64,000 nt of DNA from Desulfomonilia bacterium (GTDB lineage: Bacteria; Desulfobacterota; Desulfomonilia; UBA1062), in the NCBI GenBank assembly GCA_963664325.2, contig CAXXDQ010000007.1:576001-640000 (forward strand), written 5' to 3'. Position numbers and translations under genes: made by a program. Below, piece after piece: positions 1-64,000 of the stretch. Positions within the stretch are counted from its first letter, which is position 1. Each line of letters begins with the position of its first letter. The notes under the pieces are model-generated. The model was not told the DNA's origin and searched no databases. It saw only the letters and a list, made by a program, of their open reading frames with translations.

Positions 1-1
1 G

Positions 2-976
2 CATGCCAACTCGCCGTACCATTTCGCCACACCGAAATGCAAACTCATGGTCTGGCGTTCAAGGGATGCCAGGAACTGGACAAAGGTCACGGAATTCAGG
101 GTGCCCGGCGAGGACATAAGGGACCCCAAATTCGCCGTCATCAGGGGCAGGCTCATGCTTTATGTTCTCAAAAGCGTCCGGTTCGAAGCCGAACCGTACA
201 TGACCGCCTATACCTACACGGATGACGGAAAAACCTGGGTTAAGCTTATCGACATCACTGAGCATAACGGCTGGCTTTACTGGAACCCGAAATCCGCCGA
301 TGGAAAAACATGGTATGTACCCGTCTACTGGTACGAGCACGGAAAATCGGCCCTCCTGAAATCAAGCGACGGGATGAAATGGGAAATGGTCTCCATCATA
401 CATAACGGCAGGGATGACAAGACAGGCGCCAATGACCGCAACGATGAAACGGACATCGCATTCATGCCTGACGGCCGCATGATCGCCACCATGCGCATGG
501 AAGGCTCGGACAGCCTGTTCGGCGACCCGAAGGCCTGTACGAATATCGAGGTCTCATCACCGCCATATACAAAATGGTCTGAGCCTGTAAGCGATTTCAC
601 CACAAGACTGGACGGCCCTGCGCTGTTTTCTTATAACGGCAGGATCTATGCCGCAGGCCGGTTTAACCCGTACAAACCCGGCCCGGTAAACTATTTTGGC
701 AGCATATTTGCAAAGAAACGTACATCACTCTTTCTTGTAACCGAAAAGGGGCTTATCAGATTGACTGACTTCCCGAGCGCAGGCGACACCTCATATAACG
801 GCGTTGTCATCAGGGATGGTTTTGCATACATAAGCTACTATACAAGCAGCATCAAACGGGACTGGCCATGGCTCATGGGTATGGTTTCGGCAAGTGATAT
901 ACGCATTGCAAAAGTCAGCCTTGCCGGACTTGAAAAAGCAGCACTCAAATCCGTTTCCGGGAAAGGATGGGAATAG
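2..976 (+). CDS. BNR/sialidase-like beta-propeller protein (5' end outside window)
   Basis: The frame is open from base 2 (HANSPYHF...). It has Asp-box-like motifs (YTDDGKTW, SSDGMKW), the 'DIRDPK' motif, 'ETDIAFMPDGRMIATMR' and 'FPSAGDTSY'. Confidence 0.6.
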   Translation, partial: HANSPYHFATPKCKLMVWRSRDARNWTKVTEFRVPGEDIRDPKFAVIRGRLMLYVLKSVRFEAEPYMTAYTYTDDGKTWVKLIDITEHNGWLYWNPKSADGKTWYVPVYWYEHGKSALLKSSDGMKWEMVSIIHNGRDDKTGANDRNDETDIAFMPDGRMIATMRMEGSDSLFGDPKACTNIEVSSPPYTKWSEPVSDFTTRLDGPALFSYNGRIYAAGRFNPYKPGPVNYFGSIFAKKRTSLFLVTEKGLIRLTDFPSAGDTSYNGVVIRDGFAYISYYTSSIKRDWPWLMGMVSASDIRIAKVSLAGLEKAALKSVSGKGWE

Positions 977-979
977 ACA

Positions 980-2146
980 ATGAGCCTGCAGGATATACTT
1001 ACTCATATAGCCATACCAAGGCCAAGCTACAGTAACGCCTTTGACAGTGTTGTCGCTTTCATAAAGGAATTACTTTTTCCTTATGAGATTCAGTACAGTA
1101 TCCAGGAATTTGTTCTGAAACCAAGACTGGATTTCATTGTGGGTATTACGATTGCCCTGCTGGGGATTATCCTTTGCGGTTTTATCATCAGGAAAAAACC
1201 TCTTGCAGCAATAATAACAGCAATACTAATCCCTGCTGTCCTGATACTTGAGTTTGAATATTTCGTAAGCGTGGTTTCATGGATCATAACAAAACCTGCA
1301 GAAAATATAATCATCCGGTTCCCAAATCCCAATGCGGTCAGGGAGCTCATTTTTGCAGCACATATGGATTCAAAGACAGCTCTGTTTGATCATATTCAAA
1401 GGGCGCACATCTACAGGCTGGTTCCTGTTGCAGTTATCCTCGGATTGATTACTCCCATGATTTATTCTCTCGGGAAAATATTCAGATTTGCAAAGAACAG
1501 GGTCGCATCGGGAATATCGATTATTATTGCTGTAATTCTTGCAGCATACTGGGTGTTGTTCGGTACGAGCTTCTTCGGGTATGTCTTCGTAGAAAACCAG
1601 TCGCCAGGCGCTGTTGATGATGCGGCAAGCGTAGCCATCCTGATCGATCTTGCAAAAGACATCCATGACGGCATGGTAACTACGGCAGACAATTCTGTAA
1701 CGATCCTGCTGACATCCGGCGAAGAAGTCAACCTGCTGGGAGCCCTGGCCTATGTCAATGAATTTCTTCCCGCGGGCAATATCGACAGAAAAATACCGGC
1801 AATGCTTATCAATCTCGACCTCGTCGGACAGGGAGGAAACCTTGCCTATGCAGAAAGCAACGGGGTGTTCCTGAAGCATTACCCGGCGGATACCAAGCTC
1901 GTCAATGAAGTCGGGAAAGCCTGGCAGTCTGTTTCAGGAAAGCCCCTTGAAAAAGGAGAGAAGAGCACGGATGATGCCGTATGCTTTATGGCAAAGGGCA
2001 TCCCTTCGGTAACCATCTACAACACGGGAATTCCAGGCCAGGGGCTGGGCGGTTTTCATTCGGCGGCTGACAACATGCGAAGGATTGACTTAAACAACAT
2101 GAAAATGGTCCTTGCCACGCTCAAACGGATCATAAACAGCAAGTGA
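980..2146 (+). CDS. Membrane-bound M28 family Zn peptidase/amidohydrolase
   Basis: Motifs AHMDSK, GAVDDAAS, GEEV, NLDLVG and FHSAADN, plus about 4 hydrophobic segments. Confidence 0.8.
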   Translation: MSLQDILTHIAIPRPSYSNAFDSVVAFIKELLFPYEIQYSIQEFVLKPRLDFIVGITIALLGIILCGFIIRKKPLAAIITAILIPAVLILEFEYFVSVVSWIITKPAENIIIRFPNPNAVRELIFAAHMDSKTALFDHIQRAHIYRLVPVAVILGLITPMIYSLGKIFRFAKNRVASGISIIIAVILAAYWVLFGTSFFGYVFVENQSPGAVDDAASVAILIDLAKDIHDGMVTTADNSVTILLTSGEEVNLLGALAYVNEFLPAGNIDRKIPAMLINLDLVGQGGNLAYAESNGVFLKHYPADTKLVNEVGKAWQSVSGKPLEKGEKSTDDAVCFMAKGIPSVTIYNTGIPGQGLGGFHSAADNMRRIDLNNMKMVLATLKRIINSK

Positions 2147-2523
2147 ACCGGCTGCTCATATTTTTCTGCTCCGTTATTTTATTGTCATTCGGCTCTGCAG
2201 CTGCTGGCCCGTGTGTTCCAATTACAGATAACATATACAAATCACCCGCATCCCTTAACGGCATGATGAATTTCCTGGAAGTCAAGCACAAAGATTATCC
2301 CGGCCTGAAAGGCTACGGGCTGGGTATAAAACATTTCATCATCGATGGAGAAGACCTCTACGGTCATACCGGGACAGTCCCTGGATATTCAGGGATTGTC
2401 CTGCATAACATGAAAAAGGGCTATACAATCTGCATCCTGGGAAACCTTTCCGTTATCGATCAGGAAGGCCTCTTCAAAGAGGTCCTGGCGAAAATAGTTC
2501 AGCCGATGATTAAGGCTCAATAA
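2143..2523 (+). pseudogene. Internally deleted serine hydrolase (beta-lactamase family) remnant
   Basis: A signal peptide is followed almost directly by the family C-terminal motifs (YGLG, YGHTGTVPGY). There is no SxxK motif and it is only 126 aa. Confidence 0.55.
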
Positions 2524-2876
2524 TAGCCTGATCATACTTGAGTCACGGTGCCTTCAAATAAATCCATGTTCTTGAGAATTGCAGGATTTGTATTTTTTAC
2601 AGTGCCATCAACTTTGCAAAATCAGGGTTCGCTGTCATCATGAGAAGCATCTGTACTTTCCTTTGATATATAAGGCGTACATAATTTTACACAAAAGAAC
2701 CGGTACCGACATTTATAATTTAAAATAATTATGCCGATATTGTTATTGACGGCTTTTCAAAATTTATCGGTTCATGTTTATTGAGTCAGATTATTTGTAA
2801 TTCATGGCAGTGCTTAAAAAGCCCTGCAGGTATTATGATTTTCAATTGGCCGACAAGGCATTAAAGGAGAAGCGAT

Positions 2877-5800
2877 ATGACCCGGGAAAAGGGTTCCTCC
2901 CCAAAGAAGGAAATCCTATCGCGACAGGATGTGAAGAATAAAAAGAGAACTTCATCCGGACAAACCGATGGAGAATCAAGAAAATCGGAAGAACGGTATC
3001 AGAAAGCACAGAAAGTTGGCCATATCGGTAACTGGGAATATGACCTGAAGACACAGCACTTCTGGGGATCGGATGAAGCAAAGCGGATTTATGGATTTGA
3101 TCCTGGAAAATCCGATTTTACGACCGATGAAGTTGAAAATTGCATTCCTGAAAAAGATCGGGTCCATCAGGCACTGATCGACCTTATTGAAAAAGGGAAA
3201 GAATACAATCTGGAATTTGAAATCCATCCTATTAATTCCCCTGAACCCAGATTTATATGGTCCATAGCTGAAGTGCAAAGGGATGAAGACGGTTTACCTC
3301 TGATTGTAACCGGGGTTATTCAGGACATCACCGAACGCAAACGGGCTGATGATAAACTGAAGGAAAGCGAGTTAAGATACCGCTCACTGTTTGAAAATAT
3401 GATAGAGGGGTTTGCTCACTGCAGGATGATTTATGATATAAACGGCCTTCCGGTTGACTGGGTTTATCTTAATGTGAACACTTCATTTGAAAAGCTCACA
3501 GGGTTGAAAGATGTAATAGGCAAGCATGTCACGGAAGTAATACCCGGGATTGCAAAGACGAATCCCGAATTGTTCGACATATACGGCCGCGTTTCAATGA
3601 CCGGAGTTCCGGAACAGTTGGAAACATACCTCCCGATCCTGGAGATATGGCTGCACCTGTCTGTTTTCAGTCCTGGAAAGGATTTCTTTTTCGTGGTTTT
3701 CGAGAACATCTCCGAGCGCAAGAAAGCTGAAGAAATATTGCGGGAGAGCGAAGAAAAATACCGCTCAATCGTGGAGAACATCAATGATGTTTTATATACA
3801 TTGGATAACCAGGGAAATATAACCTATCTCAGCCCGGTCGTAGAGCATTTGACCCAATACAAAGTGGCCGATCTAATAGGGAAGCCTTTTGCGCCGCTGA
3901 TACATCCGGATGATATGCCGGGCCTTTCGGAAAGCTTTAACCGGCTGATGTCGGGACAGATGGAACCGTGGGAATTCCGCATTATGGATAAAGACGGCAC
4001 TATCAAATATGTCCGTACCTCCAGCCGACCCGTATACTCGGATGGCCGTATCAACGGCGTCACTGCTGTTATGAGCAACATTACTGAGCGCAAGCAGGCT
4101 GAGGAGAAACTGAATGAAAGCAGGGAGTCTTTCCGAGCGCTCCTTGAAAATGCAATGGACCTGATCACCATTATGGAAGCAGACGGAACCATAAAATATG
4201 AAAGTCCGTCCAGCAGGATGGTCCTTGGTTATGAACCTTATGAACTTATGGGGAAGAATGCCCTGGATTATATTCATCCTGATGATCTGCCAAAGGCTGC
4301 TAGTGCACTGTCCCCTGAAGCCGCAACCAGAGATGTTGTCCTCATTGAGCTGCGTTTCAGGCATAAAGACGGCTCATGGGTAAATTTGGAAGCCATCGGC
4401 AAAGACCTGCGTGACAATCCGGCGATAGGCGGAATTGTTATTAATTCACGCGACATCACCGAGCGGAAGAAAGCCGAGGAAGAGCTGAAAACGAGCCGGA
4501 TCCGGCTCGCGGAAGCGATGGATATGGCCCATTTGGTAAACTGGGAGTTTGATGTAAAGACAAGCACTTTTACCTTCAACGACAGGTTCTATGCTTTGTA
4601 TGGCACTACTGCTGATCGCGAGGGCGGCTATCATATGACTGCAGACGTTTATTCGCGGGAATTCCTTCATCCGGACGATCAACACCTTGTCACCGAAGAA
4701 GTGATTAAGGCTATAAATGCAACCGACCCGGAGTACACATCACAGGTTGAGCACCGGATAATCCGCAGGGATGGCGAGATCCGGCACATCGTTGTACGTT
4801 TTGGAATCACGAAAAACTCGGAGGGCAGAACTCTCATAACTCACGGGGCCAACCAGGACATCACCGAGCGCAGGCAGGCCGAGGAGGAGAGGGAAAATCT
4901 CCAAGTGCAGTTGAACCAGGCTCAGAAGATGGAATCCGTAGGCCGCCTTGCGGGCGGCGTGGCTCACGATTTCAACAATATGCTCAGCGTCATACTCGGA
5001 CATTCCGAACTTGCCTTGATGCTGGCCAATCCCGAGCAACCGATTTTCGAGGACCTTCAGCAAATCAGGAAAGCAGCCGAACGATCCGCTGATCTCACCC
5101 GCCAGTTGCTTGCTTTTGCCCGCAAGCAGACCGTAGTTCCGATAGTCCTCGATATGAATGAGACAGTGGAAGGAATGCTCACGATGTTGAGGCGGCTCAT
5201 TGGCGAGGATATCGACCTGGCTTGGGTGCCGGCTGAAAATCTTATGCCTGTCAAGATGGATCCTTCCCAGATTGACCAGGTCCTGGCCAATCTCTGCATC
5301 AATGCACGTGACGCCATCGCCGGCGTAGGCAAAGTCACAATCGAAACGGGAAACGCCACATTCAACAAATCATATTGCTATGATCATCCGGACTTTACAC
5401 CAGGAGACTATGTAATGCTCGCAGTGAGCGACGACGGTAAAGGCATGGACAAGGAAACACTGGCAAACATCTTTGAACCTTTCTTCACCACTAAAGACAT
5501 GGGAGAAGGCACCGGCCTAGGGCTGTCCACAGTATACGGAATCGTCAGGCAGAACAACGGATATATAAATGTCTACAGCGAACCCGGCCACGGTACAACC
5601 TTCAGGATATACCTTCCCGGGAACCTTGATAATATAGGACAATTCCAGACAAGCGACCCCTCGGAACCAATCGAGCCCGGCAATGAAACCGTGCTGCTGG
5701 TGGAGGACGAGCCGGCAATCCTGAATATGACCATGACGATGCTCCAACGACTGGGTTATACCGGTCTGGCTGCTCCGGGTCCGCTCGAAGCCATGCGTTT

Positions 5801-6053
5801 GGCTGATAATTACCTAGGCGAAATCCATCTGCTCATGACCGATGTGATCATGCCTGACATGAACGGCCGGGATCTGGCTGCAACTCTTCTGTTCCATTAC
5901 CCGAATATCAAGTGCCTGTTCATGTCAGGCTACACGGCCAACGTCATCGCCCACCACGGCGTGCTGGAAGACGGCGTAAATTTCATCCAGAAACCGTTCT
6001 CGCTTAATGAACTGGCTGCAAAACTGAGGCTGGTACTTGACGGTAAAAAATGA
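2877..6053 (+). CDS. Multi-PAS hybrid sensor histidine kinase with C-terminal receiver
   Basis: About five PAS/PAC repeats ending in DITERK-like motifs, H-box AGGVAHDFNN, N/G boxes (NARDA, DDGKG, GTGLGL) and receiver motifs VEDE/DVIMP/SGY/KPF. Confidence 0.95.
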   Translation: MTREKGSSPKKEILSRQDVKNKKRTSSGQTDGESRKSEERYQKAQKVGHIGNWEYDLKTQHFWGSDEAKRIYGFDPGKSDFTTDEVENCIPEKDRVHQALIDLIEKGKEYNLEFEIHPINSPEPRFIWSIAEVQRDEDGLPLIVTGVIQDITERKRADDKLKESELRYRSLFENMIEGFAHCRMIYDINGLPVDWVYLNVNTSFEKLTGLKDVIGKHVTEVIPGIAKTNPELFDIYGRVSMTGVPEQLETYLPILEIWLHLSVFSPGKDFFFVVFENISERKKAEEILRESEEKYRSIVENINDVLYTLDNQGNITYLSPVVEHLTQYKVADLIGKPFAPLIHPDDMPGLSESFNRLMSGQMEPWEFRIMDKDGTIKYVRTSSRPVYSDGRINGVTAVMSNITERKQAEEKLNESRESFRALLENAMDLITIMEADGTIKYESPSSRMVLGYEPYELMGKNALDYIHPDDLPKAASALSPEAATRDVVLIELRFRHKDGSWVNLEAIGKDLRDNPAIGGIVINSRDITERKKAEEELKTSRIRLAEAMDMAHLVNWEFDVKTSTFTFNDRFYALYGTTADREGGYHMTADVYSREFLHPDDQHLVTEEVIKAINATDPEYTSQVEHRIIRRDGEIRHIVVRFGITKNSEGRTLITHGANQDITERRQAEEERENLQVQLNQAQKMESVGRLAGGVAHDFNNMLSVILGHSELALMLANPEQPIFEDLQQIRKAAERSADLTRQLLAFARKQTVVPIVLDMNETVEGMLTMLRRLIGEDIDLAWVPAENLMPVKMDPSQIDQVLANLCINARDAIAGVGKVTIETGNATFNKSYCYDHPDFTPGDYVMLAVSDDGKGMDKETLANIFEPFFTTKDMGEGTGLGLSTVYGIVRQNNGYINVYSEPGHGTTFRIYLPGNLDNIGQFQTSDPSEPIEPGNETVLLVEDEPAILNMTMTMLQRLGYTGLAAPGPLEAMRLADNYLGEIHLLMTDVIMPDMNGRDLAATLLFHYPNIKCLFMSGYTANVIAHHGVLEDGVNFIQKPFSLNELAAKLRLVLDGKK

Positions 6054-6193
6054 AACCGGAATTCAGATGAAGCTAGATGCTTATGATGCTCATTTGGCCA
6101 TGCTCGATCTGAATCCCAAATACCCTGAATCCATTGAAATGAAATTATGTGAAACATGCTTGATGCATAGAATTTAGCCTGTTTCAACTTATG

Positions 6194-6207
6194 TTGATTC
6201 AAATCAA
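6194..6207. promoter_or_regulatory. FNR/CRP-family binding site upstream of fadL-like gene
   Basis: TTGAT-TCAA-ATCAA is a perfect match to the TTGAT-N4-ATCAA consensus; TATACT lies at 6226-6231. Confidence 0.55.
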
Positions 6208-6315
6208 TATAAACGATTTTCTTTGTATACTGCTATGTCTCAATGAAGTTATTTTCTAAATAAATGAACAAAGAAAAGCTGCCACCAAATTAATTTTTCA
6301 AGAAAGGAGAACGTT

Positions 6316-7581
6316 ATGAAGAGATCATGGATTATAAGCTCAATTGTTTTCACGGCATTGATAACAATAAGTACAAACGTTTTTGCAACAAACGGCGATA
6401 ATCTAATAGCAGTAGGACCTGCTGCTAGGTCGATGGGAGGAGTCGGCATTGCCCAGCCTCAGGACTCGGTAAGCTCAATATTCTCCAACCCGGCGACTAT
6501 GGTTAATGATAATTTTTTCAAGGGCACTGAATTTGATTTTGCCGGAACTGCTTTTATTCCCAGGATCAAGGGATCTGTTGAAACAGCAAATGGGACTTAC
6601 AGTGCCGACAGTGCGAGTTCGGTCTTCGGCATTCCGGCGATAGGGCTGAACACCCCTGCAAGCAAAGACCTGAAAGAGTTGAGGTTCGGAATCGCGGCTT
6701 ACGGCGTTACAGGACTTGGCGTCGACTACAGAGGAACAGCACTTGACAATCCAACCGCCTATTTCGGAACGTACCCGCTGATCACCGGTGAATATACCCA
6801 GCTTCAGATAATGAAATTCTCCCCTTCCCTTGCCTATAAAATAAACAATATGTTTTCAGTGGGAGCAGCAGTGCACATTGATTACTCGACCCTTGATTTA
6901 AGGCATGGTTCATCACCAGCCTATGGTCTGGGTGCAAAACTCGGCGTTATATACAACCCCATTGCACCTGTTTCAATCGGACTCACCTATACCACTCCAC
7001 AGCCTATCAATTACAGACGCATTATCGATTTTGATCAGGACGGCAGCCTTGATTCGCTCAAACTCGAGGCCCCTCAGGAAATCGGAGCAGGAGCCGCATA
7101 TAAGAATGCAGACCTGCTGAACCTTTTGATTGAAGCGGATGTAAAATTTGTTCAATGGTCAAAATCTGACGGATATAAGGATTTTGACTGGAACGACCAG
7201 TGGGTCTACGCAATAGGCGCACAGATTGAACCTGTAAAAAAACTGTCCTTTAGGGCGGGTTTCAATTACTCAAAAAACCCCCTTGTCAGTCATGACGGAT
7301 TCAACGGCAGCAGTATGGTTGAAGTCCAGGGTAAATCAATGCCTGCCTACTATTATGAAACTTTCAGAATTATCGGATTCCCGGCAATCGTGGAGCAGCA
7401 TCTTACATGTGGTGCGGGATACAAATTCAGCGACACTTTTTCTGCGAACCTTGGTTATGTTCACGCTTTTGAAAAAACAATAAGTGAAACAGGCACGGAC
7501 ATTACCGGGATGCAGCCTGTAGCATTGTCATCAACACTTTCAGAAGACAGCGTGGATTTCGGACTTACCTGGAACTTTTAG
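6316..7581 (+). CDS. FadL/OmpP1/TodX family outer-membrane channel for hydrophobic molecules
   Basis: Signal peptide, N-terminal 'TNGDNLIAVGPAARSMGG...NPA' hatch motif, alternating beta-strands, C-terminal aromatic (WNF) and an RBS AAGGAG. Confidence 0.85.
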   Translation: MKRSWIISSIVFTALITISTNVFATNGDNLIAVGPAARSMGGVGIAQPQDSVSSIFSNPATMVNDNFFKGTEFDFAGTAFIPRIKGSVETANGTYSADSASSVFGIPAIGLNTPASKDLKELRFGIAAYGVTGLGVDYRGTALDNPTAYFGTYPLITGEYTQLQIMKFSPSLAYKINNMFSVGAAVHIDYSTLDLRHGSSPAYGLGAKLGVIYNPIAPVSIGLTYTTPQPINYRRIIDFDQDGSLDSLKLEAPQEIGAGAAYKNADLLNLLIEADVKFVQWSKSDGYKDFDWNDQWVYAIGAQIEPVKKLSFRAGFNYSKNPLVSHDGFNGSSMVEVQGKSMPAYYYETFRIIGFPAIVEQHLTCGAGYKFSDTFSANLGYVHAFEKTISETGTDITGMQPVALSSTLSEDSVDFGLTWNF

Positions 7582-7602
7582 ACATAACTCATATCCTTCA
7601 TA

Positions 7603-7640
7603 AAAGTAAGGCGGCCGAACTCCGGCCCCTTACTTCCTCT
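7603..7640 (+). terminator. Probable intrinsic terminator
   Basis: Imperfect hairpin AAGTAAGG-CGGCC...GGCC-CCTTACTT just after the fadL stop. Confidence 0.4.
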
Positions 7641-7861
7641 TTCCAATATCATGACAGTTCTGTTCAACCTGGAGCTTATTGAGACAGAATCTTTAGCAGC
7701 CATCGAACCTGTTGCCCGATAGCAAAAAGATATAGGGTCAGACTTTGATTTCCTTGAAGTTAAACTTCACAATTTTTCTTATTTACTCATCGGCGGCCGG
7801 CACCTGACCAGCCTTAAAACTTCTCCGTCTAAAATATATAAAGCCGGTTCTTTACCGGACT

Positions 7862-8882
7862 CTATCTCACTACTATTTCAAAAAGAATTATCATATCGGC
7901 CTTTGCTTCTTTTGAGTAAAGCTCGTTCGGTGCCGATTCATAATCCGCAGGGGTTTCTCTTTCCGTAACCGATTGCAGAAATCCTGTCTGGGGCAACGAT
8001 CTTTTCTTCAACAAGATATTCTTTAACTGCCTTTGTACGCATTTCGCTCAACTCCTGGTTGTACTCTTTCGAGCTGGAGGAGGATGTGTAGCCCGCAATA
8101 CGGATCTTAAATCTGGTGTTTTCTTTAAGGATGCTGATGCTTCTTTTCAGAAAAACCTTCGCTTCATCTGTAAGGCTTGCCTTATCGAAATCGAAATGCA
8201 TATCTTCAAGCGCAAGTATAACTGAGCTCTCCTCCGGCTCAGATGAAAGAGCGCTCACCGCCCCCTCATACTTCGGATCAGAGGCAAGTATAACAACCTT
8301 CTCCACTGCTGATTCCCCAACCGGTTCCGTTGCTTTCTTTTTACCGCCGAACTGGTAATTGAGCCCGAAAGTGTATTCGAAATTGTTTACGGGTCCGTCA
8401 TCCTGCATGACAAGCCCACGGAAATCGGCCCTCAGTGCGAGGTCTCCGGTAATAAAGAACATCAGCCCGGCCCCGTAATCAAAAATCCCATGGGTATGTT
8501 TCGGCAGCTCGTTAGGATCAGTTTTTCTTCCGCCGAACCCGGCAGCAATATAAGGGATCATACGGCTTTCAGGCATGAAATGATAAAGGAGGTCGAAACC
8601 ATAACGATAGGCAAGGACGTTCTTCCCGCAATAATCGGAACCTGTTGAATATTCTGTTGGCACATAATCGAACAGGGCTTCCATCCCTATATTACCGGTA
8701 AAATTATATCCGGCACGCAAGCCGTAAACAGGGCTGGTTTTCAGGTGATCACTCTGGCCGAAGACATAGGCTCCAAAGATAGGGGAGACATCAAAGGATC
8801 CCGGTCTTACATTTGCATATACGATAGAAGAAATGATCAAGGAAGGAAAAATGACAACCATTAGTAACAAGTTTCTTTTCAT
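7862..8882 (-). CDS. OmpA family protein (beta-barrel + peptidoglycan-binding domain), one frameshift near C-terminus
   Basis: Barrel domain and HFDFDKA...IAGYT...YNQELSEMR...GYG motifs. Removing one base from the G-run 7950-7953 restores the tail PADYESAPNELYSKEAKADMIILFEIVVR* ending at 7862. Confidence 0.85.
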
Positions 8883-8899
8883 CGTAATTCCTCATCCTG

Positions 8900-9706
8900 C
8901 TATCTGTGATCTGGATTTCCTCTTTGTGGCTGGTCATTAGACTGCTGGTGTTGCGTTCTCCCCTGATGCTGCTGGCCACGGGGTTGAGAAATCTGTTGTT
9001 GCTGCTGTTTTTGGTATTGCTGATTCCGAGGCTGATGCTGCTGTTGACCCTGTTGCCCATTTTTCTGGTATGGTTGCATAACCTGTTGTTGACCTTGTTT
9101 GTATTGGTGTATCTGCGGTTGCTGGATCTGAGTTTGCTGATGTTGCGGCTGTCTCTGCTGTTGATATGGCTGCACCCCTGGTCTCTGCTGATATTGTTCC
9201 TGCCTGTGCTGTCTCAGTTCCTGTCTCTGCTGTTGCGATTGAGGCTGGTAGTGCCTAACACCCCATGTTTCCCTTTCCCATACCCTGTTTTCATGCCAGG
9301 TTTTCCAGTTCTTCTGAAGTTGCCGGTCGGGAATCCGCTCATAATACCACCAGTGTCCATGCCAAGCGTGTCTCTTGTAGTATCCTCTCCAGTCAGGGTC
9401 TACATCATAATAAAATCTTGGGACATTGCCATAGTAAGCCCAACCACGATCATAGTAATGTGAACGGTACCATCGACCTTCCCATGGGCGCCACCACCAG
9501 CCATCCCAGAAAAATATATCAATATCTATACCGGGAACAGCATAAACATCGTCTGTATCAGGTATTACCACCACTTCCGGAGGCGTCTCAAATACGACAA
9601 GCGGCGGCAGAGAAATTCCTATATTTATATCTACCCCCGCCATTGCCTGAACAGGAACAACACTGGTCAGTGCCAGAAGCATTGATCCAAAAATTAATTT
9701 TTTCAT
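8900..9706 (-). CDS. Secreted Trp/Tyr-rich (WXXGXW-like) protein with Gln-rich low-complexity tail
   Basis: RBS AAGGAGG precedes ATG 9706; signal peptide, 'GVDINIGISLPP', 'FWDGWWWRPWEGRWY' and a poly-Q rich C-terminus. Confidence 0.75.
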   Translation of the reverse strand: MKKLIFGSMLLALTSVVPVQAMAGVDINIGISLPPLVVFETPPEVVVIPDTDDVYAVPGIDIDIFFWDGWWWRPWEGRWYRSHYYDRGWAYYGNVPRFYYDVDPDWRGYYKRHAWHGHWWYYERIPDRQLQKNWKTWHENRVWERETWGVRHYQPQSQQQRQELRQHRQEQYQQRPGVQPYQQQRQPQHQQTQIQQPQIHQYKQGQQQVMQPYQKNGQQGQQQHQPRNQQYQKQQQQQISQPRGQQHQGRTQHQQSNDQPQRGNPDHR

Positions 9707-10130
9707 TTCGTTGCCTCCTTTTCTCCTATCATCAGAAAACCGCATCTTCCGAACCTGCAGTTTTAATTTGCGGGCCTCCTGATGATTTGGTCTAAAAACC
9801 GACCCTTTTAACAACCTGAAACTGCCTTTTTGCTGTCAGGCTGCAGTATCCGGTTTGGTTCCCGCGCATTAGTTCCTTCCCTTTCAAGATGAGGGAATAT
9901 TACTGCAACGTTGAACAGTCAATGATTATTACTTTAATAATTTATATGTTCAGTAAAATTTAACAATTGGGATAACTTTTCCCTCTTATGGGAAATTATT
10001 TTCTTCAATATTTTCTGATGCCTATGTTTGTCTATATTCAAATGGCTGTTTTCAACATGTTACAGGTACAGGTTTATGGTTTAAACTGGCCGTCTCTTTG
10101 CATAATAATTTTTTCGAGGAGGAACCAATA

Positions 10131-12492
10131 ATGAAGCTTTTACAAAATTCAATTTTTCTCATGATGTTAACAGTCTTTTTAATCTGTTCCGGTTGTGCAT
10201 CCAAGAGCGACGACAATACAGAGAACTCAACAGGTTCATCTGAAAACACCGGTGAAGTAACAACCACGGATGCCCTTTATGCAGGCGCGGGCAAGGCCGA
10301 TGTGACCGGAACTCCTGCAATGGTAATCTTCATGGGCATGGAGGAACCTACCCAGAAGGGTGAAGGGCTGCTTATGCGGTCTTATGCCAGGGCTTATGTT
10401 TTCAAGCAGGGAAATAAAAAGATAGCCTATGTCACTTCGGATCTCTGCATGGTCTTCCAGGGCGTCAGGCAGGCCGTAGTCAGGGTGCTGAAGAATGAGG
10501 GCTGGACTTATGACAATGTGATGCTCCAGGGAACCCACACACATGCAACACCAGGCGGAACATCACTTGTTCCCATGTACAACGTCCCTGATAGCGGCTT
10601 CATAAAGGAAAACTTCGATGTGCAGGTAAACGGCATCGTCAAGGCCATACGCGATGCAGAAGCAGCCATTAAACCTGTTCCTGTAAGCATAAACGAAGAT
10701 AATCTTTTCCAGTGCGGATGGAACCGCTCACCCCGTGCCTATATCAATAATCCCCAGGCGGAAATCGAGCATTACGGGCATGTCTCTGACATCACCAACA
10801 TAGATAACGAAGCCGGCTTTTCCAACATCGAGAACCTCGATCCGGAGGATCGTGAACACCTGGAAAACGGCCTGTCGACCGGATACGTTGATGGCATTGA
10901 CTGGAACAACACCAACAAGCGCATGATCCTATTAAAGATAGGAGACAGCGCCATGGTTAACTGGTTCGCCCTTCACCCCCACATCTCTGGGCGCATTTTT
11001 CCGCTTTGTATCCGGCGACAACAAGGGCTATGCCGAATCCCTATGGGAGCGGCAGTTCCCGGAAATGATCGGGGCATTTGCCCAGGCCAATTGCGGGGAT
11101 GTATCTGGCAACATCATGTATGGGCCGCCCAGCAAGACGGGCATTTATGACTGGCAGCATACCAGAGAACTGGGCAAGCGCCAGTTCGAAAAGGCCGTTG
11201 AACTCTACCGCAACGCCAATGGCCGTGAACGGTTGGTTTCTCCCATAATAGACTACCGCCATATTTTTATAAATATGGCCGCTGTAAAGAGCGAAGACCC
11301 CCAAAACCCTTGGCAAACGACCAAGGCAGCCATGGGCGGCCCATGTACAGCAGGCAGCACCGAAGACTCCGGGTCTCCCATCCCGCTTTACCGAGAGGGC
11401 ATTACTGTCGATGACCTGAGCCCGGAAGGTGCAGCCAATCTCAGCGAGCGCTTCATGGCATTTCTGCTGCCCAATCTGCTTGGCCTGATAACACCCGGGG
11501 CCATAGAGGCTGTAACCGATGAATACAAAGCGACCCAATATCCAAAGGTGATCCTCATGGCTAACGGCTTTATCCCGTGGACGGCAAAGGATGGCGACAC
11601 GGGAGAGGATGTAAAAACCACCTTCAGCCCTGAAATTCTTCCTGTCCAGATATTCAGGATCGGTGAACTGATCCTGTGCTCCATGCCGGTTGAGGTCACA
11701 ACCATGGCAGGCCGTCGTATCGAAAACACGATCAAGCTGATCTTCAACGGCGACAGTGACGGAGATGGCTGGGCCGATGAAGACGGCCCTATCCGCTATG
11801 TAGTGGTGGCCCAGTGCACCAACGAATATGCCGGTTATCTAACAACCTATGAAGAATATCAGAAACAGTATTATGAGGGGGCCTCGACCATGTTTGGTCC
11901 ACACGAGTTGCAGGCCTTCCAGCAGACTGTCGCTACCCTGGCCCGGTCCATGAAGAACGGTACCGCTCTTGACAAGTCTAACGAACCGATCCCTCCCTAC
12001 GCAGACGCTTCCTGGATGGCCGAGTTATCCTTGGCCACTCTTAACTGGCCTCTCTTTGACAGGCAGAGCGCCCAAACTCCCTTCGGCGGCATCGTCAATG
12101 GTCCCTATTTCGAGGTTGACCCGGATGGTACACGTTACCTCAAACTCAAGGTCTGGGGCGCTTTTCCAAACCGCAACCTGATGACTGGTAAAACCTATAT
12201 GACGGTCAAGACTCCGCCCAGCTCCGCTTATTTGCAGGCACCCAGGAATTTCACATATACTGATACCGACCCGGAGACACGCTTCCAGTGGGAACAGGTA
12301 AACCTCGATCAGTCCTATATCACCCTCTGGTTCGACATGACCAGCCAGCCTAACAAAGGCACCTATGAATTTACCTACACATCAGAGGCCAAAACATTGA
12401 CGAACAAATCCCTGCCTATTCGAAAAAAATATACATTCAACATCGAAGACATAGGTACGGGTGCGTTACAGGTCAAGATCAGCGATTTCTAA
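10131..12492 (+). CDS. Neutral/alkaline ceramidase family lipoprotein (single frameshift at 10976-10980)
   Basis: Lipobox (CSGC) and family motifs GAGKADVTG, THTHATPGG, WNRSPRAY, NWFALHP, SGDNKGYA, AQANCGDVS, PVEVTTMAGRRI and GYLTTYEEY...YEGAST. Removing one C from the C5 run joins ORFs 10098..11150 and 11065..12492. Confidence 0.85.
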
Positions 12493-12498
12493 ACAGCC

Positions 12499-12534
12499 TA
12501 GGCTGCCGGGGAAATATTCCGGCAGCCTTATTTC
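12499..12534 (+). terminator. Intrinsic terminator
   Basis: AGGCTGCCGG...CCGGCAGCCT stem followed by TATTT just after the stop codon. Confidence 0.65.
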
Positions 12535-12937
12535 GCTTGGTAATAGTCATATTCCCACAATGAAGACCATTATCGCTATTTTTTCAGGAATTCCTGTTTC
12601 AGTCAACCCACCCTCTTAAATTAAAAAAGTTATCTTTATAATATGTAATATTTCAATTTTTCATTCTACAACTACCTCATTGCTTTCATGTACGAGTGGA
12701 AAATATTGTTTTCATTAGTAGAAAAACTTTCCTATGGAATGTTATGAATTACTTTTTACTTTTGCCAACTTATCGAAATAACAAGGAGTGCCTACTGGCA
12801 TTTTTCTTGCTTTATATTTTACAAAATATTCTATAGTGATTATGAATCATTCTTCAACATATTATGAGAAGAAAGATAGCTTCTTGAGTTTCTGCTTCCT
12901 GACCAGGATTTTGATTCTATCATGAGAGGAGATACAT

Positions 12938-14860
12938 ATGCAGATTGTACGTTTGAGGGGTTATGGTTTCCTTGGTTGTTTAATAGCACTATTTCTTGTC
13001 CTGCAGGGATGTAAATGGCAAGCCCCTGTTCTGGCAGATCCTTCCATTAAAGGGTCCAGTTCGCGTACTATAACCCTGGAGCATCCGATACTCTCTAAAG
13101 CAGGCAATCCTGCCGCTGTCGTACAGGCTTTCATTGGGCTCTCTGGTCAGATATCAGTGGACGGATCAGATGTCAGCGGTTCTACAGAAGGACCTGTGGA
13201 TGTTACTACAGGGGATTACCAGTTCAAGGGCCTGATAACGGGCGCAAGTTATGACATCATCGTGATCGCCAAAAACTCTTCCGGCTACTCGGTTAAAAAC
13301 CTGACCAACATCGTGCCGGCTGTTCCCGCGATTGATCCCGCCTCATATCAGCAGATCGGTACTGATGAAATGGGCCTGCTTCGCTGGTATCTCTCAATAG
13401 GTGACGATGACATATCGGATTTCAGCAAGATCCCGTCCTATGACGACAAGCAGACTGAGGGTTCCTCCTATAGGTATTCTCTTGCATTCATGACTTATTT
13501 CCTGATTCTCGAACAGTATCACAAGCTACCGGCCTGCAGTGAGATAATTAAACCCCGCATTGATCGGCTGATCCAGAAAATGCTCGACAGGCAGGTATGG
13601 ACCTACTGGGCCAATACCAGCCAGGGCGTCGAACTTCTTGAGCCTAAGATGAACAAACCATACCCGGAACAGCATGACCCTGTCGCAGACCAGAACATCA
13701 TGTATTCCGGCCACCTGGGTATGATGATCGCCTCCTATGAAATGCTCTACCGCGACATGAAATGGAGCCAGCCCGGTTCCATTGTCTTCAATTGGAGCGA
13801 TACCGAGAAATATATCTATGACAACTACTCTCTGCAGAAGGTGATGTATGACCAGATGCTTAACAATTCATATCATGGGATCGAGTGCGAGCCGAATGCG
13901 GTCTTTCCTGAATGCAACCAGCATCCGATCATAAGCTTCATGCTGTATGACTATGTACACAAAACCAACCTGGCCGATGTCCGCAACCTGTTCCTGGATT
14001 TTTTCTTAAAGCGTATGATGATAAACCCCGTGTCGCATGAAGTCTGTGTCAACTACCTGGTAAAACAAAATATAGTCGTCAGCCAGGAAAACCCCAATTT
14101 CGGGAACCTAGCGTCAATATATACGATACCAGAAGTCCTGGCTGGGAAACTGATTCTGCACGCAGCGGCGGCAGACGGGTGGACAGGGACTTTTATGCAC
14201 GCCTGGCAACCGGATTTCATAGAGCGTCATTACCCGTACCAGAAAAAGTTGCACGTTATAGAGCCCGATAGCCTGACAGCCCAGCTCGATGGGAAGAAAG
14301 AACAGGCCACCAACCAGCTTGCCACACCGTATTTCGCAATGCTGGCAGCAGAAGTGGGAGATACGGATACAAGGGACAAGCTCATAGCCTGGTGCAAGGA
14401 CTTCTACAAACCGACATGGGATAACGGAATGCTTCATTATCCGGCCAAAGAGCCTGTTAATGTAAATACATCGGGTGAATTCACACCCTACAGCAATGCG
14501 ACAACTGGCTCGCTGATAGCATTCGCAATGGCAAACTCAAAATACGGGGTATGGTCGCTTGTCAACAAGCCGTTTACAGACCAGAACTTCCTCGCCCCTA
14601 AAGTTTCAGGGCTGGACTTCCCCAATATACTTCTCAAACGGGCTGTCTACGACTTCGAAAAGGAGGCCCTTATATTAACAACTGTTGGCGGTACTGACCA
14701 GAGCGGCAGCACGTCAATTAACGTAACACAACTTGATCCGGGCAGGACATGGGAACTCTTTGTTGACGGGGTTTCGCAAAATAAATATACAGGAGTAAGT
14801 TCGATAACAATCGATGTTTCTCTTAGCGCTCAGCATGATATCACTTTGATCGCTGAATAG
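12938..14860 (+). CDS. Lipoprotein with N-terminal Fn3-like domain and linalool dehydratase/isomerase (Ldi)-family domain, copy 1
   Basis: Lipobox LQGC. The motifs 'YRYSLAF', 'DPVADQNIMYSGHL' and 'CEPNAVFPECNQH' match the Ldi/Lis NIMYxGHL and CEPx5CN motifs. Confidence 0.8.
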   Translation: MQIVRLRGYGFLGCLIALFLVLQGCKWQAPVLADPSIKGSSSRTITLEHPILSKAGNPAAVVQAFIGLSGQISVDGSDVSGSTEGPVDVTTGDYQFKGLITGASYDIIVIAKNSSGYSVKNLTNIVPAVPAIDPASYQQIGTDEMGLLRWYLSIGDDDISDFSKIPSYDDKQTEGSSYRYSLAFMTYFLILEQYHKLPACSEIIKPRIDRLIQKMLDRQVWTYWANTSQGVELLEPKMNKPYPEQHDPVADQNIMYSGHLGMMIASYEMLYRDMKWSQPGSIVFNWSDTEKYIYDNYSLQKVMYDQMLNNSYHGIECEPNAVFPECNQHPIISFMLYDYVHKTNLADVRNLFLDFFLKRMMINPVSHEVCVNYLVKQNIVVSQENPNFGNLASIYTIPEVLAGKLILHAAAADGWTGTFMHAWQPDFIERHYPYQKKLHVIEPDSLTAQLDGKKEQATNQLATPYFAMLAAEVGDTDTRDKLIAWCKDFYKPTWDNGMLHYPAKEPVNVNTSGEFTPYSNATTGSLIAFAMANSKYGVWSLVNKPFTDQNFLAPKVSGLDFPNILLKRAVYDFEKEALILTTVGGTDQSGSTSINVTQLDPGRTWELFVDGVSQNKYTGVSSITIDVSLSAQHDITLIAE

Positions 14861-14933
14861 GCTGTAATAGAGACGCGAATATGTATATATTTAAAATGGA
14901 AAAGAAATTCAGACACGATCTAGGAGGACAGTT

Positions 14934-16859
14934 ATGCGCATGAATTACTTGAAATCAATTAGTTTGTTTGTGGGTTTTATCCTGGCGATAACCTTCATGC
15001 CCGGATGTAAAAAGACAGTGGCTCCGGTTCTTAATGCCCTGAACCTTAAGGCGTTTAGCTCACGCACCATAACTATAGACCTGCCGACTCTTGCGACTGC
15101 GGGCGACCCTGCTCCGACTGTTGAAGCCTATATCGGGACATCAGGCTCAATCGCAGTAACCGGGTCTGATGTAACAGGGTCTTCAGAAGGACCGATAGAT
15201 GTATCCATGAGCGGTTATCAGTTCAAGGGCCTCACGACCGGAACCGGCTATGATATCATCGTTGTCGCCAAAAACAAGGGCGGGTTCTCGGTAAAAACAC
15301 TTTCTAACATCGTGCCAGCGGTACCCTCGATCGACCCAGCCTCGTATCAGCAGATCGGCAATGATGAAATGGGCTTGTTCCGCTGGTATCTCTCGGTATG
15401 CGACGATCCTCTGGACGACTTCAGCAAGATCAAGTCTTATGAAGATTCCCAGTTTTATCTTTCATCGTACCGCTATCCGATCGCTTTCATGACCTATTTC
15501 TTTGCAACAGAGCAGTATTACAAGCTCCCGGCCTACAGTGAACTCATTAAGCCCCGTATGGACCGCCTGATCCAGAAGATGCTGCTAAAGCAGGTGTGGC
15601 AGTACTGGGCCGTGCGCAGTAAAGGTGTGGATTTCCTTGAGCCGAAGATGGACACACCCTATCCTGAAAAGCATGACCCGGTTGGAGATGAGAATATCAT
15701 GTACTCCGGACACCTGGGGCACATGATCGGCCTTTATGAGATGCTTTACCGTGACCCGAAATGGGATGCCCCGGGTTCCATTGTCTTCAAGTGGAGCGAT
15801 ACCGAGGAGTATGTCTATAATAACTATTCCCTTCAGAAAGTGATGTACGACCAGATGATGAACAACTCGTACCACAGCATCGAATGCGAGCCTAACGCGG
15901 TCTTTGCCGAATGCAATCAGCATCCGATCCTTTCTTTCATGCTGTATGACCAGGTTCATGGAACCAGTCTGGCCGAGGCACGCAACCTGTTTCTTGACTT
16001 TTTCCTCAAGAACTCGTTCATAAACCCTGTTACGCATGAGACTGGTCTCCTTTGGCTGGTCAAGCAGAAGACCATGATAACCCAGGAATTTGCAAGTTTC
16101 GGAAACAGCCTTTCACTGTTTACAGTTCCTCTGGCCTGGCTGGGGCAGATAATTGTTAATTCCTCGGTTTCCAACGGCTGGAACGGTGCAATGATGCATG
16201 CCTGGGAGCCGGCACTGATCGAGCGCCATTACCCGTACCAGAAGTCCAAGCATGTAATAGATGAAGGCAGCAGTGCACATCTGAAAACTGAATGGATCAC
16301 CGACCAGATCGCCACGCCGTTTTTCGCTTTGTTGGCGGCAGAAGTAGGGGATTCGGCCACAAGGGACAAGTTAGTGGCTTGGTGCAACAGTTTCTACAAG
16401 GCCGAATGGAATAACGGCATGCTTGTCTATCCGGTTGGAGCTGATACCTACATCAATCAGCAGACAGACAAGACTTTCACCCCGTGGCCGCAGAACCTTA
16501 CAGGCGTACTTGTCGCATACGCGGTTGCCAATCCGCCTAACGGCATACAGACACTTCATAACAAACCGTTCACGCAGAAAAACTTCGATGCACCCAAGGT
16601 GACCGGCGTAGACTTCCCGAATGCCCTGCTCAAACGGGCGATCTATGACTTTGAAAAGGAAGCCCTCGTTTTGACAATACAGGGAGGCACAGAGAACCCG
16701 AGCGGCAACACGTCATTTAACGTAACACAGCTTGACCCGACCAGGTCATGGAGGCTCTTTGTGGACGGAGTTGCTCAAGATGAATATACCGGGGTGAGCT
16801 CGGTTACAATTACTGTGCCACTGGATGCACGGCATGACCTTGTCCTGATAGCGGAGTAA
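14934..16859 (+). CDS. Ldi-family lipoprotein, copy 2 (tandem paralog)
   Basis: Lipobox MPGC, 'ENIMYSGHL' and 'CEPNAVFAECNQH'; colinear with copy 1 over its whole length. Confidence 0.8.
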   Translation: MRMNYLKSISLFVGFILAITFMPGCKKTVAPVLNALNLKAFSSRTITIDLPTLATAGDPAPTVEAYIGTSGSIAVTGSDVTGSSEGPIDVSMSGYQFKGLTTGTGYDIIVVAKNKGGFSVKTLSNIVPAVPSIDPASYQQIGNDEMGLFRWYLSVCDDPLDDFSKIKSYEDSQFYLSSYRYPIAFMTYFFATEQYYKLPAYSELIKPRMDRLIQKMLLKQVWQYWAVRSKGVDFLEPKMDTPYPEKHDPVGDENIMYSGHLGHMIGLYEMLYRDPKWDAPGSIVFKWSDTEEYVYNNYSLQKVMYDQMMNNSYHSIECEPNAVFAECNQHPILSFMLYDQVHGTSLAEARNLFLDFFLKNSFINPVTHETGLLWLVKQKTMITQEFASFGNSLSLFTVPLAWLGQIIVNSSVSNGWNGAMMHAWEPALIERHYPYQKSKHVIDEGSSAHLKTEWITDQIATPFFALLAAEVGDSATRDKLVAWCNSFYKAEWNNGMLVYPVGADTYINQQTDKTFTPWPQNLTGVLVAYAVANPPNGIQTLHNKPFTQKNFDAPKVTGVDFPNALLKRAIYDFEKEALVLTIQGGTENPSGNTSFNVTQLDPTRSWRLFVDGVAQDEYTGVSSVTITVPLDARHDLVLIAE

Positions 16860-16868
16860 CTGGATTTT

Positions 16869-17288
16869 ATGAAAAAGTCTCAAATCTGGGCATTGGTATT
16901 GGTATTGCTTGGGGTTATCGTGGTTTTGATCCCCTGGTACCTGTTCCCTGTCTGCGGTGCAGGACGTTATGCGCCCCCAGCAGGAACGATTGCACGCATG
17001 CACGGCTGCGACGGAACACTGAAGGCCGCTACGGTTCTGGGCGTGCTGGTGATGTGTACCGGCATTTTACCGCTGCTGGTAAAACAGTACTGGGCCGTGC
17101 TGGTGGCAGCTGTTTCAACAGCCATTATCGGAGTCCTGCTGATCCTTTTTCCTACTTCCATTACCGGCGTATGCAGGATACCTACCATGCCCTGCGTTTT
17201 CGGCACCAAGCCTGCCCTCATTATTGCAGGCATAGTGTTGCTTATGGCAAGCGGCATCGGCGGTCTGTTGATTAAGAAAAATCCATAA
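16869..17288 (+). CDS. DUF4418 family small membrane protein
   Basis: Four hydrophobic segments with FPVC, MHGC and GVCxxPTMPC motifs; lies directly upstream of ABC genes. Confidence 0.75.
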   Translation: MKKSQIWALVLVLLGVIVVLIPWYLFPVCGAGRYAPPAGTIARMHGCDGTLKAATVLGVLVMCTGILPLLVKQYWAVLVAAVSTAIIGVLLILFPTSITGVCRIPTMPCVFGTKPALIIAGIVLLMASGIGGLLIKKNP

Positions 17289-18496
17289 TGACAACTGCAG
17301 GGCTTGCCTGGGGCAACCTTATCCAACGTCCATGGCGAACCGCCATACTGGTGATATGCATCGCCTGCCTGGTGGGGATGCAGCTTGCCGCCACTATTAT
17401 CGATCACGCCAGCCGACAGGGACTCAAGCTCGGATTGCAGAGGCTCGGGGCTGATCTGGTGGCAGTCCCGCGCCAATTGGACAGCAATCTCGTACAGGCA
17501 TATATGACCGGAAAGGCCGCGGTCTTTTATATGCCTGCCTCCCTTGAGCAGCGCATCCAGGACCTCGAATTCGTAAAACAGACCTCTCCCCAACTGTATA
17601 TCGAGTCACTTTCCAATGCGGCTTGCTGTTCATCCTGGAACGTATTCCTGATCGGTTTCGATCCACAGACCGACTTCACTGTCCGGCCATGGCTGAATAA
17701 GCATCGCGACATCCAACTGGGACCAGCCGATATCCTGGTCGGGGCGGCGATCCAATCCTTCCCAGGCATGGCTTACAAATTTTACGGCCAGACCTTCACA
17801 GTAGCCGGTAACCTTGACTCAAGCGGAATGGGCCTGGATTACTCGGTCTTCATACCCATGGCCGGGGTCAAACGAATGATAGCCGAGTCCGGGACAAAGG
17901 CTAAGAAACGTCTGGATATAGCGCCGGATCAGATATCGGCAGTGCTTATAAAGCTTAAAAGCGAAGGATTTGGCGGCCTTCCAGGATGGAAAGCCGCTTA
18001 CGAGATCGAACGCCTGATACCGGAGATCACAATCATTCGTCCATCTGATATCACAATCAAGGTCCAGAACAACCTGTCCGGTACTCTAAAAACTCTAACC
18101 ATGGCAAGCTTCGCCATATGGCCCATGACTGTTCTGCTCGTCGGTCTGGTGTTCATGATGGCCGTCCGGGAACGACAGCGCGAGATCGGCCTCATGCGGG
18201 CCATGGGCAGCACACGCCTGTTCATATTCAAAATGATCCAAATAGAGGCACTTATGATATCGATCCTGGGTGCTGTTCTGGGGCTTATAGTATCGTCAGG
18301 AATTGTAATCAGTTTCGAGCGCATGATCGCGCTGAAACTTGAAATTCCATTTACAGTACCGGGCAACTTGGAGCTTCTCGGTATCGCCGCCCTCTCCTTT
18401 GGATTGGCGGTGGCTACGGGTATTCTGGCAGCCATGATTCCAGCCCTGCGTGTCAGTGCCATGGAGCCGTACGAGGCGATCAGGAGGGCCGGATGA
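17288..18496 (+). CDS. ABC exporter permease (MacB/FtsX/LolE-like)
   Basis: RLGADL, periplasmic 'ACC' double-Cys, ERQREIGLMRAMG and C-terminal P(Y)EAIR. Confidence 0.9.
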   Translation: MTTAGLAWGNLIQRPWRTAILVICIACLVGMQLAATIIDHASRQGLKLGLQRLGADLVAVPRQLDSNLVQAYMTGKAAVFYMPASLEQRIQDLEFVKQTSPQLYIESLSNAACCSSWNVFLIGFDPQTDFTVRPWLNKHRDIQLGPADILVGAAIQSFPGMAYKFYGQTFTVAGNLDSSGMGLDYSVFIPMAGVKRMIAESGTKAKKRLDIAPDQISAVLIKLKSEGFGGLPGWKAAYEIERLIPEITIIRPSDITIKVQNNLSGTLKTLTMASFAIWPMTVLLVGLVFMMAVRERQREIGLMRAMGSTRLFIFKMIQIEALMISILGAVLGLIVSSGIVISFERMIALKLEIPFTVPGNLELLGIAALSFGLAVATGILAAMIPALRVSAMEPYEAIRRAG

Positions 18497-19158
18497 TCAT
18501 ACTGACTGAGGTCTCAAAACACTATGGTACTGGTGCAAATGAAATCAAAGCCGTTGACGGCATTTCCCTTCATGTGGCACAGGGGGAATTCCTTATCCTG
18601 ATCGGGCACTCAGGAAGCGGCAAGACCACACTCCTGAATCTCATAGCCGGAATGACAAGGCCTGACAAGGGGTGCATTGAAATCGCCGGACGGGATATCC
18701 TGAGCATGAGCGATGCCGAACTGGCACATTTCAGGGCTGCCGTCATCGGATTTGTCTTTCAATTCCAGAGCATGATTTCAACACTCACCGCCCTCAATAA
18801 TGTCAGGCTCCCGGCTCTTTTCCGCCGCCATCGATCCGAAAGGTCTGAGGCATTGGCCTCGCTTGATCGAGTTGGTCTGGCCGGCCGTGAGAATGCCTAT
18901 GCGCATGAGCTTTCATTAGGACAGCAGCGTCGCGTGGGTATTGCACGAGCCCTGATCAGCTCCCCCTCACTGCTTTTGTGTGATGAACCAACAGGCGACC
19001 TGGATCCCGAGACAGAACAGATCATCATGGAGTTGATTGTACAGGCGAACCGGAACGGCACAACAGTCGTTATGGCCACACACAACCACGACTTGTGCAC
19101 TTTTGCCGATCGTGTACTGCGCATGGACCACGGCCGCATTGACCCAATTAAGGGGTAG
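18493..19158 (+). CDS. ABC transporter ATP-binding protein (LolD/MacB-like)
   Basis: Walker A GHSGSGKT, signature LSLGQQRR and DEPTGDLD. Confidence 0.95.
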   Translation: MIILTEVSKHYGTGANEIKAVDGISLHVAQGEFLILIGHSGSGKTTLLNLIAGMTRPDKGCIEIAGRDILSMSDAELAHFRAAVIGFVFQFQSMISTLTALNNVRLPALFRRHRSERSEALASLDRVGLAGRENAYAHELSLGQQRRVGIARALISSPSLLLCDEPTGDLDPETEQIIMELIVQANRNGTTVVMATHNHDLCTFADRVLRMDHGRIDPIKG

Positions 19159-19342
19159 TCGAACCATCCGTGATTTTGTTAGATTTTGAAATTAAAATGT
19201 CCGCCCTGAAAACCTAAGGTGTATAAAAAGTTCCCGACAACAAAAACTTGATATAAGCAGTTGCCTTGATCGGATTTTGTCCTGTAGCAGGTTATCCATT
19301 TGAAAAATCAAGTTGCAGTTAATATAGGCAGAAAAGTCGCGA

Positions 19343-20401
19343 TCAATTTTTTCTGCGGTTGCCTGGGCCGGGGCCTATAATTCTGCCTGTTTTTTCCACA
19401 TCCCTCTTAATTCCATCTATAATTTCTGCAGGTGCAGCCGTGCCTGAGCCTTTGCCCGGATAGATCTCATAAAGCCTGCGGTATTTTATGGGAGTGAAAT
19501 CCGGCATGATAATATTGGCCCCTGCCATGAGAGATTTAACACGGTTTTGGGGATCAAGTGTTGTGAGCGCAGTGGTTGCAGGAATATTCGTGTTCCGCGT
19601 AACGATGCGCGTCAAGGCTATCATCTTGAGAACCATTTCAGCCTCACCTTTAGGGGAACCTTTAAAAGGTGTCTCATCGTGAGGTATAAAAGGTCCAATT
19701 CCTATCATGTCGATATCGAGTTCCCTGAACATCATTATGTCTTCTGCCAGAGATTCTATCGTCTGCCCCGGAAGACCCACCATTACGCCGGAGCCTGTTT
19801 CAAAGCCAATGGATTTTAAATGCTTCTGACATTTCAAACGGCAGGACAGCTCGCATCCTGGCCTGATATCTTTATAAAGCTGCGCGTCCGATGTCTCATG
19901 CTTTAGCAGGTATCTGTCGGCACCTGCAGCCTTGAACAGCTCATAATCTTCAAAAGGCCATTCGCCGATGGAAAGCGTAATGACAAGACCGGTTTCGTCT
20001 TTTATCCTCCTTATGAGGTTAACAATCTTTTGCGATGAGTAAAACGTATCTTCACCTGACTGCAGGACTATGGTCCCTATTCCTGAACCAAGGATATCCT
20101 TGGCCCCAGAAAGGATTTCATCATCCGTCATCCGGTATCTTTTAATATTTGCATTGGAACATCTTAGTCCGCAATAAAGGCAATCCTGCAAGCAGTAGTT
20201 TGAAAACTCGATAATCCCTCTCAGATAAACTTCATCACCTGTGCATTCTTTTCTTACCCTCGTCGCTTCTGCAAACAGGACAGAAGGATCATCGGCTGAA
20301 AGCGCTCTTAAGATATCCGATTTATTGTATGTTTTTTTTTCTTTTAGATCACCACTCACAACTCTTAGCCCTTCTTTAAATGTACAGATCTCTTTCTCCA
20401 T
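19343..20401 (-). CDS. hydE: [FeFe]-hydrogenase maturase HydE (radical SAM)
   Basis: CLQDCLYC radical SAM motif, GADRYLLKHET, IGPFIPH and YEIYPGK. Confidence 0.93.
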   Translation of the reverse strand: MEKEICTFKEGLRVVSGDLKEKKTYNKSDILRALSADDPSVLFAEATRVRKECTGDEVYLRGIIEFSNYCLQDCLYCGLRCSNANIKRYRMTDDEILSGAKDILGSGIGTIVLQSGEDTFYSSQKIVNLIRRIKDETGLVITLSIGEWPFEDYELFKAAGADRYLLKHETSDAQLYKDIRPGCELSCRLKCQKHLKSIGFETGSGVMVGLPGQTIESLAEDIMMFRELDIDMIGIGPFIPHDETPFKGSPKGEAEMVLKMIALTRIVTRNTNIPATTALTTLDPQNRVKSLMAGANIIMPDFTPIKYRRLYEIYPGKGSGTAAPAEIIDGIKRDVEKTGRIIGPGPGNRRKN

Positions 20402-21767
20402 TCTCCATGCGCTTCAGCCTGCTGTTGATGGATCGTTTGAGGCCGGCGCCTTCTGTATCCGCCAGCAGTTTTTCCACCAGTTTCAGGCCTGCCTTCTTTG
20501 TCTTATCACTTGCATAGTCAAGCAGGTATTCTTCGAAAGTGAATATCGCGTTTGTCCGGCAGAACTTCTTTATCAGACCGGGTTTCGCCAGATCCATAAA
20601 GTCGGCGCCTGTCCTTCCGAGCCTGTAGCATGCAGTGCAGAAACTGGGGATAAGCCCTTGCTGGACTATTTCGTAAATCACTTCATCGAGAGAGCGCGTA
20701 TCACCAAGGTTGAACTGAGCCGCCATGAAGTCATTGCCTCCGTGGTCATGATATCCACCGGGATTTGTGCGTGATCCCGCACTTATCTGTGAGACTCCCA
20801 GACCGAATATTTCGTTCCTGAGCGCCGCGGATTCACGGGTAGTAAGAATCATCCCGGTATATGGCACCGCCAGCCTCAATACAGCAACAAGCTTTTTGAA
20901 TTCGTCATCGCTTACAGGATGCGGCGGTTTTATTGCGGCAGGCGCATTTAATGCAGGTTCGAGGCGCGGAATCGATATTGTATGCGGTCCTACCCCGCAT
21001 GTTTTTTCCAGGTGCTGCGCGTGATACAAAAGCCCCAGGACTTCAAACCTGTAATCATAAAGACCGAACAGGGCGCCGATTCCCACATCGTCAATACCGG
21101 CCTCCTGAGCCCGGTGCATGGCCGTCACCCTGTATTCATAGTTTCTTTTAGGGCCTGACGGGTGCATCTCCCTGTAGGTCGCATGATGATAGGTCTCCTG
21201 GAAAAGCAGGTATGTGCCTATTTTGGCGGCCTTCAGCCTCTTGAATTCTTCAACTTCAAGAGGCGCCACTTCGACATTTATACGCCTTATCTCTCCGTTG
21301 AAATTTGTTGTTGCATAAACTGTTTCTATTGCTTCGATAAAATAATCCAGGCTTGAACGAGTTGGATGTTCCCCGCACAGCATCAGAATGCGTTTGTGCC
21401 CTTCGGCTTCTATCGCCTGCGCCTCAGCCGCTATCTCTTCCATAGTGAGCGCCACCCTTTTAAGCTCTTTGTTGGCGCGTCTGAATCCGCAGTAAAGGCA
21501 ATTGTTAGAACAGTGGTTGGCAATATAAAGAGGCGCGAAAAGCACAAGACGGTTGCCGTATATCGACTCTTTCACAAAGCGGGCAGTTATAAGTATTTCA
21601 TTGATAAGTTCTTTATCCTCTGTCTGCAGAAGCACTGACGTTTCTTCAGGAGTGAGGCCTTTCAATTCCTTCGCTTTATCAAGAACGTCCTCAACCCTCT
21701 TCTTTTCAGGTCTGACTGAAATATCCAGAACATGTTGAATCTTATCATCATCAATAAAGTCTTTCAT
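20376..21767 (-). CDS. hydG: [FeFe]-hydrogenase maturase HydG
   Basis: CSNNCLYCGF, GPHTISIPR, C-terminal SFCTACYR...C and ERDLY. Confidence 0.96.
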   Translation of the reverse strand: MKDFIDDDKIQHVLDISVRPEKKRVEDVLDKAKELKGLTPEETSVLLQTEDKELINEILITARFVKESIYGNRLVLFAPLYIANHCSNNCLYCGFRRANKELKRVALTMEEIAAEAQAIEAEGHKRILMLCGEHPTRSSLDYFIEAIETVYATTNFNGEIRRINVEVAPLEVEEFKRLKAAKIGTYLLFQETYHHATYREMHPSGPKRNYEYRVTAMHRAQEAGIDDVGIGALFGLYDYRFEVLGLLYHAQHLEKTCGVGPHTISIPRLEPALNAPAAIKPPHPVSDDEFKKLVAVLRLAVPYTGMILTTRESAALRNEIFGLGVSQISAGSRTNPGGYHDHGGNDFMAAQFNLGDTRSLDEVIYEIVQQGLIPSFCTACYRLGRTGADFMDLAKPGLIKKFCRTNAIFTFEEYLLDYASDKTKKAGLKLVEKLLADTEGAGLKRSINSRLKRMENGERDLYI

Positions 21768-21781
21768 GAGGCACTTCCTTT

Positions 21782-23026
21782 TTAATTATTCATCTTTTTT
21801 TCAAATGCCATGAGCGCTGCAGGGAATGGTTCAAGAGAGCGTCTGATAACACCCTGCAGGAATGAGATGGCCACGCCGTAATTTGTAATTGCCACACCTG
21901 CCTGATGCGCCTTCTGAATCCTGCTCATCATTTCACGCCTGGTCAGCATGCAGCCGCCGCAGTGAATGATCAGTTTATATTCGGAGAGGTTTTCAGGATA
22001 ATCTCTGCCTGCATAGGCCTCTGCCTTCACATCAAAACCGAGGTACTGCCTCAGCCATCTTGGTATCTTTACCCTTCCGATATCATCTTCGAGCGCATGA
22101 TGCGTGCAAGCCTCTGCGATAAGCACCCTGTCTCCTGGCTTCAGATTATCAATTTCAGCAGCGCCTTGTGCAGCGATTGACAGGTCACCTTTCTGTCTGG
22201 CAAACAGGATTGAAAATGTCGTTAGCCTTATATCTCTGGGCACATCCGCAGAAACCTTCAATATCGCCTGTGAGTCGGTAACAACCACATCGGGCTTTTT
22301 GTTCAAGGTTGAAAGCATCGCTGAGAGTTCGCGCTCCTTCACGACGAACGCGGCAGCATCGTTATCCAGCGTATCCCTTATAGTCTGGACCTGAGGCAGG
22401 ATGAGCCTGCCCTTGGGCGCCTGCAGGTCTATAGGTACTACCAGTACTGCAATGCCGCCCGGATTCACCAGATCGCCTATCAGCCTGGGCGGCTCAATGA
22501 AGTCATCCGGCGCAACCTCTATCAGCTGCTGTTTTACAGCGTTTACATAGGCATTTCTTTCATTAGAGTTGATACTGGAAACCTCTAGGATCCTCGATCT
22601 CTTTTCCCTTAATTTTTCCAGAAACGCGTGTGCCGGTTTTAGAAGGTCGGTTTTGTTTATAATGACAATGACAGGAATTTTATTTTCATCAGCCTTTAAC
22701 AGAACTTCATCTTCGAATTCCGTCCATACATCCGGTTCGGTTACAAGCAGAATGACATCGGCCCTGTCATATATCTTACTGGTTTTATTAAGCCTCAATT
22801 GAGCGAGTTCCGAAATGTCATCGACTCCTGCCGTGTCAAGAAAAAGCACTGGCCCGAGCGGCAGAAGTTCGCATGCCTTTTCAACAATATCGGTTGTTGT
22901 GCCTGCAACCGGTGATGTTATCGCATAGTCCTGACCGATTAGCATATTCATGAAACTCGATTTTCCGACATTCGTCCTGCCGAATATTGCGATATTGAGC
23001 CTGTTAGCTTTTGGAGTATCCTGCAT
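21782..23026 (-). CDS. hydF: [FeFe]-hydrogenase maturation GTPase HydF
   Basis: GRTNVGKSS, DTAG, NKTD, APKGRLILPQ, EACTHH and HCGGCM. Confidence 0.96.
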   Translation of the reverse strand: MQDTPKANRLNIAIFGRTNVGKSSFMNMLIGQDYAITSPVAGTTTDIVEKACELLPLGPVLFLDTAGVDDISELAQLRLNKTSKIYDRADVILLVTEPDVWTEFEDEVLLKADENKIPVIVIINKTDLLKPAHAFLEKLREKRSRILEVSSINSNERNAYVNAVKQQLIEVAPDDFIEPPRLIGDLVNPGGIAVLVVPIDLQAPKGRLILPQVQTIRDTLDNDAAAFVVKERELSAMLSTLNKKPDVVVTDSQAILKVSADVPRDIRLTTFSILFARQKGDLSIAAQGAAEIDNLKPGDRVLIAEACTHHALEDDIGRVKIPRWLRQYLGFDVKAEAYAGRDYPENLSEYKLIIHCGGCMLTRREMMSRIQKAHQAGVAITNYGVAISFLQGVIRRSLEPFPAALMAFEKKMNN

Positions 23027-23038
23027 TTTTCTGCCCTA

Positions 23039-24439
23039 TTATTTCTTATATGGTCCCTTACCCTTAAATCCAAGTGCTGTAAGCGCATACGGATCAAGTG
23101 CTTTGGAAACGAGATCTTCACCGAGCAAGCCTTTCAGGTAGGTCCTGAAATCCATACCGTTTTCTTTTTTGTAACCGTTCATTATTTCCGTTGCTTTCTC
23201 ATATCCTATATACGGCACCAGGGCCGTTATGATCATGGGGCTGGAATTTACAATCCCGGCGCATTTTCCGGAATCCGCCGATATGCCCAATACATGCTCG
23301 GCCAACATAATATCCGCATTTGAGAGAATGTCCATGCTCTCTATCAGTGCATCAACCAGCATGGGCATGAATTCGATTATCTGGAACGTCGAACGGCTTG
23401 CAGTTTCCGTCACGATGAGATCGTTGGCAATGACGCGGATTCCAGCCTGGATAACCGCCTCCATTATCACCGGATTGACCTTTCCGGGCATGGCCGATGA
23501 CCCGGCCTGCAAGGAAGGCAGCTTTATCTCGCCAAGCATGTTCATCATCCTAAGATCGCCCGCGATCTTTATCAGGTTCGATGCATGGGCCTTCATGATG
23601 CCCGAGACTTCAACGAATGCATCGGCATTCGAGGTCTCTCCGGCAAGGTTATCGCCGCGGCTCAGTCCAAGGCCCGTGACATCCCTCAGTTTTTCTATGA
23701 CAAGAAATATATAGTCCTTCGGGGCGGAAATACCGGTGCCTATAGCAGTCCCGCCGAGATTGACCACCCTGAGCCTTTCCTCACACTTGAATGTCCGCCA
23801 GCGGTCACGGCCAATTGCCTCAGAGAAAGCAGAAAACTCCATTCCCAGAGTAAGAGGAACCGCCTCCTGCATCTCTGTCCTACCCATCTTCACGATCTCG
23901 CCGAACTCTTTTTCCTTTTTCTGAAATTCCCCCTGAAGCCCGGCAATGTCCCTGCTCAGTTTTCTGATGGCGTATATGACTGCAACCTTAACCGCAGTTG
24001 GATAGACATCATTCGTAGACTGGTGAAGGTTAACATCGTCTATGGGGTGGACGATCGAATAGTCGCCCTTTTCGCCGTTCAGTATTTCTATGGCCCTGTT
24101 GGCCACGACTTCATTGATGTTCATGTTTGTCGAGGTGCCTGCCCCACCCTGCATTGCATCGAGTGGAAATTCAGTATCAAACCTGCCCGAAACCACCTCG
24201 TCGCAGGCATCTGAAATTGCTTTGGCCTTTTCGGGTTTCATCCAGTATGTTTCCAGGTTCGCCAGACAGCAGGCTTTCTTTACCTGCGCCAATGCATATA
24301 TCAGACCGGCATTCACCTTCCTTGAGCTTACGGAAAAATTTCTGAGGGCCCTCTGTGTGTGTATTCCCCAGTATGCTCCCGACGGGACATCGAGTTCCCC
24401 GAGAAGATCATGTTCGATCCGATACTTCTGCACTTTCAT
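23039..24439 (-). CDS. aspA: Aspartate ammonia-lyase (fumarase/aspartase superfamily)
   Basis: QGGAGTSTNMN, QSTNDVYPT and GSSAMPGKVNP; GGAGG RBS before ATG 24439. Confidence 0.85.
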   Translation of the reverse strand: MKVQKYRIEHDLLGELDVPSGAYWGIHTQRALRNFSVSSRKVNAGLIYALAQVKKACCLANLETYWMKPEKAKAISDACDEVVSGRFDTEFPLDAMQGGAGTSTNMNINEVVANRAIEILNGEKGDYSIVHPIDDVNLHQSTNDVYPTAVKVAVIYAIRKLSRDIAGLQGEFQKKEKEFGEIVKMGRTEMQEAVPLTLGMEFSAFSEAIGRDRWRTFKCEERLRVVNLGGTAIGTGISAPKDYIFLVIEKLRDVTGLGLSRGDNLAGETSNADAFVEVSGIMKAHASNLIKIAGDLRMMNMLGEIKLPSLQAGSSAMPGKVNPVIMEAVIQAGIRVIANDLIVTETASRSTFQIIEFMPMLVDALIESMDILSNADIMLAEHVLGISADSGKCAGIVNSSPMIITALVPYIGYEKATEIMNGYKKENGMDFRTYLKGLLGEDLVSKALDPYALTALGFKGKGPYKK

Positions 24440-24454
24440 ACCTCCACTAATCAA

Positions 24455-24494
24455 ATTAAAAGGGCTTGACTGGAATTACCAGCCAAGCCCTTTT
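24455..24494 (-). terminator. Hairpin terminator between hydA and aspA
   Basis: On the minus strand: AAAAGGGCTTGGCTGG-TAATT-CCAGTCAAGCCCTTTT, followed by AATTT. Confidence 0.7.
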
Positions 24495-24518
24495 ATTTCC
24501 TTGATTCAGGTCAATAAA

Positions 24519-26300
24519 TTAGTGTTTACCGCAGCCACAGCATCCTTCATCTTCAGAATGAGGAACAGCTATACCCCTCTTAACATAATGGGTGTGCAGC
24601 AATTCATGGGATTTGTGTCCGAGCGGTTCCTTCAGGAAGTTCTCATAAAGTTTTTTAACCGATTCATTTTCGTGAGACTGGCGTTTCTTCTGTACCTGCC
24701 CGTCATCCTTATAGAGTGCGCTTGCACGCAACGTCCGGATCTCGTCGTTAGTCGGGATCGGCGAACCGCCACCTGCAACACAACCGCCGGGGCAAGCCAT
24801 TATCTCAATGAACGCATAATCGGCCTTTTTATCCCTGATAAGATCCATGACCTTCCTTGCATTTCCGAGCCCATGGGCAACCGCGATCTTTACCTTCCCG
24901 AGCGGACCGACTTCAACTTCGGCTTCTTTGACGCCTTCAAGTCCGCGAACGGGTGTGATATCAAGGTTCGGCAGATCTTTACCAACTACTACTGCATATA
25001 CAGTTCTGAGTGCCGCTTCCATAACCCCGCCCGTTGCACCGAATATTGTTCCGGCACCTGTGTACTCGCCCATCGGCGCATCGAAATCATCATCAGGCAG
25101 GTTGACAAAATCTATCCCCGCTTCCTTTATCATGCGGCCAAGTTCCCTAGTTGTGAGGACATAGTCGACATCGCGGTAACCGCTCGAGCACATTTCCGAA
25201 CGGCTGGCTTCATATTTCTTTGCTGTGCAGGGCATTATGGATACGCTTACAATGTCTTTCGGATCTACGCCTGCGAACTGTGCATAATATGTCTTCGCCA
25301 GCGCACCGAACATCTGCTGCGGCGATTTGCATGTCGAAAGGTGATCGAGAAGATCAGGATAGAAGTGTTCGCAGAACTTTATCCAGCCGGGACTGCATGA
25401 CGTCACCATGGGCAGGACTCCACCTTCTTTCACCCTCTTCAAAAGTTCGTTTCCTTCTTCTATAATTGTCAGGTCTGCAGTGAAGTTCGTATCGAATACC
25501 TTTGCAAAGCCAAGCCTGCGAAGCGCAGCTATCATCTTTCCGGTTACCAGCGATCCGGGAGGCATATCGAACTCTTCTCCAAGGTTTGCGCGGATTGCCG
25601 GAGCTTCCTGGACAACGACATGCTTTGTCGGATCCTGAAGCGCTTTCCATACTGAATCAACATCGTCTTTTTCGTAAAGGGCACCAACCGGACAAGCCAT
25701 AACACACTGGCCGCAGTTAATGCAGTTTGTTTCGCCGATCGGAAGGTTGAATGCTGGAACGACTTCAACATGGGGTCCCCGTTTTGCAGGACTCAACGCG
25801 TTAACTGTCTGCACCTGAGAACATACTGTTACACAACGATGGCAATGAATGCACTTTCTGTTGTCTCTGACAATTGACGGACTTGAATTGTCTATTTCAT
25901 CTTTACTGAAATCCGGATATTCAAATCTTACCTGGCGGACATTTGTGAATTCTGCAACTTTCTGCAGTTCACAGTTCCCGTTTCTTATGCAGAAATTGCA
26001 TTCGGTCGGATGATTTGCAAGGAGCAGCTCGACTATCATTTTCCTTGCACCCCTGACTCTTGCCGAGTTTGTATGCACTACCATGTTATCACTAACAGGG
26101 AACACACATGACGCGACCAGATTCCGCATTCCGTCGACTTCTACTACACAAACCCTGCAAGCACCTGGAGTATGGTTTATGTTCTGCCATGCACAAAGTG
26201 TTGGAATTGTGATGTCCGCTTTTCTTGCTGCTTCGAGAATTGTTGTTCCGGCTGGGACTTTTACTTCTTTCCCGTCTATCTTCAAGGATACTTCCGACAT
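24519..26300 (-). CDS. hydA: Group A [FeFe]-hydrogenase catalytic subunit (2Fe-2S, His-ligated 4Fe-4S, 2x4Fe-4S, H-cluster)
   Basis: H-cluster motifs TSCSPGW, MPCTAKKYE and EIMACPGGCVAGGG, with N-terminal FeS motifs. Confidence 0.95.
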   Translation of the reverse strand: MSEVSLKIDGKEVKVPAGTTILEAARKADITIPTLCAWQNINHTPGACRVCVVEVDGMRNLVASCVFPVSDNMVVHTNSARVRGARKMIVELLLANHPTECNFCIRNGNCELQKVAEFTNVRQVRFEYPDFSKDEIDNSSPSIVRDNRKCIHCHRCVTVCSQVQTVNALSPAKRGPHVEVVPAFNLPIGETNCINCGQCVMACPVGALYEKDDVDSVWKALQDPTKHVVVQEAPAIRANLGEEFDMPPGSLVTGKMIAALRRLGFAKVFDTNFTADLTIIEEGNELLKRVKEGGVLPMVTSCSPGWIKFCEHFYPDLLDHLSTCKSPQQMFGALAKTYYAQFAGVDPKDIVSVSIMPCTAKKYEASRSEMCSSGYRDVDYVLTTRELGRMIKEAGIDFVNLPDDDFDAPMGEYTGAGTIFGATGGVMEAALRTVYAVVVGKDLPNLDITPVRGLEGVKEAEVEVGPLGKVKIAVAHGLGNARKVMDLIRDKKADYAFIEIMACPGGCVAGGGSPIPTNDEIRTLRASALYKDDGQVQKKRQSHENESVKKLYENFLKEPLGHKSHELLHTHYVKRGIAVPHSEDEGCCGCGKH

Positions 26301-26520
26301 GTTGATTGCCCCTTTCTTAATGAATTTGTTGGGTAATTTCAATCAATTTGCATATTCTTAAATTAATAAACTGTCAATACATTATTTAATATTATTGTTT
26401 AATATCATTAATATTTTCATATTTTACTTTTAAAATATTTTTATGCCTATTAGAAGTACGTTATATGTCATTATAGATGATGAATCTCTGATTTTATGAA
26501 TTACTGCTCAGTATATTCCA

Positions 26521-26555
26521 GCAAAAAGGGGATGGCAATTTCTTGCCATCCCCTT
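26521..26555 (-). terminator. Strong intrinsic terminator
   Basis: AAGGGGATGGCAA-GAAA-TTGCCATCCCCTT perfect 13-bp stem with a T-run on the minus strand. Confidence 0.75.
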
Positions 26556-26680
26556 AAAATTCACTTAATTCATATAGTCTGTATAACCGGCTGCTCAAAT
26601 ATAATATTAAGGAGGACCGATACTTATTCTATCTCCGGTTACACAGTTATCAAAACCCCTTTTTCAGGCCCAAACACTCT
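26521..26680 (-). ncRNA. Candidate small RNA (stem-loop with CCUCCUU in loop + terminator); 5' end uncertain
   Basis: A 12-bp stem (26579-26590 with 26635-26646) whose only mismatch is a G-U pair on the minus strand, followed by the terminator. Confidence 0.3.
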
Positions 26681-26930
26681 TACCAACATATTAAATGATT
26701 GCATTATTGTCTTACTAACACAACAAGAAAATCGAGGCAATATGATTTTTATTATCATTATGTTTTTGGCCATATTGAGTCAAGTTGCATTTAATGTATT
26801 GATGTTCACGTTTTGGCAATCTTATATTTATTTTTTTTCTGAAAATTGACCAACTTGATATTAAAAATTAGGAGGCAGGGGCCAGACATCAAGAATTCAT
26901 CTGACTCCTGCGCTCAGAACTTATCCAATG

Positions 26931-27874
26931 CTATTTTTTTCTCATTGATATGCAGGCTTCGGCAATGTGACCGGGTCCGAATCCATGTTTTTCATAAAGA
27001 TATTTTTCAGTTGCCACTTCCCCGAATTTGTCCGGTATTCCTAATCGTTTCACCTTGGTTGGACAGTTCTCTGAAAGGACTTCACATACAGCACCGCCAA
27101 GGCCGCCGATTATTGTCTGGTTCTCAATACTAACGACCGCTCCTGTCTTTTTTGCCGAAATAATAAGAGTTTCATTGTCAAAAGGTTTCACTGATGGATA
27201 ATGCAATACTTCCGCCTTTAAACCATCCGAAGTAAGCATCTCTGCTGCTTTTAGTGCGGATTTTGTCATATATCCGGTCGAGACTATGGTTACATCTGAA
27301 CCTTCTCTTAAAACAACCGCCTTATCCGGACTAAAAGTATAGTTTTCATCGAACAATTGCGGTTTCCTTTGAACGGATAAGCTGCAGATATGTTGGCTGT
27401 TTGGCCTTGGCCATATGTTTCATTATTGCCCTTAGCTCATAGGCATCGGCGGGCGCATAAACATGCATATTGGGCATCGCCCTCATTATCGCCATGTCAG
27501 TAAAGTCCATATGAGTACCGCCGTTTGAGCCCTGCGTCAGCCCTGGTGGCAGTACCGACAATCTTCACATTGTTGTTCGCGTAAGCACAGCTTATATAAA
27601 TCTGATCATACACCCTTCGTGATGCAAAAGATGTGAATGTTGCTGCAAACGGTATTTTGCCCTCAGATGCAAGACCTGCAGATATTCCTATCATATTTGC
27701 TTCAGCTACGCCCACATCCATGAAATTGTCCGGATTCTTTGAAGACACTTCCGGGAATGTACCAGTTGCCTTGCCGAGATCGGCCTCAAGACTTATTATA
27801 TCAGGATTCTCTGCAATCAGTTCATTAAGTGTCTTAGCATAAACTACGCGCATTTCCATTTCATGCCAATTCAT
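26931..27874 (-). CDS. Transketolase C-terminal subunit (split transketolase; two frameshifts)
   Basis: GVAEANM, RRVYDQ, NGGTHM and SVKPFD motifs. Removing one base at 27548-27549 and one at 27366-27367 joins three ORFs (VGTAPGLTQG; RSKKPQLFDENY). Confidence 0.85.
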
Positions 27875-27884
27875 AAATGCCTCC

Positions 27885-28751
27885 TTATTCCTCGCCGTAA
27901 GGCAGCTTACACTCAAAACCAAGGCCTGCAATATATTTGTCATATGCAGTTTTATCACCGATCTTGATATTATGGCTTCCAACCTGCCCTTCAACCGCAG
28001 TATTGCCCTTACCCTTGATCGTATGCGCAATAATCATTGAAGGTTTCCCTTTGACTTCTTTCGCCTTTGTTATCTTATTGGCAATATCGTCCCAGTCATG
28101 TCCCTCCATCTCGAAAACTTCCCAGTTGAATGCTCGCCACTTATCGGCAATAGGCTCCAAGGTAACAACATCGTCAGTGGTACCGTCTATCTGCATCTTG
28201 TTGTAATCGGTTATTGCGACAAGATTATCAACCTTCTTGTGTCCTGCAAACATGGCGGCTTCCCACACTTGGCCCTCATCGCTTTCTCCGTCGCCGACTA
28301 TGCAGAACACATTGTGATTCTTCCTGTCCATTTTTCCCGCAAGCGCAACTCCGAGTGCACATGAAAGCCCCTGGCCTAATGATCCGGCTGTTATGTCTAT
28401 GCCAGGTGTACGTATCTGATCCACATGGCTTGGCAGCCAAGTCCCGTCCTGGTTAAGTGTTGTCAGCCACTGCATCGGGAAATATCCTCGATAGGCAAGT
28501 GCAGTATAAAGCACGGGGCCAGCATGGCCTTTTGAAAGTATCAGCCTGTCGCGGCCGTCCCACCTTGGCTCTTTCGGATTAACCTTCATTATGCGCCAGT
28601 AAAGGCTTATAATAGTCTCGACAAGACTCAGCGCACCCCCGATATGCCCCGAACCGGAACGACATATCATGTCTGTGATGACATACCGGAATTCCTTTGC
28701 AAGCTCATCCGCCTTCTCATTGCTCCATAATTTCAAGAGATCATCGTACAT
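27885..28751 (-). CDS. Transketolase N-terminal subunit
   Basis: SGHIGGALS, DRLILSKGHA, GSLGQGLS and ThDP motif GDGESDEG...DYN. Confidence 0.92.
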   Translation of the reverse strand: MYDDLLKLWSNEKADELAKEFRYVITDMICRSGSGHIGGALSLVETIISLYWRIMKVNPKEPRWDGRDRLILSKGHAGPVLYTALAYRGYFPMQWLTTLNQDGTWLPSHVDQIRTPGIDITAGSLGQGLSCALGVALAGKMDRKNHNVFCIVGDGESDEGQVWEAAMFAGHKKVDNLVAITDYNKMQIDGTTDDVVTLEPIADKWRAFNWEVFEMEGHDWDDIANKITKAKEVKGKPSMIIAHTIKGKGNTAVEGQVGSHNIKIGDKTAYDKYIAGLGFECKLPYGEE

Positions 28752-29129
28752 TATATATCTCCTCTGCTTTAATAATTATAAACCCTGAAAAACTTCTTAC
28801 ATCACAAATCGAATGAATTGTACAGATCGCGTCCGATATCACCATGAATATTTAGATTACCAACCGATGTCATAACAGAACATGATGCCGGGGCGGATTA
28901 AGGCAAGAAAAATTGCTATGGACAACGAGAATATGCCTGTTTGTATGACAAATAACGGAGGCAATTATTGCCCCTTTGAAGGAAAACCAAAATAACACGG
29001 TTTAATACTTTTTTTAAAGAATAATGTCTTGACGAAACATTGCTGAAAGAGTTAATTCCATCCAGACTAAATGATAGAAGCAGTAGAAAAAGCAGTACCT
29101 GATAAATCATAGTTTAAGGAGATTACACC

Positions 29130-30320
29130 ATGTCGAAATCAGATACTCCGCTTCTGGATGAACTCGAAGAAGGCAAATGGCCCAGTTTCGTCAAGGAAAT
29201 CAAGCAGGCAGCCAAAAAGAACCCCATGTCAGAAGATCTTCTCAAGCAGCTCGAACTCTCATACAAAGACAAGATCGGACACTGGAAGCATGGAGGCATA
29301 GTTGGCGTCAAGGGCTATGGCTCAGGCGTCATCGGCAGATATACCGACCGGCCCGATCTCTTCCCCAATGTACAGGCATTTCATACCATAAGAGTAAACC
29401 ATCCGGCCGGCTGGTTCTACAAAACCGATGCACTGAAAACCCTTTGCGATATATGGGATAAGCACGGCAGCGGGCTCACGAATCTTCATGGATCAACGGG
29501 AGACGCCATTCTTCTGGGAACGACAACCGATCACCTTCAGCCCTGTTTCAATGATCTGTCTGAGGCAGGCTTTGATCTCGGCGGTTCCGGTTCGGCACTC
29601 AGGACACCGAGCTGCTGCGTCGGACCGGGCCGCTGTGAATGGGCATGCGTCGACAGCCTTGATCTTTGTTACAATCTGACGATGAGCTTCCAGGATGAGA
29701 TCCACCGCCCAATGTTTCCATACAAGTTCAAGATCAAGATATCAGCATGTCCGAACGACTGTGTGGCATCTATTGCAAGGTCGGATTTCTCGATCATCGG
29801 AACCTGGAAAGGAAATATCGGCATCGATCAGACGGAAGTCAAGGCCTATGCCGAATCAGGACTGGATATTCAAAAGGAAGTCTTAAACCTGTGCCCGACC
29901 AGATGCATGGAATTAGAAGGTAATATACTGAAAATATACGATGAAGACTGCACCCGGTGCATGCACTGCATAAATATCATGCCAAAGGCGCTGAGACCCG
30001 GCGATGAACGGGGAGCAACCATCCTGGTCGGAGGAAAAGCCCCCATAGTCGAGGGTGCGCTCATGTCCTGGGTTCTTGTGCCATTCATGAAACTGGAACC
30101 TCCATACGACGAACTAAAAAATCTTATACTCAAGATACAGGACTGGTGGAGCGAAAACGGCAAGTCGCGCGAGAGGCTGGGTGAACTTATAAAAAGACTG
30201 GGAATGCGCCCGTTCCTCAAGGCAATGGATCTTCCAGCGGCTCCACAGATGGTCAAGGCCCCGAGGACAAACCCATATGTCTTTTTCTGGCCTGAAGACA
30301 TTCAGAAGGAGGAGAAGTGA
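29130..30320 (+). CDS. dsrA: Dissimilatory sulfite reductase alpha subunit
   Basis: [30 protein letters not shown], siroheme motifs [13 protein letters not shown] and CTRCMHC. Confidence 0.97.
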
Positions 30321-30321
30321 T

Positions 30322-31383
30322 ATGTCAACGGATATAGGGACCCCCGGATTTCAAATCCATGATCCCGCCAGTTGTTCAGAGGAATTACGGGAAATGGCGT
30401 TACCACGAAATTCCAAGACCCGGAGTTCTGGTCCATGTTTCAGAGTCGGGAGAAGAACTATATTCGGTAAGGGCAGGTTCACCGCGCCTTCTTTCAACTG
30501 ATACTATCCGTGAAATCTGTGAAATTGCCGATGCCTACTGCGAAGGATACCTCCGCTTCACAAGCCGGCATAACATAGAGTCCCTTCTTTCCGACAAGAG
30601 CAAGCTGGAACCACTCCTGGCTGAACTTCAGAAGAGGAACTACCCTGTCGGCGGAACAGGGACATTCCATATCGAACATCGTCCATACCCAGGGCTGGGT
30701 GCATTGCCACACGCCGGCCACTGACGCATCAGGCCCGGTAAAGGCGCTCATGGATGAGATTTATGAATATTTCGTAACCATGACGCTCCCGGCGCATGTC
30801 AGGATCGCGCTCGCCTGCTGCCTTAACATGTGCGGCGCCGTCCATTGTTCCGATATCGCCATTCTGGGCATACACCGTACTGTTCCCCAAACCTGACAAC
30901 TCGCGTGTTCCCAACATGTGCGAGATTCCGACCACTATCGCATCATGTCCAACAGGAGCCATCCGCGGTGACGTGAAGAACAAAACCGTCACCGTCAACG
31001 AAGAAAAGTGCATGTACTGCGGAAACTGCTATACAGTCTGCCCGGCCATGCCTATTGCAGATCCTGACAACGACGGAATATCAATCTGGGTGGGCGGCAA
31101 GGTGTCCAATGCACGCAGCAAACCGGCATTCTCAAAACTGGCCATCCCGTACCTTCCCAACAATCCGCCCAGGTGGCCTGAGGTTGTTGACGCGGTAAAA
31201 AATATCATCGAGGTATATGCATCTCATGCCAGAAAGCATGAGCGGATTGGCGAGTGGATTGAACGCGTGGGATGGGAGAGGTTCTTCAGCCTTACAGGCA
31301 TCCCGTTCACTGATATGCATATAGATGATTTCGACATGGCTACGGAAACATTCCATACATCCACTCAGTTTAAATGGAGGTAA
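30322..31383 (+). CDS. dsrB: Dissimilatory sulfite reductase beta subunit (three +1 frameshifts)
   Basis: Fragments read [37 protein letters not shown] and [12 protein letters not shown]. Extra bases sit at 30337-9 (G), 30659-61 (G) and 30885-8 (C). Confidence 0.93.
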
Positions 31384-31385
31384 TG

Positions 31386-31610
31386 ATGGCTGATGATCTG
31401 AAAGCTAAGATGGTTGAAGCCTTCCGTGAAAAGTCAAAGGGCGACAAGAAGATGTTTTACATCCGTGATGTCACAAAATGGTTTCCCGATGAGGACCGCC
31501 ACGCCGTTCAGGACGCAGTCAAGGCTCTTATCGATGAAGAAGTCCTGAAGTACTGGTCCAGCGGTTCATCAACCTACATCGTTCTTGCAGAATATTTCTC
31601 GGAATCATGA
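31386..31610 (+). CDS. dsrD: DsrD
   Basis: KMFY...LIDEEVLKYWSSGSSTY motif, directly after dsrB. Confidence 0.92.
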   Translation: MADDLKAKMVEAFREKSKGDKKMFYIRDVTKWFPDEDRHAVQDAVKALIDEEVLKYWSSGSSTYIVLAEYFSES

Positions 31611-31614
31611 GTAC

Positions 31615-33090
31615 ATGACAATGAAAGCGCCGCATTCCCGGATCGTCATTACCGCTTTGCGCGGTGGAGCAGGGAAAACGACGCTTTCGGCAGGCATGCT
31701 TGCAGCGCTTAAAAAAAGGGATATAAAGGCCGCCCCTTTCAAGAAGGGGCCCGACTATATAGATGCAGCATGGCTGTCTTCGGCCTCAGGTCAGGCTTGT
31801 CATAATCTGGATTCCTTCCTCATGGACAGGAAAACAATCCTTTCTTCCTTCATCGGAAATGTTGCAGGCGCAGATATGGCTCTCATTGAAGGAAACCGCG
31901 GCCTTTTCGACGGGATGGATTCCATCGGCACGCACAGCACGGCAGAGCTCGCCAAACTTCTCGCCTCTCCTGTCGTCATGATCATGGACTGCGATAAGGT
32001 GACACGCACCGCAGCTGCGATGATACTGGGATGCCGTATGCTTGATCCGGATGTAGACTTCCGTGGAGTCATCCTCAATCGGGTGTCCGGAAACCGTCAT
32101 GAAAGCATATTGAGAAAAACGATCGAGGAGACCTGCCGTCTGCCTGTTATTGGCGCTGTCCCCAGGATGAAGGATTTCCCGTTTCCTCAAAGGAATCTCG
32201 GCCTGACGCCCCCGCAGGAACACTCGCAGATGCAATATGCCCTTGAAAAGGCTTCCGTTGTGGCCGAAAAATACATTGACCTTGATATGATCATCTCGAT
32301 TGCATCCCAGGTATCAGGTGCCATTGAAGCAGACATGCCCGCTTTCCAACGGATGAAACCGACAGGTACGAAAATAGGCGTTTTACGGGATTCCGCCTTC
32401 CAGTTCTATTACCCGGAGAATATTGAAGCACTCAAGGAAAGGGGCATTAAAATGATCGACATCAGTCCCCTAAGCGATAAAGTTCTGCCGGATATCGACC
32501 TTCTTTACATCGGCGGGGGCTTTCCTGAAACTCACGCCGAGGCTCTTGCTGAAAATGCAGTTTTCAGGACATCCCTGCGTGAAGCAGCAGAAAAAGGACT
32601 CCCCGTTTATGCTGAGTGCGGAGGCCTGATGTACCTTGGAGAAAATCTTGTGATTGGAAGCAGAGAATATCCCATGGCAGGCCCCTTGCCGGTATCCTTT
32701 GCTATGGTCGACAAGCCCCAGGGACACGGATATACGGACATCGATGTCGTGGCGGAAAACCCATTCTTTCCGGTAGGTGCCAATATAAGAGGCCACGAGT
32801 TTCATCATTCGAAGATAGTCTCTTTAGATGAGAGACAAATCCGTTTTGCCTTCAGGATGAATCGCGGAACCGGTGTCGACGGTATCAGGGACGGCCTGTG
32901 CAGAAAACAGATTCTTGCAGGCTACACGCATATTCATGCCCTGGGAACACCTGAATGGGCCGACGCACTTATCTTGAGGGCTGACGAACACCGAAAACAG
33001 AAAACGAAGACTGAGTTCAGACTAACAAAACATCCTATGAACACAGAATATATTAACAGGTTTAGTACCTCGAGACCCATACAACAATAA
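31615..33090 (+). CDS. dsrN: DsrN (siroheme amidase, cobyrinate a,c-diamide synthase family)
   Basis: GGAGKT, PFKKGPDYID, IEGNRG and AECGGLMYL, within the dsr operon. Confidence 0.88.
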   Translation: MTMKAPHSRIVITALRGGAGKTTLSAGMLAALKKRDIKAAPFKKGPDYIDAAWLSSASGQACHNLDSFLMDRKTILSSFIGNVAGADMALIEGNRGLFDGMDSIGTHSTAELAKLLASPVVMIMDCDKVTRTAAAMILGCRMLDPDVDFRGVILNRVSGNRHESILRKTIEETCRLPVIGAVPRMKDFPFPQRNLGLTPPQEHSQMQYALEKASVVAEKYIDLDMIISIASQVSGAIEADMPAFQRMKPTGTKIGVLRDSAFQFYYPENIEALKERGIKMIDISPLSDKVLPDIDLLYIGGGFPETHAEALAENAVFRTSLREAAEKGLPVYAECGGLMYLGENLVIGSREYPMAGPLPVSFAMVDKPQGHGYTDIDVVAENPFFPVGANIRGHEFHHSKIVSLDERQIRFAFRMNRGTGVDGIRDGLCRKQILAGYTHIHALGTPEWADALILRADEHRKQKTKTEFRLTKHPMNTEYINRFSTSRPIQQ

Positions 33091-33113
33091 ACAGGAAAAG
33101 GAGATAAACAAAC

Positions 33114-33434
33114 ATGCCGACAATCGAACTAGCAGGAAAAACTTACGAAGTTGACGAAGACGGGTTCCTTCAGGAACTCGATAAATGGAGCGAGGAATTC
33201 GCACAGGCTTATGCGAGCGCAGAGGAAATCGAAGGAACACTGACCGAAGACCACTGGAAAGTGATCAACTACCTCAGAAATTATTATCATGAATTCGGAA
33301 TTGCGCCAATGATCCGGAAGATATGCAAGGATTTGAAAATCGATATGAAAAAGCTCTATGAGCTCTATCCCACCGGCCCAGCCAAGGGTGCATGCAAGCT
33401 TGCAGGCCTTTCAAAACCGACGGGTTGTGTATAA
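33114..33434 (+). CDS. dsrC: DsrC sulfur carrier
   Basis: VDEDGFL and C-terminal GACKLAGLSKPTGCV with both conserved Cys. Confidence 0.96.
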   Translation: MPTIELAGKTYEVDEDGFLQELDKWSEEFAQAYASAEEIEGTLTEDHWKVINYLRNYYHEFGIAPMIRKICKDLKIDMKKLYELYPTGPAKGACKLAGLSKPTGCV

Positions 33435-33455
33435 AAAAGCCTCACAGAAAGAGAC

Positions 33456-34391
33456 ATGGGAACGCTGATCATAGTTCTGACGTATATCGCTTACGTCTTC
33501 ATCGTGGCGGTATACACAATCAAGGTCAAAGCATGGCTCAAGCTCCCGCCTCATATCAGGTGGGACCTCTATCCTGTCATTCATGAGAAAAACTACCGTT
33601 ACGGCGGCTCATACTATGAAAATCAGGAGTGGTGGACAAAACCCCGTCCGAATAACACCATGCGAAGCCTTCTTTACTCACTCAAAGACAACTTCTACAT
33701 GGGTGAGTATTTTAAGCGGAACCGTCTGTACTGGCTCTTCCTCCTGCCGTGGCATCTCAGTTTCATCTTCATTATAGGGTTTCATATTCTGTGCTTCTTT
33801 GCAGCAGTGAGTATGGCTGCTGGTCTGGATATCTCCACAAGCTCAGCCAATGCGGCGGGGCAGGTCTTTTATTACGTCCTTCTGATTATGGGTGGATTCG
33901 CCTTCATCACAGGCACATTCGGAAGCATAGGAATGCTTTTCATGCGGCTTATTGACCGTGGGCTGAGAGTATATTCCATGCCGATGAACTTCTTCAATTA
34001 CATCTTCTTTCTTATCGTCTACGGAAGCGGGCTCATATCCTGGCTGCTCCTCGACCCCACACTCAATGAATACCGGTCGTACTGGCTAGGACTTATCACG
34101 CTGACTGCGCCGTGGCTTCAGCCAATGACTATTTTCCATATCGTCATGTTCGATATCTTTCTCATATATCTGCCCTTTACCCGCTCGACACACTACATCA
34201 CCAGAATCCTGGCATATTTCTATATCCGATGGGACGACGAACCTAACCTTCCCGGCAGTAAGATGGAAAAGCAGTTCAGCAGCCTTCTCGGACACAGGCT
34301 GTCATGGGAAGCAAAACACATCACTGCCGGAAAGAGCTGGGCGGAATCTGCCATGGAATCGGGTCTGGCTGATGTGAAAAAGGACCAATAA
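33456..34391 (+). CDS. Additional DsrM-like membrane cytochrome b (NarI family)
   Basis: RWDLYPV, heme His motifs (PWHL...FHI; FHI...THY) and 5-6 TM helices. Confidence 0.8.
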   Translation: MGTLIIVLTYIAYVFIVAVYTIKVKAWLKLPPHIRWDLYPVIHEKNYRYGGSYYENQEWWTKPRPNNTMRSLLYSLKDNFYMGEYFKRNRLYWLFLLPWHLSFIFIIGFHILCFFAAVSMAAGLDISTSSANAAGQVFYYVLLIMGGFAFITGTFGSIGMLFMRLIDRGLRVYSMPMNFFNYIFFLIVYGSGLISWLLLDPTLNEYRSYWLGLITLTAPWLQPMTIFHIVMFDIFLIYLPFTRSTHYITRILAYFYIRWDDEPNLPGSKMEKQFSSLLGHRLSWEAKHITAGKSWAESAMESGLADVKKDQ

Positions 34392-35995
34392 TGAAGAAGC
34401 CGCTTGATATAAAAGAATTCAGCAGGCCCTCTGAACAGCTCGCCGAAATAGACCCGGCTGAACTGCTTGATCTGCCGGCCCCTTATGACAAGATCGACAA
34501 GCCGCCCATAAAAAAGCTTACGGATGACCAGAAGAAGCGCATGGACGCATCATTGGACGGCGTTGTGGCCGTAGGCCTTGCCCCCCCCAACAGTCCTGAA
34601 GAAGAGAAGGCCTTTGTTGAAAATTTTCTGGCAGGTCTCAATAAGCTCTTTTCCGATCAGGACAACTGGACATTCCTCCAGCCCCTGGTGCACACCTTGG
34701 AGTACTGCGTAAAGTGCCAGATATGCTCTGACGCCTGCCCTGCATACGTATCAAGCGGCCGCCAGGAAATTTACCGGCCCACTATGCGGCCGGAAATTCT
34801 CAGGAGGATTGTAAGTACATATATTAAAAAGGAACCGCGCCTATTGAGGAAATTCAAGTCCAGCGACATAGAGCTCAACTGGCAGACGCTCGCCCGCCTT
34901 GTCGAACTCGCCTACCGCTGCACGCTGTGCCGGCGTTGCGCACAGGTGTGTCTTCTGGGCTGCGATAATGCGCTTGTCACCCGCGAAATAAGGAAACTGT
35001 TCAGCCAGCAGATGGGGATCGCTCCTAAAGAAATTCATGAAAAGGGCTCAGTCCAACAGATCAGGGTCGGATCGAGCACGGGCATGACACCGCCTGCTCT
35101 TAAAAATATCCTCGAGTTCATTGAAGAAGAGATTGAAGAGAAGACCGGCCGCAAGATAAAGATACCAGTTGATAAAAAAGGCGCAGACATGCTGCTTCTG
35201 CATAATGCAGGAGAATTCATGGCATGGCCCGAGAATCTCGAGGCCTTCGCCATCCTTTTTGATGCGGCGGGCGTAGACTGGACCCTCTCCAGCGAACTGG
35301 CAGGATACGACGCAGTCAACTACGGCGTCTGGTATGATGATGTCCAGTTCGCACGCGTGGCACTGATACATGCAAAGGCTGCAAAAGCGCTCGGAGTCAG
35401 GAAGATATCCATGGGAGAATGCGGCCATGCGCATAAGGCTATGATTGTCATCGCAGACCGTATACTCACCGGGGATCTTAATATACCGCGCGAAAGCTGC
35501 CTTCCTCTAATGGAAGAGATCGTAACGAGCGGCCGGATCAAGTTTGACCCTTCGAGGAATGCATTTCCAATAACGCTGCACGACCCTTGCAATATGGTGA
35601 GACTGATGGGAATCGTTTCTCCGCAGCGCAAAATACTTTCAAAGATAAGCCCGGATTTCAGGGAAATGGCTCCGCATGGTGTTGAAAACTACTGCTGCGG
35701 CGGCGGAAGCGGATTTGCAATCACTCAGTCGACGAACTTCCCGGACTGGCGGTCATCTGTTTCAGGACGCATGAAAATGAAGCAGATACTCGAAGCCTTT
35801 AAGGACGTGCCCGAACCGGAAGTGAAAAAATATGTCTGCGCCCCCTGTTCAAACTGCAAGGGGCAGTTCAGGGATATGTTCGAATACTATGGAGCATGGG
35901 AAAAATCGGGCATCTTTTATGGAGGACTCGTGGAACTGATCGTCAACGCAATGGCCGACCTCGAAAAGCCCTTTATCCAGTGGGAGTGGCATTGA
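34391..35995 (+). CDS. Additional DsrK-like FeS oxidoreductase (HdrD/CCG domain)
   Basis: CVKCQICSDAC, CTLCRRCAQVC, GECGH, HDPCN, CCGGG and CSNC. Confidence 0.82.
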   Translation: MKKPLDIKEFSRPSEQLAEIDPAELLDLPAPYDKIDKPPIKKLTDDQKKRMDASLDGVVAVGLAPPNSPEEEKAFVENFLAGLNKLFSDQDNWTFLQPLVHTLEYCVKCQICSDACPAYVSSGRQEIYRPTMRPEILRRIVSTYIKKEPRLLRKFKSSDIELNWQTLARLVELAYRCTLCRRCAQVCLLGCDNALVTREIRKLFSQQMGIAPKEIHEKGSVQQIRVGSSTGMTPPALKNILEFIEEEIEEKTGRKIKIPVDKKGADMLLLHNAGEFMAWPENLEAFAILFDAAGVDWTLSSELAGYDAVNYGVWYDDVQFARVALIHAKAAKALGVRKISMGECGHAHKAMIVIADRILTGDLNIPRESCLPLMEEIVTSGRIKFDPSRNAFPITLHDPCNMVRLMGIVSPQRKILSKISPDFREMAPHGVENYCCGGGSGFAITQSTNFPDWRSSVSGRMKMKQILEAFKDVPEPEVKKYVCAPCSNCKGQFRDMFEYYGAWEKSGIFYGGLVELIVNAMADLEKPFIQWEWH

Positions 35996-36003
35996 GGAAT
36001 AGC

Positions 36004-36993
36004 ATGCATCTCACAGCAGCCGTTATCTCAATCCTTATACTGATGTTCCTGGCGGCGGCAGCCGCCTTGATCCCTTACCTTTCATGGCTGCTTGCGGCAA
36101 TCGTGGTCTATGCCGCATTTTTCTTCTTTCTTGCCGGGTTCGTATATCGTGTTATAAGGTGGGCGATCGTTCCCGTGCCGTTCAGGATCCCGGCCACCTG
36201 CGGGCAGCAGAAGTCGCTGACCTGGATCAATGCAAGCCCGATTGAGAATCCGTCAGGAAAGACCGGTGCCTTTTTAAGGATGGCCTCGGAAATCGTTTTT
36301 TTTCGCTCTCTTTTAAGGAATACGAGTACGGCGATGTACGAAAACCGGCCTGTTTATACAAGGGATATAATACTGTGGCTGTTCGGACTGCTCTTTCATG
36401 TATCCATGCTGATAATAGTAATAAGGCATTTGAGATTTTTCATGGAACCCGTTCCTGTTTTCATCAATACTCTTTCCGCATTGGACGGCATGTTTGAGCT
36501 GGGCGTTCCAACCCTTTATCTTTCGGACATCGTTTTTGCATTTTCGGCAATATACCTGTTCATACGCCGAGCTGCCGTTTCAAGGCTGCGGTATATATCG
36601 CTTGTCCAGGATTACTTTCCCATTCTTCTTCTTATCAGTGTGGCTGGCTCGGGAATACTGATGCGCCACATCTACAAGGTAGACCTTCTGAAGGTAAAAG
36701 AACTGGCAACCGGATGGACCAGTTTCTCAACAACGTTGCCTGAAGGGATAGGCCCGCTATTTTTTGTACACCTGTTCTGCGTATGCATGCTTTTTTTCTG
36801 GTTTCCCCTGGGAAAGCTCCTGCACATGGGCGGAATCTTTTTAAGTCCGACCCGAAACATGGCCAACAGCAACAGGGCATTCAGGCACCTCAACCCGTGG
36901 AATGCGCCCGTCAAGGTCCACACCTACGAAGAATACGAGGACGAATTCCGTGACAAGATAAAAGCGGCCGGGCTGCCGGTGGAAAAGGAGTAG
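36004..36993 (+). CDS. dsrM: DsrM membrane cytochrome b
   Basis: PVPFRIPATCGQQKSL, FHVS...RHLRFF, GKLLHMGGIFLSPTRN and EDEFR. Confidence 0.92.
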   Translation: MHLTAAVISILILMFLAAAAALIPYLSWLLAAIVVYAAFFFFLAGFVYRVIRWAIVPVPFRIPATCGQQKSLTWINASPIENPSGKTGAFLRMASEIVFFRSLLRNTSTAMYENRPVYTRDIILWLFGLLFHVSMLIIVIRHLRFFMEPVPVFINTLSALDGMFELGVPTLYLSDIVFAFSAIYLFIRRAAVSRLRYISLVQDYFPILLLISVAGSGILMRHIYKVDLLKVKELATGWTSFSTTLPEGIGPLFFVHLFCVCMLFFWFPLGKLLHMGGIFLSPTRNMANSNRAFRHLNPWNAPVKVHTYEEYEDEFRDKIKAAGLPVEKE

Positions 36994-36995
36994 AC

Positions 36996-38609
36996 GTGTC
37001 GTTCGCTAAAACACCCAAACCTGATGAACTGATAAGCATCAAATACGGCATGCCGAAGAAGCCATGGATGGACACGCCTGCGGACTTCAAGCCGGGTACA
37101 TGGAGCTATTCAGGCGCGGCAAAGAACCTTACGGCCCTCGATCTTCCCAATCCCAGGACATGGCAGCCTTCGGATGAAGACTGGAAGCTCCCTGAAAACT
37201 GGCAGTCAATCATACTTGAAGGAATGAAGGAACGGCTCGGAAAGTACAGGTCATTCAGACTGTTCATGGATATATGCGTTCGATGCGGGGCCTGCGCCGA
37301 CAAATGCCATTTCTTTATCGGCACCGGCGATCCGAAGAATATGCCGGTGCTGAGAGCAGAGCTTATCCGCTCTGTTTATCGCCGATATTTTACTGTTTCC
37401 GGAAGGGTCTTTGGCCGCTTAGCGGGTGCAAGAGACTTGACCGTCGACGTCTTGAAGGAGTGGTTCTATTATTTCTATCAATGCACGGAATGCCGACGCT
37501 GCGCCGTCTTCTGCCCTTTCGGCATAGACCAGGCCGAGATCACAATGATAGGCAGGGAACTTCTCAATCTGGTGGGCTGCAATATAAACTGGGTCGTAGA
37601 ACCCTCCGCAAACTGCTTCAGGACCGGAAACCATCTCGGCATACAGCCGGGCGGCATCAAGGACATGATTGAATTCTTGACAGATGATATCGCAGACCGG
37701 ACCGGTGTCCGGGTGGAAGTACCACTCAACAGAAAGGGTGCAGAAATCCTGTTCATAACTCCATCTGCAGACTATTTCGCCGACCCGGGCACATATACCT
37801 GCATGGGATATCTCATGCTCTTTCATGAGATAGGTCTTGACTACACGATGAGCACATACGCTTCCGAAGGAGGAAACTTCGGGCTCTTCACGTCGCATGA
37901 TATGATCAAGCGGCTCAATGCAAAGATATACGCTGAAGCAAAGCGCCTGGGCGTCAAATGGATACTTGGTGGCGAATGCGGCCACATGTGGAGGGTGGTC
38001 AACCAGTATATGGACACCATGAACGGACCGGCCGATTTTCTTGAAGTGCCTGTCTCACCCGCAACAGGGACGCGATTTGAAAACGCCCGATCCACAAAGA
38101 TGGTCCACATCTGCGAATTCACGGCAGACATAATCAAAAACGGCAAAATCAGACTCGACCCTTCGAGAAACGGCCATCTGAAGATTACATTCCACGACTC
38201 CTGCAATCCTTCGCGGGCCATGGGTCTCTTCGATGAGCCGCGCTATATCATCAATAATGCATGCAACAATTTTTTTGAAATGCGTGAGGATGCCATTAGG
38301 GAAAAAACATTCTGCTGCGGTGCAGGCGCCGGGCTAGGCAATGAAGAGAATATGGAGATGAGGATGCGCGGCGGCATGCCCAGGGCAATGGCCGTAAAGG
38401 AAGTACGCGAGAAATATGGCGTCAACCGCCTGGCCTGCATATGCGCCGTTGACCGGGCTACACTCCCTCCTCTGATGGAATACTGGGTTCCCGATGTCTC
38501 AGTCATGGGCGTTCACGAACTGCTGGGCAACGCCCTTGTCATGGAAGGCGAAAATGAACGGCTTACCGACCTCAGGGGAGATCCCATTAAGGAGACAGAG
38601 GCGTCATGA
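36996..38609 (+). CDS. dsrK: DsrK
   Basis: CVRCGACADKC, CTECRRC, GGECGHMWR, HDSCN and CCGAG. Confidence 0.93.
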   Translation: MSFAKTPKPDELISIKYGMPKKPWMDTPADFKPGTWSYSGAAKNLTALDLPNPRTWQPSDEDWKLPENWQSIILEGMKERLGKYRSFRLFMDICVRCGACADKCHFFIGTGDPKNMPVLRAELIRSVYRRYFTVSGRVFGRLAGARDLTVDVLKEWFYYFYQCTECRRCAVFCPFGIDQAEITMIGRELLNLVGCNINWVVEPSANCFRTGNHLGIQPGGIKDMIEFLTDDIADRTGVRVEVPLNRKGAEILFITPSADYFADPGTYTCMGYLMLFHEIGLDYTMSTYASEGGNFGLFTSHDMIKRLNAKIYAEAKRLGVKWILGGECGHMWRVVNQYMDTMNGPADFLEVPVSPATGTRFENARSTKMVHICEFTADIIKNGKIRLDPSRNGHLKITFHDSCNPSRAMGLFDEPRYIINNACNNFFEMREDAIREKTFCCGAGAGLGNEENMEMRMRGGMPRAMAVKEVREKYGVNRLACICAVDRATLPPLMEYWVPDVSVMGVHELLGNALVMEGENERLTDLRGDPIKETEAS

Positions 38610-39049
38610 AGCCAAAGCCTGGAACAATTATAGGCGTTTCTATCGGCATAGCTGTATTCGTCCTCATTGCGGCCTTTCCCTTCTGGTATGGCGGCTTTAA
38701 ACCCAAGGCCGCCCCGGATATAGATCTCAATACACCTGAAATAAACTCACTTTCCGAAAAGCAGTGCGTGGCTTCCACAGCTTACATGAAGACAGAACAT
38801 ATGAGGCTCCTCAATCAGTGGCGCAACGATGTCGTGCGCAACAACGACCGGACTTATACAGCACCCGACGGACGGCGGTTCGACAAAAGCCTCACAAAGA
38901 CTTGTCTTGCATGCCACACCAACAAGGAGCGGTTCTGCAACCGCTGCCACAATTATGCCGGCGCCAATCCCAAATGCTGGGACTGCCATTCCGAAACGGC
39001 TTCCTCGGCTGCGAGAAAGGCGATAAAATTCAGGGAAAAGGTGAACTGA
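38606..39049 (+). CDS. dsrJ: DsrJ triheme cytochrome c
   Basis: Three CxxCH motifs (CLACH, CNRCH, CWDCH) and HMRLLNQWR. Confidence 0.93.
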   Translation: MKPKPGTIIGVSIGIAVFVLIAAFPFWYGGFKPKAAPDIDLNTPEINSLSEKQCVASTAYMKTEHMRLLNQWRNDVVRNNDRTYTAPDGRRFDKSLTKTCLACHTNKERFCNRCHNYAGANPKCWDCHSETASSAARKAIKFREKVN

Positions 39050-39050
39050 C

Positions 39051-39818
39051 ATGGTGGACATTAAACGCAGACTGATATTGAAGGCCGCCGGGATATCCGC
39101 TCTCGGCACCATTATTCCGCCTGTCGGGTATCTGATCTCTGCGCATGCAAAGGAAGTCATGTCGAAACAGGCAGCACCGTCTGCAAAACGGTGGGCCATG
39201 CTGGTTGACATCTCGAAGTGTCCGGCAGGATGCAGAGGTTGCATCGATGCCTGTCACGGCATCCACAATGTGCCGTCAATAAACGAGCCCGGACAGGAAA
39301 TAAGATGGATACAGAAGGTGCCATTCTCAAACGCCTTCCCTTCGCAGGAAAACCCCTACTCGGACGTATCCATTAAGAAAAGGGAAACCGTGGTCATGTG
39401 CAACCACTGCAGTAATCCTCCCTGCGTACGTGTCTGCCCGACACAGGCCACGTTCAAGCGCAGTGACGGCATAGTCATGATGGACTATCACAGGTGCATA
39501 GGCTGCAGGTTCTGCATAGCGGCCTGCCCTTACGGCGCAAGGAGCATGAATTTCAGAAACCCCCGGCCGTATATCGGAAGCATAAACCCGGACTTCCCTA
39601 CAAGGACCAAAGGCGTGGTCGAAAAATGCAACTTCTGCGAGGAGCGCCTCGCCAGGAATCTCCTGCCCGCATGCGAGCAAGCATGCAAATACAAGGCCCT
39701 CATATTCGGAGACCTGCTGGCGGGAAAATCGGAAATCAAAACGATACTTGAGAACAGCAATGCGTTCAGGCGCAGACCCGAACTCGGAACAGAACCTCAC
39801 GTATTCTACATAGGATGA
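39051..39818 (+). CDS. dsrO: DsrO periplasmic FeS protein
   Basis: Tat-like KRR signal, CNHCSNPPCVRVCP, CIGCRFCIAACP and KCNFC. Confidence 0.93.
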   Translation: MVDIKRRLILKAAGISALGTIIPPVGYLISAHAKEVMSKQAAPSAKRWAMLVDISKCPAGCRGCIDACHGIHNVPSINEPGQEIRWIQKVPFSNAFPSQENPYSDVSIKKRETVVMCNHCSNPPCVRVCPTQATFKRSDGIVMMDYHRCIGCRFCIAACPYGARSMNFRNPRPYIGSINPDFPTRTKGVVEKCNFCEERLARNLLPACEQACKYKALIFGDLLAGKSEIKTILENSNAFRRRPELGTEPHVFYIG

Positions 39819-39831
39819 AAAGCGAGCTACA

Positions 39832-41019
39832 ATGACTGATCCCACAGATAAAAACAGGATCACAGGCCGTATCTGGCTGGTTTTTCTGATTGCTGTCATG
39901 GCGGTCGGAGGGTTCTTCTATCTGCGCCAGTTGAACATGGGCTTAAGCATTACCGGCATGAACCAGAACGTGACCTGGGGCCTCTATATCTCCCAGTTCA
40001 CATTTCTCGTAGGCATCGCAGCTTCAGCAGTAATGCTCATACTTCCCTATTATCTCCATGATCACAAAGTATTCGGCCGGATTACGCTGTTAGGAGAATT
40101 CCTCGCCGTCTCCGCTGTCATGATGTCCGTCACTTTTGTTATAGTCGATCTCGGACGTCCTGACCGCGCATTCAACATGATCCTTCACCCATCCCCCAAG
40201 TCTATTCTTTTCTGGGATATGATCGTGCTGTCAGGCTATCTGATAATCAACCTCATCATCGGATGGACGGTTCTGGAGTGCGAGCGAAAGGGAACGCCTC
40301 CCCCGTCATGGGTCAAACCGCTAATATACCTGTCAATTCCCTGGGCCATAAGCATACATACCGTAACAGCCTTCATATACGCGGGCCTGCCTGCAAGGAC
40401 CTTCTGGCTTACGGCTGTCATGGCGCCCCGCTTCCTGGCGTCGGCGTTCGCATCAGGCCCTGCCCTTCTCGTACTCCTGTGCCTGATTCTTCGCCGATAT
40501 ACCTCATTTGATGCAGGCAGAGAACCCCTTCAGACACTGGCGAAGATTATCGCCTATGCCCTTGCGACAAGCATCTTTTTCGTCCTTGTGGAAATCTTCA
40601 CGGCCTTCTACAGCGGCATTCCATCCTATAAGGAGCATTACCAGTATCTGTTCAGAGGTATTGACGGCCATATGACCCTTGTCCCCTGGATGTGGGCATC
40701 GGTCGTCCTGGCATTCACAGCACTTATCTTTCTTGTCATTCCCGCAACCAGACGGAATGAAAAGTGGCTTATGTCAGCCTGTATCGCAGTATTCATATCG
40801 CTGTGGATTGAAAAGGGCCTGGGTCTTGTTATTCCAGGATTCATTCCATCACCGCTTGGAGATGTTGGAACATACGTCCCCACAATGCCGGAAATTGCAA
40901 TCACTCTCGGAGTCTGGGCCGGAGGCCTCTTTGTTCTGACCCTCTTGTACAGGCTGTTTGTTGCAGTCAAGGCGCAGCATGTCAAGGCTGCTCTGTGGTT
41001 AAATTATTGGGGAGAATGA
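39832..41019 (+). CDS. dsrP: DsrP (NrfD family membrane protein)
   Basis: WGLYISQFTFLVG, DLGRPDR and HTVTAF; about 10 TM helices. Confidence 0.93.
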   Translation: MTDPTDKNRITGRIWLVFLIAVMAVGGFFYLRQLNMGLSITGMNQNVTWGLYISQFTFLVGIAASAVMLILPYYLHDHKVFGRITLLGEFLAVSAVMMSVTFVIVDLGRPDRAFNMILHPSPKSILFWDMIVLSGYLIINLIIGWTVLECERKGTPPPSWVKPLIYLSIPWAISIHTVTAFIYAGLPARTFWLTAVMAPRFLASAFASGPALLVLLCLILRRYTSFDAGREPLQTLAKIIAYALATSIFFVLVEIFTAFYSGIPSYKEHYQYLFRGIDGHMTLVPWMWASVVLAFTALIFLVIPATRRNEKWLMSACIAVFISLWIEKGLGLVIPGFIPSPLGDVGTYVPTMPEIAITLGVWAGGLFVLTLLYRLFVAVKAQHVKAALWLNYWGE

Positions 41020-41022
41020 AAC

Positions 41023-42249
41023 ATGAAAATACTGACCCTGAACTGCGGCAGCTCATCAATCAAATTCAAGATTTTTTCAATGCCTAAAGGCTCTGCTCTT
41101 ATAAAAGGGCAGGCTGACCGTATAGGACTGGATGATGCAAAAATACAATGGGAAGGCGAAGAGATCAAACATTGCAGCATCAGTTATAAACTTCACAGCC
41201 ACAAAGAGGCGCTCGAAATATTGCTCGGACTCAGGACGGCGGGAGGCGAAAAATCCCCTGTAAACACCGGTGACATAGCGGCTGTTGGGCATCGCGTTGT
41301 ACACGGTGGGGAGTTTTTCCACTCGTCAGTCGCCATCACCCCTGCCATACGCAGAACTCTGGAAGGCTGCAGAAATCTCGCCCCGCTGCATAATCCACAC
41401 AACCTCACAGGAATTGACGTCTGCGCAGCACTTATCCCGGATGTACCGCAGGTAGCGGTTTTTGATACGGCCTTTCACCAGAGCCTTCCTGATTTCGCAT
41501 ATACCTATGCCGTACCATACAGATTTTACGAGGAAAACCGAATCAGGAAATACGGATTTCATGGAACTTCGCATAGATATGTCGCAGAACGCGCAGCACA
41601 GATCCTGGGCAGGGACATTAAACAGCTTAGAATCATCACCGCGCACCTCGGCAACGGATCAAGCCTTTGTGCAGTTGGAAACGGGAAATCATGCGACACA
41701 TCGATGGGTTTCACACCGCTTTCAGGCGTTGTCATGGGAACCAGATGCGGTGACATTGATCCCGCATTCGTAGCCTATCTTATTAAAAATATGAACTTAC
41801 CCCTTGAAGAAGCAATGCGCATACTCAATTATGAAAGCGGAGTACTGGGGATTTCGGGCCTTTCATCGGATTTCAGGGACCTTTTTTCAGCTGCGGAAAC
41901 GGGCCATCAACGGGCGGCTCTTGCACTTAACGTCTTCGCATACAGTGTGGCAAGAGGGATCGGGTCTTTAATCCCTTCCATTAACGGCCTTGATGTTCTC
42001 GTGTTCACCGCTGGCATCGGCGAAAATTCTTATCAGATGCGCCAACTGATCTGCGGTTATCTGTCATGGCTGGGTATCTGTCTGGACCCGGCCAAGAACA
42101 TACAGGGAACGCCGGAACGAGATGTTTCCAGTCCTGAAACACAGGTACGGGTCCTCGTCATACCCACGGACGAGGAAAAAATAATTGCACAGGAAACCAT
42201 GAGCATCCTCACAAATGGAGGACAGCCAACATGTCAGGATGGATTTTGA
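41023..42249 (+). CDS. ackA: Acetate kinase
   Basis: LNCGSSSIK, GHRVVHGG, DTAFH, HLGNGSS, FTAGIGEN and PTDEE. Confidence 0.96.
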   Translation: MKILTLNCGSSSIKFKIFSMPKGSALIKGQADRIGLDDAKIQWEGEEIKHCSISYKLHSHKEALEILLGLRTAGGEKSPVNTGDIAAVGHRVVHGGEFFHSSVAITPAIRRTLEGCRNLAPLHNPHNLTGIDVCAALIPDVPQVAVFDTAFHQSLPDFAYTYAVPYRFYEENRIRKYGFHGTSHRYVAERAAQILGRDIKQLRIITAHLGNGSSLCAVGNGKSCDTSMGFTPLSGVVMGTRCGDIDPAFVAYLIKNMNLPLEEAMRILNYESGVLGISGLSSDFRDLFSAAETGHQRAALALNVFAYSVARGIGSLIPSINGLDVLVFTAGIGENSYQMRQLICGYLSWLGICLDPAKNIQGTPERDVSSPETQVRVLVIPTDEEKIIAQETMSILTNGGQPTCQDGF

Positions 42250-42310
42250 TGGCTTTGCTCAATCTCGCCAAGTGAAAAAAAAATAAAAATCAAGAATAGG
42301 AGGAATTAGG

Positions 42311-44050
42311 ATGAAAAAAGTTAAGATGACACCCAGCGAAGCAATTGTCGAAACACTGCTGGCCGAAGGTGTGGATCATGTATGCGGCATTGTGGGATCA
42401 GCCTTTATGGACATGCTGGACCTTTTCCCTGCAGCTGGAATAAAATTCTATCCTGTACGCCATGAACAGAGCGCAGCACACATGGAAGACGCATATTCCC
42501 GTATCACCGGGCGTGCCGGCGTCGTTACCGGCCAGAATGGGCCAGGCATCACCAATATGGTTACATCGGTAGCTGCAGCGAATATGGGACATACACCCCT
42601 TGTAGTCATCTCTCCGTCAGCAGGAACGCCTACAATCGGCTGGGACGGATTCCAGGAATGCGACCAGCTATCAGTATTCAAGGCCATTACCAAGGCTACA
42701 GTCCGCGTACCTCATCCCAAAAGGGCCGCCGACTGTCTGAGGACGGCGTTCAGGATTGCATATGCCGAAAGAGGCCCGGTGCTTTATGACATCCCAAGGG
42801 ATTATTTCTACGGAGAACTTGAAGAGACCATTTTGAAGCCGTCACAGTACAGAGTGGATGCCCGCGGATGCGGCTCAATCGAAAGCTTGGACAAGGCTGC
42901 CCAGCTTCTTTCAAAGGCGAAGAATCCGGTCATCGTTTCAGGCCGCGGCGTGGTCGACTCCAACGGACTTGATGTAATCAAAGCGATCGCCGAGCATCTT
43001 ACTGCACCAGTTGCCGTCACCTATCTTCACAACGACGCATTCTACGGCAATCATCCGATGTTCCTTGGTTCGATAGGATATATGGGATCAAAGGCGGCCA
43101 TGAAGACGCTCTCCAAGGCCGACGTAGTGCTTGCAGTCGGAACGCGCCTTTCGGTTTTCGGGACCCTGCCCCAGTATGACATCAATTATTTCCCGGATGC
43201 GGCAAAAATAATCCAGATCGACATCAACCCGCGCCACATAGCACGCACCCATCCGATTGAAGTGGGCATAATAGGCGATGCTAAGGAGGCGAGCTCTGAA
43301 ATTCTCAAACGGCTGAAAGCTTTGAACAAGGGACGCAAACCTGACGTCAAAAGGCTTGCCGCAATCGCCAAGGAAAAAGACATATGGGAAAAGGAAATCG
43401 TCAAGCTGGCCATGGTGAAGGGAAACCCCATCAACCCGAGAAGGGTTCTGCTCGAGATATCAAAGGCGCTGCCCAAAGACTGTATAGTGACGACCGACAT
43501 CGGCAACGTTTCATCAACGGCCAACAGCTATCTTAAATTCAACGGCGGACGCCAGCATATTGCGGCTCTTACCTTCGGTAACACCGGGTTCGCTTACCCG
43601 GCTGCTCTTGGCGCACAGATCGCAAAACCGAAATCGCCGGTCATCGCCATCATCGGAGATGGTGCCTGGGGCATGAGCCTTCACGAGGTAAGCACTGCCG
43701 TGGAACACAACCTGCCTGTCGTCGCATGCGTGTTCAGGAACACGTGGTGGGGGGCTGAGGCGAAAAACCAGATCGATTTTTATAACAACCGTTTCATAGG
43801 GGTTGACATCCCCAATCCGGAGAGCTTCGCGCCTGTTGCACAGGCAATGGGAGCCCAGGGAGTGCGCGTTGAGCGCGCCGAAGACATTAAGGATGCATTC
43901 CTCTCATGCATCAAGAGCCGCAAGCCTACAGTCCTCGAGTTCGTTGTCGACGGCATGCAGCTCGCCCCTCCGTTCAGAAAGGACGCACTGGCCCTGCCGA
44001 CAAGGTTCCTCAAAAAGTACGACTATCTCGATTACAGAAACTGGGATTGA
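42311..44050 (+). CDS. xsc: Sulfoacetaldehyde acetyltransferase (ThDP-dependent)
   Basis: [52 protein letters not shown] and PPFRKDAL are typical of Xsc. Confidence 0.92.
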
Positions 44051-44088
44051 TGATTCCAGCAGATATCTTAAACGGCCGGTTATAAGAT

Positions 44089-44123
44089 AAAAAGCCGCTT
44101 CCTGATACAGGAAGCGGCTTTTT
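44089..44123. terminator. Bidirectional intrinsic terminator
   Basis: AAAAAGCCGCTTCCTG-ATA-CAGGAAGCGGCTTTTT between convergent genes. Confidence 0.85.
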
Positions 44124-44143
44124 CATATAGCAATGAAATTCTG

Positions 44144-46039
44144 TTATTCTTCCGTTACGCCTTTTAATATGCCTGGCTCGTCCGTCATTATGGCCTCGAC
44201 CTTCTTGTCATTGATGAGAGAGCGCATTGTTGCAGCGTCGTTTATTGTCCATGCATGGACCTTGAGCCCCAGATATCTGGCCTTTAGCATGAAAGGATCG
44301 TTTATGACGGTCACGTTGAGACCGCCGAGCGCAAACTCCAGCGGGACCTGCAGGACCTTTGCAGGCGGCTCGTATTTGCTGGCAAGCATCACGGAAAGCG
44401 GGGTCAGGAAGAAGCTGATGATCTCGGCCTGGCTGAATGATGTGATTACGTCAAGGCCTTTCAGCTCTATCTCATTTCTAACATCTGCAAGGGCAGCTGA
44501 ATCGAACGATTCGATGATGACATGATCCTTGATTCCGTGTGCATCTATCATATCGAGCAGCTTGTCCGACAGCCCCTCGTCGAGCTGCTTTATCTCGATT
44601 ACGCCAGGCGAATTCATAAGCGCAGGTTCATTGAGCACCTCTTCGAGGGTCGGTATCTGTATCCCATGTCCGCGGTAAGGGTATGACGCGCCACCGTCGG
44701 TTGTGAACCGGTAACCCGCATCCAGCTCCTTGACCTCGGCAAGCGTCATGTCATTAATGCTTCCCGTTCCGTCAGTACACCTGTCCACAGTCGTATCGTG
44801 TGAAACGACTATGTATCCGTCTTTGGTAAGCTGAAGGTCGAGTTCGTAACCGTCAGCGCCTTCGGCTATGCCGTTACGGAATGCCTCAAGCGTGTTTTCA
44901 GGCCTCAGGTCCGACCCGCCCCTGTGTGCGATGTTGAGGAACCCTGTGTCATTGCGCAGATATGTGTTGGTGACCGTGTCGCCTGAAGCTATGTCAGCCA
45001 TAACCTGCGACCAGTCCCAGGCAATGCTGTCGGGAGTGATGAAGTCGAATCCCTGTGTGTCAAGATCTTTCATCGGATTCAGGAAATAATTGACCTTGAA
45101 CGGGATGTAGAAAATCCTGTTCGCAATGGCGCCGTAGCCGTCTTCATGCGGTGTATCGCCCACCATAGCCAGGACCTTGCCGTCACCGTAAAGTTTCTTT
45201 ATTGTGCCTAGAGCGGCAGCCTTATATTCGTTGGTTTCAGCATAAGGAAGATCACTTTTTACAATGATGGGAATTGTCCTCAGGGTGCCCGCCTCGAAGT
45301 GATTTATCATCTGCTGCCTGCACAGCGCCCTGGTTTCGAGCGGCATGCCCGTGACAATAATGAAGTCTTTGCCTTCATCGCGAAGCTTTTTTACAGAAGG
45401 TACGACATACTCGTCAACAAGCGGCCAGTCGCCCTTGGTGAAGTTGAGGAAGTTTATGACATCGGTGATGCTGTTAAGCCCGCCGGTCGCGTGCAGGGTG
45501 TTATCATGATCCGAGACGACAATCTGCGGATTGGGCCTCGGGATACTGTCGAGATTCAATTCCACGCATAAAGAATTCTGGCTTCCCAGAACCCTGACAA
45601 GCCCCATGGTGTCAGAAACCGTTTTCCCGCCGGAGAACAGCACGTCAGCCCTGAGCTGGAGGTCAAGAGGCGCAGAGCAGAGAGCAAACCCCGTCAGCCA
45701 TTTTCTCAGGCCGTCAAGGGAGGCCTTTCCTTTGCTGTCTGTTATGACCGGCGCATCACCCAGTTGTATCCAGGCATCATCACCCGAACCGACAGGCCGG
45801 GCATAAAACTGAACCTGCATGCCGCTCAGTTTCTTGCCAAGGATAAACTTGAAGAAGGACTGCTTGTCCTTTTGTTCGATCTGATAGACCGTGGCATTGG
45901 GTGCGATTTCCGGTTCAGTGCTGTCACCGTTGCTGGTGATGCCGTCCGATACTACAATCTCTGTATTCTCAGGCGTCGGCAGACATCCCGAAATAATAAT
46001 GATGATTGTTAGAGACAGATAGATAAACAGTTTCTTCAT
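44144..46039 (-). CDS. Lipoprotein: HAD-type phosphatase domain fused to glycerophosphodiester phosphodiesterase
   Basis: Lipobox ISGC; HAD motifs SDHDNTL, VTG and VGDTPHED; GDPD motifs IAHRGG.....ENTL, ELDL, SHD and WTIND. Confidence 0.8.
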   Translation of the reverse strand: MKKLFIYLSLTIIIIISGCLPTPENTEIVVSDGITSNGDSTEPEIAPNATVYQIEQKDKQSFFKFILGKKLSGMQVQFYARPVGSGDDAWIQLGDAPVITDSKGKASLDGLRKWLTGFALCSAPLDLQLRADVLFSGGKTVSDTMGLVRVLGSQNSLCVELNLDSIPRPNPQIVVSDHDNTLHATGGLNSITDVINFLNFTKGDWPLVDEYVVPSVKKLRDEGKDFIIVTGMPLETRALCRQQMINHFEAGTLRTIPIIVKSDLPYAETNEYKAAALGTIKKLYGDGKVLAMVGDTPHEDGYGAIANRIFYIPFKVNYFLNPMKDLDTQGFDFITPDSIAWDWSQVMADIASGDTVTNTYLRNDTGFLNIAHRGGSDLRPENTLEAFRNGIAEGADGYELDLQLTKDGYIVVSHDTTVDRCTDGTGSINDMTLAEVKELDAGYRFTTDGGASYPYRGHGIQIPTLEEVLNEPALMNSPGVIEIKQLDEGLSDKLLDMIDAHGIKDHVIIESFDSAALADVRNEIELKGLDVITSFSQAEIISFFLTPLSVMLASKYEPPAKVLQVPLEFALGGLNVTVINDPFMLKARYLGLKVHAWTINDAATMRSLINDKKVEAIMTDEPGILKGVTEE

Positions 46040-46260
46040 AAACCCTCCTCAAATATAAAGTTTTACAGAAATGCTGCAAATTAAATACCATATATCTTGG
46101 CTTTTTTACAGCAATTTTTCATATATGAATTAATATCATGTTAAGAAGGTTTTATAAAAATCCATCGGGTTAATCATCGATCTTTAAAAATCTCAGAAAT
46201 GGCGAGATTTCAACCATGCTCAGAATATGGCCAAGCCCGGCCAATTCTCTGGATTATGTT

Positions 46261-47619
46261 TTATTCAACTTCGGCGTCTGCAACGAGCAGCGCCTTGTCA
46301 AATACCTCCACTGCAAAGTCGATTTCGTCCTTTGTAATGGTAAGGGGCGGCGCGAACATGATCACGCTTGCCACACCGGGCAGGCAGTAGACGCCGTTTT
46401 TCATCGCCTCGGCAAGCACCTTCATCTTGGCAGTAAGAGGTCTCGGCCCTTCGAACAGCATTTCATGCATCGGTTCTTTGGTTCTCCTGTTCTTGACAAG
46501 TTCAAGTCCGACAAAAAGCCCTTTGCCGCGGACGTCGCCGACACACGGATGTTTATCCATAAGTTCAAGCGCCTTTTCCATCAGGTATTCGCCCATTTTT
46601 GCGGCACGCTCTATCAGTCTGTCCTCCTTATAAGCCTCAATGGTTGCAACACCCGCTGCCATGGCAAGGGCATGGCCGCTGTACGTATGTCCGTGTACAT
46701 ATGGAACTTCTTCAAAAATTTTTGAATATTTTTCACTTACGCTTGTCGCACCCAGCGGTACATAACCTGATGTTATGCCTTTTGCCATGGTTATGACATC
46801 GGGAACCACATTCCAGTGCTCAATTGCAAACCATCTGCCGGTACGGCCGAAACCGACCATTACTTCATCCACCATCATTAGCATTTCATATTTGTCGCAG
46901 ATTTCACGTATCTTCTGCCAGTACCCGTCGGGCGGTACGATTATCCCGTTTGCCCCGACCACCGGTTCCGCGATAAAAGCTGCAATCCTTTTGGCGCCGC
47001 CCTCGAACCTGATGACATCCTCGACATGTTTTGCGCACTGCAGGTCGCAACCCGGATAGGTGATTCCAAAAGGACAGCGGTAACAGTAAGGGTCAAGACA
47101 GTGGACAACCCCGGGAATGGCAGGTTCGGTCGACCAGTTCCTGAAATCGTTTGTCAGCGCCATGGCCCCGTAAGTGGAACCGTGATAGCTCCTGAACCGG
47201 GCAATTATCTTCTGCTTGCCTGTTGCAAACCTGGCAACCTTTATGGCACCTTCATTCGCCTCGGCCCCGCTTGTTGAAAAAAAGGTCTTTTTAATGTCGC
47301 CGGGCGTCACCTCCGCAATCAGCCTTGCAAGTCTGGCCTTCGGCTCTGTGGCAAAAGAAGACGAGCACGCGGGCAGCCTTTCCGCCTGAGCCGAAATGGC
47401 CTTTACCACTCGGGGATCGGCATGTCCCAGATTGCTGAATACGAACATGGAGCTGAAATCCAGGTATTTTTTATCCGACGAATCCCAGAAATAATTACCG
47501 GATGCCCTGTCCACAATAACCGGGGTTACAGCCTTCTGGGCGACCCATGGATAAAGGACGTTCTCTTTTTCATATTTTCTTATGGCATCCGCATCAAGTC
47601 TTTCTTTAAATTCTGCCAT
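46261..47619 (-). CDS. Class III PLP aminotransferase, taurine transaminase (Toa/Tpa)-like
   Basis: YLDFSS, SGAEANE, RSYHGST, DEVMVGFGRTG, MAKG, and an N-terminal 'VLYPWVAQ' resembling taurine:2-oxoglutarate transaminases. Substrate is inferred. Confidence 0.8.
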   Translation of the reverse strand: MAEFKERLDADAIRKYEKENVLYPWVAQKAVTPVIVDRASGNYFWDSSDKKYLDFSSMFVFSNLGHADPRVVKAISAQAERLPACSSSFATEPKARLARLIAEVTPGDIKKTFFSTSGAEANEGAIKVARFATGKQKIIARFRSYHGSTYGAMALTNDFRNWSTEPAIPGVVHCLDPYCYRCPFGITYPGCDLQCAKHVEDVIRFEGGAKRIAAFIAEPVVGANGIIVPPDGYWQKIREICDKYEMLMMVDEVMVGFGRTGRWFAIEHWNVVPDVITMAKGITSGYVPLGATSVSEKYSKIFEEVPYVHGHTYSGHALAMAAGVATIEAYKEDRLIERAAKMGEYLMEKALELMDKHPCVGDVRGKGLFVGLELVKNRRTKEPMHEMLFEGPRPLTAKMKVLAEAMKNGVYCLPGVASVIMFAPPLTITKDEIDFAVEVFDKALLVADAEVE

Positions 47620-47625
47620 GAAATT

Positions 47626-49053
47626 CTAACTCCTTTTGATTCTTCTAATTATTTTAAGTACGACCGGTGTAGCCTTATCGATCAATGTCTGCTTTGAAGG
47701 ATCACTTTCAAGAGACGGCATCTTGCACTCAGGCCCATAGAGACCGAGCATCATTTTCATGACCTCGTTTTTGATAAGCTTCCTGAAAGGGATATTCGCT
47801 ATCATTCCATACATGGCCGCATTGCCCTTTACCGCCAGTTCGGGATGCGCCCTTACATGCTTCACTGCATCCGCAAGATCCTTCAGATAGACATCCGTTA
47901 TAGTTGAATGCCTCGGCGTAACCATGCAGTGAAGCGCGTTGGGATTCTGCAGCCTGTCGATAAGCCAGCCCTTTTCCTCCAGCATATCGCCCACGGCAAA
48001 TATATCCAAGTCCCTGTCAGTCGAGGTATAAGCAAAGACGCTCATCGCAGGCTTCCCGAGGACCTTGAGCCCGGGGATTGCCTCAACGCCTTTTTTAAGC
48101 TTAACAGTCGTTTCCATAATTGTTGCTGCTATAGCCTTATAGCCGTCAATTCCAAGCGCATTCATAGCCGCCCAGGCAGCTGCAATCGCTCCGCCGGGAC
48201 GCGTGCCGAGCATTGCAGGTGATGCAAACACCCCGCCCGGCCAGTCCGCGAATATGAAAAACTGGTGTTTCATATAGTTCATATCTTTATAAAGCAGTAC
48301 CGATGAGCCTTTTGCGCTGAAACCATACTTGTGGGAATCAGCCGATATCGAGGTTACACCCGGGACCCTGAAATCAAAAGGGTCGACATGCAGACCATTC
48401 ATTTCGATGAACGGAAGGAGGAACCCTCCCAGACAGGAGTCCACATGAAGAGGTATGTCATGTCTGAGAGCAATCTCTCCGAGTTCGTATATGGGATCAA
48501 TCACGCCATGGGGATATGAAGGCGCAGAACTCACGATCATGATTGTATTTCTGTTAATAAGCCTTTCCACCGCTTTTGCATCAACCCTCAGGTCTTTCCC
48601 CAGCGGGGCATGCACCATCTTGATACCGAAATATTTCGCAGCCTTTTCCCATGCGACGTGTATTGACACAGGCGCAATCATCTCAGGCCTGAACGGCAGG
48701 TAACGTTTTGATTTTGCATATTCACGGTATGTAACTACCGGGAGCAGGCAGCTCTCGGTGCCGCCCGAAGTCATGGTGCCGACAACCTTTTCATCACCGT
48801 TCAGAAGATTGGCCGCCATCTTGACAACCTCGGTTTCCATGCGCTTGAGGCTTTTGAATGCAATCGGATTGAGGGCGTTTTCGCTGAAATACATGCCATA
48901 GGCCTGCTTGAGAAAATCCGTATGTTCGTCACTCAGGTAGTAAACCAGGCTCCAGGTTTTGTTTTCGCGGAAGTTTGCATCTTCACCACTGAATCCCTTG
49001 AGCATTTCAAGAACCTTAGGCCTCTCGATGCCATGCTGCGGAATCCTGTCCAT
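47626..49053 (-). CDS. Sphingosine-1-phosphate lyase-like PLP enzyme
   Basis: TSGGTES, SAPSYPHGVIDPI, HVDSCLGGF, SISADSHKYG and GGVFASP..GTRPGG match the SPL/Dpl1 subfamily. Confidence 0.85.
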   Translation of the reverse strand: MDRIPQHGIERPKVLEMLKGFSGEDANFRENKTWSLVYYLSDEHTDFLKQAYGMYFSENALNPIAFKSLKRMETEVVKMAANLLNGDEKVVGTMTSGGTESCLLPVVTYREYAKSKRYLPFRPEMIAPVSIHVAWEKAAKYFGIKMVHAPLGKDLRVDAKAVERLINRNTIMIVSSAPSYPHGVIDPIYELGEIALRHDIPLHVDSCLGGFLLPFIEMNGLHVDPFDFRVPGVTSISADSHKYGFSAKGSSVLLYKDMNYMKHQFFIFADWPGGVFASPAMLGTRPGGAIAAAWAAMNALGIDGYKAIAATIMETTVKLKKGVEAIPGLKVLGKPAMSVFAYTSTDRDLDIFAVGDMLEEKGWLIDRLQNPNALHCMVTPRHSTITDVYLKDLADAVKHVRAHPELAVKGNAAMYGMIANIPFRKLIKNEVMKMMLGLYGPECKMPSLESDPSKQTLIDKATPVVLKIIRRIKRS

Positions 49054-49178
49054 ATCATCCCCCTAATGCCTAACCGGCCGATTTTATATGGTTTCAAAAA
49101 GGTGTTTTTGTTTAATCATACGGCTCAGCCTTTGTCCATAGTTTAATCTCGATATAATCCCGCAATTTGTGTTTATAA

Positions 49179-49220
49179 TTGATTCAAGTCAAATATTTTT
49201 TCCGGTTGATGCACTATATT
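49179..49220 (+). promoter_or_regulatory. FNR/CRP-family box with class II promoter geometry
   Basis: TTGAT-TCAA-GTCAA (49179-49192) is centred at -41.5 if TATATT (49215-49220) is the -10 element. Confidence 0.55.
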
Positions 49221-49248
49221 TTTTATAAACAATAAAAGGAGGCTCGGC

Positions 49249-49989
49249 ATGAAACACACAAGAAAGATTATCACTATCGACGAGGAAAAGTGTAACGGCT
49301 GCGGCCAGTGCTGCCTGGCATGCGCAGAAGGCGCTCTCAGGCTTGTCGACGGCAAAGCGAAACTCGTGGGTGATATATTTTGCGACGGACTTGGCGCATG
49401 CATCGGCGAATGTCCGGAAGGGGCATTAAAGATTATCAACAGGCCCGCTGATGACTTTGATGAAAAATCCGTCAGGCAGATGCAGAATATAAAAGCCGAA
49501 GATAAAAAACCCGAGGCTTTAGCCTGTGGGTGTCCATCGTCGGCCATGATGGAACTGAAGAAGACCCCGTGCCGTGAAGACATTGAGCCTGCAGGGGCAG
49601 CGGCCAGCCGGCTCGGGCACTGGCCGGTAAAACTCCAGCTCCTGGGCCCGCAGGCGCCGTTCTTGAAAAATAGCGACCTGGTGCTGCTGGCCGACTGCGT
49701 TGCAGTTGCATATCCATACCTGCACGGAAAGATACTGAAAGACCGCACCATTGCGATAGGCTGCCCCAAACTTGACAATATAGAAGCACACGTTGACAGA
49801 CTTGCACAGATTCTTAAAGGGGCCCGCCCGAAAAGCCTGACAGTAGTTCATATGGAAGTCCCGTGCTGCAGCGGGTTCCTCCATGCAGCAATCGAGGCCA
49901 TTGAGCGTTCCGGCGTGAAGATTCCCCTTAGGAAGATTATTATCAGCCGAAGTGGTGAAATACTGGCAGATGAAGAGCTCGCTCTTTAA
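49249..49989 (+). CDS. 2x[4Fe-4S] ferredoxin-domain iron-sulfur protein
   Basis: CNGCGQCCLAC, CDGLGACIGECP, GCPS, WPVKL, GCPKLD and MEVPCC. Confidence 0.85.
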   Translation: MKHTRKIITIDEEKCNGCGQCCLACAEGALRLVDGKAKLVGDIFCDGLGACIGECPEGALKIINRPADDFDEKSVRQMQNIKAEDKKPEALACGCPSSAMMELKKTPCREDIEPAGAAASRLGHWPVKLQLLGPQAPFLKNSDLVLLADCVAVAYPYLHGKILKDRTIAIGCPKLDNIEAHVDRLAQILKGARPKSLTVVHMEVPCCSGFLHAAIEAIERSGVKIPLRKIIISRSGEILADEELAL

Positions 49990-50160
49990 ACGGCCGCACA
50001 AGCCATAAAAAACTATCTTTCCTTCCGGGTATCAATTTCCCGGGCATAATCGCAGTTTAATGAGTCAATCATTGAATGTTTTCCAGCATTGCAGGAGAAC
50101 TATCAGGCAGGGGATTTTGGTGCAACAAAAAGCTAAGGATGCTATAAATGATGTACGATA

Positions 50161-50724
50161 ATGATTAATACAGATATGCCTTTTAATGACAGGGAGAATA
50201 TAGTGAAGGCAAAAACAATATTGATGCTGACAAGATGGTTCGTACCGTTCAGCATTACCATGCACAACATCGAAGAGGCCTTTACCCTTGACCCGTTCCT
50301 CCCTGTCATAAAAGAACGTCTTTCAAAATACGGCCACAAAGATATTGTCCCATCCTGGCCCCAGTACAGACTGGCCCTGATAACAGTCACCCTCATTCCC
50401 TTAGTTGTGGCCATCCTTCCGCTAAAGGCCGCAAGACGCCTTACCGTCATGCTCGTTGCCTCAACTACCATGCTCATAAATGTAATACCGCACCTTGCCG
50501 GTTTAATTATTTTCAAGCGGTATGTCCCTGGCCTGGCAAGTTCATTGCTTATCAATCTGCCTTCATCCATACTGTCAATCTTTCTTGCGTTCAGATCAGG
50601 TTTCTTGAATACAAGAAAAATGGCTGTCATCGCTGCTTTTGCAGCAATGCTGCATGGTCCAGGACTTTTATCGCTAATGGCCGCCTCAGGATTTTTAACC
50701 GGAAGATCTGAAACGGGGGAATAA
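50161..50724 (+). CDS. HXXEE domain membrane protein (start uncertain)
   Basis: MHNIEE, NVIPH and YVPGL motifs; hydrophobic. Confidence 0.75.
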   Translation: MINTDMPFNDRENIVKAKTILMLTRWFVPFSITMHNIEEAFTLDPFLPVIKERLSKYGHKDIVPSWPQYRLALITVTLIPLVVAILPLKAARRLTVMLVASTTMLINVIPHLAGLIIFKRYVPGLASSLLINLPSSILSIFLAFRSGFLNTRKMAVIAAFAAMLHGPGLLSLMAASGFLTGRSETGE

Positions 50725-51191
50725 TGGGAACAGAGATTGAACGCAAATTTCTTGTCAACGATATGACATGGAAACCTTCACGGAAAAGCCTTGATGTTAT
50801 CCAGGGCTATTTCCCGACCAACGGTTTTTCATTAAGGGTAAGAGTCCAGGACGACCGTGCCTTTCTGACTTTAAAAAAGAGCAAGTCGCAAATTTCCAGG
50901 CATGAATTCGAGTATGAGATACCTGCCGATGATGCCAGGGAGTTAATCGGGCTTTTCTGCGGAAGTGAAGTGATCGAGAAAACACGCCATCTAGTCGAAT
51001 ATAAAGGTTTCACATGGGAAGTGGACGAATTTCACGGCAGGAACGCCGGACTTGTCGTAGCAGAGCTCGAACTTGAAAATGAAGACCAGCCGTTTGAAAA
51101 ACCGTCATGGATAGGCGCAGAGGTTTCGCAGGATTCGAGATATCTCAATGCAAATCTGGCCAGGTGTCCATACAGCACATGGAAGAAATGA
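50724..51191 (+). CDS. CYTH domain (triphosphate tunnel metalloenzyme) protein
   Basis: EIERKFLV, QGY, EFEYEIP, EKTR and WEVDEF. Confidence 0.93.
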   Translation: MGTEIERKFLVNDMTWKPSRKSLDVIQGYFPTNGFSLRVRVQDDRAFLTLKKSKSQISRHEFEYEIPADDARELIGLFCGSEVIEKTRHLVEYKGFTWEVDEFHGRNAGLVVAELELENEDQPFEKPSWIGAEVSQDSRYLNANLARCPYSTWKK

Positions 51192-51248
51192 TTATTGACA
51201 ATAGCGCATTATGGTTGTCTTATATGCAACCAATACCAGGAGGTGATT

Positions 51249-51653
51249 ATGCCTTACGTTGATTTCAATGATTTTCCTGCAGGCAAGGTCGGCAAACCTT
51301 TTGAACGGGAACTCAAGGTGATTTTATCCCCTGACATCAACCCGGAAGTAAGAGGCTTCACTTTTCTTGTTTCCACCCTTGCACCAAACGGCGGATGCAC
51401 GGATATTCACATGCATGATGATTCAGGAGAACTCATGATATTCATGTCCGGCAGGGGCAAGGCATGGCTCAAGGGCGTCGAATACGAGATCAAACCGGGC
51501 GTCGCCATTTATGCACCACCCTGCGTTCCCCATAAAACCATGAATACGGGCGACGAACCCCTGATGATCGCCTGTGTTTTCGTTCCCCCCATATCAACCG
51601 AATACATAAGGCAGAATATTGAAGCCGCACAAAAATCGGACGCCTGCAAATGA
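51249..51653 (+). CDS. Cupin domain protein
   Basis: HMH...E...G.G and PPCVPH cupin motifs; AGGAGG RBS. Confidence 0.85.
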   Translation: MPYVDFNDFPAGKVGKPFERELKVILSPDINPEVRGFTFLVSTLAPNGGCTDIHMHDDSGELMIFMSGRGKAWLKGVEYEIKPGVAIYAPPCVPHKTMNTGDEPLMIACVFVPPISTEYIRQNIEAAQKSDACK

Positions 51654-53767
51654 AAGATGTACTTTTAAAGCGCATATCAGAATTAAGACAATCAGTCGCA
51701 AAAGTGATTTCCGAGGATGAACTGAAACAAATCCTAAGGGTTTACGGTGCGCCTGTGCCAATGGGCAAACTGTGCAAAACCCCTGAAGAAGCTGTCAGGT
51801 TCTCTTCAGAAATCAATCCTCCGGTTGTCCTCAAACTCTCATCTGAGAATACCCTTCATAAAACCGAACTGCATGGTGTCAGGCTCAATCTTGTTTCAAA
51901 AGAAGAAATTTACAAGGCCTTCATCGAAATGGACTCCTCCTTCAAGAAACAGAATGTTGAAGGCTACCGGGGAATACTTGTTGAAGAACAGGCTCCTCAG
52001 GGAACGGAAATCATAGTCGGCCTCCAGCATGACGCCGCATTCGGACCCACGGTCATGATAGGCCTTGGGGGCATATTCACCGACCTTTTGAAAGACGTGG
52101 TCTTCAGGATGATCCCACTGTCAAAAAAGGAAATCCTTCAAACCCTTGGGACATTAAAAGCATGGCCGTTATTGAGCGGCTATCGAGGTAAATCTGCACT
52201 TGATATTGATGGAATAGTGGATGCAATTTTCGCAATTACATCCTTCGGCACCGATTTTGCCGGCCAGTATGAATCGATTGACTTCAACCCTCTCATAGCT
52301 ACGCCTGAAGGATGCAAGGTAGTCGATGCAAAAATGGTGATCGCCCAGAAGGTGATGCGAGCCCAAACTTCTTCATCAGAGGAGCCGCGTATCGAGCATA
52401 TGACCGGTTTTTTTAATCCGAAGAGTGTTGCCGTGATAGGCGCGTCCAACACCCCGGGCAAAATCGGCTTTACGATCCTGGATTCGCTTATCAACCTGGA
52501 TTTCAAGGGAATTGTCTATCCTGTCAACCCTAAGGCAGCCGAAGTTCTCGGCCTGAAAGCCTACCCTTCCCTTTCAGCCCTCCCTGAAATACCTGAGATG
52601 GTCGTCATAAGCGTAGGACTTGAACTTGTCCCTGACATTATTGTCGAAATGGGGAAAAAGGGAGTGCATAATGCTTTCATCGTCTCCGGCGGCGGCAAGG
52701 AACTGGGCGGCGAACGTGCCGGGATTGAAACCAGGATAAGCGTTCTTGCCCGCGAAAACGACGTCAGGATAGTGGGACCGAACTGCATAGGCAGTTTTGA
52801 CGGAAACAACAAGTTCGATTCATTCTTTTACCCGAGAGGCAGACTTAAACGTCCCGGCGGCGGACCGGTGAGCTTTATTACTCAAAGCGGCACGTGGGGC
52901 TGTGCGTTCTTAGAAAATGCGGCCGACATTGGCGTCAGCAAGATGGTGAGCTACGGCAACCGCGTCGATGTGGATGAGGGCGATCTGATTGCATACCTTG
53001 CGAGTGATCCATTAACAAAGGTGATCGGCAGCTATCTCGAAGGCCTGGGTGACGGCAGGAAATTCCTTGAAGGAGTAAAAACCGCAAGATCAGCAGGGAA
53101 ACCGGTTGTTGTATTCAAGACCGGCCGCAATCAAATATCAGCCCACGCAGCCGTCTCACATACGGGCGCCTATGGAGGCAGCTATGAGATATACAAGGGT
53201 GCGCTTGAGCAGGGGGGTGTAATTCTTACGGAGAATTTCCACGAGCTTTATGCGGCTTGTGTAACGCTTGCTCTGCAACCGGCCGCAAAAGGAAACAGGG
53301 CTGCTTTGGTTTCAAACGGCGCAGGCCCGATGGTAAATGCAATTGATCTTTTTCCATCCAAAGGGCTTGAACTGGTTACACTTAGCAGGGAATCATTTAT
53401 CCTAATGCGTGATAAATTCAGCTTCTTCTATATAGTCGAGAACCCTGTAGATGTAACGGGTTCAGCCACAGGCGCTGATTATGAGTTTGTTATCGAGACC
53501 CTTATTGCAGATGAGAATGTCGATATAATTATGCCTTTCTTTGTATTTCAGAATGCGCCGCTGGACGAAAGCATCGTTGAACGTCTCGCCGAAATAAATG
53601 CCAGGAAACTCAAGCCTATTGTATGCTGTTCCACAGGGGGCACATACTCCGATAAAATGAGCTCGGCCATTATGAAGGTTGGCATCCCGGTATTTACCCG
53701 TGTAGGCGAATGGGTTGCCGCTGCTTCGGGACTTGCACAGTGGGCAGGATTAAATAAAAAGACATGA
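51650..53767 (+). CDS. ADP-forming acyl-CoA synthetase (acetate-CoA ligase family), ATP-grasp domain first
   Basis: HKTE..GV, FGP, FFNPKSVAVIGAS, GPNCIG, SHTGA (phospho-His) and NPVD. Confidence 0.9.
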   Translation: MKDVLLKRISELRQSVAKVISEDELKQILRVYGAPVPMGKLCKTPEEAVRFSSEINPPVVLKLSSENTLHKTELHGVRLNLVSKEEIYKAFIEMDSSFKKQNVEGYRGILVEEQAPQGTEIIVGLQHDAAFGPTVMIGLGGIFTDLLKDVVFRMIPLSKKEILQTLGTLKAWPLLSGYRGKSALDIDGIVDAIFAITSFGTDFAGQYESIDFNPLIATPEGCKVVDAKMVIAQKVMRAQTSSSEEPRIEHMTGFFNPKSVAVIGASNTPGKIGFTILDSLINLDFKGIVYPVNPKAAEVLGLKAYPSLSALPEIPEMVVISVGLELVPDIIVEMGKKGVHNAFIVSGGGKELGGERAGIETRISVLARENDVRIVGPNCIGSFDGNNKFDSFFYPRGRLKRPGGGPVSFITQSGTWGCAFLENAADIGVSKMVSYGNRVDVDEGDLIAYLASDPLTKVIGSYLEGLGDGRKFLEGVKTARSAGKPVVVFKTGRNQISAHAAVSHTGAYGGSYEIYKGALEQGGVILTENFHELYAACVTLALQPAAKGNRAALVSNGAGPMVNAIDLFPSKGLELVTLSRESFILMRDKFSFFYIVENPVDVTGSATGADYEFVIETLIADENVDIIMPFFVFQNAPLDESIVERLAEINARKLKPIVCCSTGGTYSDKMSSAIMKVGIPVFTRVGEWVAAASGLAQWAGLNKKT

Positions 53768-53876
53768 TAAAGCAATCAGCCTCCCCCATCATCCTCCTGT
53801 TAAGGATGAGATAATCTCTTTCAGCAAAAGAGGGGTGGGGTACAGGGAAAATAGTTTTCTAGCAAAGGAGAGGAAT

Positions 53877-54503
53877 ATGAAAATAGCAGTGATCAGTGAA
53901 ATCAGCGCGGTTGTTAAAAACCCGGATATAATGGCCGCCCTTGAAGGCCACGGGCATGAAATCATCAATGCAGGGATGAAGTCGGCGGATGAAAAACCCG
54001 AATTGACGTATATACAGACGGGGCTGCTTGCCGGGCTTCTTCTCGGAACAAACAGTGTCGATATGGTAGTCGGAGGGTGCGGCACAGGACTGGGATTTCT
54101 CAATTCCGCGCTACAGTACCCGGGGGTCATGTGCGGACTTATTTCAAACGACCTTGATGCATGGCTCTTCGGCAAGATAAACGGCGGCAACTGCATAAGC
54201 CTGCCGCTTCTTGTAGGCTATGGCTGGGCGGGCGATGTAAATCTTAAATTTATCTTCGACAAACTCTTTTCAGTTGAGGGATTCGGCAAGGGTTACCCCC
54301 CGCACAGAGAGGAATCACAGCAGCAGAGCAGAAAGTTTTTCTTCGGGGTTTCAGAGGCAACACATAAACCGTTGGATCATATAATTAGCGGTCTTGAAGA
54401 TGAAGTCATAAGGCCCCTTCTCGCTTTTCCCGGTGTTCTTCCTCTTCTTGATATCGAAAGCCTGCCAGCAGGCATCAGGGATGCCATAAAGGGGAGGATT
54501 TAG
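53877..54503 (+). CDS. RpiB/LacA/LacB family isomerase (long DhuI/SqwI-type)
   Basis: GGCGTGLG, DAWLF..INGGNCISL and GYGWAGDVNL...GYP; RBS before ATG 53877. Confidence 0.85.
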   Translation: MKIAVISEISAVVKNPDIMAALEGHGHEIINAGMKSADEKPELTYIQTGLLAGLLLGTNSVDMVVGGCGTGLGFLNSALQYPGVMCGLISNDLDAWLFGKINGGNCISLPLLVGYGWAGDVNLKFIFDKLFSVEGFGKGYPPHREESQQQSRKFFFGVSEATHKPLDHIISGLEDEVIRPLLAFPGVLPLLDIESLPAGIRDAIKGRI

Positions 54504-56359
54504 ATGAACAGGCAGGGACGTGCGGCTGCAATAGCAAAATGCGGGGGAATAGACAATGCGATTGCCGCACATTCAATCCCCCAGTTTGACGATATAAGTG
54601 TATCCGAAGCAATCGTACTGGGCCTTTTGAAACAGGGCGTAACTAAATTCTGCGCCATCTTCGGCCATGGAACCACCGATATTGCTGAAGTCTTGAGGGT
54701 CTATGAAGAGGCGGGGACTCGTGAGGACATTTAATGTCAGGCACGAGACTGCAGGCGCACATGCAGTAACGGTTCTTAAAATGGTGACTGGAGAGACCGC
54801 CGCCATGATCACCTCCATAGGTCCAGGCGCCATGCACGCATTTGCCGGATCGCTGGCCGCCGCGTCAAACGGTGCCGGAGTCTGGCATATCTACGGCGAC
54901 GAGACAACCCAGGACGAAGGCTTCAACATGCAGCAGATTCCAGGAAACGAACAGGGACTGTTTCTTAAAATGATGAGCCGTATGGGCCAGGCATATTCCG
55001 TTTATGAACCATGGTCGGTTGTTTCAGCTCTCAGGGCCGGCGCCATCACAACAAGCGCCCAGTTCGCCCAGCCATTTTTCATGCTGGCGCCCATGAATGT
55101 CCAGCCTGCAGTACTTAAAAATTTCAACCTTTCGGAATTGCCGTCAAGGGTTGATATTCCCCTTCTCGAATGCGCTGAAACCAATATTTTTCTCGATGCA
55201 GTCGATGCCGTTAAGACTGCACAGAAGATAACAATAAAGATAGGCCAGGGCGCCAGGGGCTGCGGCAGGGAAATAGTCGAACTCGCAAACCTTATCGATG
55301 CGGCAATTGTTTCAGGACCGAACGCCTCAGGAATTGTCCCTTATTCTGAGAAGCGCTACATGACGGTCGGCGGCTCCAAGGGCTCCATTTCCGGCAATTA
55401 TGTCATGAACGAGGCCGACCTTGTCATAATCATCGGAGCTCGCGCCGTCCTGCCAGTGGGATTGCTCGGGAACCGCCTGGAAAAAAGCAAAGACCATCAT
55501 CAACTTCAATATCAATCCTGTCCACGCCTTCCACTACAATAAAACGATCGCAATCACGGGAGACGCAAAGTCCAATCTGAAGGCGTTCATTGAATCCCTG
55601 ACCGAGACATGCGCAGGCAAAAAAGAGGGTGCATGGACTAGGGCCATTATAAAAAAACGCTCTGAATGGATCGCATTTAAAAACGAACGCTATTCATGCC
55701 CCGGCCTTACGGATGTCGTCTGGAAACGAAAGGTGCTTACACAACCCGTGGCGATAAAGACTGTGTGCGACTTTGCTGATGCTGCAGGGGCAATAAAGCT
55801 TTTCGATGCCGGAGACGTTCAGGCGAACGGCTTCCAGATCGTTGAAGATAAAGTGGAGGGCCAGACCTTCACGGATACCGGCGCATCATACATGGGGCTT
55901 GCCTCATCTGGGGTATTGATCGGCGCGATGTCGGATGTCTATCCTATAGCTTTCTGCGGAGACGGCAGCTTCACGATGAACCCCCAAATCCTGATAGACG
56001 GTGTCCAGCACGGGGCAAAAGGCATGATAGTTGTTTTCGACAACCGCAGGATGGCGGCGATATCAGGCCTGCAATACGCCCAGTACTCAAAAGAATATAA
56101 AACAAACGACGCGGTAGCTGTTGATTATGTGGCAATGGCCAATTCGGTCAAAGGCGTCAAGGGCATATTCGGGGGCTATACCGTCAAAGAGCTTAATAAT
56201 GCACTGGCCGAGGCCCATGCGTTCAAAGGACTGTCCCTTGTCCATGTGCCTGTATATAACGGTCCGGATGAGCTTGGCGGCATGGGGGTTTTCGGAGACT
56301 GGAATGTCGGCAACTGGTGTGAACGCGTACAGGCCGAACATCATAAAATCGGCCTTTAA
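54504..56359 (+). CDS. IolD-like ThDP-dependent enzyme (two +1 frameshifts)
   Basis: IFGHG, RHE...AHA, TSIGPGA and GDGSFTMN...FDN. Removing one G (54713-16) and one C (55449-50) gives one continuous frame. Confidence 0.78.
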
Positions 56360-56373
56360 GGGAGGGGAATGTC

Positions 56374-57861
56374 ATGATCAATGTGGCTCTTGTAGGTCTG
56401 GGCAGGATAGCGGATGTCCACTATCCTGGTTATGTCGGAAACAAGGACGCACAGATTCTTGCAATCTGCGATACTAATGAAGAGACCGCCTTAAGACGAA
56501 AGGCCGAATGGAACATCCGAAAGCATTACACAAGCTTTGATGCGGTGCTTGCGGATTCCGATATAGATGCAGTCGAGATATTGACGCCGACCATGATGCA
56601 TGCGGAAATGACGATAAAAGCGCTTGCCGCAGGCAAGCATGTGGCGGTCCAGAAACCCATGGCAAACACCCTGGCCGAGGCAGACGCCATGATAGCTGCT
56701 GCAAAAATGGCCGGAAAAATTCTCAAGGTCTCAGACAACTATGTCTTCTACCCCCCTACTCTGCTGGCAAAAAAGCTGATCGAAGAGGGTGAAATAGGGA
56801 CGCCGCACAATATAAGGATTAAACTAATCAGCGGCGGTTCGGGCGGCTGGGAGGTTCCAGCGTCAGCTTGGGCCTGGCGGATCAAGGAAGGTCAGGAAGG
56901 GAGAGGTCTTCAGACATTCGACCACGGCCATCACCTCTGGGCTACTTCATGGTTTCTTCTGGGCGACATCGACAGGGTGGTTTCATGGATAGATTATATT
57001 GACGGCATAATCGACAGCCCCGCAGTCATAATGTGGAAGCACAAGGACGGTATGAAATATGGCATGTGCGAATATACTTATGGGAATGAACTTGCAATCC
57101 CGTCCAGATATTACGGCAATGATGAATGGATTGAAATAAGCGGCACAAATGGCATAATCATAATCAACCGCTGCACGGGCCTGCTCAAGGAAGGCCCTGC
57201 CGTAAGCCTGTTTAACGGTTCATGGAAACATTTCGATACATCTGATGACTGGGGCGAGGGCTTCAAGGGTTCGACCCGGAATTTCATCAACTCAATTCTT
57301 GGAAAGGAAAAGCCGCTGCTCTCGGCGGAAGAAGGGAGGTATATCCTGAGGTTTTCCATTGCCATACAGAAATCAAACAGGCTCCACCGCGAGGTGTACC
57401 TGTCGGAACTCGATTCTAAAATACCTGCGCTGGTCGCATGTTACAACCGTGCAAAGAACGTCATAGGGAAGATGCCTAAGAAAAATATATTCGAGATGCT
57501 GGGCATCGGCGGCAATACGGAGCAGTATGCGTGCCAAGCGGAAAAGCTGACCAAGGAGCTTGCGGAAAGATTCAATCCTGAGGCAGCCGAGGGGTGGTCA
57601 ACGGTCATGGGTCTTCAGCTGACGTCTGAAGGAAGCGCAGCTTCGATGAAGTTCACAATGAAGGTGAAAGACGGCAAGGCCGAGCTTACGGAAGGTTCGC
57701 TCCCGGATGATGCAGTGTTTACAATTTCAGCCCCTGCCGGGACCTGGGCTGCAATCCTGCTGAGGAAGAAAAAAGTGGAAATGGCCTTCATGCAGGGCAA
57801 ACTCAAAATCCAGGGCAAGAGCGAAGAGGCTTTGAAGCTCAAGGCCGCATTCGGGCTTTAA
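56374..57861 (+). CDS. Gfo/Idh/MocA NAD-dependent oxidoreductase fused to SCP2 lipid-binding domain
   Basis: GLGRIA, KHVAVQKPMA and DHGHH, with a C-terminal SCP2 signature (FNPEAA...AFMQGKLKIQG). Confidence 0.85.
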   Translation: MINVALVGLGRIADVHYPGYVGNKDAQILAICDTNEETALRRKAEWNIRKHYTSFDAVLADSDIDAVEILTPTMMHAEMTIKALAAGKHVAVQKPMANTLAEADAMIAAAKMAGKILKVSDNYVFYPPTLLAKKLIEEGEIGTPHNIRIKLISGGSGGWEVPASAWAWRIKEGQEGRGLQTFDHGHHLWATSWFLLGDIDRVVSWIDYIDGIIDSPAVIMWKHKDGMKYGMCEYTYGNELAIPSRYYGNDEWIEISGTNGIIIINRCTGLLKEGPAVSLFNGSWKHFDTSDDWGEGFKGSTRNFINSILGKEKPLLSAEEGRYILRFSIAIQKSNRLHREVYLSELDSKIPALVACYNRAKNVIGKMPKKNIFEMLGIGGNTEQYACQAEKLTKELAERFNPEAAEGWSTVMGLQLTSEGSAASMKFTMKVKDGKAELTEGSLPDDAVFTISAPAGTWAAILLRKKKVEMAFMQGKLKIQGKSEEALKLKAAFGL

Positions 57862-57867
57862 CAGGAG

Positions 57868-58338
57868 ATGTTAAAAGTGACATATAATACAATCAAAATG
57901 TCGAAGAAAAAAAAGATCGCACTTGTCGCTCACGACAACAAGAAAGTCGAAATGCTTGAGTGGGCCAAATTCAACCGGGACCTACTTGCCCAGCACAGGA
58001 TATTCGCAACAGGTACGACGGGAAGGCTGCTGGAGGAAGTCCTCGGAATAAAGGTGAAGAAACTCCAGAGCGGTCCGCTGGGAGGCGACCAGCAGATAGG
58101 CGCAATGATAGTAGGAGGTGAGATCGATTTTATGATCTTTTTCTGGGACCCGCTTGAACCCATGTCTCACGATACAGACATCAAGGCTCTTTTAAGAATG
58201 GCCGCAGTATGGAACATACCGATTGCCTGCAACCGCTCCACCGCCGATTTCATGATTTCATCGCCGCTTATGGACGAGGACTACGATCGGATCGTGGTAA
58301 ACTATTCGGACTACCAGAACCGGAAAATCACAACATAG
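57868..58338 (+). CDS. mgsA: Methylglyoxal synthase
   Basis: IALVAHDNKK, ATGTTG, SGPLGGDQQIG and HDTDIKAL. Confidence 0.96.
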   Translation: MLKVTYNTIKMSKKKKIALVAHDNKKVEMLEWAKFNRDLLAQHRIFATGTTGRLLEEVLGIKVKKLQSGPLGGDQQIGAMIVGGEIDFMIFFWDPLEPMSHDTDIKALLRMAAVWNIPIACNRSTADFMISSPLMDEDYDRIVVNYSDYQNRKITT

Positions 58339-58365
58339 CTGTTTGTAAATGGACTGCAGGAATGC

Positions 58366-58439
58366 TGGCAGGGGGTGTAGGAATCGAACCTACATTCATG
58401 GCTTCAAAGGCCAGCGTCCTGCCGTTGAACGAACCCCCT
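58366..58439 (-). tRNA. tRNA-Gln(TTG)
   Basis: Cloverleaf with AGGGGGT/ACCCCCT acceptor stem, anticodon loop CT-TTG-AA, GTAGG-TTCGATT-CCTAC T-arm and an encoded CCA. Confidence 0.95.
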
Positions 58440-58573
58440 TGATGAATAATAAATAGCTTCAGGCATTCTCAATATCTTTGAGCACTCTTTTTTTCAAGTG
58501 CATTATTCATAGCAGGCAAACATTATTATACGATTGATGTAGTCATATGTTATATCTATCTGCTGCAATTATC

Positions 58574-58602
58574 TTGACAGCCTTTGGGTTTGAATATATG
58601 TC
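58574..58602 (+). promoter_or_regulatory. Probable sigma70 promoter of rpsP operon
   Basis: TTGACA at 58574 with an AT-rich -10 region (TATATG/TATGTC) 15-17 nt downstream. Confidence 0.4.
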
Positions 58603-58635
58603 ATGCCAAAAAGATTAAACCGGAGGGAATACTTA

Positions 58636-58881
58636 ATGTCACTAAGCATCAGGCTGAGCCGTTGCGGCGCAAAGAAAAAGCCCTTTTACAGGGTTGTTGT
58701 TTTGGATTCGAGAACACGGAGGGACGGCCGGACCCTTGATACAGTCGGTTTCTTTAACCCGCAGAACAGGGAAGAAAGCATAAATCTTAACATAGACAGG
58801 ATAAAATATTGGGTTGAAAAAGGCGGACAGATGTCCCCGGCAGTAAAAAAACTTGTCAAAGAAAAAGGATTCTCTGCCTAA
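58636..58881 (+). CDS. rpsP: 30S ribosomal protein S16
   Basis: [24 protein letters not shown]. Confidence 0.97.
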
Positions 58882-58910
58882 TAATTACTAACGCTCCTGT
58901 GGAGGTGGCT

Positions 58911-59144
58911 ATGTTGAAGGATATAATCGAATATATCGCCAAGGCGCTCGTTGACGATCCGGAAGCTGTTCAGGTCACTGAAATTGAAGGAGAAGTCACC
59001 TCTGTCATAGAACTCAGGGTAGCAAAACCAGACCTTGGAAAAGTAATCGGAAAAGAAGGCCGCACCGCCAGGGCTATGCGTACCATTCTGACCGCGGCTT
59101 CAACCAAGATCAGGAAAAGGGCTGTCCTGGAGATAATTGAATAA
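58911..59144 (+). CDS. khpA: KH domain RNA-binding protein
   Basis: [13 protein letters not shown]; conserved position after rpsP. Confidence 0.92.
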
Positions 59145-59147
59145 CAA

Positions 59148-59651
59148 ATGAAGCAGGATGTCTTAGCCGTTGGAAGGGTGAAAGCCCCTAACGGCCTGAA
59201 AGGCAAAATGTGGATTACACCGCTCGGGAATTCATTCAATCAATATAAGCAATATATAATTGGAGAATCAGGTATACCTAGAAATCTCATATCTCTTGAA
59301 AAAAGGAAAAACGGTTTTGTTCTGCAGCTTGAAGGAATCAGCAACATTTCGGAGGTTGAGCGGATCCAGGGACAGTATGTGTATATCAGCAGCAAATTGC
59401 TGCCTGAACCTTCAGTTAATGAATTTTACTGGGTTGATCTTATCGGCATGAAGGTTCTTGACTTAAAGAACCGCGAACTGGGCGAGATTGTCTCCATTAT
59501 TCCGACAGGCAGCAATGATGTGTTTGTCGTTGATAAAATCAAGCAGTACATGATCCCCTGTACAGACTGCGTGATAAAAAAAATATCAATCGAAACGAAT
59601 ACAATGATTGTTGATACAGAAAGTATCGAAGAAATTCTGGACCTCTCCTGA
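59148..59651 (+). CDS. rimM: Ribosome maturation factor RimM
   Basis: GLKG, EFYWVDLIG and TGSNDV. Confidence 0.92.
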   Translation: MKQDVLAVGRVKAPNGLKGKMWITPLGNSFNQYKQYIIGESGIPRNLISLEKRKNGFVLQLEGISNISEVERIQGQYVYISSKLLPEPSVNEFYWVDLIGMKVLDLKNRELGEIVSIIPTGSNDVFVVDKIKQYMIPCTDCVIKKISIETNTMIVDTESIEEILDLS

Positions 59652-59659
59652 GGTGTCTC

Positions 59660-60370
59660 ATGATAATCAATATAATCACACTCTTCCCAGGTATGTTTAA
59701 GGGCATTTTTGAAGAAAGCATCATTAAAAGGGCTGTGTCCCGGGGACAGGTTGCAATAAGCCTGACAGATTTGAGGAAATTCGGGGAAGGTCCCCACAAG
59801 GTAGTCGATGACACCCCATATGGAGGCGGCGGAGGAATGGTCATGAAACCGGGACCGGTTGCCGATGCCCTTTCCTCTTATATCGACAAGGGGCATGTTA
59901 TCCTGACCACGCCAAGAGGGTCTCTCTTCACACAGGCCGATGCCTTGCGGTTAAGCCGGATGGAAACAGTAACTATAATCTGCGGTCATTATGAAGGCAT
60001 TGACGAAAGAGTAACTGAGCTGTTTGTAGATGAAGAGCTTTCAATCGGTGATTACGTGCTTACAGGCGGGGAAATACCTGCAATGGCAATAACCGACGCC
60101 GTTATCCGTCTGATACCTGGAGTATTGGGATTGGATACCGCTCTTTCGGGTGATTCTCACTATAATGGCCTCCTGGAACACCCGCATTATACAAGACCTC
60201 CTGAATTTATGGGCATCAAGGTCCCTGAAATCCTGCTTTCAGGCGATCATGAAATGATTCGCCTGTTCAGAAGAAAGATGTCTCTCTTGAAAACCCGGAA
60301 ACAACGCCCTGACCTTTTCAATTCCCATATATTTAATGATTCAGACAGAAAACTGCTAGAGGAAGAATGA
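59660..60370 (+). CDS. trmD: tRNA (guanine-N1)-methyltransferase
   Basis: VDDTPYGGGGGM, CGHYEGIDER and SIGDYVLTGGE. Confidence 0.97.
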   Translation: MIINIITLFPGMFKGIFEESIIKRAVSRGQVAISLTDLRKFGEGPHKVVDDTPYGGGGGMVMKPGPVADALSSYIDKGHVILTTPRGSLFTQADALRLSRMETVTIICGHYEGIDERVTELFVDEELSIGDYVLTGGEIPAMAITDAVIRLIPGVLGLDTALSGDSHYNGLLEHPHYTRPPEFMGIKVPEILLSGDHEMIRLFRRKMSLLKTRKQRPDLFNSHIFNDSDRKLLEEE

Positions 60371-60897
60371 TGCTGAGTATAGCCCTTCTCCATTATCCAT
60401 GCATGGACAAAAACGGCGAAGAGGTTACAACCGCCATTACAAACCTTGATCTGCATGATCTGGCAAGAGTTTGCTTGACATATGGTATAGATAAGCTCTA
60501 TATCGTTCATCCGTATCAGGTTCAACGGGATTTTGCAGAGAAGTTAATGGCACATTGGCGGACTGGTTGTGGGGGGCAATATAATCCCCTGAGAAAAAAA
60601 GCCTTTGAAGTTGTACGACTGGCTGAGACCATCGACGAGATAAAGGCTGATGATAATCCGTTGATTGTTGTTACATCCGCAAGGAGTTTTAATAACGCCA
60701 TTTCTTGGGTTGACCTGAAAAAAAGGATAATTAAAGAAAATATATGCTTGGTTTTCGGAACAGGATGGGGACTTGCAGACAGGTTTCTTGAAAAAGCGGA
60801 TGCAGTCGTCGAGCCAATAGATGCAGGAACAGGTTATAATCACCTGTCGGTTCGGTCGGCGGTATCAATAGCGATAGATAGGCTTCTAGGGAGGTAG
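60367..60897 (+). CDS. TrmD-associated SPOUT RNA methyltransferase
   Basis: TNLDLHD, FGTGWGL and YNHLSVRSA. Confidence 0.88.
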   Translation: MMLSIALLHYPCMDKNGEEVTTAITNLDLHDLARVCLTYGIDKLYIVHPYQVQRDFAEKLMAHWRTGCGGQYNPLRKKAFEVVRLAETIDEIKADDNPLIVVTSARSFNNAISWVDLKKRIIKENICLVFGTGWGLADRFLEKADAVVEPIDAGTGYNHLSVRSAVSIAIDRLLGR

Positions 60898-60900
60898 CAT

Positions 60901-61245
60901 ATGGGTTACATGGAAGAGTTTGAAAAGCAGCAGATGAAAAGCGAACAGCCTGAGCTCCGGATAGGAGATAAGGTAAAGGTCTCCACAAGGATTATTGAAG
61001 GCAACAAACAGCGTACACAGATTTTCGAAGGCACAGTTATAGGAAGACACAGAGGAGCAAATCGAGAGACAGTTACAGTCAGAAAAGTATCCCATGGAGT
61101 TGGTGTTGAAAGGGTATTTCCTGTTCACTCTCCGAATGTGGAGAAGATTGAGGTTATTACCCATACAAGAGTCAGAAGGGCAAAGCTGTATTTCCTCAGG
61201 GAACTCAGAGGAAAGTCAGCGAGGCTCAAGGAGCTTACTCAGTAG
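60901..61245 (+). CDS. rplS: 50S ribosomal protein L19
   Basis: [21 protein letters not shown] and [10 protein letters not shown]. Confidence 0.97.
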
Positions 61246-61248
61246 AAG

Positions 61249-61857
61249 ATGGCTCTCGAAGAGGGTCTATTAACCAGAGGGGTCTGGCCCCTCTGTGGTA
61301 TTGACGAAGCGGGAAGAGGACCGCTGGCAGGTCCTGTTGTAGCCGCGGCAGCAATAATATCTCCTTTCTCACCTCTGAGAAACATGGTCAGGGACTCAAA
61401 GAAACTAAGCCCATCCAAACGTGAATACCTTTATGAATTGCTTATGTCTTCAGATGATGTTAGCTGCGGCATTGCCATGGTTGACGAACAAGTGATCGAT
61501 AAAATCAACATTCTTAAAGCAACCATGATGGCGATGGAACAATCTGTTAACAATCTGAAGGTTAAGCCTTTATATGCACTTGTAGACGGTAACAGAAAAC
61601 CGAACCTCTCATGTGAATGTATCCCGGTTATAGGCGGAGATGCCACTGAACCCTCAATCTCCGCCGCAAGCATAATTGCGAAAGTTACAAGAGACAGGCA
61701 TATGCTCGATATGGATAGTCTTTATCCCGGTTACGGATTCAGAATACACAAAGGTTATCCTACAAGAGATCATTATACGGCTATATACAGATTCGGCCCA
61801 TGCCCCATACACAGAAAATCATTCAAAGGTGTTCTTGTCAATGCAGACAGAATCTGA
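61249..61857 (+). CDS. rnhB: Ribonuclease HII
   Basis: GIDEAGRGPLAGPV, DSKKL, SAASIIAKV and HKGYPT. Confidence 0.96.
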   Translation: MALEEGLLTRGVWPLCGIDEAGRGPLAGPVVAAAAIISPFSPLRNMVRDSKKLSPSKREYLYELLMSSDDVSCGIAMVDEQVIDKINILKATMMAMEQSVNNLKVKPLYALVDGNRKPNLSCECIPVIGGDATEPSISAASIIAKVTRDRHMLDMDSLYPGYGFRIHKGYPTRDHYTAIYRFGPCPIHRKSFKGVLVNADRI

Positions 61858-61858
61858 G

Positions 61859-62290
61859 ATGAATTCCATGGAGAGTGGCAGTAGATCCCTTATTAGGAAT
61901 TTTTTTGACCGGATTAGAGGCGGCAGAACCGGCGGAATCAACCGGACGTCGGTCGAAAAAGGCCGTGCGGGAGAGGATACCGCTGCATCATATCTCAAAA
62001 AAATAGGTTTTAAGATCATTCAAAGAAATTTCAGGTGGTACGGAAACGAGATTGACATTATTGCCAGGGACAAAGATTACATAGTTTTCATTGAGGTTAA
62101 GGCAAGCTCATCTCAAGATTACGACCACCCCCTTATGTGGATTTCCGAATCAAAACAGAAACGCATTATCAGGGCATCCGAAGGATTCCTTACATTAAAT
62201 AAAATATCAGTTCACCCTGTCAGGTTTGATATCCTGGCGATAGACGTGACAGGAAGCATAAGCCATATCAAGGATGCGTTCAGGGCTTAG
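61859..62290 (+). CDS. yraN: YraN family (UPF0102) endonuclease-like protein
   Basis: GEDTAA, EIDIIA, FIEVK and RFD. Confidence 0.88.
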   Translation: MNSMESGSRSLIRNFFDRIRGGRTGGINRTSVEKGRAGEDTAASYLKKIGFKIIQRNFRWYGNEIDIIARDKDYIVFIEVKASSSQDYDHPLMWISESKQKRIIRASEGFLTLNKISVHPVRFDILAIDVTGSISHIKDAFRA

Positions 62291-62735
62291 ACCAAGGTTT
62301 TTATGCGATAAAAATCTTGGCAGACTTGCAAAGTGGCTTAGATTATTGGGATTTGATACATTATATATGAAAAATATGAGAGAAGACGTGATCAAAGAAG
62401 GGTGTCTGGATGGTAGGATAATTCTGACCAAATCAGAAAGATTATCATCTCAAAAAGGCTATTTCCTTATAAAATCAAACCATATTGCCGAACAGATAAA
62501 GGAAGTGAACGATAATTTCTTTTTAAACAGCCAATCAACGCTATTTTCCCGCTGCATCATATGCAACGAACCCCTTGTATCCGCAGACAGAATAGAAGCA
62601 ACTGGTCATGTGCCCGAATATGTTTTAAACACAGTCGACTCATTCATGAGCTGCCCGAATTGCAACAGGTTCTACTGGCAGGGGAGCCATATAAAGCATG
62701 TCGCTGAAACAATACAAAACATACTGGAGAAGTGA
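62274..62735 (+). CDS. Mut7-C RNase (PIN) domain protein with Zn ribbon
   Basis: FLCDKNLGRLAKWLRLLGFD, RCIICN and CPNC..FYWQGSH. Confidence 0.88.
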   Translation: MRSGLRPRFLCDKNLGRLAKWLRLLGFDTLYMKNMREDVIKEGCLDGRIILTKSERLSSQKGYFLIKSNHIAEQIKEVNDNFFLNSQSTLFSRCIICNEPLVSADRIEATGHVPEYVLNTVDSFMSCPNCNRFYWQGSHIKHVAETIQNILEK

Positions 62736-63826
62736 ACGTGATTACAAAACAGGAACTGGAAGAAAAGCTTCTAAATATTGTCAAGGGAAGACGCAAAGTC
62801 CTGATAATGGTTCATGACAACCCTGATCCTGACAGCATTGCCTCTGCTTATGCACTCAAATACATCTTCAAGAAAACCATGGGTGTTCAGTCTGTCATTA
62901 CATATGGCGGTATTATCGGAAGATCCGAAAATAAAAATATGGTTCAGATTCTTGACATAGACATGGTTCACACCAGCAAAATCAACCCCAGGAACTATTC
63001 GATAATTGCTTTTGTGGACTGCCAGCCTTATACAGGCAATGTCCATCTTAACAAAGGCGTGACAGCTTCCATAGTCATTGACCATCATCCTATAAGAAAA
63101 CAGACTTTGAATGCCGAATTCATAGACGTCCGCAAGGAGATGGGTTCAACATCCACAATTATTACACAATACATCCGCACACTCGGTATAAGAATCGACA
63201 GCAAGGTTGCAACAGCACTTGTTTACGGGATAAAAACCGATATAAGCGGTACCGGCAGGATTTCATCGGAAGTGGATGAAAGGGCCTTCGCCTTTCTGTA
63301 TCCGTATGTTCTTCAAAAAAAACTGGCAAAAATTGAGAATCCTAAACTGCCGAGAGAGTATTTTAACGAGCTTTATTCAATACTGAAAAGTGCCATGATC
63401 TATGAAGATGCTGTCGTTGCAAAAGTTGAAAGAATCGGCTGGCCTGAAATGATAGGTGAATTTGCAGATGAACTTATCAGGATCGAGGGTATAAGGTGGT
63501 GTCTGTGTTATGGAAGACACAATGGGGGCATTCTTTTTTCAATCCGAACCACAAGATCAAATCATATGGCAGGTGTCCTCGCAAACAAGATATGCCATGG
63601 AATAGGCTCGGGCGGCGGTCACGAAACCTATGCAGCAGGTAGAATCGATCTTGCCCAGGCATTAAAAAAAGTCAAAGACCCCGAAGAAACCCTGCTAAGA
63701 AGATTTTTAAGGGAAGTAAATTCCAGGGAAATTGAGCCCGAACCCCTTATTAATAAGAGTCCAGAAGAAATGAATATAGAAACAGAACCAACAGAAAATA
63801 CCAATTCGTTCAGGAAGTCTCAGTAA
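62732..63826 (+). CDS. DHH/DHHA1 family phosphoesterase (NrnA-like)
   Basis: HDNPDPD, IDHH and GGGHETYAAG. Confidence 0.9.
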   Translation: MNVITKQELEEKLLNIVKGRRKVLIMVHDNPDPDSIASAYALKYIFKKTMGVQSVITYGGIIGRSENKNMVQILDIDMVHTSKINPRNYSIIAFVDCQPYTGNVHLNKGVTASIVIDHHPIRKQTLNAEFIDVRKEMGSTSTIITQYIRTLGIRIDSKVATALVYGIKTDISGTGRISSEVDERAFAFLYPYVLQKKLAKIENPKLPREYFNELYSILKSAMIYEDAVVAKVERIGWPEMIGEFADELIRIEGIRWCLCYGRHNGGILFSIRTTRSNHMAGVLANKICHGIGSGGGHETYAAGRIDLAQALKKVKDPEETLLRRFLREVNSREIEPEPLINKSPEEMNIETEPTENTNSFRKSQ

Positions 63827-63884
63827 AACATGCCTGTATATTAGTCATCTGCCTGGAAGATCTCGGGAAATGCTATTTCCCTAC

Positions 63885-64000
63885 TCAGATTCTACCCGCC
63901 TTTTCAAGGATAGATGTTGAAGAATAACCTTCTTTGAATGGCAGGGAATATACCTTTCCCCCGCCAGCTGTAACTATGTCGGCACCGACAATTTTATCAA
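63885..64000 (-). CDS. 3' end of D-glycero-beta-D-manno-heptose-1-phosphate adenylyltransferase (RfaE2/HldE C-terminus), partial
   Basis: The minus strand reads DKIVGADIVTAGGGKVYSLPFKEGYSSTSILEKAGRI*. Confidence 0.7.
   Translation of the reverse strand, partial: DKIVGADIVTAGGGKVYSLPFKEGYSSTSILEKAGRI

Follow-up and report, generated by a model that had tools for sequence, protein, structure and literature searches.

The 64,000-nucleotide stretch of DNA from a Desulfomonilia bacterium analyzed here (GCA_963664325.2, CAXXDQ010000007.1:576001-640000; hereafter the window) raises the question of what purpose is served by a dissimilatory sulfite reductase (dsr) operon that runs directly into the genes for acetate kinase (ackA) and sulfoacetaldehyde acetyltransferase (xsc). 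In our reading, to which we assign a probability of roughly 70%, positions 29130-44050 form a sulfonate-respiration operon, in which Xsc and AckA would yield ATP and the Dsr system would respire the sulfite released. The region comprises fifteen genes in one direction, dsrA-B-D-N-C, dsrM'K', dsrMKJOP, ackA and xsc, with gaps of at most 61 bp (Table 1). NCBIfam and Pfam profile searches bear out the gene identities and order given for it in an initial annotation, made from the sequence alone, except that the latter overlooked three single-base insertions in dsrB.

Table 1. Features of the dsr-ackA-xsc locus and its borders (positions counted from the first nucleotide of the window)
Feature	Position	Strand	Basis
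Intergenic region, divergent transketolase N-subunit gene to dsrA	28752..29129	.	sequence read
dsrA, dissimilatory sulfite reductase alpha subunit	29130..30320	+	TIGR02064, 566.6 bits (cut-off 392.85)
dsrB, beta subunit; three frames as assembled	30322..31383	+	TIGR02066, frame pieces
dsrD	31374..31610	+	PF08679, 60.8 bits (cut-off 24.2)
dsrN, CobB-type a,c-diamide synthase (siroheme amidation)	31585..33090	+	TIGR00379, 457 bits (cut-off 261)
dsrC	33114..33434	+	TIGR03342, 117 bits
dsrM'K', second divergent DsrMK-like pair	33456..35995	+	profile scores
dsrM, dsrK, dsrJ, dsrO, dsrP, membrane electron-transfer complex	35896..41019	+	all above equivalog cut-offs
ackA, acetate kinase	41023..42249	+	TIGR00016, 456.5 bits (cut-off 293.4)
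xsc, sulfoacetaldehyde acetyltransferase	42311..44050	+	TIGR03457, 833.2 bits (cut-off 676.4)
Bidirectional intrinsic terminator, common to xsc and convergent gene 44144-46039	44090..44122	.	15-bp stem, A run and U run either side
Class-III aminotransferase, candidate taurine aminotransferase	46261..47619	-	Toa-like

The ThDP-dependent enzyme encoded by the last gene possesses all three domains of its family (PF02776, PF00205 and PF02775) and is the only copy in the genome above the Xsc cut-off. Two other identities were tried and rejected, namely acetolactate synthase (TIGR00118, 392.9 bits, below the cut-off of 538.35) and pyruvate oxidase (281-301 bits, below cut-offs of 638-742). We found no solved Xsc structure, and the best matches in the PDB are acetolactate synthases (235 bits). 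The profile scores and the position of the protein in a well-supported Xsc clade identify it as Xsc and not as acetolactate synthase, in agreement with the original assignment, and it is predicted to use phosphate to break sulfoacetaldehyde down to sulfite and acetyl phosphate. The adjoining ackA encodes the sole acetate kinase of the genome; the other match in a genome search is butyrate-kinase-like and scores 94 bits. The reported absence of pta holds not only for the window but also for the genome (best TIGR00651 match 27.9 bits, cut-off 311), which leaves acetyl phosphate with no ordinary path to acetyl-CoA. A butyrate-kinase/phosphotransbutyrylase-like pair is present in the genome and might handle some of the acetyl phosphate.

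The genome has one dsrAB, with dsrA in a single copy. Features of a reductive Dsr system are present: DsrD, a DsrC whose C-terminus keeps its two conserved cysteines (the second as the next-to-last residue), and a DsrMKJOP complex whose members all exceed their cut-offs, i.e. DsrM (NF038037, 443 bits, cut-off 300), DsrK (NF045796, 737, cut-off 400), DsrJ (NF038038, 156, cut-off 100), DsrO (NF045797, 300, cut-off 200) and DsrP (NF045798, 452, cut-off 350). The additional pair is divergent: M' matches the DsrM profile weakly (21 bits) and K' reaches 324 bits against DsrK, under the cut-off of 400. K' shares 56-58% identity with the copy that adjoins dsrAB in Syntrophomonadaceae loci. The true start of dsrN may be later than listed, because the profile match begins at residue 19, and that of dsrM probably lies near 36034, because the ORF as listed matches the profile only from residue 47 onward.

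Comparison with three congeneric genomes places the single-base insertions in dsrB at about 30337-39, 30659-62 and 30885-88; the true start of the gene is at 30322, 1 nt past the dsrA stop. The resulting pieces match positions 1-97, 97-176 and 153-341 of the profile with 135.9, 112 and 244.6 bits, and DsrB passes the cut-off of 341.5 only when the three scores are summed, whereas DsrA passes by itself. Taken at face value, three +1 insertions in the sole dsrB of the deposited assembly would make it a true pseudogene, and the operon a decaying relic in a strain with dead Dsr; the adjoining transketolase C-subunit gene has two further insertions (27360 and 27547). We consider this highly improbable, and the insertions are probably errors of assembly. 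The three bases are missing from contigs of two runs (X1 and X2, at low depths of 4 and 8.2), which probably derive from the source sample, and are absent in all three congeners; therefore the breaks are most likely consensus errors. In addition, the pieces of dsrB score strongly as DsrB, its correct frame contains no stop codon apart from the indels, none of the other 14 cluster genes is disrupted, and five single-base insertions in 3.6 kb resemble a locally poor consensus.

The junctions of the last three genes are as initially described. The dsrP stop (41017-41019) and the ackA ATG (41023) are separated by 3 bp, and a GGGGAG ribosome site for ackA lies inside the 3' end of dsrP; ackA and xsc are separated by 61 bp, and AGGAGG precedes the xsc ATG. 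The first clear terminator, placed after xsc at 44089, is indeed found there as a strong hairpin, with no other strong terminator in the operon: an 85-nt stretch folds with -31.3 kcal/mol (z = -5.12), and 0 of 200 shuffled sequences are as stable. Hairpin-like matches within the cluster do not exceed those in shuffled sequences (23 vs 17.9 +/- 4.4 expected). The region upstream of dsrA presumably carries the operon promoter; reading by eye revealed a putative -35/-10-like pair at about 29030-29058, and a consensus promoter scan of 28000-46500 gave a result at chance level (19 found vs 20.7 expected). The gaps and the terminator suggest that dsr, ackA and xsc are transcribed as a single unit.

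In order to gauge how general this arrangement is, we examined the clade of Xsc proteins at least 83% identical to that of the window (45 species loci). In the Xsc tree the window falls within a 45-row clade (support 99), which holds nearly all dsr-linked copies. Of the clade loci whose upstream sequence reaches 1.3 kb or more, 29 of 38 have ackA immediately before xsc, and of those with 4.5 kb or more, 24 of 30 have dsrP in the same orientation no further than 4.5 kb upstream of xsc; in 4 of the 24, dsrP leads straight into xsc. One further locus (L080) has the dsr operon inverted beside ackA-xsc. Five of the 30 assessable loci (L009, L066, L069, L071 and L075) have no dsr gene near xsc, therefore the linkage is not obligatory. 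dsr genes also occur at 4 of 12 Syntrophomonadaceae/Bacillota xsc loci. Among 401 genomes drawn evenly from the phylum, 37 encode Xsc, and dsr genes lie no more than about 19 kb from it in only 3 of the 37, namely the genome of the window and two of family f58. The retention of the linkage across many species supports the initial proposal that the operon ties together sulfite generation, ATP formation and sulfite reduction.

It is conceivable that the adjacency is instead a scar of horizontal insertion, i.e. that ackA-xsc has its own regulated promoter and is functionally unlinked to dsr. This would agree with the spacing of about 1.7 kb between dsrP and ackA in several relatives (L004, L005, L046, L050, L063 and L067, where dsrP lies about 3.0 kb from xsc) and with the inversion in L080. 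We nevertheless find it quite unlikely, given the 3-bp junction in the window with the ribosome site of ackA within dsrP, the lack of terminator-like hairpins above chance inside the cluster, and the fact that no other sulfite source and no other use of Dsr was identified in the genome, because Sat and AprA were not found.

The operon itself appears to have a horizontal history. Xsc and DsrA were found in 4 of 52 genomes of the window's order, all of them of its own genus. DsrA is 84% identical to its counterpart in f58, 69% to that of a Syntrophomonadaceae MAG and 61-62% to those of the sister family in its own class, while Xsc shares 83-89% identity with the Smithellaceae-type copies and about 50% with those of the sister family; the housekeeping protein TrmD is just 45-50% identical to those of all these comparison genomes. 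DsrA and Xsc are thus far nearer to Smithellaceae-type proteins than to those of class relatives, which suggests acquisition of the module by horizontal transfer. The genus appears to have gained the whole module of about 15 kb from Smithellaceae-type syntrophs, or to have shared it with them. The Smithellaceae-type clusters have the same order dsrC-M'K'-MKJOP-ackA-xsc, and their DsrK and DsrC are 81-87% and 79-92% identical to those of the window, which nevertheless belongs to a genome of another order and class, where the module is confined to its own genus. The downstream regions differ as well: the Smithellaceae-type loci continue with an SDR, a second ThDP enzyme, an MFS or BASS transporter and a Zn-ADH, whereas in the window xsc is followed by the terminator and then by the convergent Toa-like aminotransferase. 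Sister genera within Smithellaceae have been reported to possess dsrAB without sat/aprAB (PMC13685792); the words xsc, sulfonate and taurine each have 0 occurrences in that paper.

Canonical sulfate reduction (Sat-AprAB-Qmo-Dsr) was considered as the role of the operon and rejected. In the genome, which is 95.6% complete, Sat has no match and the best match to AprA scores 81.6 bits against a cut-off of 641.75; neither protein was found in any of the 4 genomes of the genus. The same AprA search succeeded in 3 of 3 sister-family genomes (867, 863 and 664 bits), and it found no AprA in 2 of 2 Smithellaceae-labelled chromosomes with the module. In an organism without Sat and AprA, dsrAB is thus a sign of the respiration of sulfite or organosulfonates and not of sulfate reduction, which agrees with the earlier caution that this dsrAB need not be a marker of the latter. 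The genome also encodes at least 8 glycyl-radical enzymes, none of which reaches an equivalog cut-off of the sulfonate-cleaving type. The two best of the 8 were compared with the IslA structures (7KQ3 and 5YMR), to which they score 344-368 bits, far below their scores to glycerol/diol dehydratase or PFL2, which they resemble; as the comparison covered these two, a second source of sulfite may exist among the other six.

How sulfoacetaldehyde would be formed is suggested by the aminotransferase gene downstream of xsc. The best solved relative of its product is taurine:2-oxoglutarate aminotransferase (6JIX, 330 bits; the next match scores 278). A Toa-like class-III aminotransferase is located near xsc, on its downstream side, in 4 of 4 genomes of the genus, with 74-76% identity to that of the window in the three others, and a copy with 76% identity lies within the xsc operon of L066. 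A homolog with 51% identity adjoins a lyase-like gene in a genome without Xsc (G021), a pair that may thus belong to a different pathway. It is probable that the aminotransferase of the window supplies sulfoacetaldehyde, and the substrate of the operon is probably taurine. The surroundings of the operon revealed no sulfonate transporter. An alanine dehydrogenase (Ald) is encoded on another contig (467.5 bits, cut-off 391.85), hence the genome encodes Ald, Xsc, AckA and Dsr as in the Taurinivorans muris type.

The proposed pathway, whose enzyme activities, energy conservation and physiology are predicted from the gene complement, would thus start from a C2 sulfonate, for which taurine is the most likely candidate; the Toa-like enzyme would probably turn it into sulfoacetaldehyde. 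Xsc would release acetyl phosphate and sulfite, AckA would convert the former to acetate with the formation of ATP, and DsrAB, DsrC and DsrD would reduce the latter to sulfide with electrons passing through DsrMKJOP and the extra DsrM'K'. The location of ackA and xsc after dsrP and ahead of a single terminator would ensure that the source and the sink of sulfite are made together, which may also restrict exposure to toxic sulfite. The same genes could serve fermentation or detoxification, with ATP provided by Xsc and AckA and sulfite cleared by Dsr without energy conservation. PMC10507020 describes such Xsc-based anaerobic fermentation of taurine in Desulfonispora thiosulfatigenes; the labels of module-bearing relatives point to syntrophic, fermentative lineages, and ackA adjoins xsc without dsr in a further 9 genomes of Desulfobacterota from the 401-genome sample. 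This alternative is nevertheless unlikely, as the energy-coupling set is complete and intact (two-cysteine DsrC, DsrD, DsrMKJOP and the extra DsrMK pair), maintaining 13 dsr genes for detoxification alone seems costly, and the reduction of sulfite, which takes six electrons, suits the role of an electron sink in a syntroph.

Respiration of organosulfonates has precedents. Bilophila wadsworthia (Tpa-SarD-IslAB and Dsr; taurine or isethionate) likewise uses an organosulfonate as the sulfite donor for reductive Dsr without reducing sulfate, but there cleavage of the C-S bond is the task of IslA, an oxygen-sensitive glycyl-radical enzyme, and acetyl phosphate yields no ATP. Aerobic taurine clusters pair xsc with pta. 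They share with the window the desulfonating ThDP family TIGR03457, as does D. thiosulfatigenes; in aerobes Pta converts acetyl phosphate to acetyl-CoA and sulfite is oxidized or exported, whereas the genome of the window has no detected Pta, ackA adjoins xsc, and sulfite would be respired. The use of Xsc in both aerobic taurine degraders and D. thiosulfatigenes is noted in PMC10507020.

The initial annotation made its comparison with Bilophila IslA only and missed that the Xsc-AckA-DsrAB route had already been published: according to PMC10507020, Taurinivorans muris LT0009 respires taurine by Tpa-Ald-Xsc-AckA feeding DsrAB-DsrC. Both systems would couple Xsc (acetyl phosphate and sulfite), AckA (ATP) and Dsr (sulfite respiration), and both would place dsrAB in an organism that uses sulfonate, not sulfate. 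The window differs from the T. muris type in having xsc and ackA integrated at the 3' end of its dsr operon; in 0 of 23 Desulfovibrionaceae/Mailhella-type xsc loci examined is dsrAB or dsrMKJOP present within 10 kb of xsc. Xsc proteins of that type are just 58-65% identical to that of the window, and the aminotransferases beside them are 31-38% identical to the window's enzyme, which is nearer to Toa. The host also belongs to a different class, and, by their labels, the closest relatives of its Xsc and Dsr come from syntrophs of non-gut settings. The chemistry is known from a gut bacterium, whereas no such precedent is known for the gene arrangement and the host group. The presence of xsc and ackA at the end of the dsr operon would explain the role of sulfite reductase in an organism incapable of sulfate reduction.

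Analysis of the ORF listing together with profile searches reveals fifteen forward-strand genes in a single run, whose order and scores are collected in the table below; DsrC retains both of its C-terminal cysteines. Up to dsrP, neighbouring genes either overlap or are separated by 1-23 bp. The gap between dsrP and ackA is 3 bp, with the ribosome site of ackA inside dsrP, and the gap between ackA and xsc is 61 bp, with AGGAGG preceding the xsc start codon. Forty bases past the xsc stop codon lies a terminator hairpin common to the operon and the convergent gene; its 15-bp stem lies between an A run and a U run, and the 85-nt segment around it has a folding energy of -31.3 kcal/mol (z = -5.1). 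Terminator-like matches within the cluster are no commoner than in shuffled sequence, and the scan for consensus promoters and terminators performs at chance level for both, the real terminator being unlisted there and confirmed by folding. The coordinates, gaps and terminator of the initial annotation are correct, because the ORFs, the junction sequences and the hairpin all match them.

Coordinates of the features discussed (window positions, unless a contig of the window genome or a locus around an Xsc homologue is named)
Feature	Position	Strand	Remarks
Ceramidase-like ORF pair	10098-11150, 11065-12492	+	match neutral ceramidase model positions 3-175 and 392-620
[FeFe] hydrogenase cluster	19343-26342	-	group A6 NADH-dependent, 905 bits (cut-off 765); also hydE, hydG, hydF, aspartate ammonia-lyase
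Insertions in transketolase C-subunit gene	27360, 27547		relative to congeners
All five insertions	27360-30888		probably locally poor consensus
dsr-ackA-xsc operon	29130-44050	+	dsrA, dsrB, dsrD, dsrN (CobB-type amidase), dsrC, M'K', dsrM, dsrK, dsrJ, dsrO, dsrP, ackA, xsc
M'K'		+	divergent second DsrMK-like pair; M' a weak match to DsrM, K' 324 bits (cut-off 400)
dsrM, dsrK, dsrJ, dsrO, dsrP		+	each exceeds its own NCBIfam equivalog cut-off
ackA		+	456.5 bits (cut-off 293.4)
dsrB start codon	30322	+	one base past dsrA stop
Insertions in dsrB	~30337-39, 30659-62, 30885-88		single bases
Terminator hairpin	44090-44122
Glycerophosphodiesterase	44144-46039	-	membrane-anchored
Class-III aminotransferase	46261-47619	-	likely sulfoacetaldehyde feeder
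Lyase-like PLP enzyme	47626-49053	-	PLP lysine motif conserved
ThDP-enzyme ORF pair	54703-55542, 55733-56359	+	N-terminal and middle part, beginning at about profile position 38; C-terminal part
Glycyl-radical enzymes	C7:76528-78465, C4:41542-43446, C7:239205-241136, C7:86190-88307, C3:409498-411627, C5:38673-40208, C7:866949-869009, C3:416129-418265		window genome
Recurring set downstream of xsc	L062 11589-16829, L075 11805-17879, L174 1-9451		other genomes

As assembled, dsrB, present in a sole copy in the genome, is split over three reading frames. Alignment of the region to the three congeners (the other genomes of the genus) reveals three single-base insertions in dsrB and no such insertions in dsrA or dsrD. 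In two public sequencing runs of a single sample, from which this assembly was probably made, the contigs compared over 29900-31400 lack exactly these three bases (depths 4 and 8.2), and the adjoining transketolase C-subunit gene carries two further single-base insertions. Since all five fall within 3.6 kb, beside 14 intact genes, they probably stem from a stretch of poor consensus and not from decay of the genes. We set aside a true dsrB pseudogene, which is very unlikely, as the inserted bases are missing from the three congeners and from the contigs of both runs. Annotation pipelines will report pseudogenes in this segment because of the likely consensus errors.

The xsc product, in which three ThDP-enzyme domains were found, reaches 833 bits with the equivalog model of sulfoacetaldehyde acetyltransferase (cut-off 676) vs. 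393 bits with the acetolactate synthase model (cut-off 538), which upholds its designation as Xsc and not acetolactate synthase; a search of the PDB returned no Xsc structure, the best matches being acetolactate synthases (235 bits). We infer the Xsc activity of this protein from its family membership. According to the established chemistry of the enzyme families, Xsc would convert sulfoacetaldehyde and phosphate to acetyl phosphate and sulfite, AckA would use acetyl phosphate and ADP to form acetate and ATP, and DsrAB with DsrC, in a system that includes DsrD, would reduce the sulfite to sulfide with electrons delivered via DsrMKJOP. Co-expression would balance the production of toxic sulfite against its use.

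The window genome comprises 4.31 Mb in 9 contigs (95.6% complete, 2.2% contamination). It contains one dsrAB copy, one Xsc above the cut-off and one acetate kinase, that of the operon. A profile search found no match to Sat, and the best AprA match reaches 81.6 bits vs. the cut-off of 642, with 867, 863 and 664 bits obtained in three genomes of the sister family (a family of the same class) as a positive control. Sat and AprA are missing from all four genomes of the genus, and AprA was not found in two Smithellaceae-labelled chromosomes with the same module. Having neither Sat nor AprA, the organism cannot activate sulfate by the usual route. The best Pta match in the genome has 27.9 bits and adjoins a butyrate-kinase-like gene (94 bits); thus, no enzyme was found that could supply the sole AckA with acetyl phosphate made out of acetyl-CoA, and its neighbour Xsc is predicted to produce acetyl phosphate.

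The genome also encodes at least eight glycyl-radical enzymes, none of which reaches a known equivalog cut-off; IslA was not found among the two best-scoring of them. In one of them (L094, 1113 aa), an activase domain and the radical-enzyme domain appear fused in a single frame, and the gene of another, on contig C3, is broken by TGA. The [FeFe] hydrogenase cluster, which borders the transketolase and dsr region on its upstream side, fits a hydrogen-cycling anaerobe. Two further loci of the window consist of ORF pairs. The overlapping ceramidase-like ORFs may be one gene split by an indel, or have a divergent middle region. The ThDP-enzyme pair represents a split gene or else a further break in the assembly, and is flanked by an RpiB-like gene, an inositol-dehydrogenase-like gene and an ADP-forming acyl-CoA synthetase that matches the 3-hydroxypropionate-CoA ligase model with 811 bits, below its cut-off.

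The aminotransferase encoded beyond the convergent glycerophosphodiesterase would be the likely source of sulfoacetaldehyde. Its best solved relative is taurine:2-oxoglutarate aminotransferase 6JIX (330 bits, the next match having 278; ~45% identity by eye), and each of the four genomes of the genus has such a gene a short distance 3' of xsc. In the locus L066, from the close relatives of the window Xsc, a 76% identical aminotransferase is part of a tight co-directional cluster with a GntR regulator, an FAD-oxidase/GcvT fusion, two amidohydrolases, an MFS transporter and Xsc, an arrangement resembling an operon for the use of taurine derivatives. The window genome has an alanine dehydrogenase gene at another site; no sulfonate transporter was identified near the operon. 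Taurine is nevertheless a probable rather than a secure substrate, because G021, a same-family genome that lacks both Xsc and DsrA, has a 51% identical homologue behind the lyase-like gene. As for a sulfo-transketolase route to sulfoacetaldehyde, the transketolase genes divergent from dsrA encode a split enzyme, the N-subunit gene keeps this place in two congeners, and no other sulfoglycolysis genes were seen within the window.

We reject a cysteate or sulfinoalanine decarboxylase as the identity of the lyase-like PLP enzyme next to the aminotransferase, since it shares ~52% identity with sphingosine-1-phosphate lyase of Symbiobacterium (389 bits) and matches MfnA with only 118 bits. It might cleave a 2-amino-3-hydroxy-1-sulfonate (capnine or cysteinolate) to taurine and an aldehyde, and across a sample of the phylum Xsc is found in 12/44 genomes with the lyase vs. 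25/357 without it (odds ratio 5, Fisher p = 2e-4, with genomes treated as independent and kinship ignored). In L066 and in G358, a genome of an unrelated family, the lyase-like gene is adjacent to or clustered with xsc. However, only two of the 12 co-occurring genomes have the two genes within 19 kb of each other, and the closest homologues of the lyase (63-67%) belong to G021 and G027, same-family genomes that both lack Xsc. Moreover, in L066 the lyase-like gene overlaps that of a PPDK_N-type ATP-binding protein, which fits a phosphorylated substrate. We regard cleavage of an aminohydroxysulfonate as very unlikely; the available literature joining capnine, taurine and lyase concerns, by its listing, cysteate.

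To describe the spread of the linkage, we resorted to two samples. An Xsc-seeded search with one genome per species gave 242 relatives, and among the best 80 of these 242 a close clade of 45 species loci is ≥83% identical to the window Xsc. Within this best-80 set, ackA lies immediately upstream of xsc in 29 of the 38 close-clade loci with ≥1.3 kb of upstream sequence, and dsrP lies on the same strand within 4.5 kb in 24 of the 30 with ≥4.5 kb, four of the 24 having dsrP directly followed by xsc without ackA. In the same best 80 of 242, dsr adjoins xsc in 4/12 loci of Syntrophomonadaceae/Bacillota (Xsc 71-74% identical), and neither dsrAB nor dsrMKJOP is found near xsc in any of the 23 loci of the Desulfovibrionaceae/Mailhella type. 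L080 has the dsr operon inverted beside ackA-xsc, and five close-clade loci (L009, L066, L069, L071, L075) have no dsr gene nearby. Our second sample comprised 401 genomes drawn evenly across the phylum, with ~19 kb inspected on each side of every Xsc copy: Xsc exceeds the cut-off in 37, and dsr lies within ~19 kb in just three of them, the window genome and two of the family f58.

In nine other Desulfobacterota genomes of that sample (among L132-L190) ackA is directly beside xsc without dsr. Aerobes pair xsc with pta, and xsc-ackA appears to be a common anaerobic counterpart. Downstream of xsc, Smithellaceae-type loci and G358 have a recurring gene set that comprises an SDR, a second ThDP enzyme (its nearest models are those for acetolactate synthase and for 2-hydroxyacyl-CoA lyase, with scores under both cut-offs), an MFS or BASS transporter, a second SDR or Zn-ADH, and sometimes the lyase-like gene and ackA. 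This set is missing 3' of xsc in the window.

In a FastTree phylogeny of 122 Xsc sequences, the window protein falls within a 45-member clade (support 99) comprising nearly all copies linked to dsr, and the other linked copies form a Syntrophomonadaceae subclade; the sequences labelled as not linked include those from contigs too short to assess. The order of the window genome consists of one family with 52 species genomes in 14 genera, among which Xsc and DsrA exceed the cut-offs in 4/4 genomes of the window's genus and in 0/48 elsewhere. In the sister family, the Xsc model matches in 10/70 genomes (nine above the cut-off), with only ~50% identity to the window protein, and no dsr gene occurs in the fetched stretches, which cover mainly the upstream side. 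DsrA is 84% identical to that of f58, 69% to that of a Syntrophomonadaceae MAG and 61-62% to that of the sister family; Xsc is 83-89% identical to the Smithellaceae-type copies and 74% to that of the Syntrophomonadaceae MAG, and for the housekeeping TrmD the f58/Smithellaceae-type and Syntrophomonadaceae values are 45-47% and 50%. The genome of locus L003 has a TrmD 48% identical to that of the window genome but an Xsc 89% identical. The simplest reading of these sequence comparisons is that the genus acquired the whole module horizontally.

Published reports indicate that the strategy itself is known. In Taurinivorans muris, Tpa-Ald-Xsc-AckA feeding DsrAB-DsrC was shown by growth, transcriptomics and proteomics, and the same paper records Desulfovibrio MAGs that carry tpa-xsc and, for Desulfonispora, fermentation of taurine by way of Xsc (PMC10507020). 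Work on peatland Acidobacteria proposes a possible organosulfonate life for dsrAB-only genomes (10.1101/197269), and a review of 950 dsrAB genomes repeats the proposal and places "uncultured family-level lineage 6" in Syntrophales (PMC10591310). A 2026 comparison of Smithellaceae reports dsrAB in 53% and 29% of the high-quality genomes of sister genera with sat and aprAB undetected, and never mentions xsc, sulfonate or taurine (PMC13685792). Our literature search found no description of Smithella with sulfoacetaldehyde and, by titles and the beginnings of abstracts, none of xsc joined to a dsr operon, although supplements may hold gene-neighbourhood tables. The variation on it lies in the operon architecture, the host range and the apparent mobility. 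In contrast to the carriers of the Smithellaceae-type dsr-ackA-xsc, the window host belongs to a different order and class, and the region 3' of its xsc has a Toa-like aminotransferase in place of the SDR, second ThDP enzyme, transporter and ADH.

Our findings confirm the extension of the dsr operon by ackA and xsc, and at the genomic level they support its interpretation as marking organosulfonate respiration rather than sulfate reduction. We tentatively propose, with a probability of about 0.4, that dsr-ackA-xsc is a transferable "sulfonate-breathing cassette", passed across classes and rearranged across phyla, that provides a private electron sink for obligate hydrogen- or formate-sharing fermenters; its carriers would be the window's genus, Smithellaceae-type Desulfobacterota and, in the rearranged form, Syntrophomonadaceae of Bacillota. 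If so, a supply of taurine-like sulfonates would free these organisms from the need for a methanogenic partner in the oxidation of their substrates.

dsrAB is the standard marker gene of sulfate and sulfite reducers, and it is found, with neither sat nor aprAB, in many lineages that have been described as syntrophs. The coupling of sulfite reductase to a sulfite-releasing, ATP-yielding desulfonation offers a concrete, testable answer to why such lineages keep dsrAB, and the operon points to taurine and related C2 sulfonates as cultivation substrates. The cassette, if real, would explain the long-puzzling dsrAB of non-sulfate-reducing syntrophs, and part of the environmental dsrAB diversity would represent organic and not inorganic sulfur cycling; dsrAB counts from methanogenic or low-sulfate habitats should not be equated with sulfate reduction. 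The discordant similarities suggest that the trait spreads as a unit, which bears on the speed at which organic-sulfur sulfidogenesis can arise in a community.

What the first reader, a model, noticed from the sequence alone, without database searches (positions are those of the whole stretch)
46261..49053. Candidate 'capnine lyase': S1P-lyase homolog coupled to a taurine transaminase beside xsc-dsr
Seen: an SPL-family PLP enzyme (49053-47626) lies 6 bp upstream of a class III aminotransferase resembling taurine transaminases, about 2 kb from xsc-ackA-dsr. No sphingosine kinase is in the window. The NPLHP motif typical of S1P lyases, implicated in phosphate binding, reads NALNP here. Known: SPL cleaves the C2-C3 bond of sphingoid-1-phosphate to give phosphoethanolamine plus a fatty aldehyde. 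Capnine, the base of Bacteroidetes sulfonolipids, is 2-amino-3-hydroxy-alkane-1-sulfonate. Inference: the same retro-aldol reaction on capnine gives taurine plus a fatty aldehyde with no kinase needed. Taurine would go to sulfoacetaldehyde (transaminase), then acetyl-P plus sulfite (Xsc), then ATP (AckA) and H2S (Dsr). I am not aware of a described sulfonolipid catabolic pathway of this kind. Alternative: ordinary S1P lyase plus phosphoethanolamine phospho-lyase, which is also a class III fold.
Basis: partly seen in the sequence, partly recalled or inferred. Interest (0 to 1): 0.9.

Follow-up and report, generated by a model that had tools for sequence, protein, structure and literature searches.

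The report
SPL-like lyase wired to taurine breakdown
A relative of the enzyme that cleaves sphingosine-1-phosphate, with a rebuilt head-group pocket, is coupled here and in several other anaerobes to taurine-degrading genes, so it may release taurine from a sulfonated precursor such as the lipid base capnine, but its substrate is still unproven.

Summary
ORF 49053-47626 is a true S1P-lyase (SPL) family protein (StSPL E 5e-115). Six bases downstream lies a class III aminotransferase (AT) whose best solved relative is taurine:2-oxoglutarate aminotransferase. The pair lies 2.2 kb from dsrMKJOP-ackA-xsc. NPLHP reads NALNP.

New here: the protein belongs to a large, uncharacterised SPL subclass. 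It keeps the SPL catalytic set, but its anion pocket has changed in a coordinated way (StSPL A103L/Y, H129N, S353T, and others). Its commonest neighbour is a DUF819 transporter (40 of 79 loci), not taurine genes. Even so, three non-orthologous AT classes each sit beside this SPL homologue in some lineage and beside a true Xsc in another. Two further cluster layouts join it to AT, alanine dehydrogenase, Xsc, MFS and amidohydrolases.

My odds: about 0.6 that it supplies taurine to the AT. The substrate is open: capnine-type retro-aldol about 0.3, cysteate decarboxylation about 0.2, ordinary sphingoid-1-phosphate lyase about 0.2.

Against: the motif change alone is not decisive, because Burkholderia S1PL has Gln at that position. 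Xsc was found in only 11 of 50 genomes that carry the homologue. I found no paper describing such a pathway.

The parts
47626..49053 (-). SPLh: SPL-family PLP enzyme of the 'N-type' subclass (475 aa, P0001). Pocket, in StSPL numbering: A103->L36, Y105=Y38, N126=N59, P127->A60, H129->N62, C276=C207, K311=K242, K317=K248, S353->T284, Y482=Y415. It lacks the N-terminal extension and ends in a cationic amphipathic helix (457-474).
47620..47625 (-). 6-nt spacer between the two genes. The AAGGAG ribosome-binding site for the aminotransferase lies inside the last codons of SPLh, which suggests co-transcription and coupled translation.
46261..47619 (-). Class III aminotransferase, 'class A' Toa-like (452 aa, P0002); likely a taurine aminotransferase.
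44144..46039 (-). Lipoprotein (signal peptide with Cys) carrying a DxDxT HAD-like middle part and a C-terminal GDPD domain. It follows a 221-nt AT-rich gap and has its own SD. It is present only in part of the genus (W, G003, partial in G001; missing in G002). Whether it belongs to the pathway is doubtful.
42311..44050 (+). Xsc, sulfoacetaldehyde acetyltransferase (TIGR03457 833 bits, cut-off 676). It converges on the SPLh-AT operon.
41023..42249 (+). AckA, acetate kinase (acetyl phosphate to ATP).
35896..41019 (+). dsrM, dsrK, dsrJ, dsrO, dsrP, all above NCBIfam cut-offs. They are co-directional with ackA-xsc.
29130..31383 (+). dsrA (intact) and dsrB. dsrB is read in three different frames in this assembly.
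49249..49989 (+). Divergent 246-aa 2x[4Fe-4S] protein. It is the conserved upstream neighbour of SPLh in all four genomes of the genus. Its role is unknown.

Best explanation
SPLh is a PLP enzyme of the sphingosine-1-phosphate-lyase family that keeps the SPL catalytic machinery but has a rebuilt head-group pocket. I propose it cleaves the C2-C3 bond of a 2-amino-3-hydroxyalkane-1-sulfonate (capnine-type base, perhaps after an amidohydrolase removes the N-acyl chain of a sulfonolipid). The products would be taurine plus a fatty aldehyde.

The translationally coupled Toa-like aminotransferase converts taurine to sulfoacetaldehyde. Xsc makes acetyl phosphate plus sulfite. AckA makes ATP. DsrAB/DsrC/DsrMKJOP reduce sulfite to sulfide.

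Shown: family membership, conserved catalytic residues, the class-wide pocket change, the gene coupling, and the recurrent link to taurine genes.

Inferred: that the amine product is taurine (about 0.6), that the reaction is retro-aldol and not decarboxylation, and that the substrate is long-chain (about 0.3 for the whole statement).
For: (1) SPL chemistry is likely kept. Phmmer E-values to solved SPLs run from 1e-115 down to 5e-65, against 4e-33 for MfnA. Y105, N126, C276, K311, K317 and the 'substrate entry' Y482 are conserved (residue roles from PMC10243590 and PMC6148460 passages). The only positions that differ between StSPL and its inhibitor-binding 'surrogate' stay hydrophobic in both classes (Y180, V275, A277 here).

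(2) The head-group pocket changed as a class. There are 56 classical and 35 N-type sequences among 136 representatives. H129->N is 35 of 35, S101->F/W 34 of 35, A103->L/Y/F 35 of 35, S353->T 27 of 35 and N->D/E366 31 of 35, and a new R367 appears in 31 of 35.

(3) Link to taurine. The spacer to a Toa-like AT is 6 nt. Three AT classes, only 36-51% identical to one another, each sit beside SPLh somewhere and beside a true Xsc elsewhere. Class A does so in the window and in the G437 cluster, class B in L043/L047 and L148, class C in L186/L158/L039/L183 and L110.

(4) Two further cluster layouts. G437 carries GntR-AT-DAO/GCV_T-Amidohydro_3-MFS-Xsc-Amidohydro_3-PPDK_N-like-SPLh on one strand. L186/L158 carry DUF819-SPLh-GntR-AT-alanine dehydrogenase-MFS-Amidohydro_3 and, further on, an Fe-ADH.

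(5) Phylogeny. In the tree, AT- or Xsc-linked and DUF819-linked members are interleaved within one 15-row clade (99*). Xsc is present in 6 of 12 genomes of that clade, against 5 of 38 other SPLh genomes.

(6) Hints of a lipid substrate. A FadD-like acyl-CoA synthetase follows SPLh in 7 Marinimicrobia-labelled loci. AOR lies nearby in two genera. A cationic amphipathic C-terminal tail occurs in 61 of 79 members.

(7) No sphingosine-kinase family gene was found in the genome.
Against: The commonest partner is a DUF819 secondary transporter (40 of 79 genome loci; 21 of 33 metagenome loci), often with nothing else relevant nearby. That layout is typical of small-solute systems.

Xsc is found in only 11 of 50 SPLh genomes and an AT orthologue in 6 of 50.

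Of 17 further genomes holding class A or B AT orthologues, only 1 has Xsc, so the taurine assignment of the AT is not secure.

SPLh lacks the N-terminal extension of classical SPLs.

Burkholderia S1PL cleaves S1P with Gln in place of H129.

In G437 a PPDK_N-like, possibly phosphotransferase, gene overlaps the SPLh start. That would suit a phosphorylated substrate.

No transporter for any substrate lies beside SPLh in this genus, and the own genome has no DUF819.

Genomes of one lineage are not independent, and many loci come from MAGs.
Confidence: 0.3

Rival explanations
1. L-cysteate (or L-cysteine sulfinate) decarboxylase. SPLh removes CO2 from cysteate to give taurine, which the AT and Xsc consume. 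Where DUF819 is the partner, it imports cysteate or exchanges it for taurine, as in decarboxylase/antiporter pairs that build a proton-motive force.
For: It explains both the taurine-gene contexts and the stand-alone DUF819-SPLh pairs. DUF819 is treated in a paper on CPA/AT transporters, which move ions, amino acids and other charged compounds; I saw only the listing and abstract of PMC8396727. The sister family MfnA decarboxylates aspartate, the carboxylate analogue of cysteate, according to the PDB entry names. SPLh has no N-terminal membrane segment. The bulkier pocket residues suit a head group one atom shorter than phosphate ester. The passage I read names only the SuyAB and CuyA routes for cysteate (PMC11193023), so this too would be new.
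Against: The SPL-specific residues K317 and Y482 and the channel positions are retained. The position that aligns with MfnA R371 by my offset count is His375 or its neighbour, in both SPL classes; this was not checked residue by residue. The score against the MfnA model is below cut-off (250.6 against 299.4). No decarboxylase is known inside the SPL clade (recalled). The FadD-like and AOR neighbours and the amphipathic tail are left unexplained.
Confidence: 0.2
2. Ordinary sphingoid-base-1-phosphate lyase giving phosphoethanolamine plus a fatty aldehyde. The neighbouring AT either acts on another substrate or processes phosphoethanolamine.
For: This is the closest known chemistry. The catalytic set is complete, and a natural S1PL with Gln at H129 exists. 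The FadD-like, AOR and TetR neighbours fit. A PPDK_N-like putative kinase is coupled to SPLh in G437. The GDPD lipoprotein next door could release phosphorylated lipid heads.
Against: The class-wide, coordinated pocket change argues against an unchanged head group. Classical NPLH-type SPLs exist alongside in the same bacterial family (L026, L027). No DAGK_cat kinase was found in the genome. Three different AT classes recur beside SPLh, and each is tied to Xsc elsewhere. The GDPD gene is not conserved with SPLh, even within the genus.
Confidence: 0.2
3. Decarboxylase for a common acidic amino acid (Asp to beta-alanine, or Glu to GABA), with an omega-aminotransferase taking the product. The position next to xsc would be coincidental.
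For: In G009 the locus carries GltS-like and DASS transporters, AOR and a class III AT. A related AT (45-48% identical) sits beside AbfD-like and acyl-CoA dehydrogenase genes in G298 and G373. PanD was not found in any of the 25 genomes of the window's family.
Against: By my count, about ten of those 25 genomes have neither PanD nor any SPL-family homologue (best E no better than 1e-4). SPLh is therefore not the family's general beta-alanine source. The AT classes beside SPLh are the ones tied to Xsc, Ald and TauABC-type transporters. The arguments from retained SPL residues apply as above.
Confidence: 0.1
4. Retro-aldol lyase for the short-chain analogue cysteinolate (2-amino-3-hydroxypropane-1-sulfonate), giving taurine plus formaldehyde, with DUF819 as importer.
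For: The chemistry is the same as SPL, on a soluble sulfonate that needs a transporter. Cysteinolate is abundant in marine settings (PMC12814064 abstract).
Against: The clade is common in MAGs whose record titles point to digesters and groundwater. No formaldehyde-handling genes were seen. The cysteinolate route described for sulfate and sulfite reducers uses CuyC, HpsN and CuyA (PMC12814064 abstract). The hydrophobic channel positions are kept.
Confidence: 0.05

Closest known systems
Sphingosine-1-phosphate lyase (StSPL of Symbiobacterium thermophilum, PDB 3MAD/3MAU; human SGPL1 4Q6R; EC 4.1.2.27)
   Same: Same fold and sequence family (E 1e-113 to 1e-115; Foldseek identity 42-44%). The PLP lysine, D274, H201, C276, Y105, N126, K317 and Y482 equivalents are all present.
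   Different: H129->N, A103->L, S101->W, P127->A, S353->T and N->D366, plus a new R367, all as class-wide changes. About 67 residues of N-terminal extension are missing. There is a C-terminal amphipathic tail instead. The genomic partners are a DUF819 transporter or taurine-catabolic genes, not sphingolipid genes.
Burkholderia pseudomallei S1PL2021 (PDB 5K1R)
   Same: A bacterial SPL without His at the H129 position (Gln82), from an organism without sphingolipid synthesis. It is shown to cleave S1P (PMC6148460 passages).
   Different: It keeps Ser at S353 and Thr at A103 (Table 3). It is more distant from SPLh than StSPL is (E 2.3e-99).
MfnA, L-tyrosine/L-aspartate decarboxylase (group II; PDB 3F9T, 6JY1)
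   Same: The nearest decarboxylase family, sharing the fold. It would be the precedent for a decarboxylase reading.
   Different: E is only 4e-33 and Foldseek identity 26%. The score is below the TIGR03812 cut-off (250.6 against 299.4).
Taurine dissimilation modules: Toa (6JIX) or Tpa with Ald, then Xsc with Pta/AckA, or sulfoacetaldehyde reductase with IslAB (Bilophila, Desulfonispora, Bifidobacterium; pathway knowledge recalled)
   Same: The AT's best solved relative is Toa. Xsc and AckA are adjacent to dsr genes. AT-Ald and an Fe-ADH occur in the L186 cluster.
   Different: Here an SPL-family gene occupies the place taken by a TauABC-type or TRAP transporter in other genomes with the same AT. 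No TauABC-like genes were found in the own genome by tblastn.

Membership tests
Sphingosine-1-phosphate lyase family (group II PLP fold, SPL clade) | Sequence and fold closer to SPLs than to decarboxylases | tested here: met
   The ten best distinct PDB sequences are all SPLs (E 1.8e-115 to 5e-65), against MfnA at 3.8e-33. Foldseek ranks 1-22 are SPLs.
Sphingosine-1-phosphate lyase family (group II PLP fold, SPL clade) | PLP-binding and catalytic set (K311, D274, H201, C276, H310, K317, Y105, Y482 in StSPL numbering) | tested here: met
   K242, D205, H132, C207, H241, K248, Y38 and Y415 are conserved in more than 90% of both classes.
Sphingosine-1-phosphate lyase family (group II PLP fold, SPL clade) | Substrate-phosphate pocket A103/T, N126-P-L-H129, S353 | tested here: not met
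   The pocket reads L36, N59-A-L-N62, T284. The same holds in 79 of 84 aligned sequences and in 35 of 136 representatives. However, Burkholderia S1PL has Gln at H129 and is active on S1P.
Sphingosine-1-phosphate lyase family (group II PLP fold, SPL clade) | N-terminal extension or membrane anchor | tested here: not met
   P0001 residue 3 aligns with chain position 70 of StSPL. Short N-type representatives start at alignment positions 2-10.
Sphingosine-1-phosphate lyase family (group II PLP fold, SPL clade) | Cleavage of sphingoid-1-phosphate to phosphoethanolamine plus aldehyde | not testable with these tools
   Needs an enzyme assay.
MfnA / group II amino-acid decarboxylases | Score over the curated model cut-off | tested here: not met
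   TIGR03812 250.6 bits against 299.4; GAD TIGR01788 134.9 against 380.4.
Taurine aminotransferase (Toa/Tpa) | Closest characterised relative is a taurine aminotransferase | tested here: met
   6JIX at 1.6e-97, next PDB hit at 8.8e-82. JGI's automatic names for 70-95% identical proteins are 'taurine--2-oxoglutarate transaminase'.
Taurine aminotransferase (Toa/Tpa) | Genomic linkage to sulfoacetaldehyde-consuming enzymes or taurine-type transporters | tested here: inconclusive
   For: Xsc is adjacent or nearby in the window, G437, L148 and L110; Ald is adjacent in L186; NitT/TauT-type ABC genes occur in 6 loci and TRAP genes in 2. Against: Xsc is found in only 1 of 17 other genomes with class A or B orthologues.
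Sulfoacetaldehyde acetyltransferase Xsc | Score over the TIGR03457 equivalog cut-off | tested here: met
   833.2 bits against 676.4.

The most novel reading that the evidence does not exclude
The N-type SPL subclass consists of lyases for sulfonated sphingoid bases (capnine and relatives). With an amidohydrolase, a taurine aminotransferase and Xsc, it would form the first described catabolic route for bacterial sulfonolipids. That route would channel the lipid head group into sulfite respiration and the tail into beta-oxidation in anoxic habitats.
Probability: 0.3. Interest if true: 0.85.

Novelty: new variant of a known kind. Interest (0 to 1): 0.72.

Why it matters
Sulfonolipids of Bacteroidota are abundant in guts, sediments and digesters. 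I found no catabolic route for them in five full-text searches.

If this enzyme frees taurine from capnine, it would link membrane-lipid turnover to sulfite respiration and H2S formation. It would also give a function to a very large orphan branch of the S1P-lyase family: about a quarter of the family representatives examined, and 450 hits in one genome collection.

If it instead decarboxylates cysteate, that would be a third, undescribed cysteate route, and possibly an energy-conserving antiport system with DUF819.

Either way, a few enzyme assays can now test the coupling of an SPL-type enzyme to taurine genes.

Tried and rejected
Housekeeping aspartate decarboxylase. PanD (PF02261) is missing from all 25 genomes of the window's family and present in all 16 of the sister family. 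By my count, about ten of the 25 also have no SPL-family homologue. There is therefore no complementary pattern.

GDPD/HAD lipoprotein as part of the pathway. It is present in W and G003, partial in G001, absent between xsc and AT in G002, and absent from all other SPLh loci. I treat it as a probable bystander.

The 389-aa 'AT' three genes from SPLh in Desulfobacula loci (L090, L184, L188) is only 23-27% identical to the other ATs. I dropped it as an AT link.

Fusion partners as a clue. The extra parts of the long N-type representatives P0262 (1187 aa) and P0247 (627 aa) match nothing in the PDB.

R367 as the counterpart of MfnA R371. By alignment offsets, R371 falls at L374/H375, not at R367. 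No paper on R371 was found. This is left open.

Promoter and terminator scan of 43900-49400. It found 4 promoter-like sites (6.4 expected) and 3 terminator-like sites (5.8 expected), none of the latter on the minus strand. It is uninformative.

Expression. No RNA holder is listed for 44100-49100, and read laying was not used.

ESM Atlas. Only generic 'PLP-dependent decarboxylase / aminotransferase family' clusters came back.

AF2 monomer. The pocket loops 26-39 and 57-65 have pLDDT below 50, and no coordinates are returned. Pocket geometry could not be examined.

Supplementary files of papers were not opened. Figure S1 of PMC11193023 and the supplements of PMC12814064 might bear on the known cysteate and cysteinolate routes.


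Full report
WHAT IS THERE. On the minus strand, ORF 49053-47626 (475 aa, P0001, here 'SPLh') is followed after 6 nt by ORF 47619-46261 (452 aa, P0002). The AAGGAG ribosome-binding site of the second gene lies inside the last codons of the first. After a 221-nt AT-rich gap comes a 631-aa lipoprotein (46039-44144). It has a lipobox, a DxDxT HAD-like middle part and a GDPD domain. Converging from the plus strand are dsrA, dsrB, a cobB-like dsrN, dsrC, a DsrK-like gene, dsrMKJOP, ackA and xsc.

SPLh is a genuine member of the S1P-lyase family. The ten best distinct PDB sequences are all SPLs (StSPL 5e-115, human 2e-113, Burkholderia 2e-99, yeast 5e-92, Legionella 5e-65). MfnA follows at 4e-33 and the glutamate decarboxylases at 1e-21 to 1e-26. 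An AF2 model (pLDDT 76) gives the same order by Foldseek. P0002 is a class III aminotransferase. Its best solved relative is taurine:2-oxoglutarate aminotransferase 6JIX (1.6e-97), and it passes the NCBIfam PRK06062 cut-off. No DAGK_cat match above cut-off exists in the whole 95.6%-complete genome.

THE POCKET. According to review passages, StSPL binds PLP through K311. It binds the substrate or product phosphate through Y105, A103, K317 and, from the other subunit, N126, H129 and S353. Y482 guards substrate entry (PMC10243590; PMC6148460 Table 3). In P0001 these positions read Y38, L36, K248, N59, N62, T284 and Y415.

This is not a private oddity. Among 84 aligned sequences (80 clade members with 56-78% identity, plus 4 distant homologues), 79 have Leu at A103, 79 have Asn at H129 and 81 have Thr at S353. 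Among the 136 representatives of at least 400 aa taken from the best 150 of a search of 1.84 billion cluster representatives, 56 are classical ([A/T/V]Y..N-P-L-H..S) and 35 are 'N-type' ([L/Y]Y..N-[A/G]-L-N-P..T). A third type, GY..NALYP, has 10 members.

The positions that best separate the two classes, in P0001 numbering, are:
- 62: H to N
- 34: S to F/W
- 36: A/T to L/Y
- 366: N to D/E
- 367: variable to R (31 of 35)
- 377, 60 (P to A/G), 64 (D to T/M) and 284 (S to T)

In contrast, 48 positions, including the whole catalytic set, are above 90% identical in both classes.

StSPL and its inhibitor-binding 'surrogate' differ at only three positions in the alignments. [quoted passage not shown] Those three positions stay hydrophobic in both classes (Y180, V275, A277 here). 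I read this as follows: the catalytic apparatus and probably the tail channel are kept, and the head-group site has been rebuilt.

Burkholderia S1PL has Gln at H129 and still cleaves S1P, so the single H-to-N change proves nothing. The weight lies in the coordinated set of changes.

WHO ELSE HAS IT, AND NEXT TO WHAT. The clade is large: 7989 proteins at E below 1e-30 among the 8000 candidates scored, and 450 confirmed stretches in one-genome-per-species contigs. By record titles it occurs in MAGs labelled Desulfobacterota/Deltaproteobacteria, Syntrophaceae/Smithella, Desulfobacula, Syntrophomonadaceae/Bacillota, Neomarinimicrobiota, Myxococcota, Spirochaetota and others.

I called ORFs in the window, one relative and the 80 best loci, and clustered them. 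79 of these 82 sources gave an SPLh ORF. The dominant neighbour is a 380-aa DUF819 membrane protein, directly upstream in 39 loci and downstream in 1 (40 of 79). The same holds in 21 of 33 metagenome loci. DUF819 appears in a paper on CPA/AT transporters; I saw only the listing and abstract (PMC8396727).

Other recurrent neighbours:
- TetR regulators.
- A FadD-like AMP-binding enzyme plus DUF1761, directly downstream in 7 Marinimicrobia-labelled loci.
- A DASS transporter, an aldehyde:ferredoxin oxidoreductase (AOR) and an Oxc/HACL-like TPP enzyme, convergent in two genera.

The own genome has no DUF819.

THE LINK TO TAURINE GENES. Class III ATs lie beside SPLh in several lineages. By pairwise identity they fall into three classes that are only 36-51% identical to each other.
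- Class A (75-91% among themselves): the window and its genus, G437 and L166.
- Class B (71-79%): L043/L047 (G009/G042).
- Class C (68-70%): L186/L158/L039 and L183.

Each class also has a member directly beside a bona fide Xsc where no SPLh is present.
- Class B: L148, where xsc and the AT overlap by 11 nt (Xsc 765 bits against a 676 cut-off).
- Class C: L110 (Xsc 918 bits).
- Class A: the window (2.2 kb away) and G437.

Class A orthologues elsewhere in the phylum sit beside NitT/TauT-type ABC transporter genes in 6 loci. These comprise an SsuA/TauA-like binding protein (below cut-offs), a TauC-like permease and an ATPase. Class B sits beside a TRAP system; TRAP genes occur in 2 loci.

Two further layouts tie SPLh to taurine-type genes.
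- In G437, nine genes on one strand read GntR, AT (76% to P0002), DAO+GCV_T, Amidohydro_3, MFS, Xsc, Amidohydro_3, a 1006-aa PPDK_N-like protein, and SPLh (70%). The last two overlap by 4 nt. G434 has the same cluster with frameshifts.
- In the metagenome loci L186/L158 the order is DUF819, SPLh, GntR, AT (class C), alanine dehydrogenase, MFS, Amidohydro_3 (77% to the G437 one), then SpoU, an Fe-ADH and a DegT-type aminotransferase.

From recalled knowledge, AT plus alanine dehydrogenase is the classical Tpa/Ald pair of taurine dissimilation, and Fe-type ADHs serve as sulfoacetaldehyde reductases.

In a FastTree of 92 sequences the window's protein lies in a 15-row clade (support 99). That clade mixes DUF819-linked, AT-linked and Xsc-cluster members. 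The G009/G042 AT-linked pair lies in a different clade. The AT association has therefore arisen, or been kept, in several branches of an enzyme family with one and the same pocket signature.

Within the window's family and class (41 genomes), an AT orthologue (E at or below 1e-100) occurs in 6 genomes. All six are among the 11 genomes that have SPLh at E at or below 1e-176.

EVIDENCE THAT CUTS THE OTHER WAY.
- Xsc above cut-off is present in only 11 of the 50 SPLh genomes tested. That is 6 of the 12 in the window's 15-row clade and 5 of the other 38; 29 further loci were not tested.
- An AT orthologue at E at or below 1e-120 is present in 6 of those 50.
- Of 17 other genomes with class A or B orthologues, only one has Xsc. 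The AT family is thus not generally tied to Xsc, and its substrate may be broader than taurine.
- Stand-alone DUF819-SPLh pairs, the absence of an N-terminal membrane segment, and the GltS-like and DASS transporters in G009 would suit a small, soluble, acidic substrate.
- The PPDK_N-like gene coupled to SPLh in G437 could be a kinase, which would suit a phosphorylated substrate.
- Kin are not independent, and most loci are from MAGs.

WEIGHING THE MECHANISMS. I put about 0.6 on the statement that SPLh delivers taurine, or a very close aminosulfonate, to the AT. The reasons are the 6-nt coupling, the three AT classes each tied to Xsc, and the three cluster architectures.

For the reaction itself I prefer SPL-type retro-aldol cleavage of a capnine-type base (0.3 overall), for four reasons:
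- SPLh matches solved SPLs at E 1e-115 to 5e-65, against 4e-33 for MfnA, and all SPL-specific residues and the channel positions are retained.
- FadD-like and AOR neighbours would deal with a fatty aldehyde.
- Amidohydro_3 genes in two clusters could deacylate N-acyl capnine.
- 61 of 79 clade members end in a tail with net charge of +3 or more in 50 of 61. The median best helical hydrophobic moment is 0.63, against 0.44 for shuffles. AF2 predicts the tail as a helix at 457-474. It looks like a peripheral membrane anchor and could replace the missing N-terminal one.

Cysteate (or cysteine sulfinate) decarboxylation (0.2) explains the DUF819 pairs best, and would also be new. The passage I read names only the SuyAB and CuyA routes for cysteate (PMC11193023). 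An ordinary sphingoid-1-phosphate lyase (0.2) remains possible. Asp or Glu decarboxylation (0.1) and cysteinolate cleavage (0.05) are minor. The cysteinolate route described for sulfate and sulfite reducers uses CuyC, HpsN and CuyA (PMC12814064 abstract).

NOVELTY. These full-text searches found no paper describing an SPL-type enzyme in sulfonate metabolism or a sulfonolipid catabolic lyase:
- 'capnine + sulfonolipid + degradation': 11 papers; only titles and abstract starts were read, except PMC11193023, where I read passages.
- 'cysteate decarboxylase + sulfoacetaldehyde acetyltransferase': 0 papers.
- 'sphingosine-1-phosphate lyase + taurine + sulfoacetaldehyde': 0 papers.
- 'capnine + lyase + taurine': 1 paper, the cysteate paper.
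- 'sulfonolipid + Bilophila + taurine': 10 papers.

The library omits most subscription journals. I rate the finding as a new variant of a known kind: a new specificity class within the SPL family, wired into a known taurine pathway.

VERDICT. Interest 0.72.

Noticed in passing
window 30359-31383 (+): dsrB is read in three different frames. Model positions 1-98, 101-174 and 154-341 of TIGR02066 fall in ORFs 30359-30724, 30579-30896 and 30796-31383. Either there are two frameshifts in the gene, or these are indel errors of the assembly. dsrA (29130-30320) is intact.
   Followed up: partly
window 54703-56359 (+): A TPP enzyme (IolD/ALS-like hits) is split into overlapping frames (54697-55542 and 55430-56359). 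In two genomes of the same genus it is one 617-aa ORF (L015 17780-19633, L017 17453-19306). This is a second apparent frameshift in the window.
   Followed up: partly
window 35896-44050; L154 (G439), L155 (G443): xsc is appended to the dsrMKJOP operon, with ackA in the window and in G443 and without it in G439. This is seen in at least three lineages. Sulfite production and the sulfite-reduction electron-transfer complex are thus in one transcription unit.
   Followed up: partly
P0001 residues about 450-475; SPLh of L030-L109: 61 of 79 clade members carry a poorly conserved C-terminal tail. It is cationic (net charge of +3 or more in 50 of 61) and amphipathic, and AF2 predicts a helix at 457-474. 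The 18 short forms, mostly labelled Bacillota/Syntrophomonadaceae, end right after ...YGPEMKMPY. It may be a membrane-targeting helix.
   Followed up: partly
L015 2775-10030 (G002), L016 2076-9336 (G001): In two genomes of the genus a 7.4-kb block separates the AT from SPLh. It holds two Condensation-domain proteins, two MFS transporters and a PGA_cap protein. This shows that the 6-nt coupling is not universal even within the genus.
   Followed up: partly
L153 (G437:C35) 120-16089: A nine-gene one-strand cluster with a DAO+GCV_T protein (sarcosine/dimethylglycine-dehydrogenase type) and two Amidohydro_3 proteins around AT, MFS and Xsc. It looks like an island for taurine conjugates (N-methyl- or N-acyl-taurines?). 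A 1006-aa PPDK_N-like protein overlaps the SPLh start by 4 nt.
   Followed up: partly
relatives G001-G040: PanD (PF02261) was found in none of the 25 genomes of the window's family but in all 16 of the sister family. The source of beta-alanine in the window's family is unclear.
   Followed up: no
representatives P0244-P0393: There is a third pocket type of SPL homologues, G-Y...N-A-L-Y-P with R at position 367 (10 representatives). Two N-type proteins have long unexplained C-terminal extensions (P0262 1187 aa, P0247 627 aa).
   Followed up: partly
window 44144-46039 (-): A lipoprotein that joins an unassigned N-terminal region (about 170 aa), a DxDxT HAD-like part and a GDPD domain. Its best NCBIfam hit is lysophosphatidylglycerol phospholipase D, below cut-off, and its PDB hits include a lysoplasmalogen-specific enzyme. 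It may be an extracytoplasmic lipid-head-group phosphodiesterase/phosphatase.
   Followed up: partly
window 49249-49989 (+): A 246-aa protein with an N-terminal 2x[4Fe-4S] domain and an unassigned C-terminal part of about 180 aa. It is the conserved divergent neighbour of SPLh in all four genomes of the genus.
   Followed up: no
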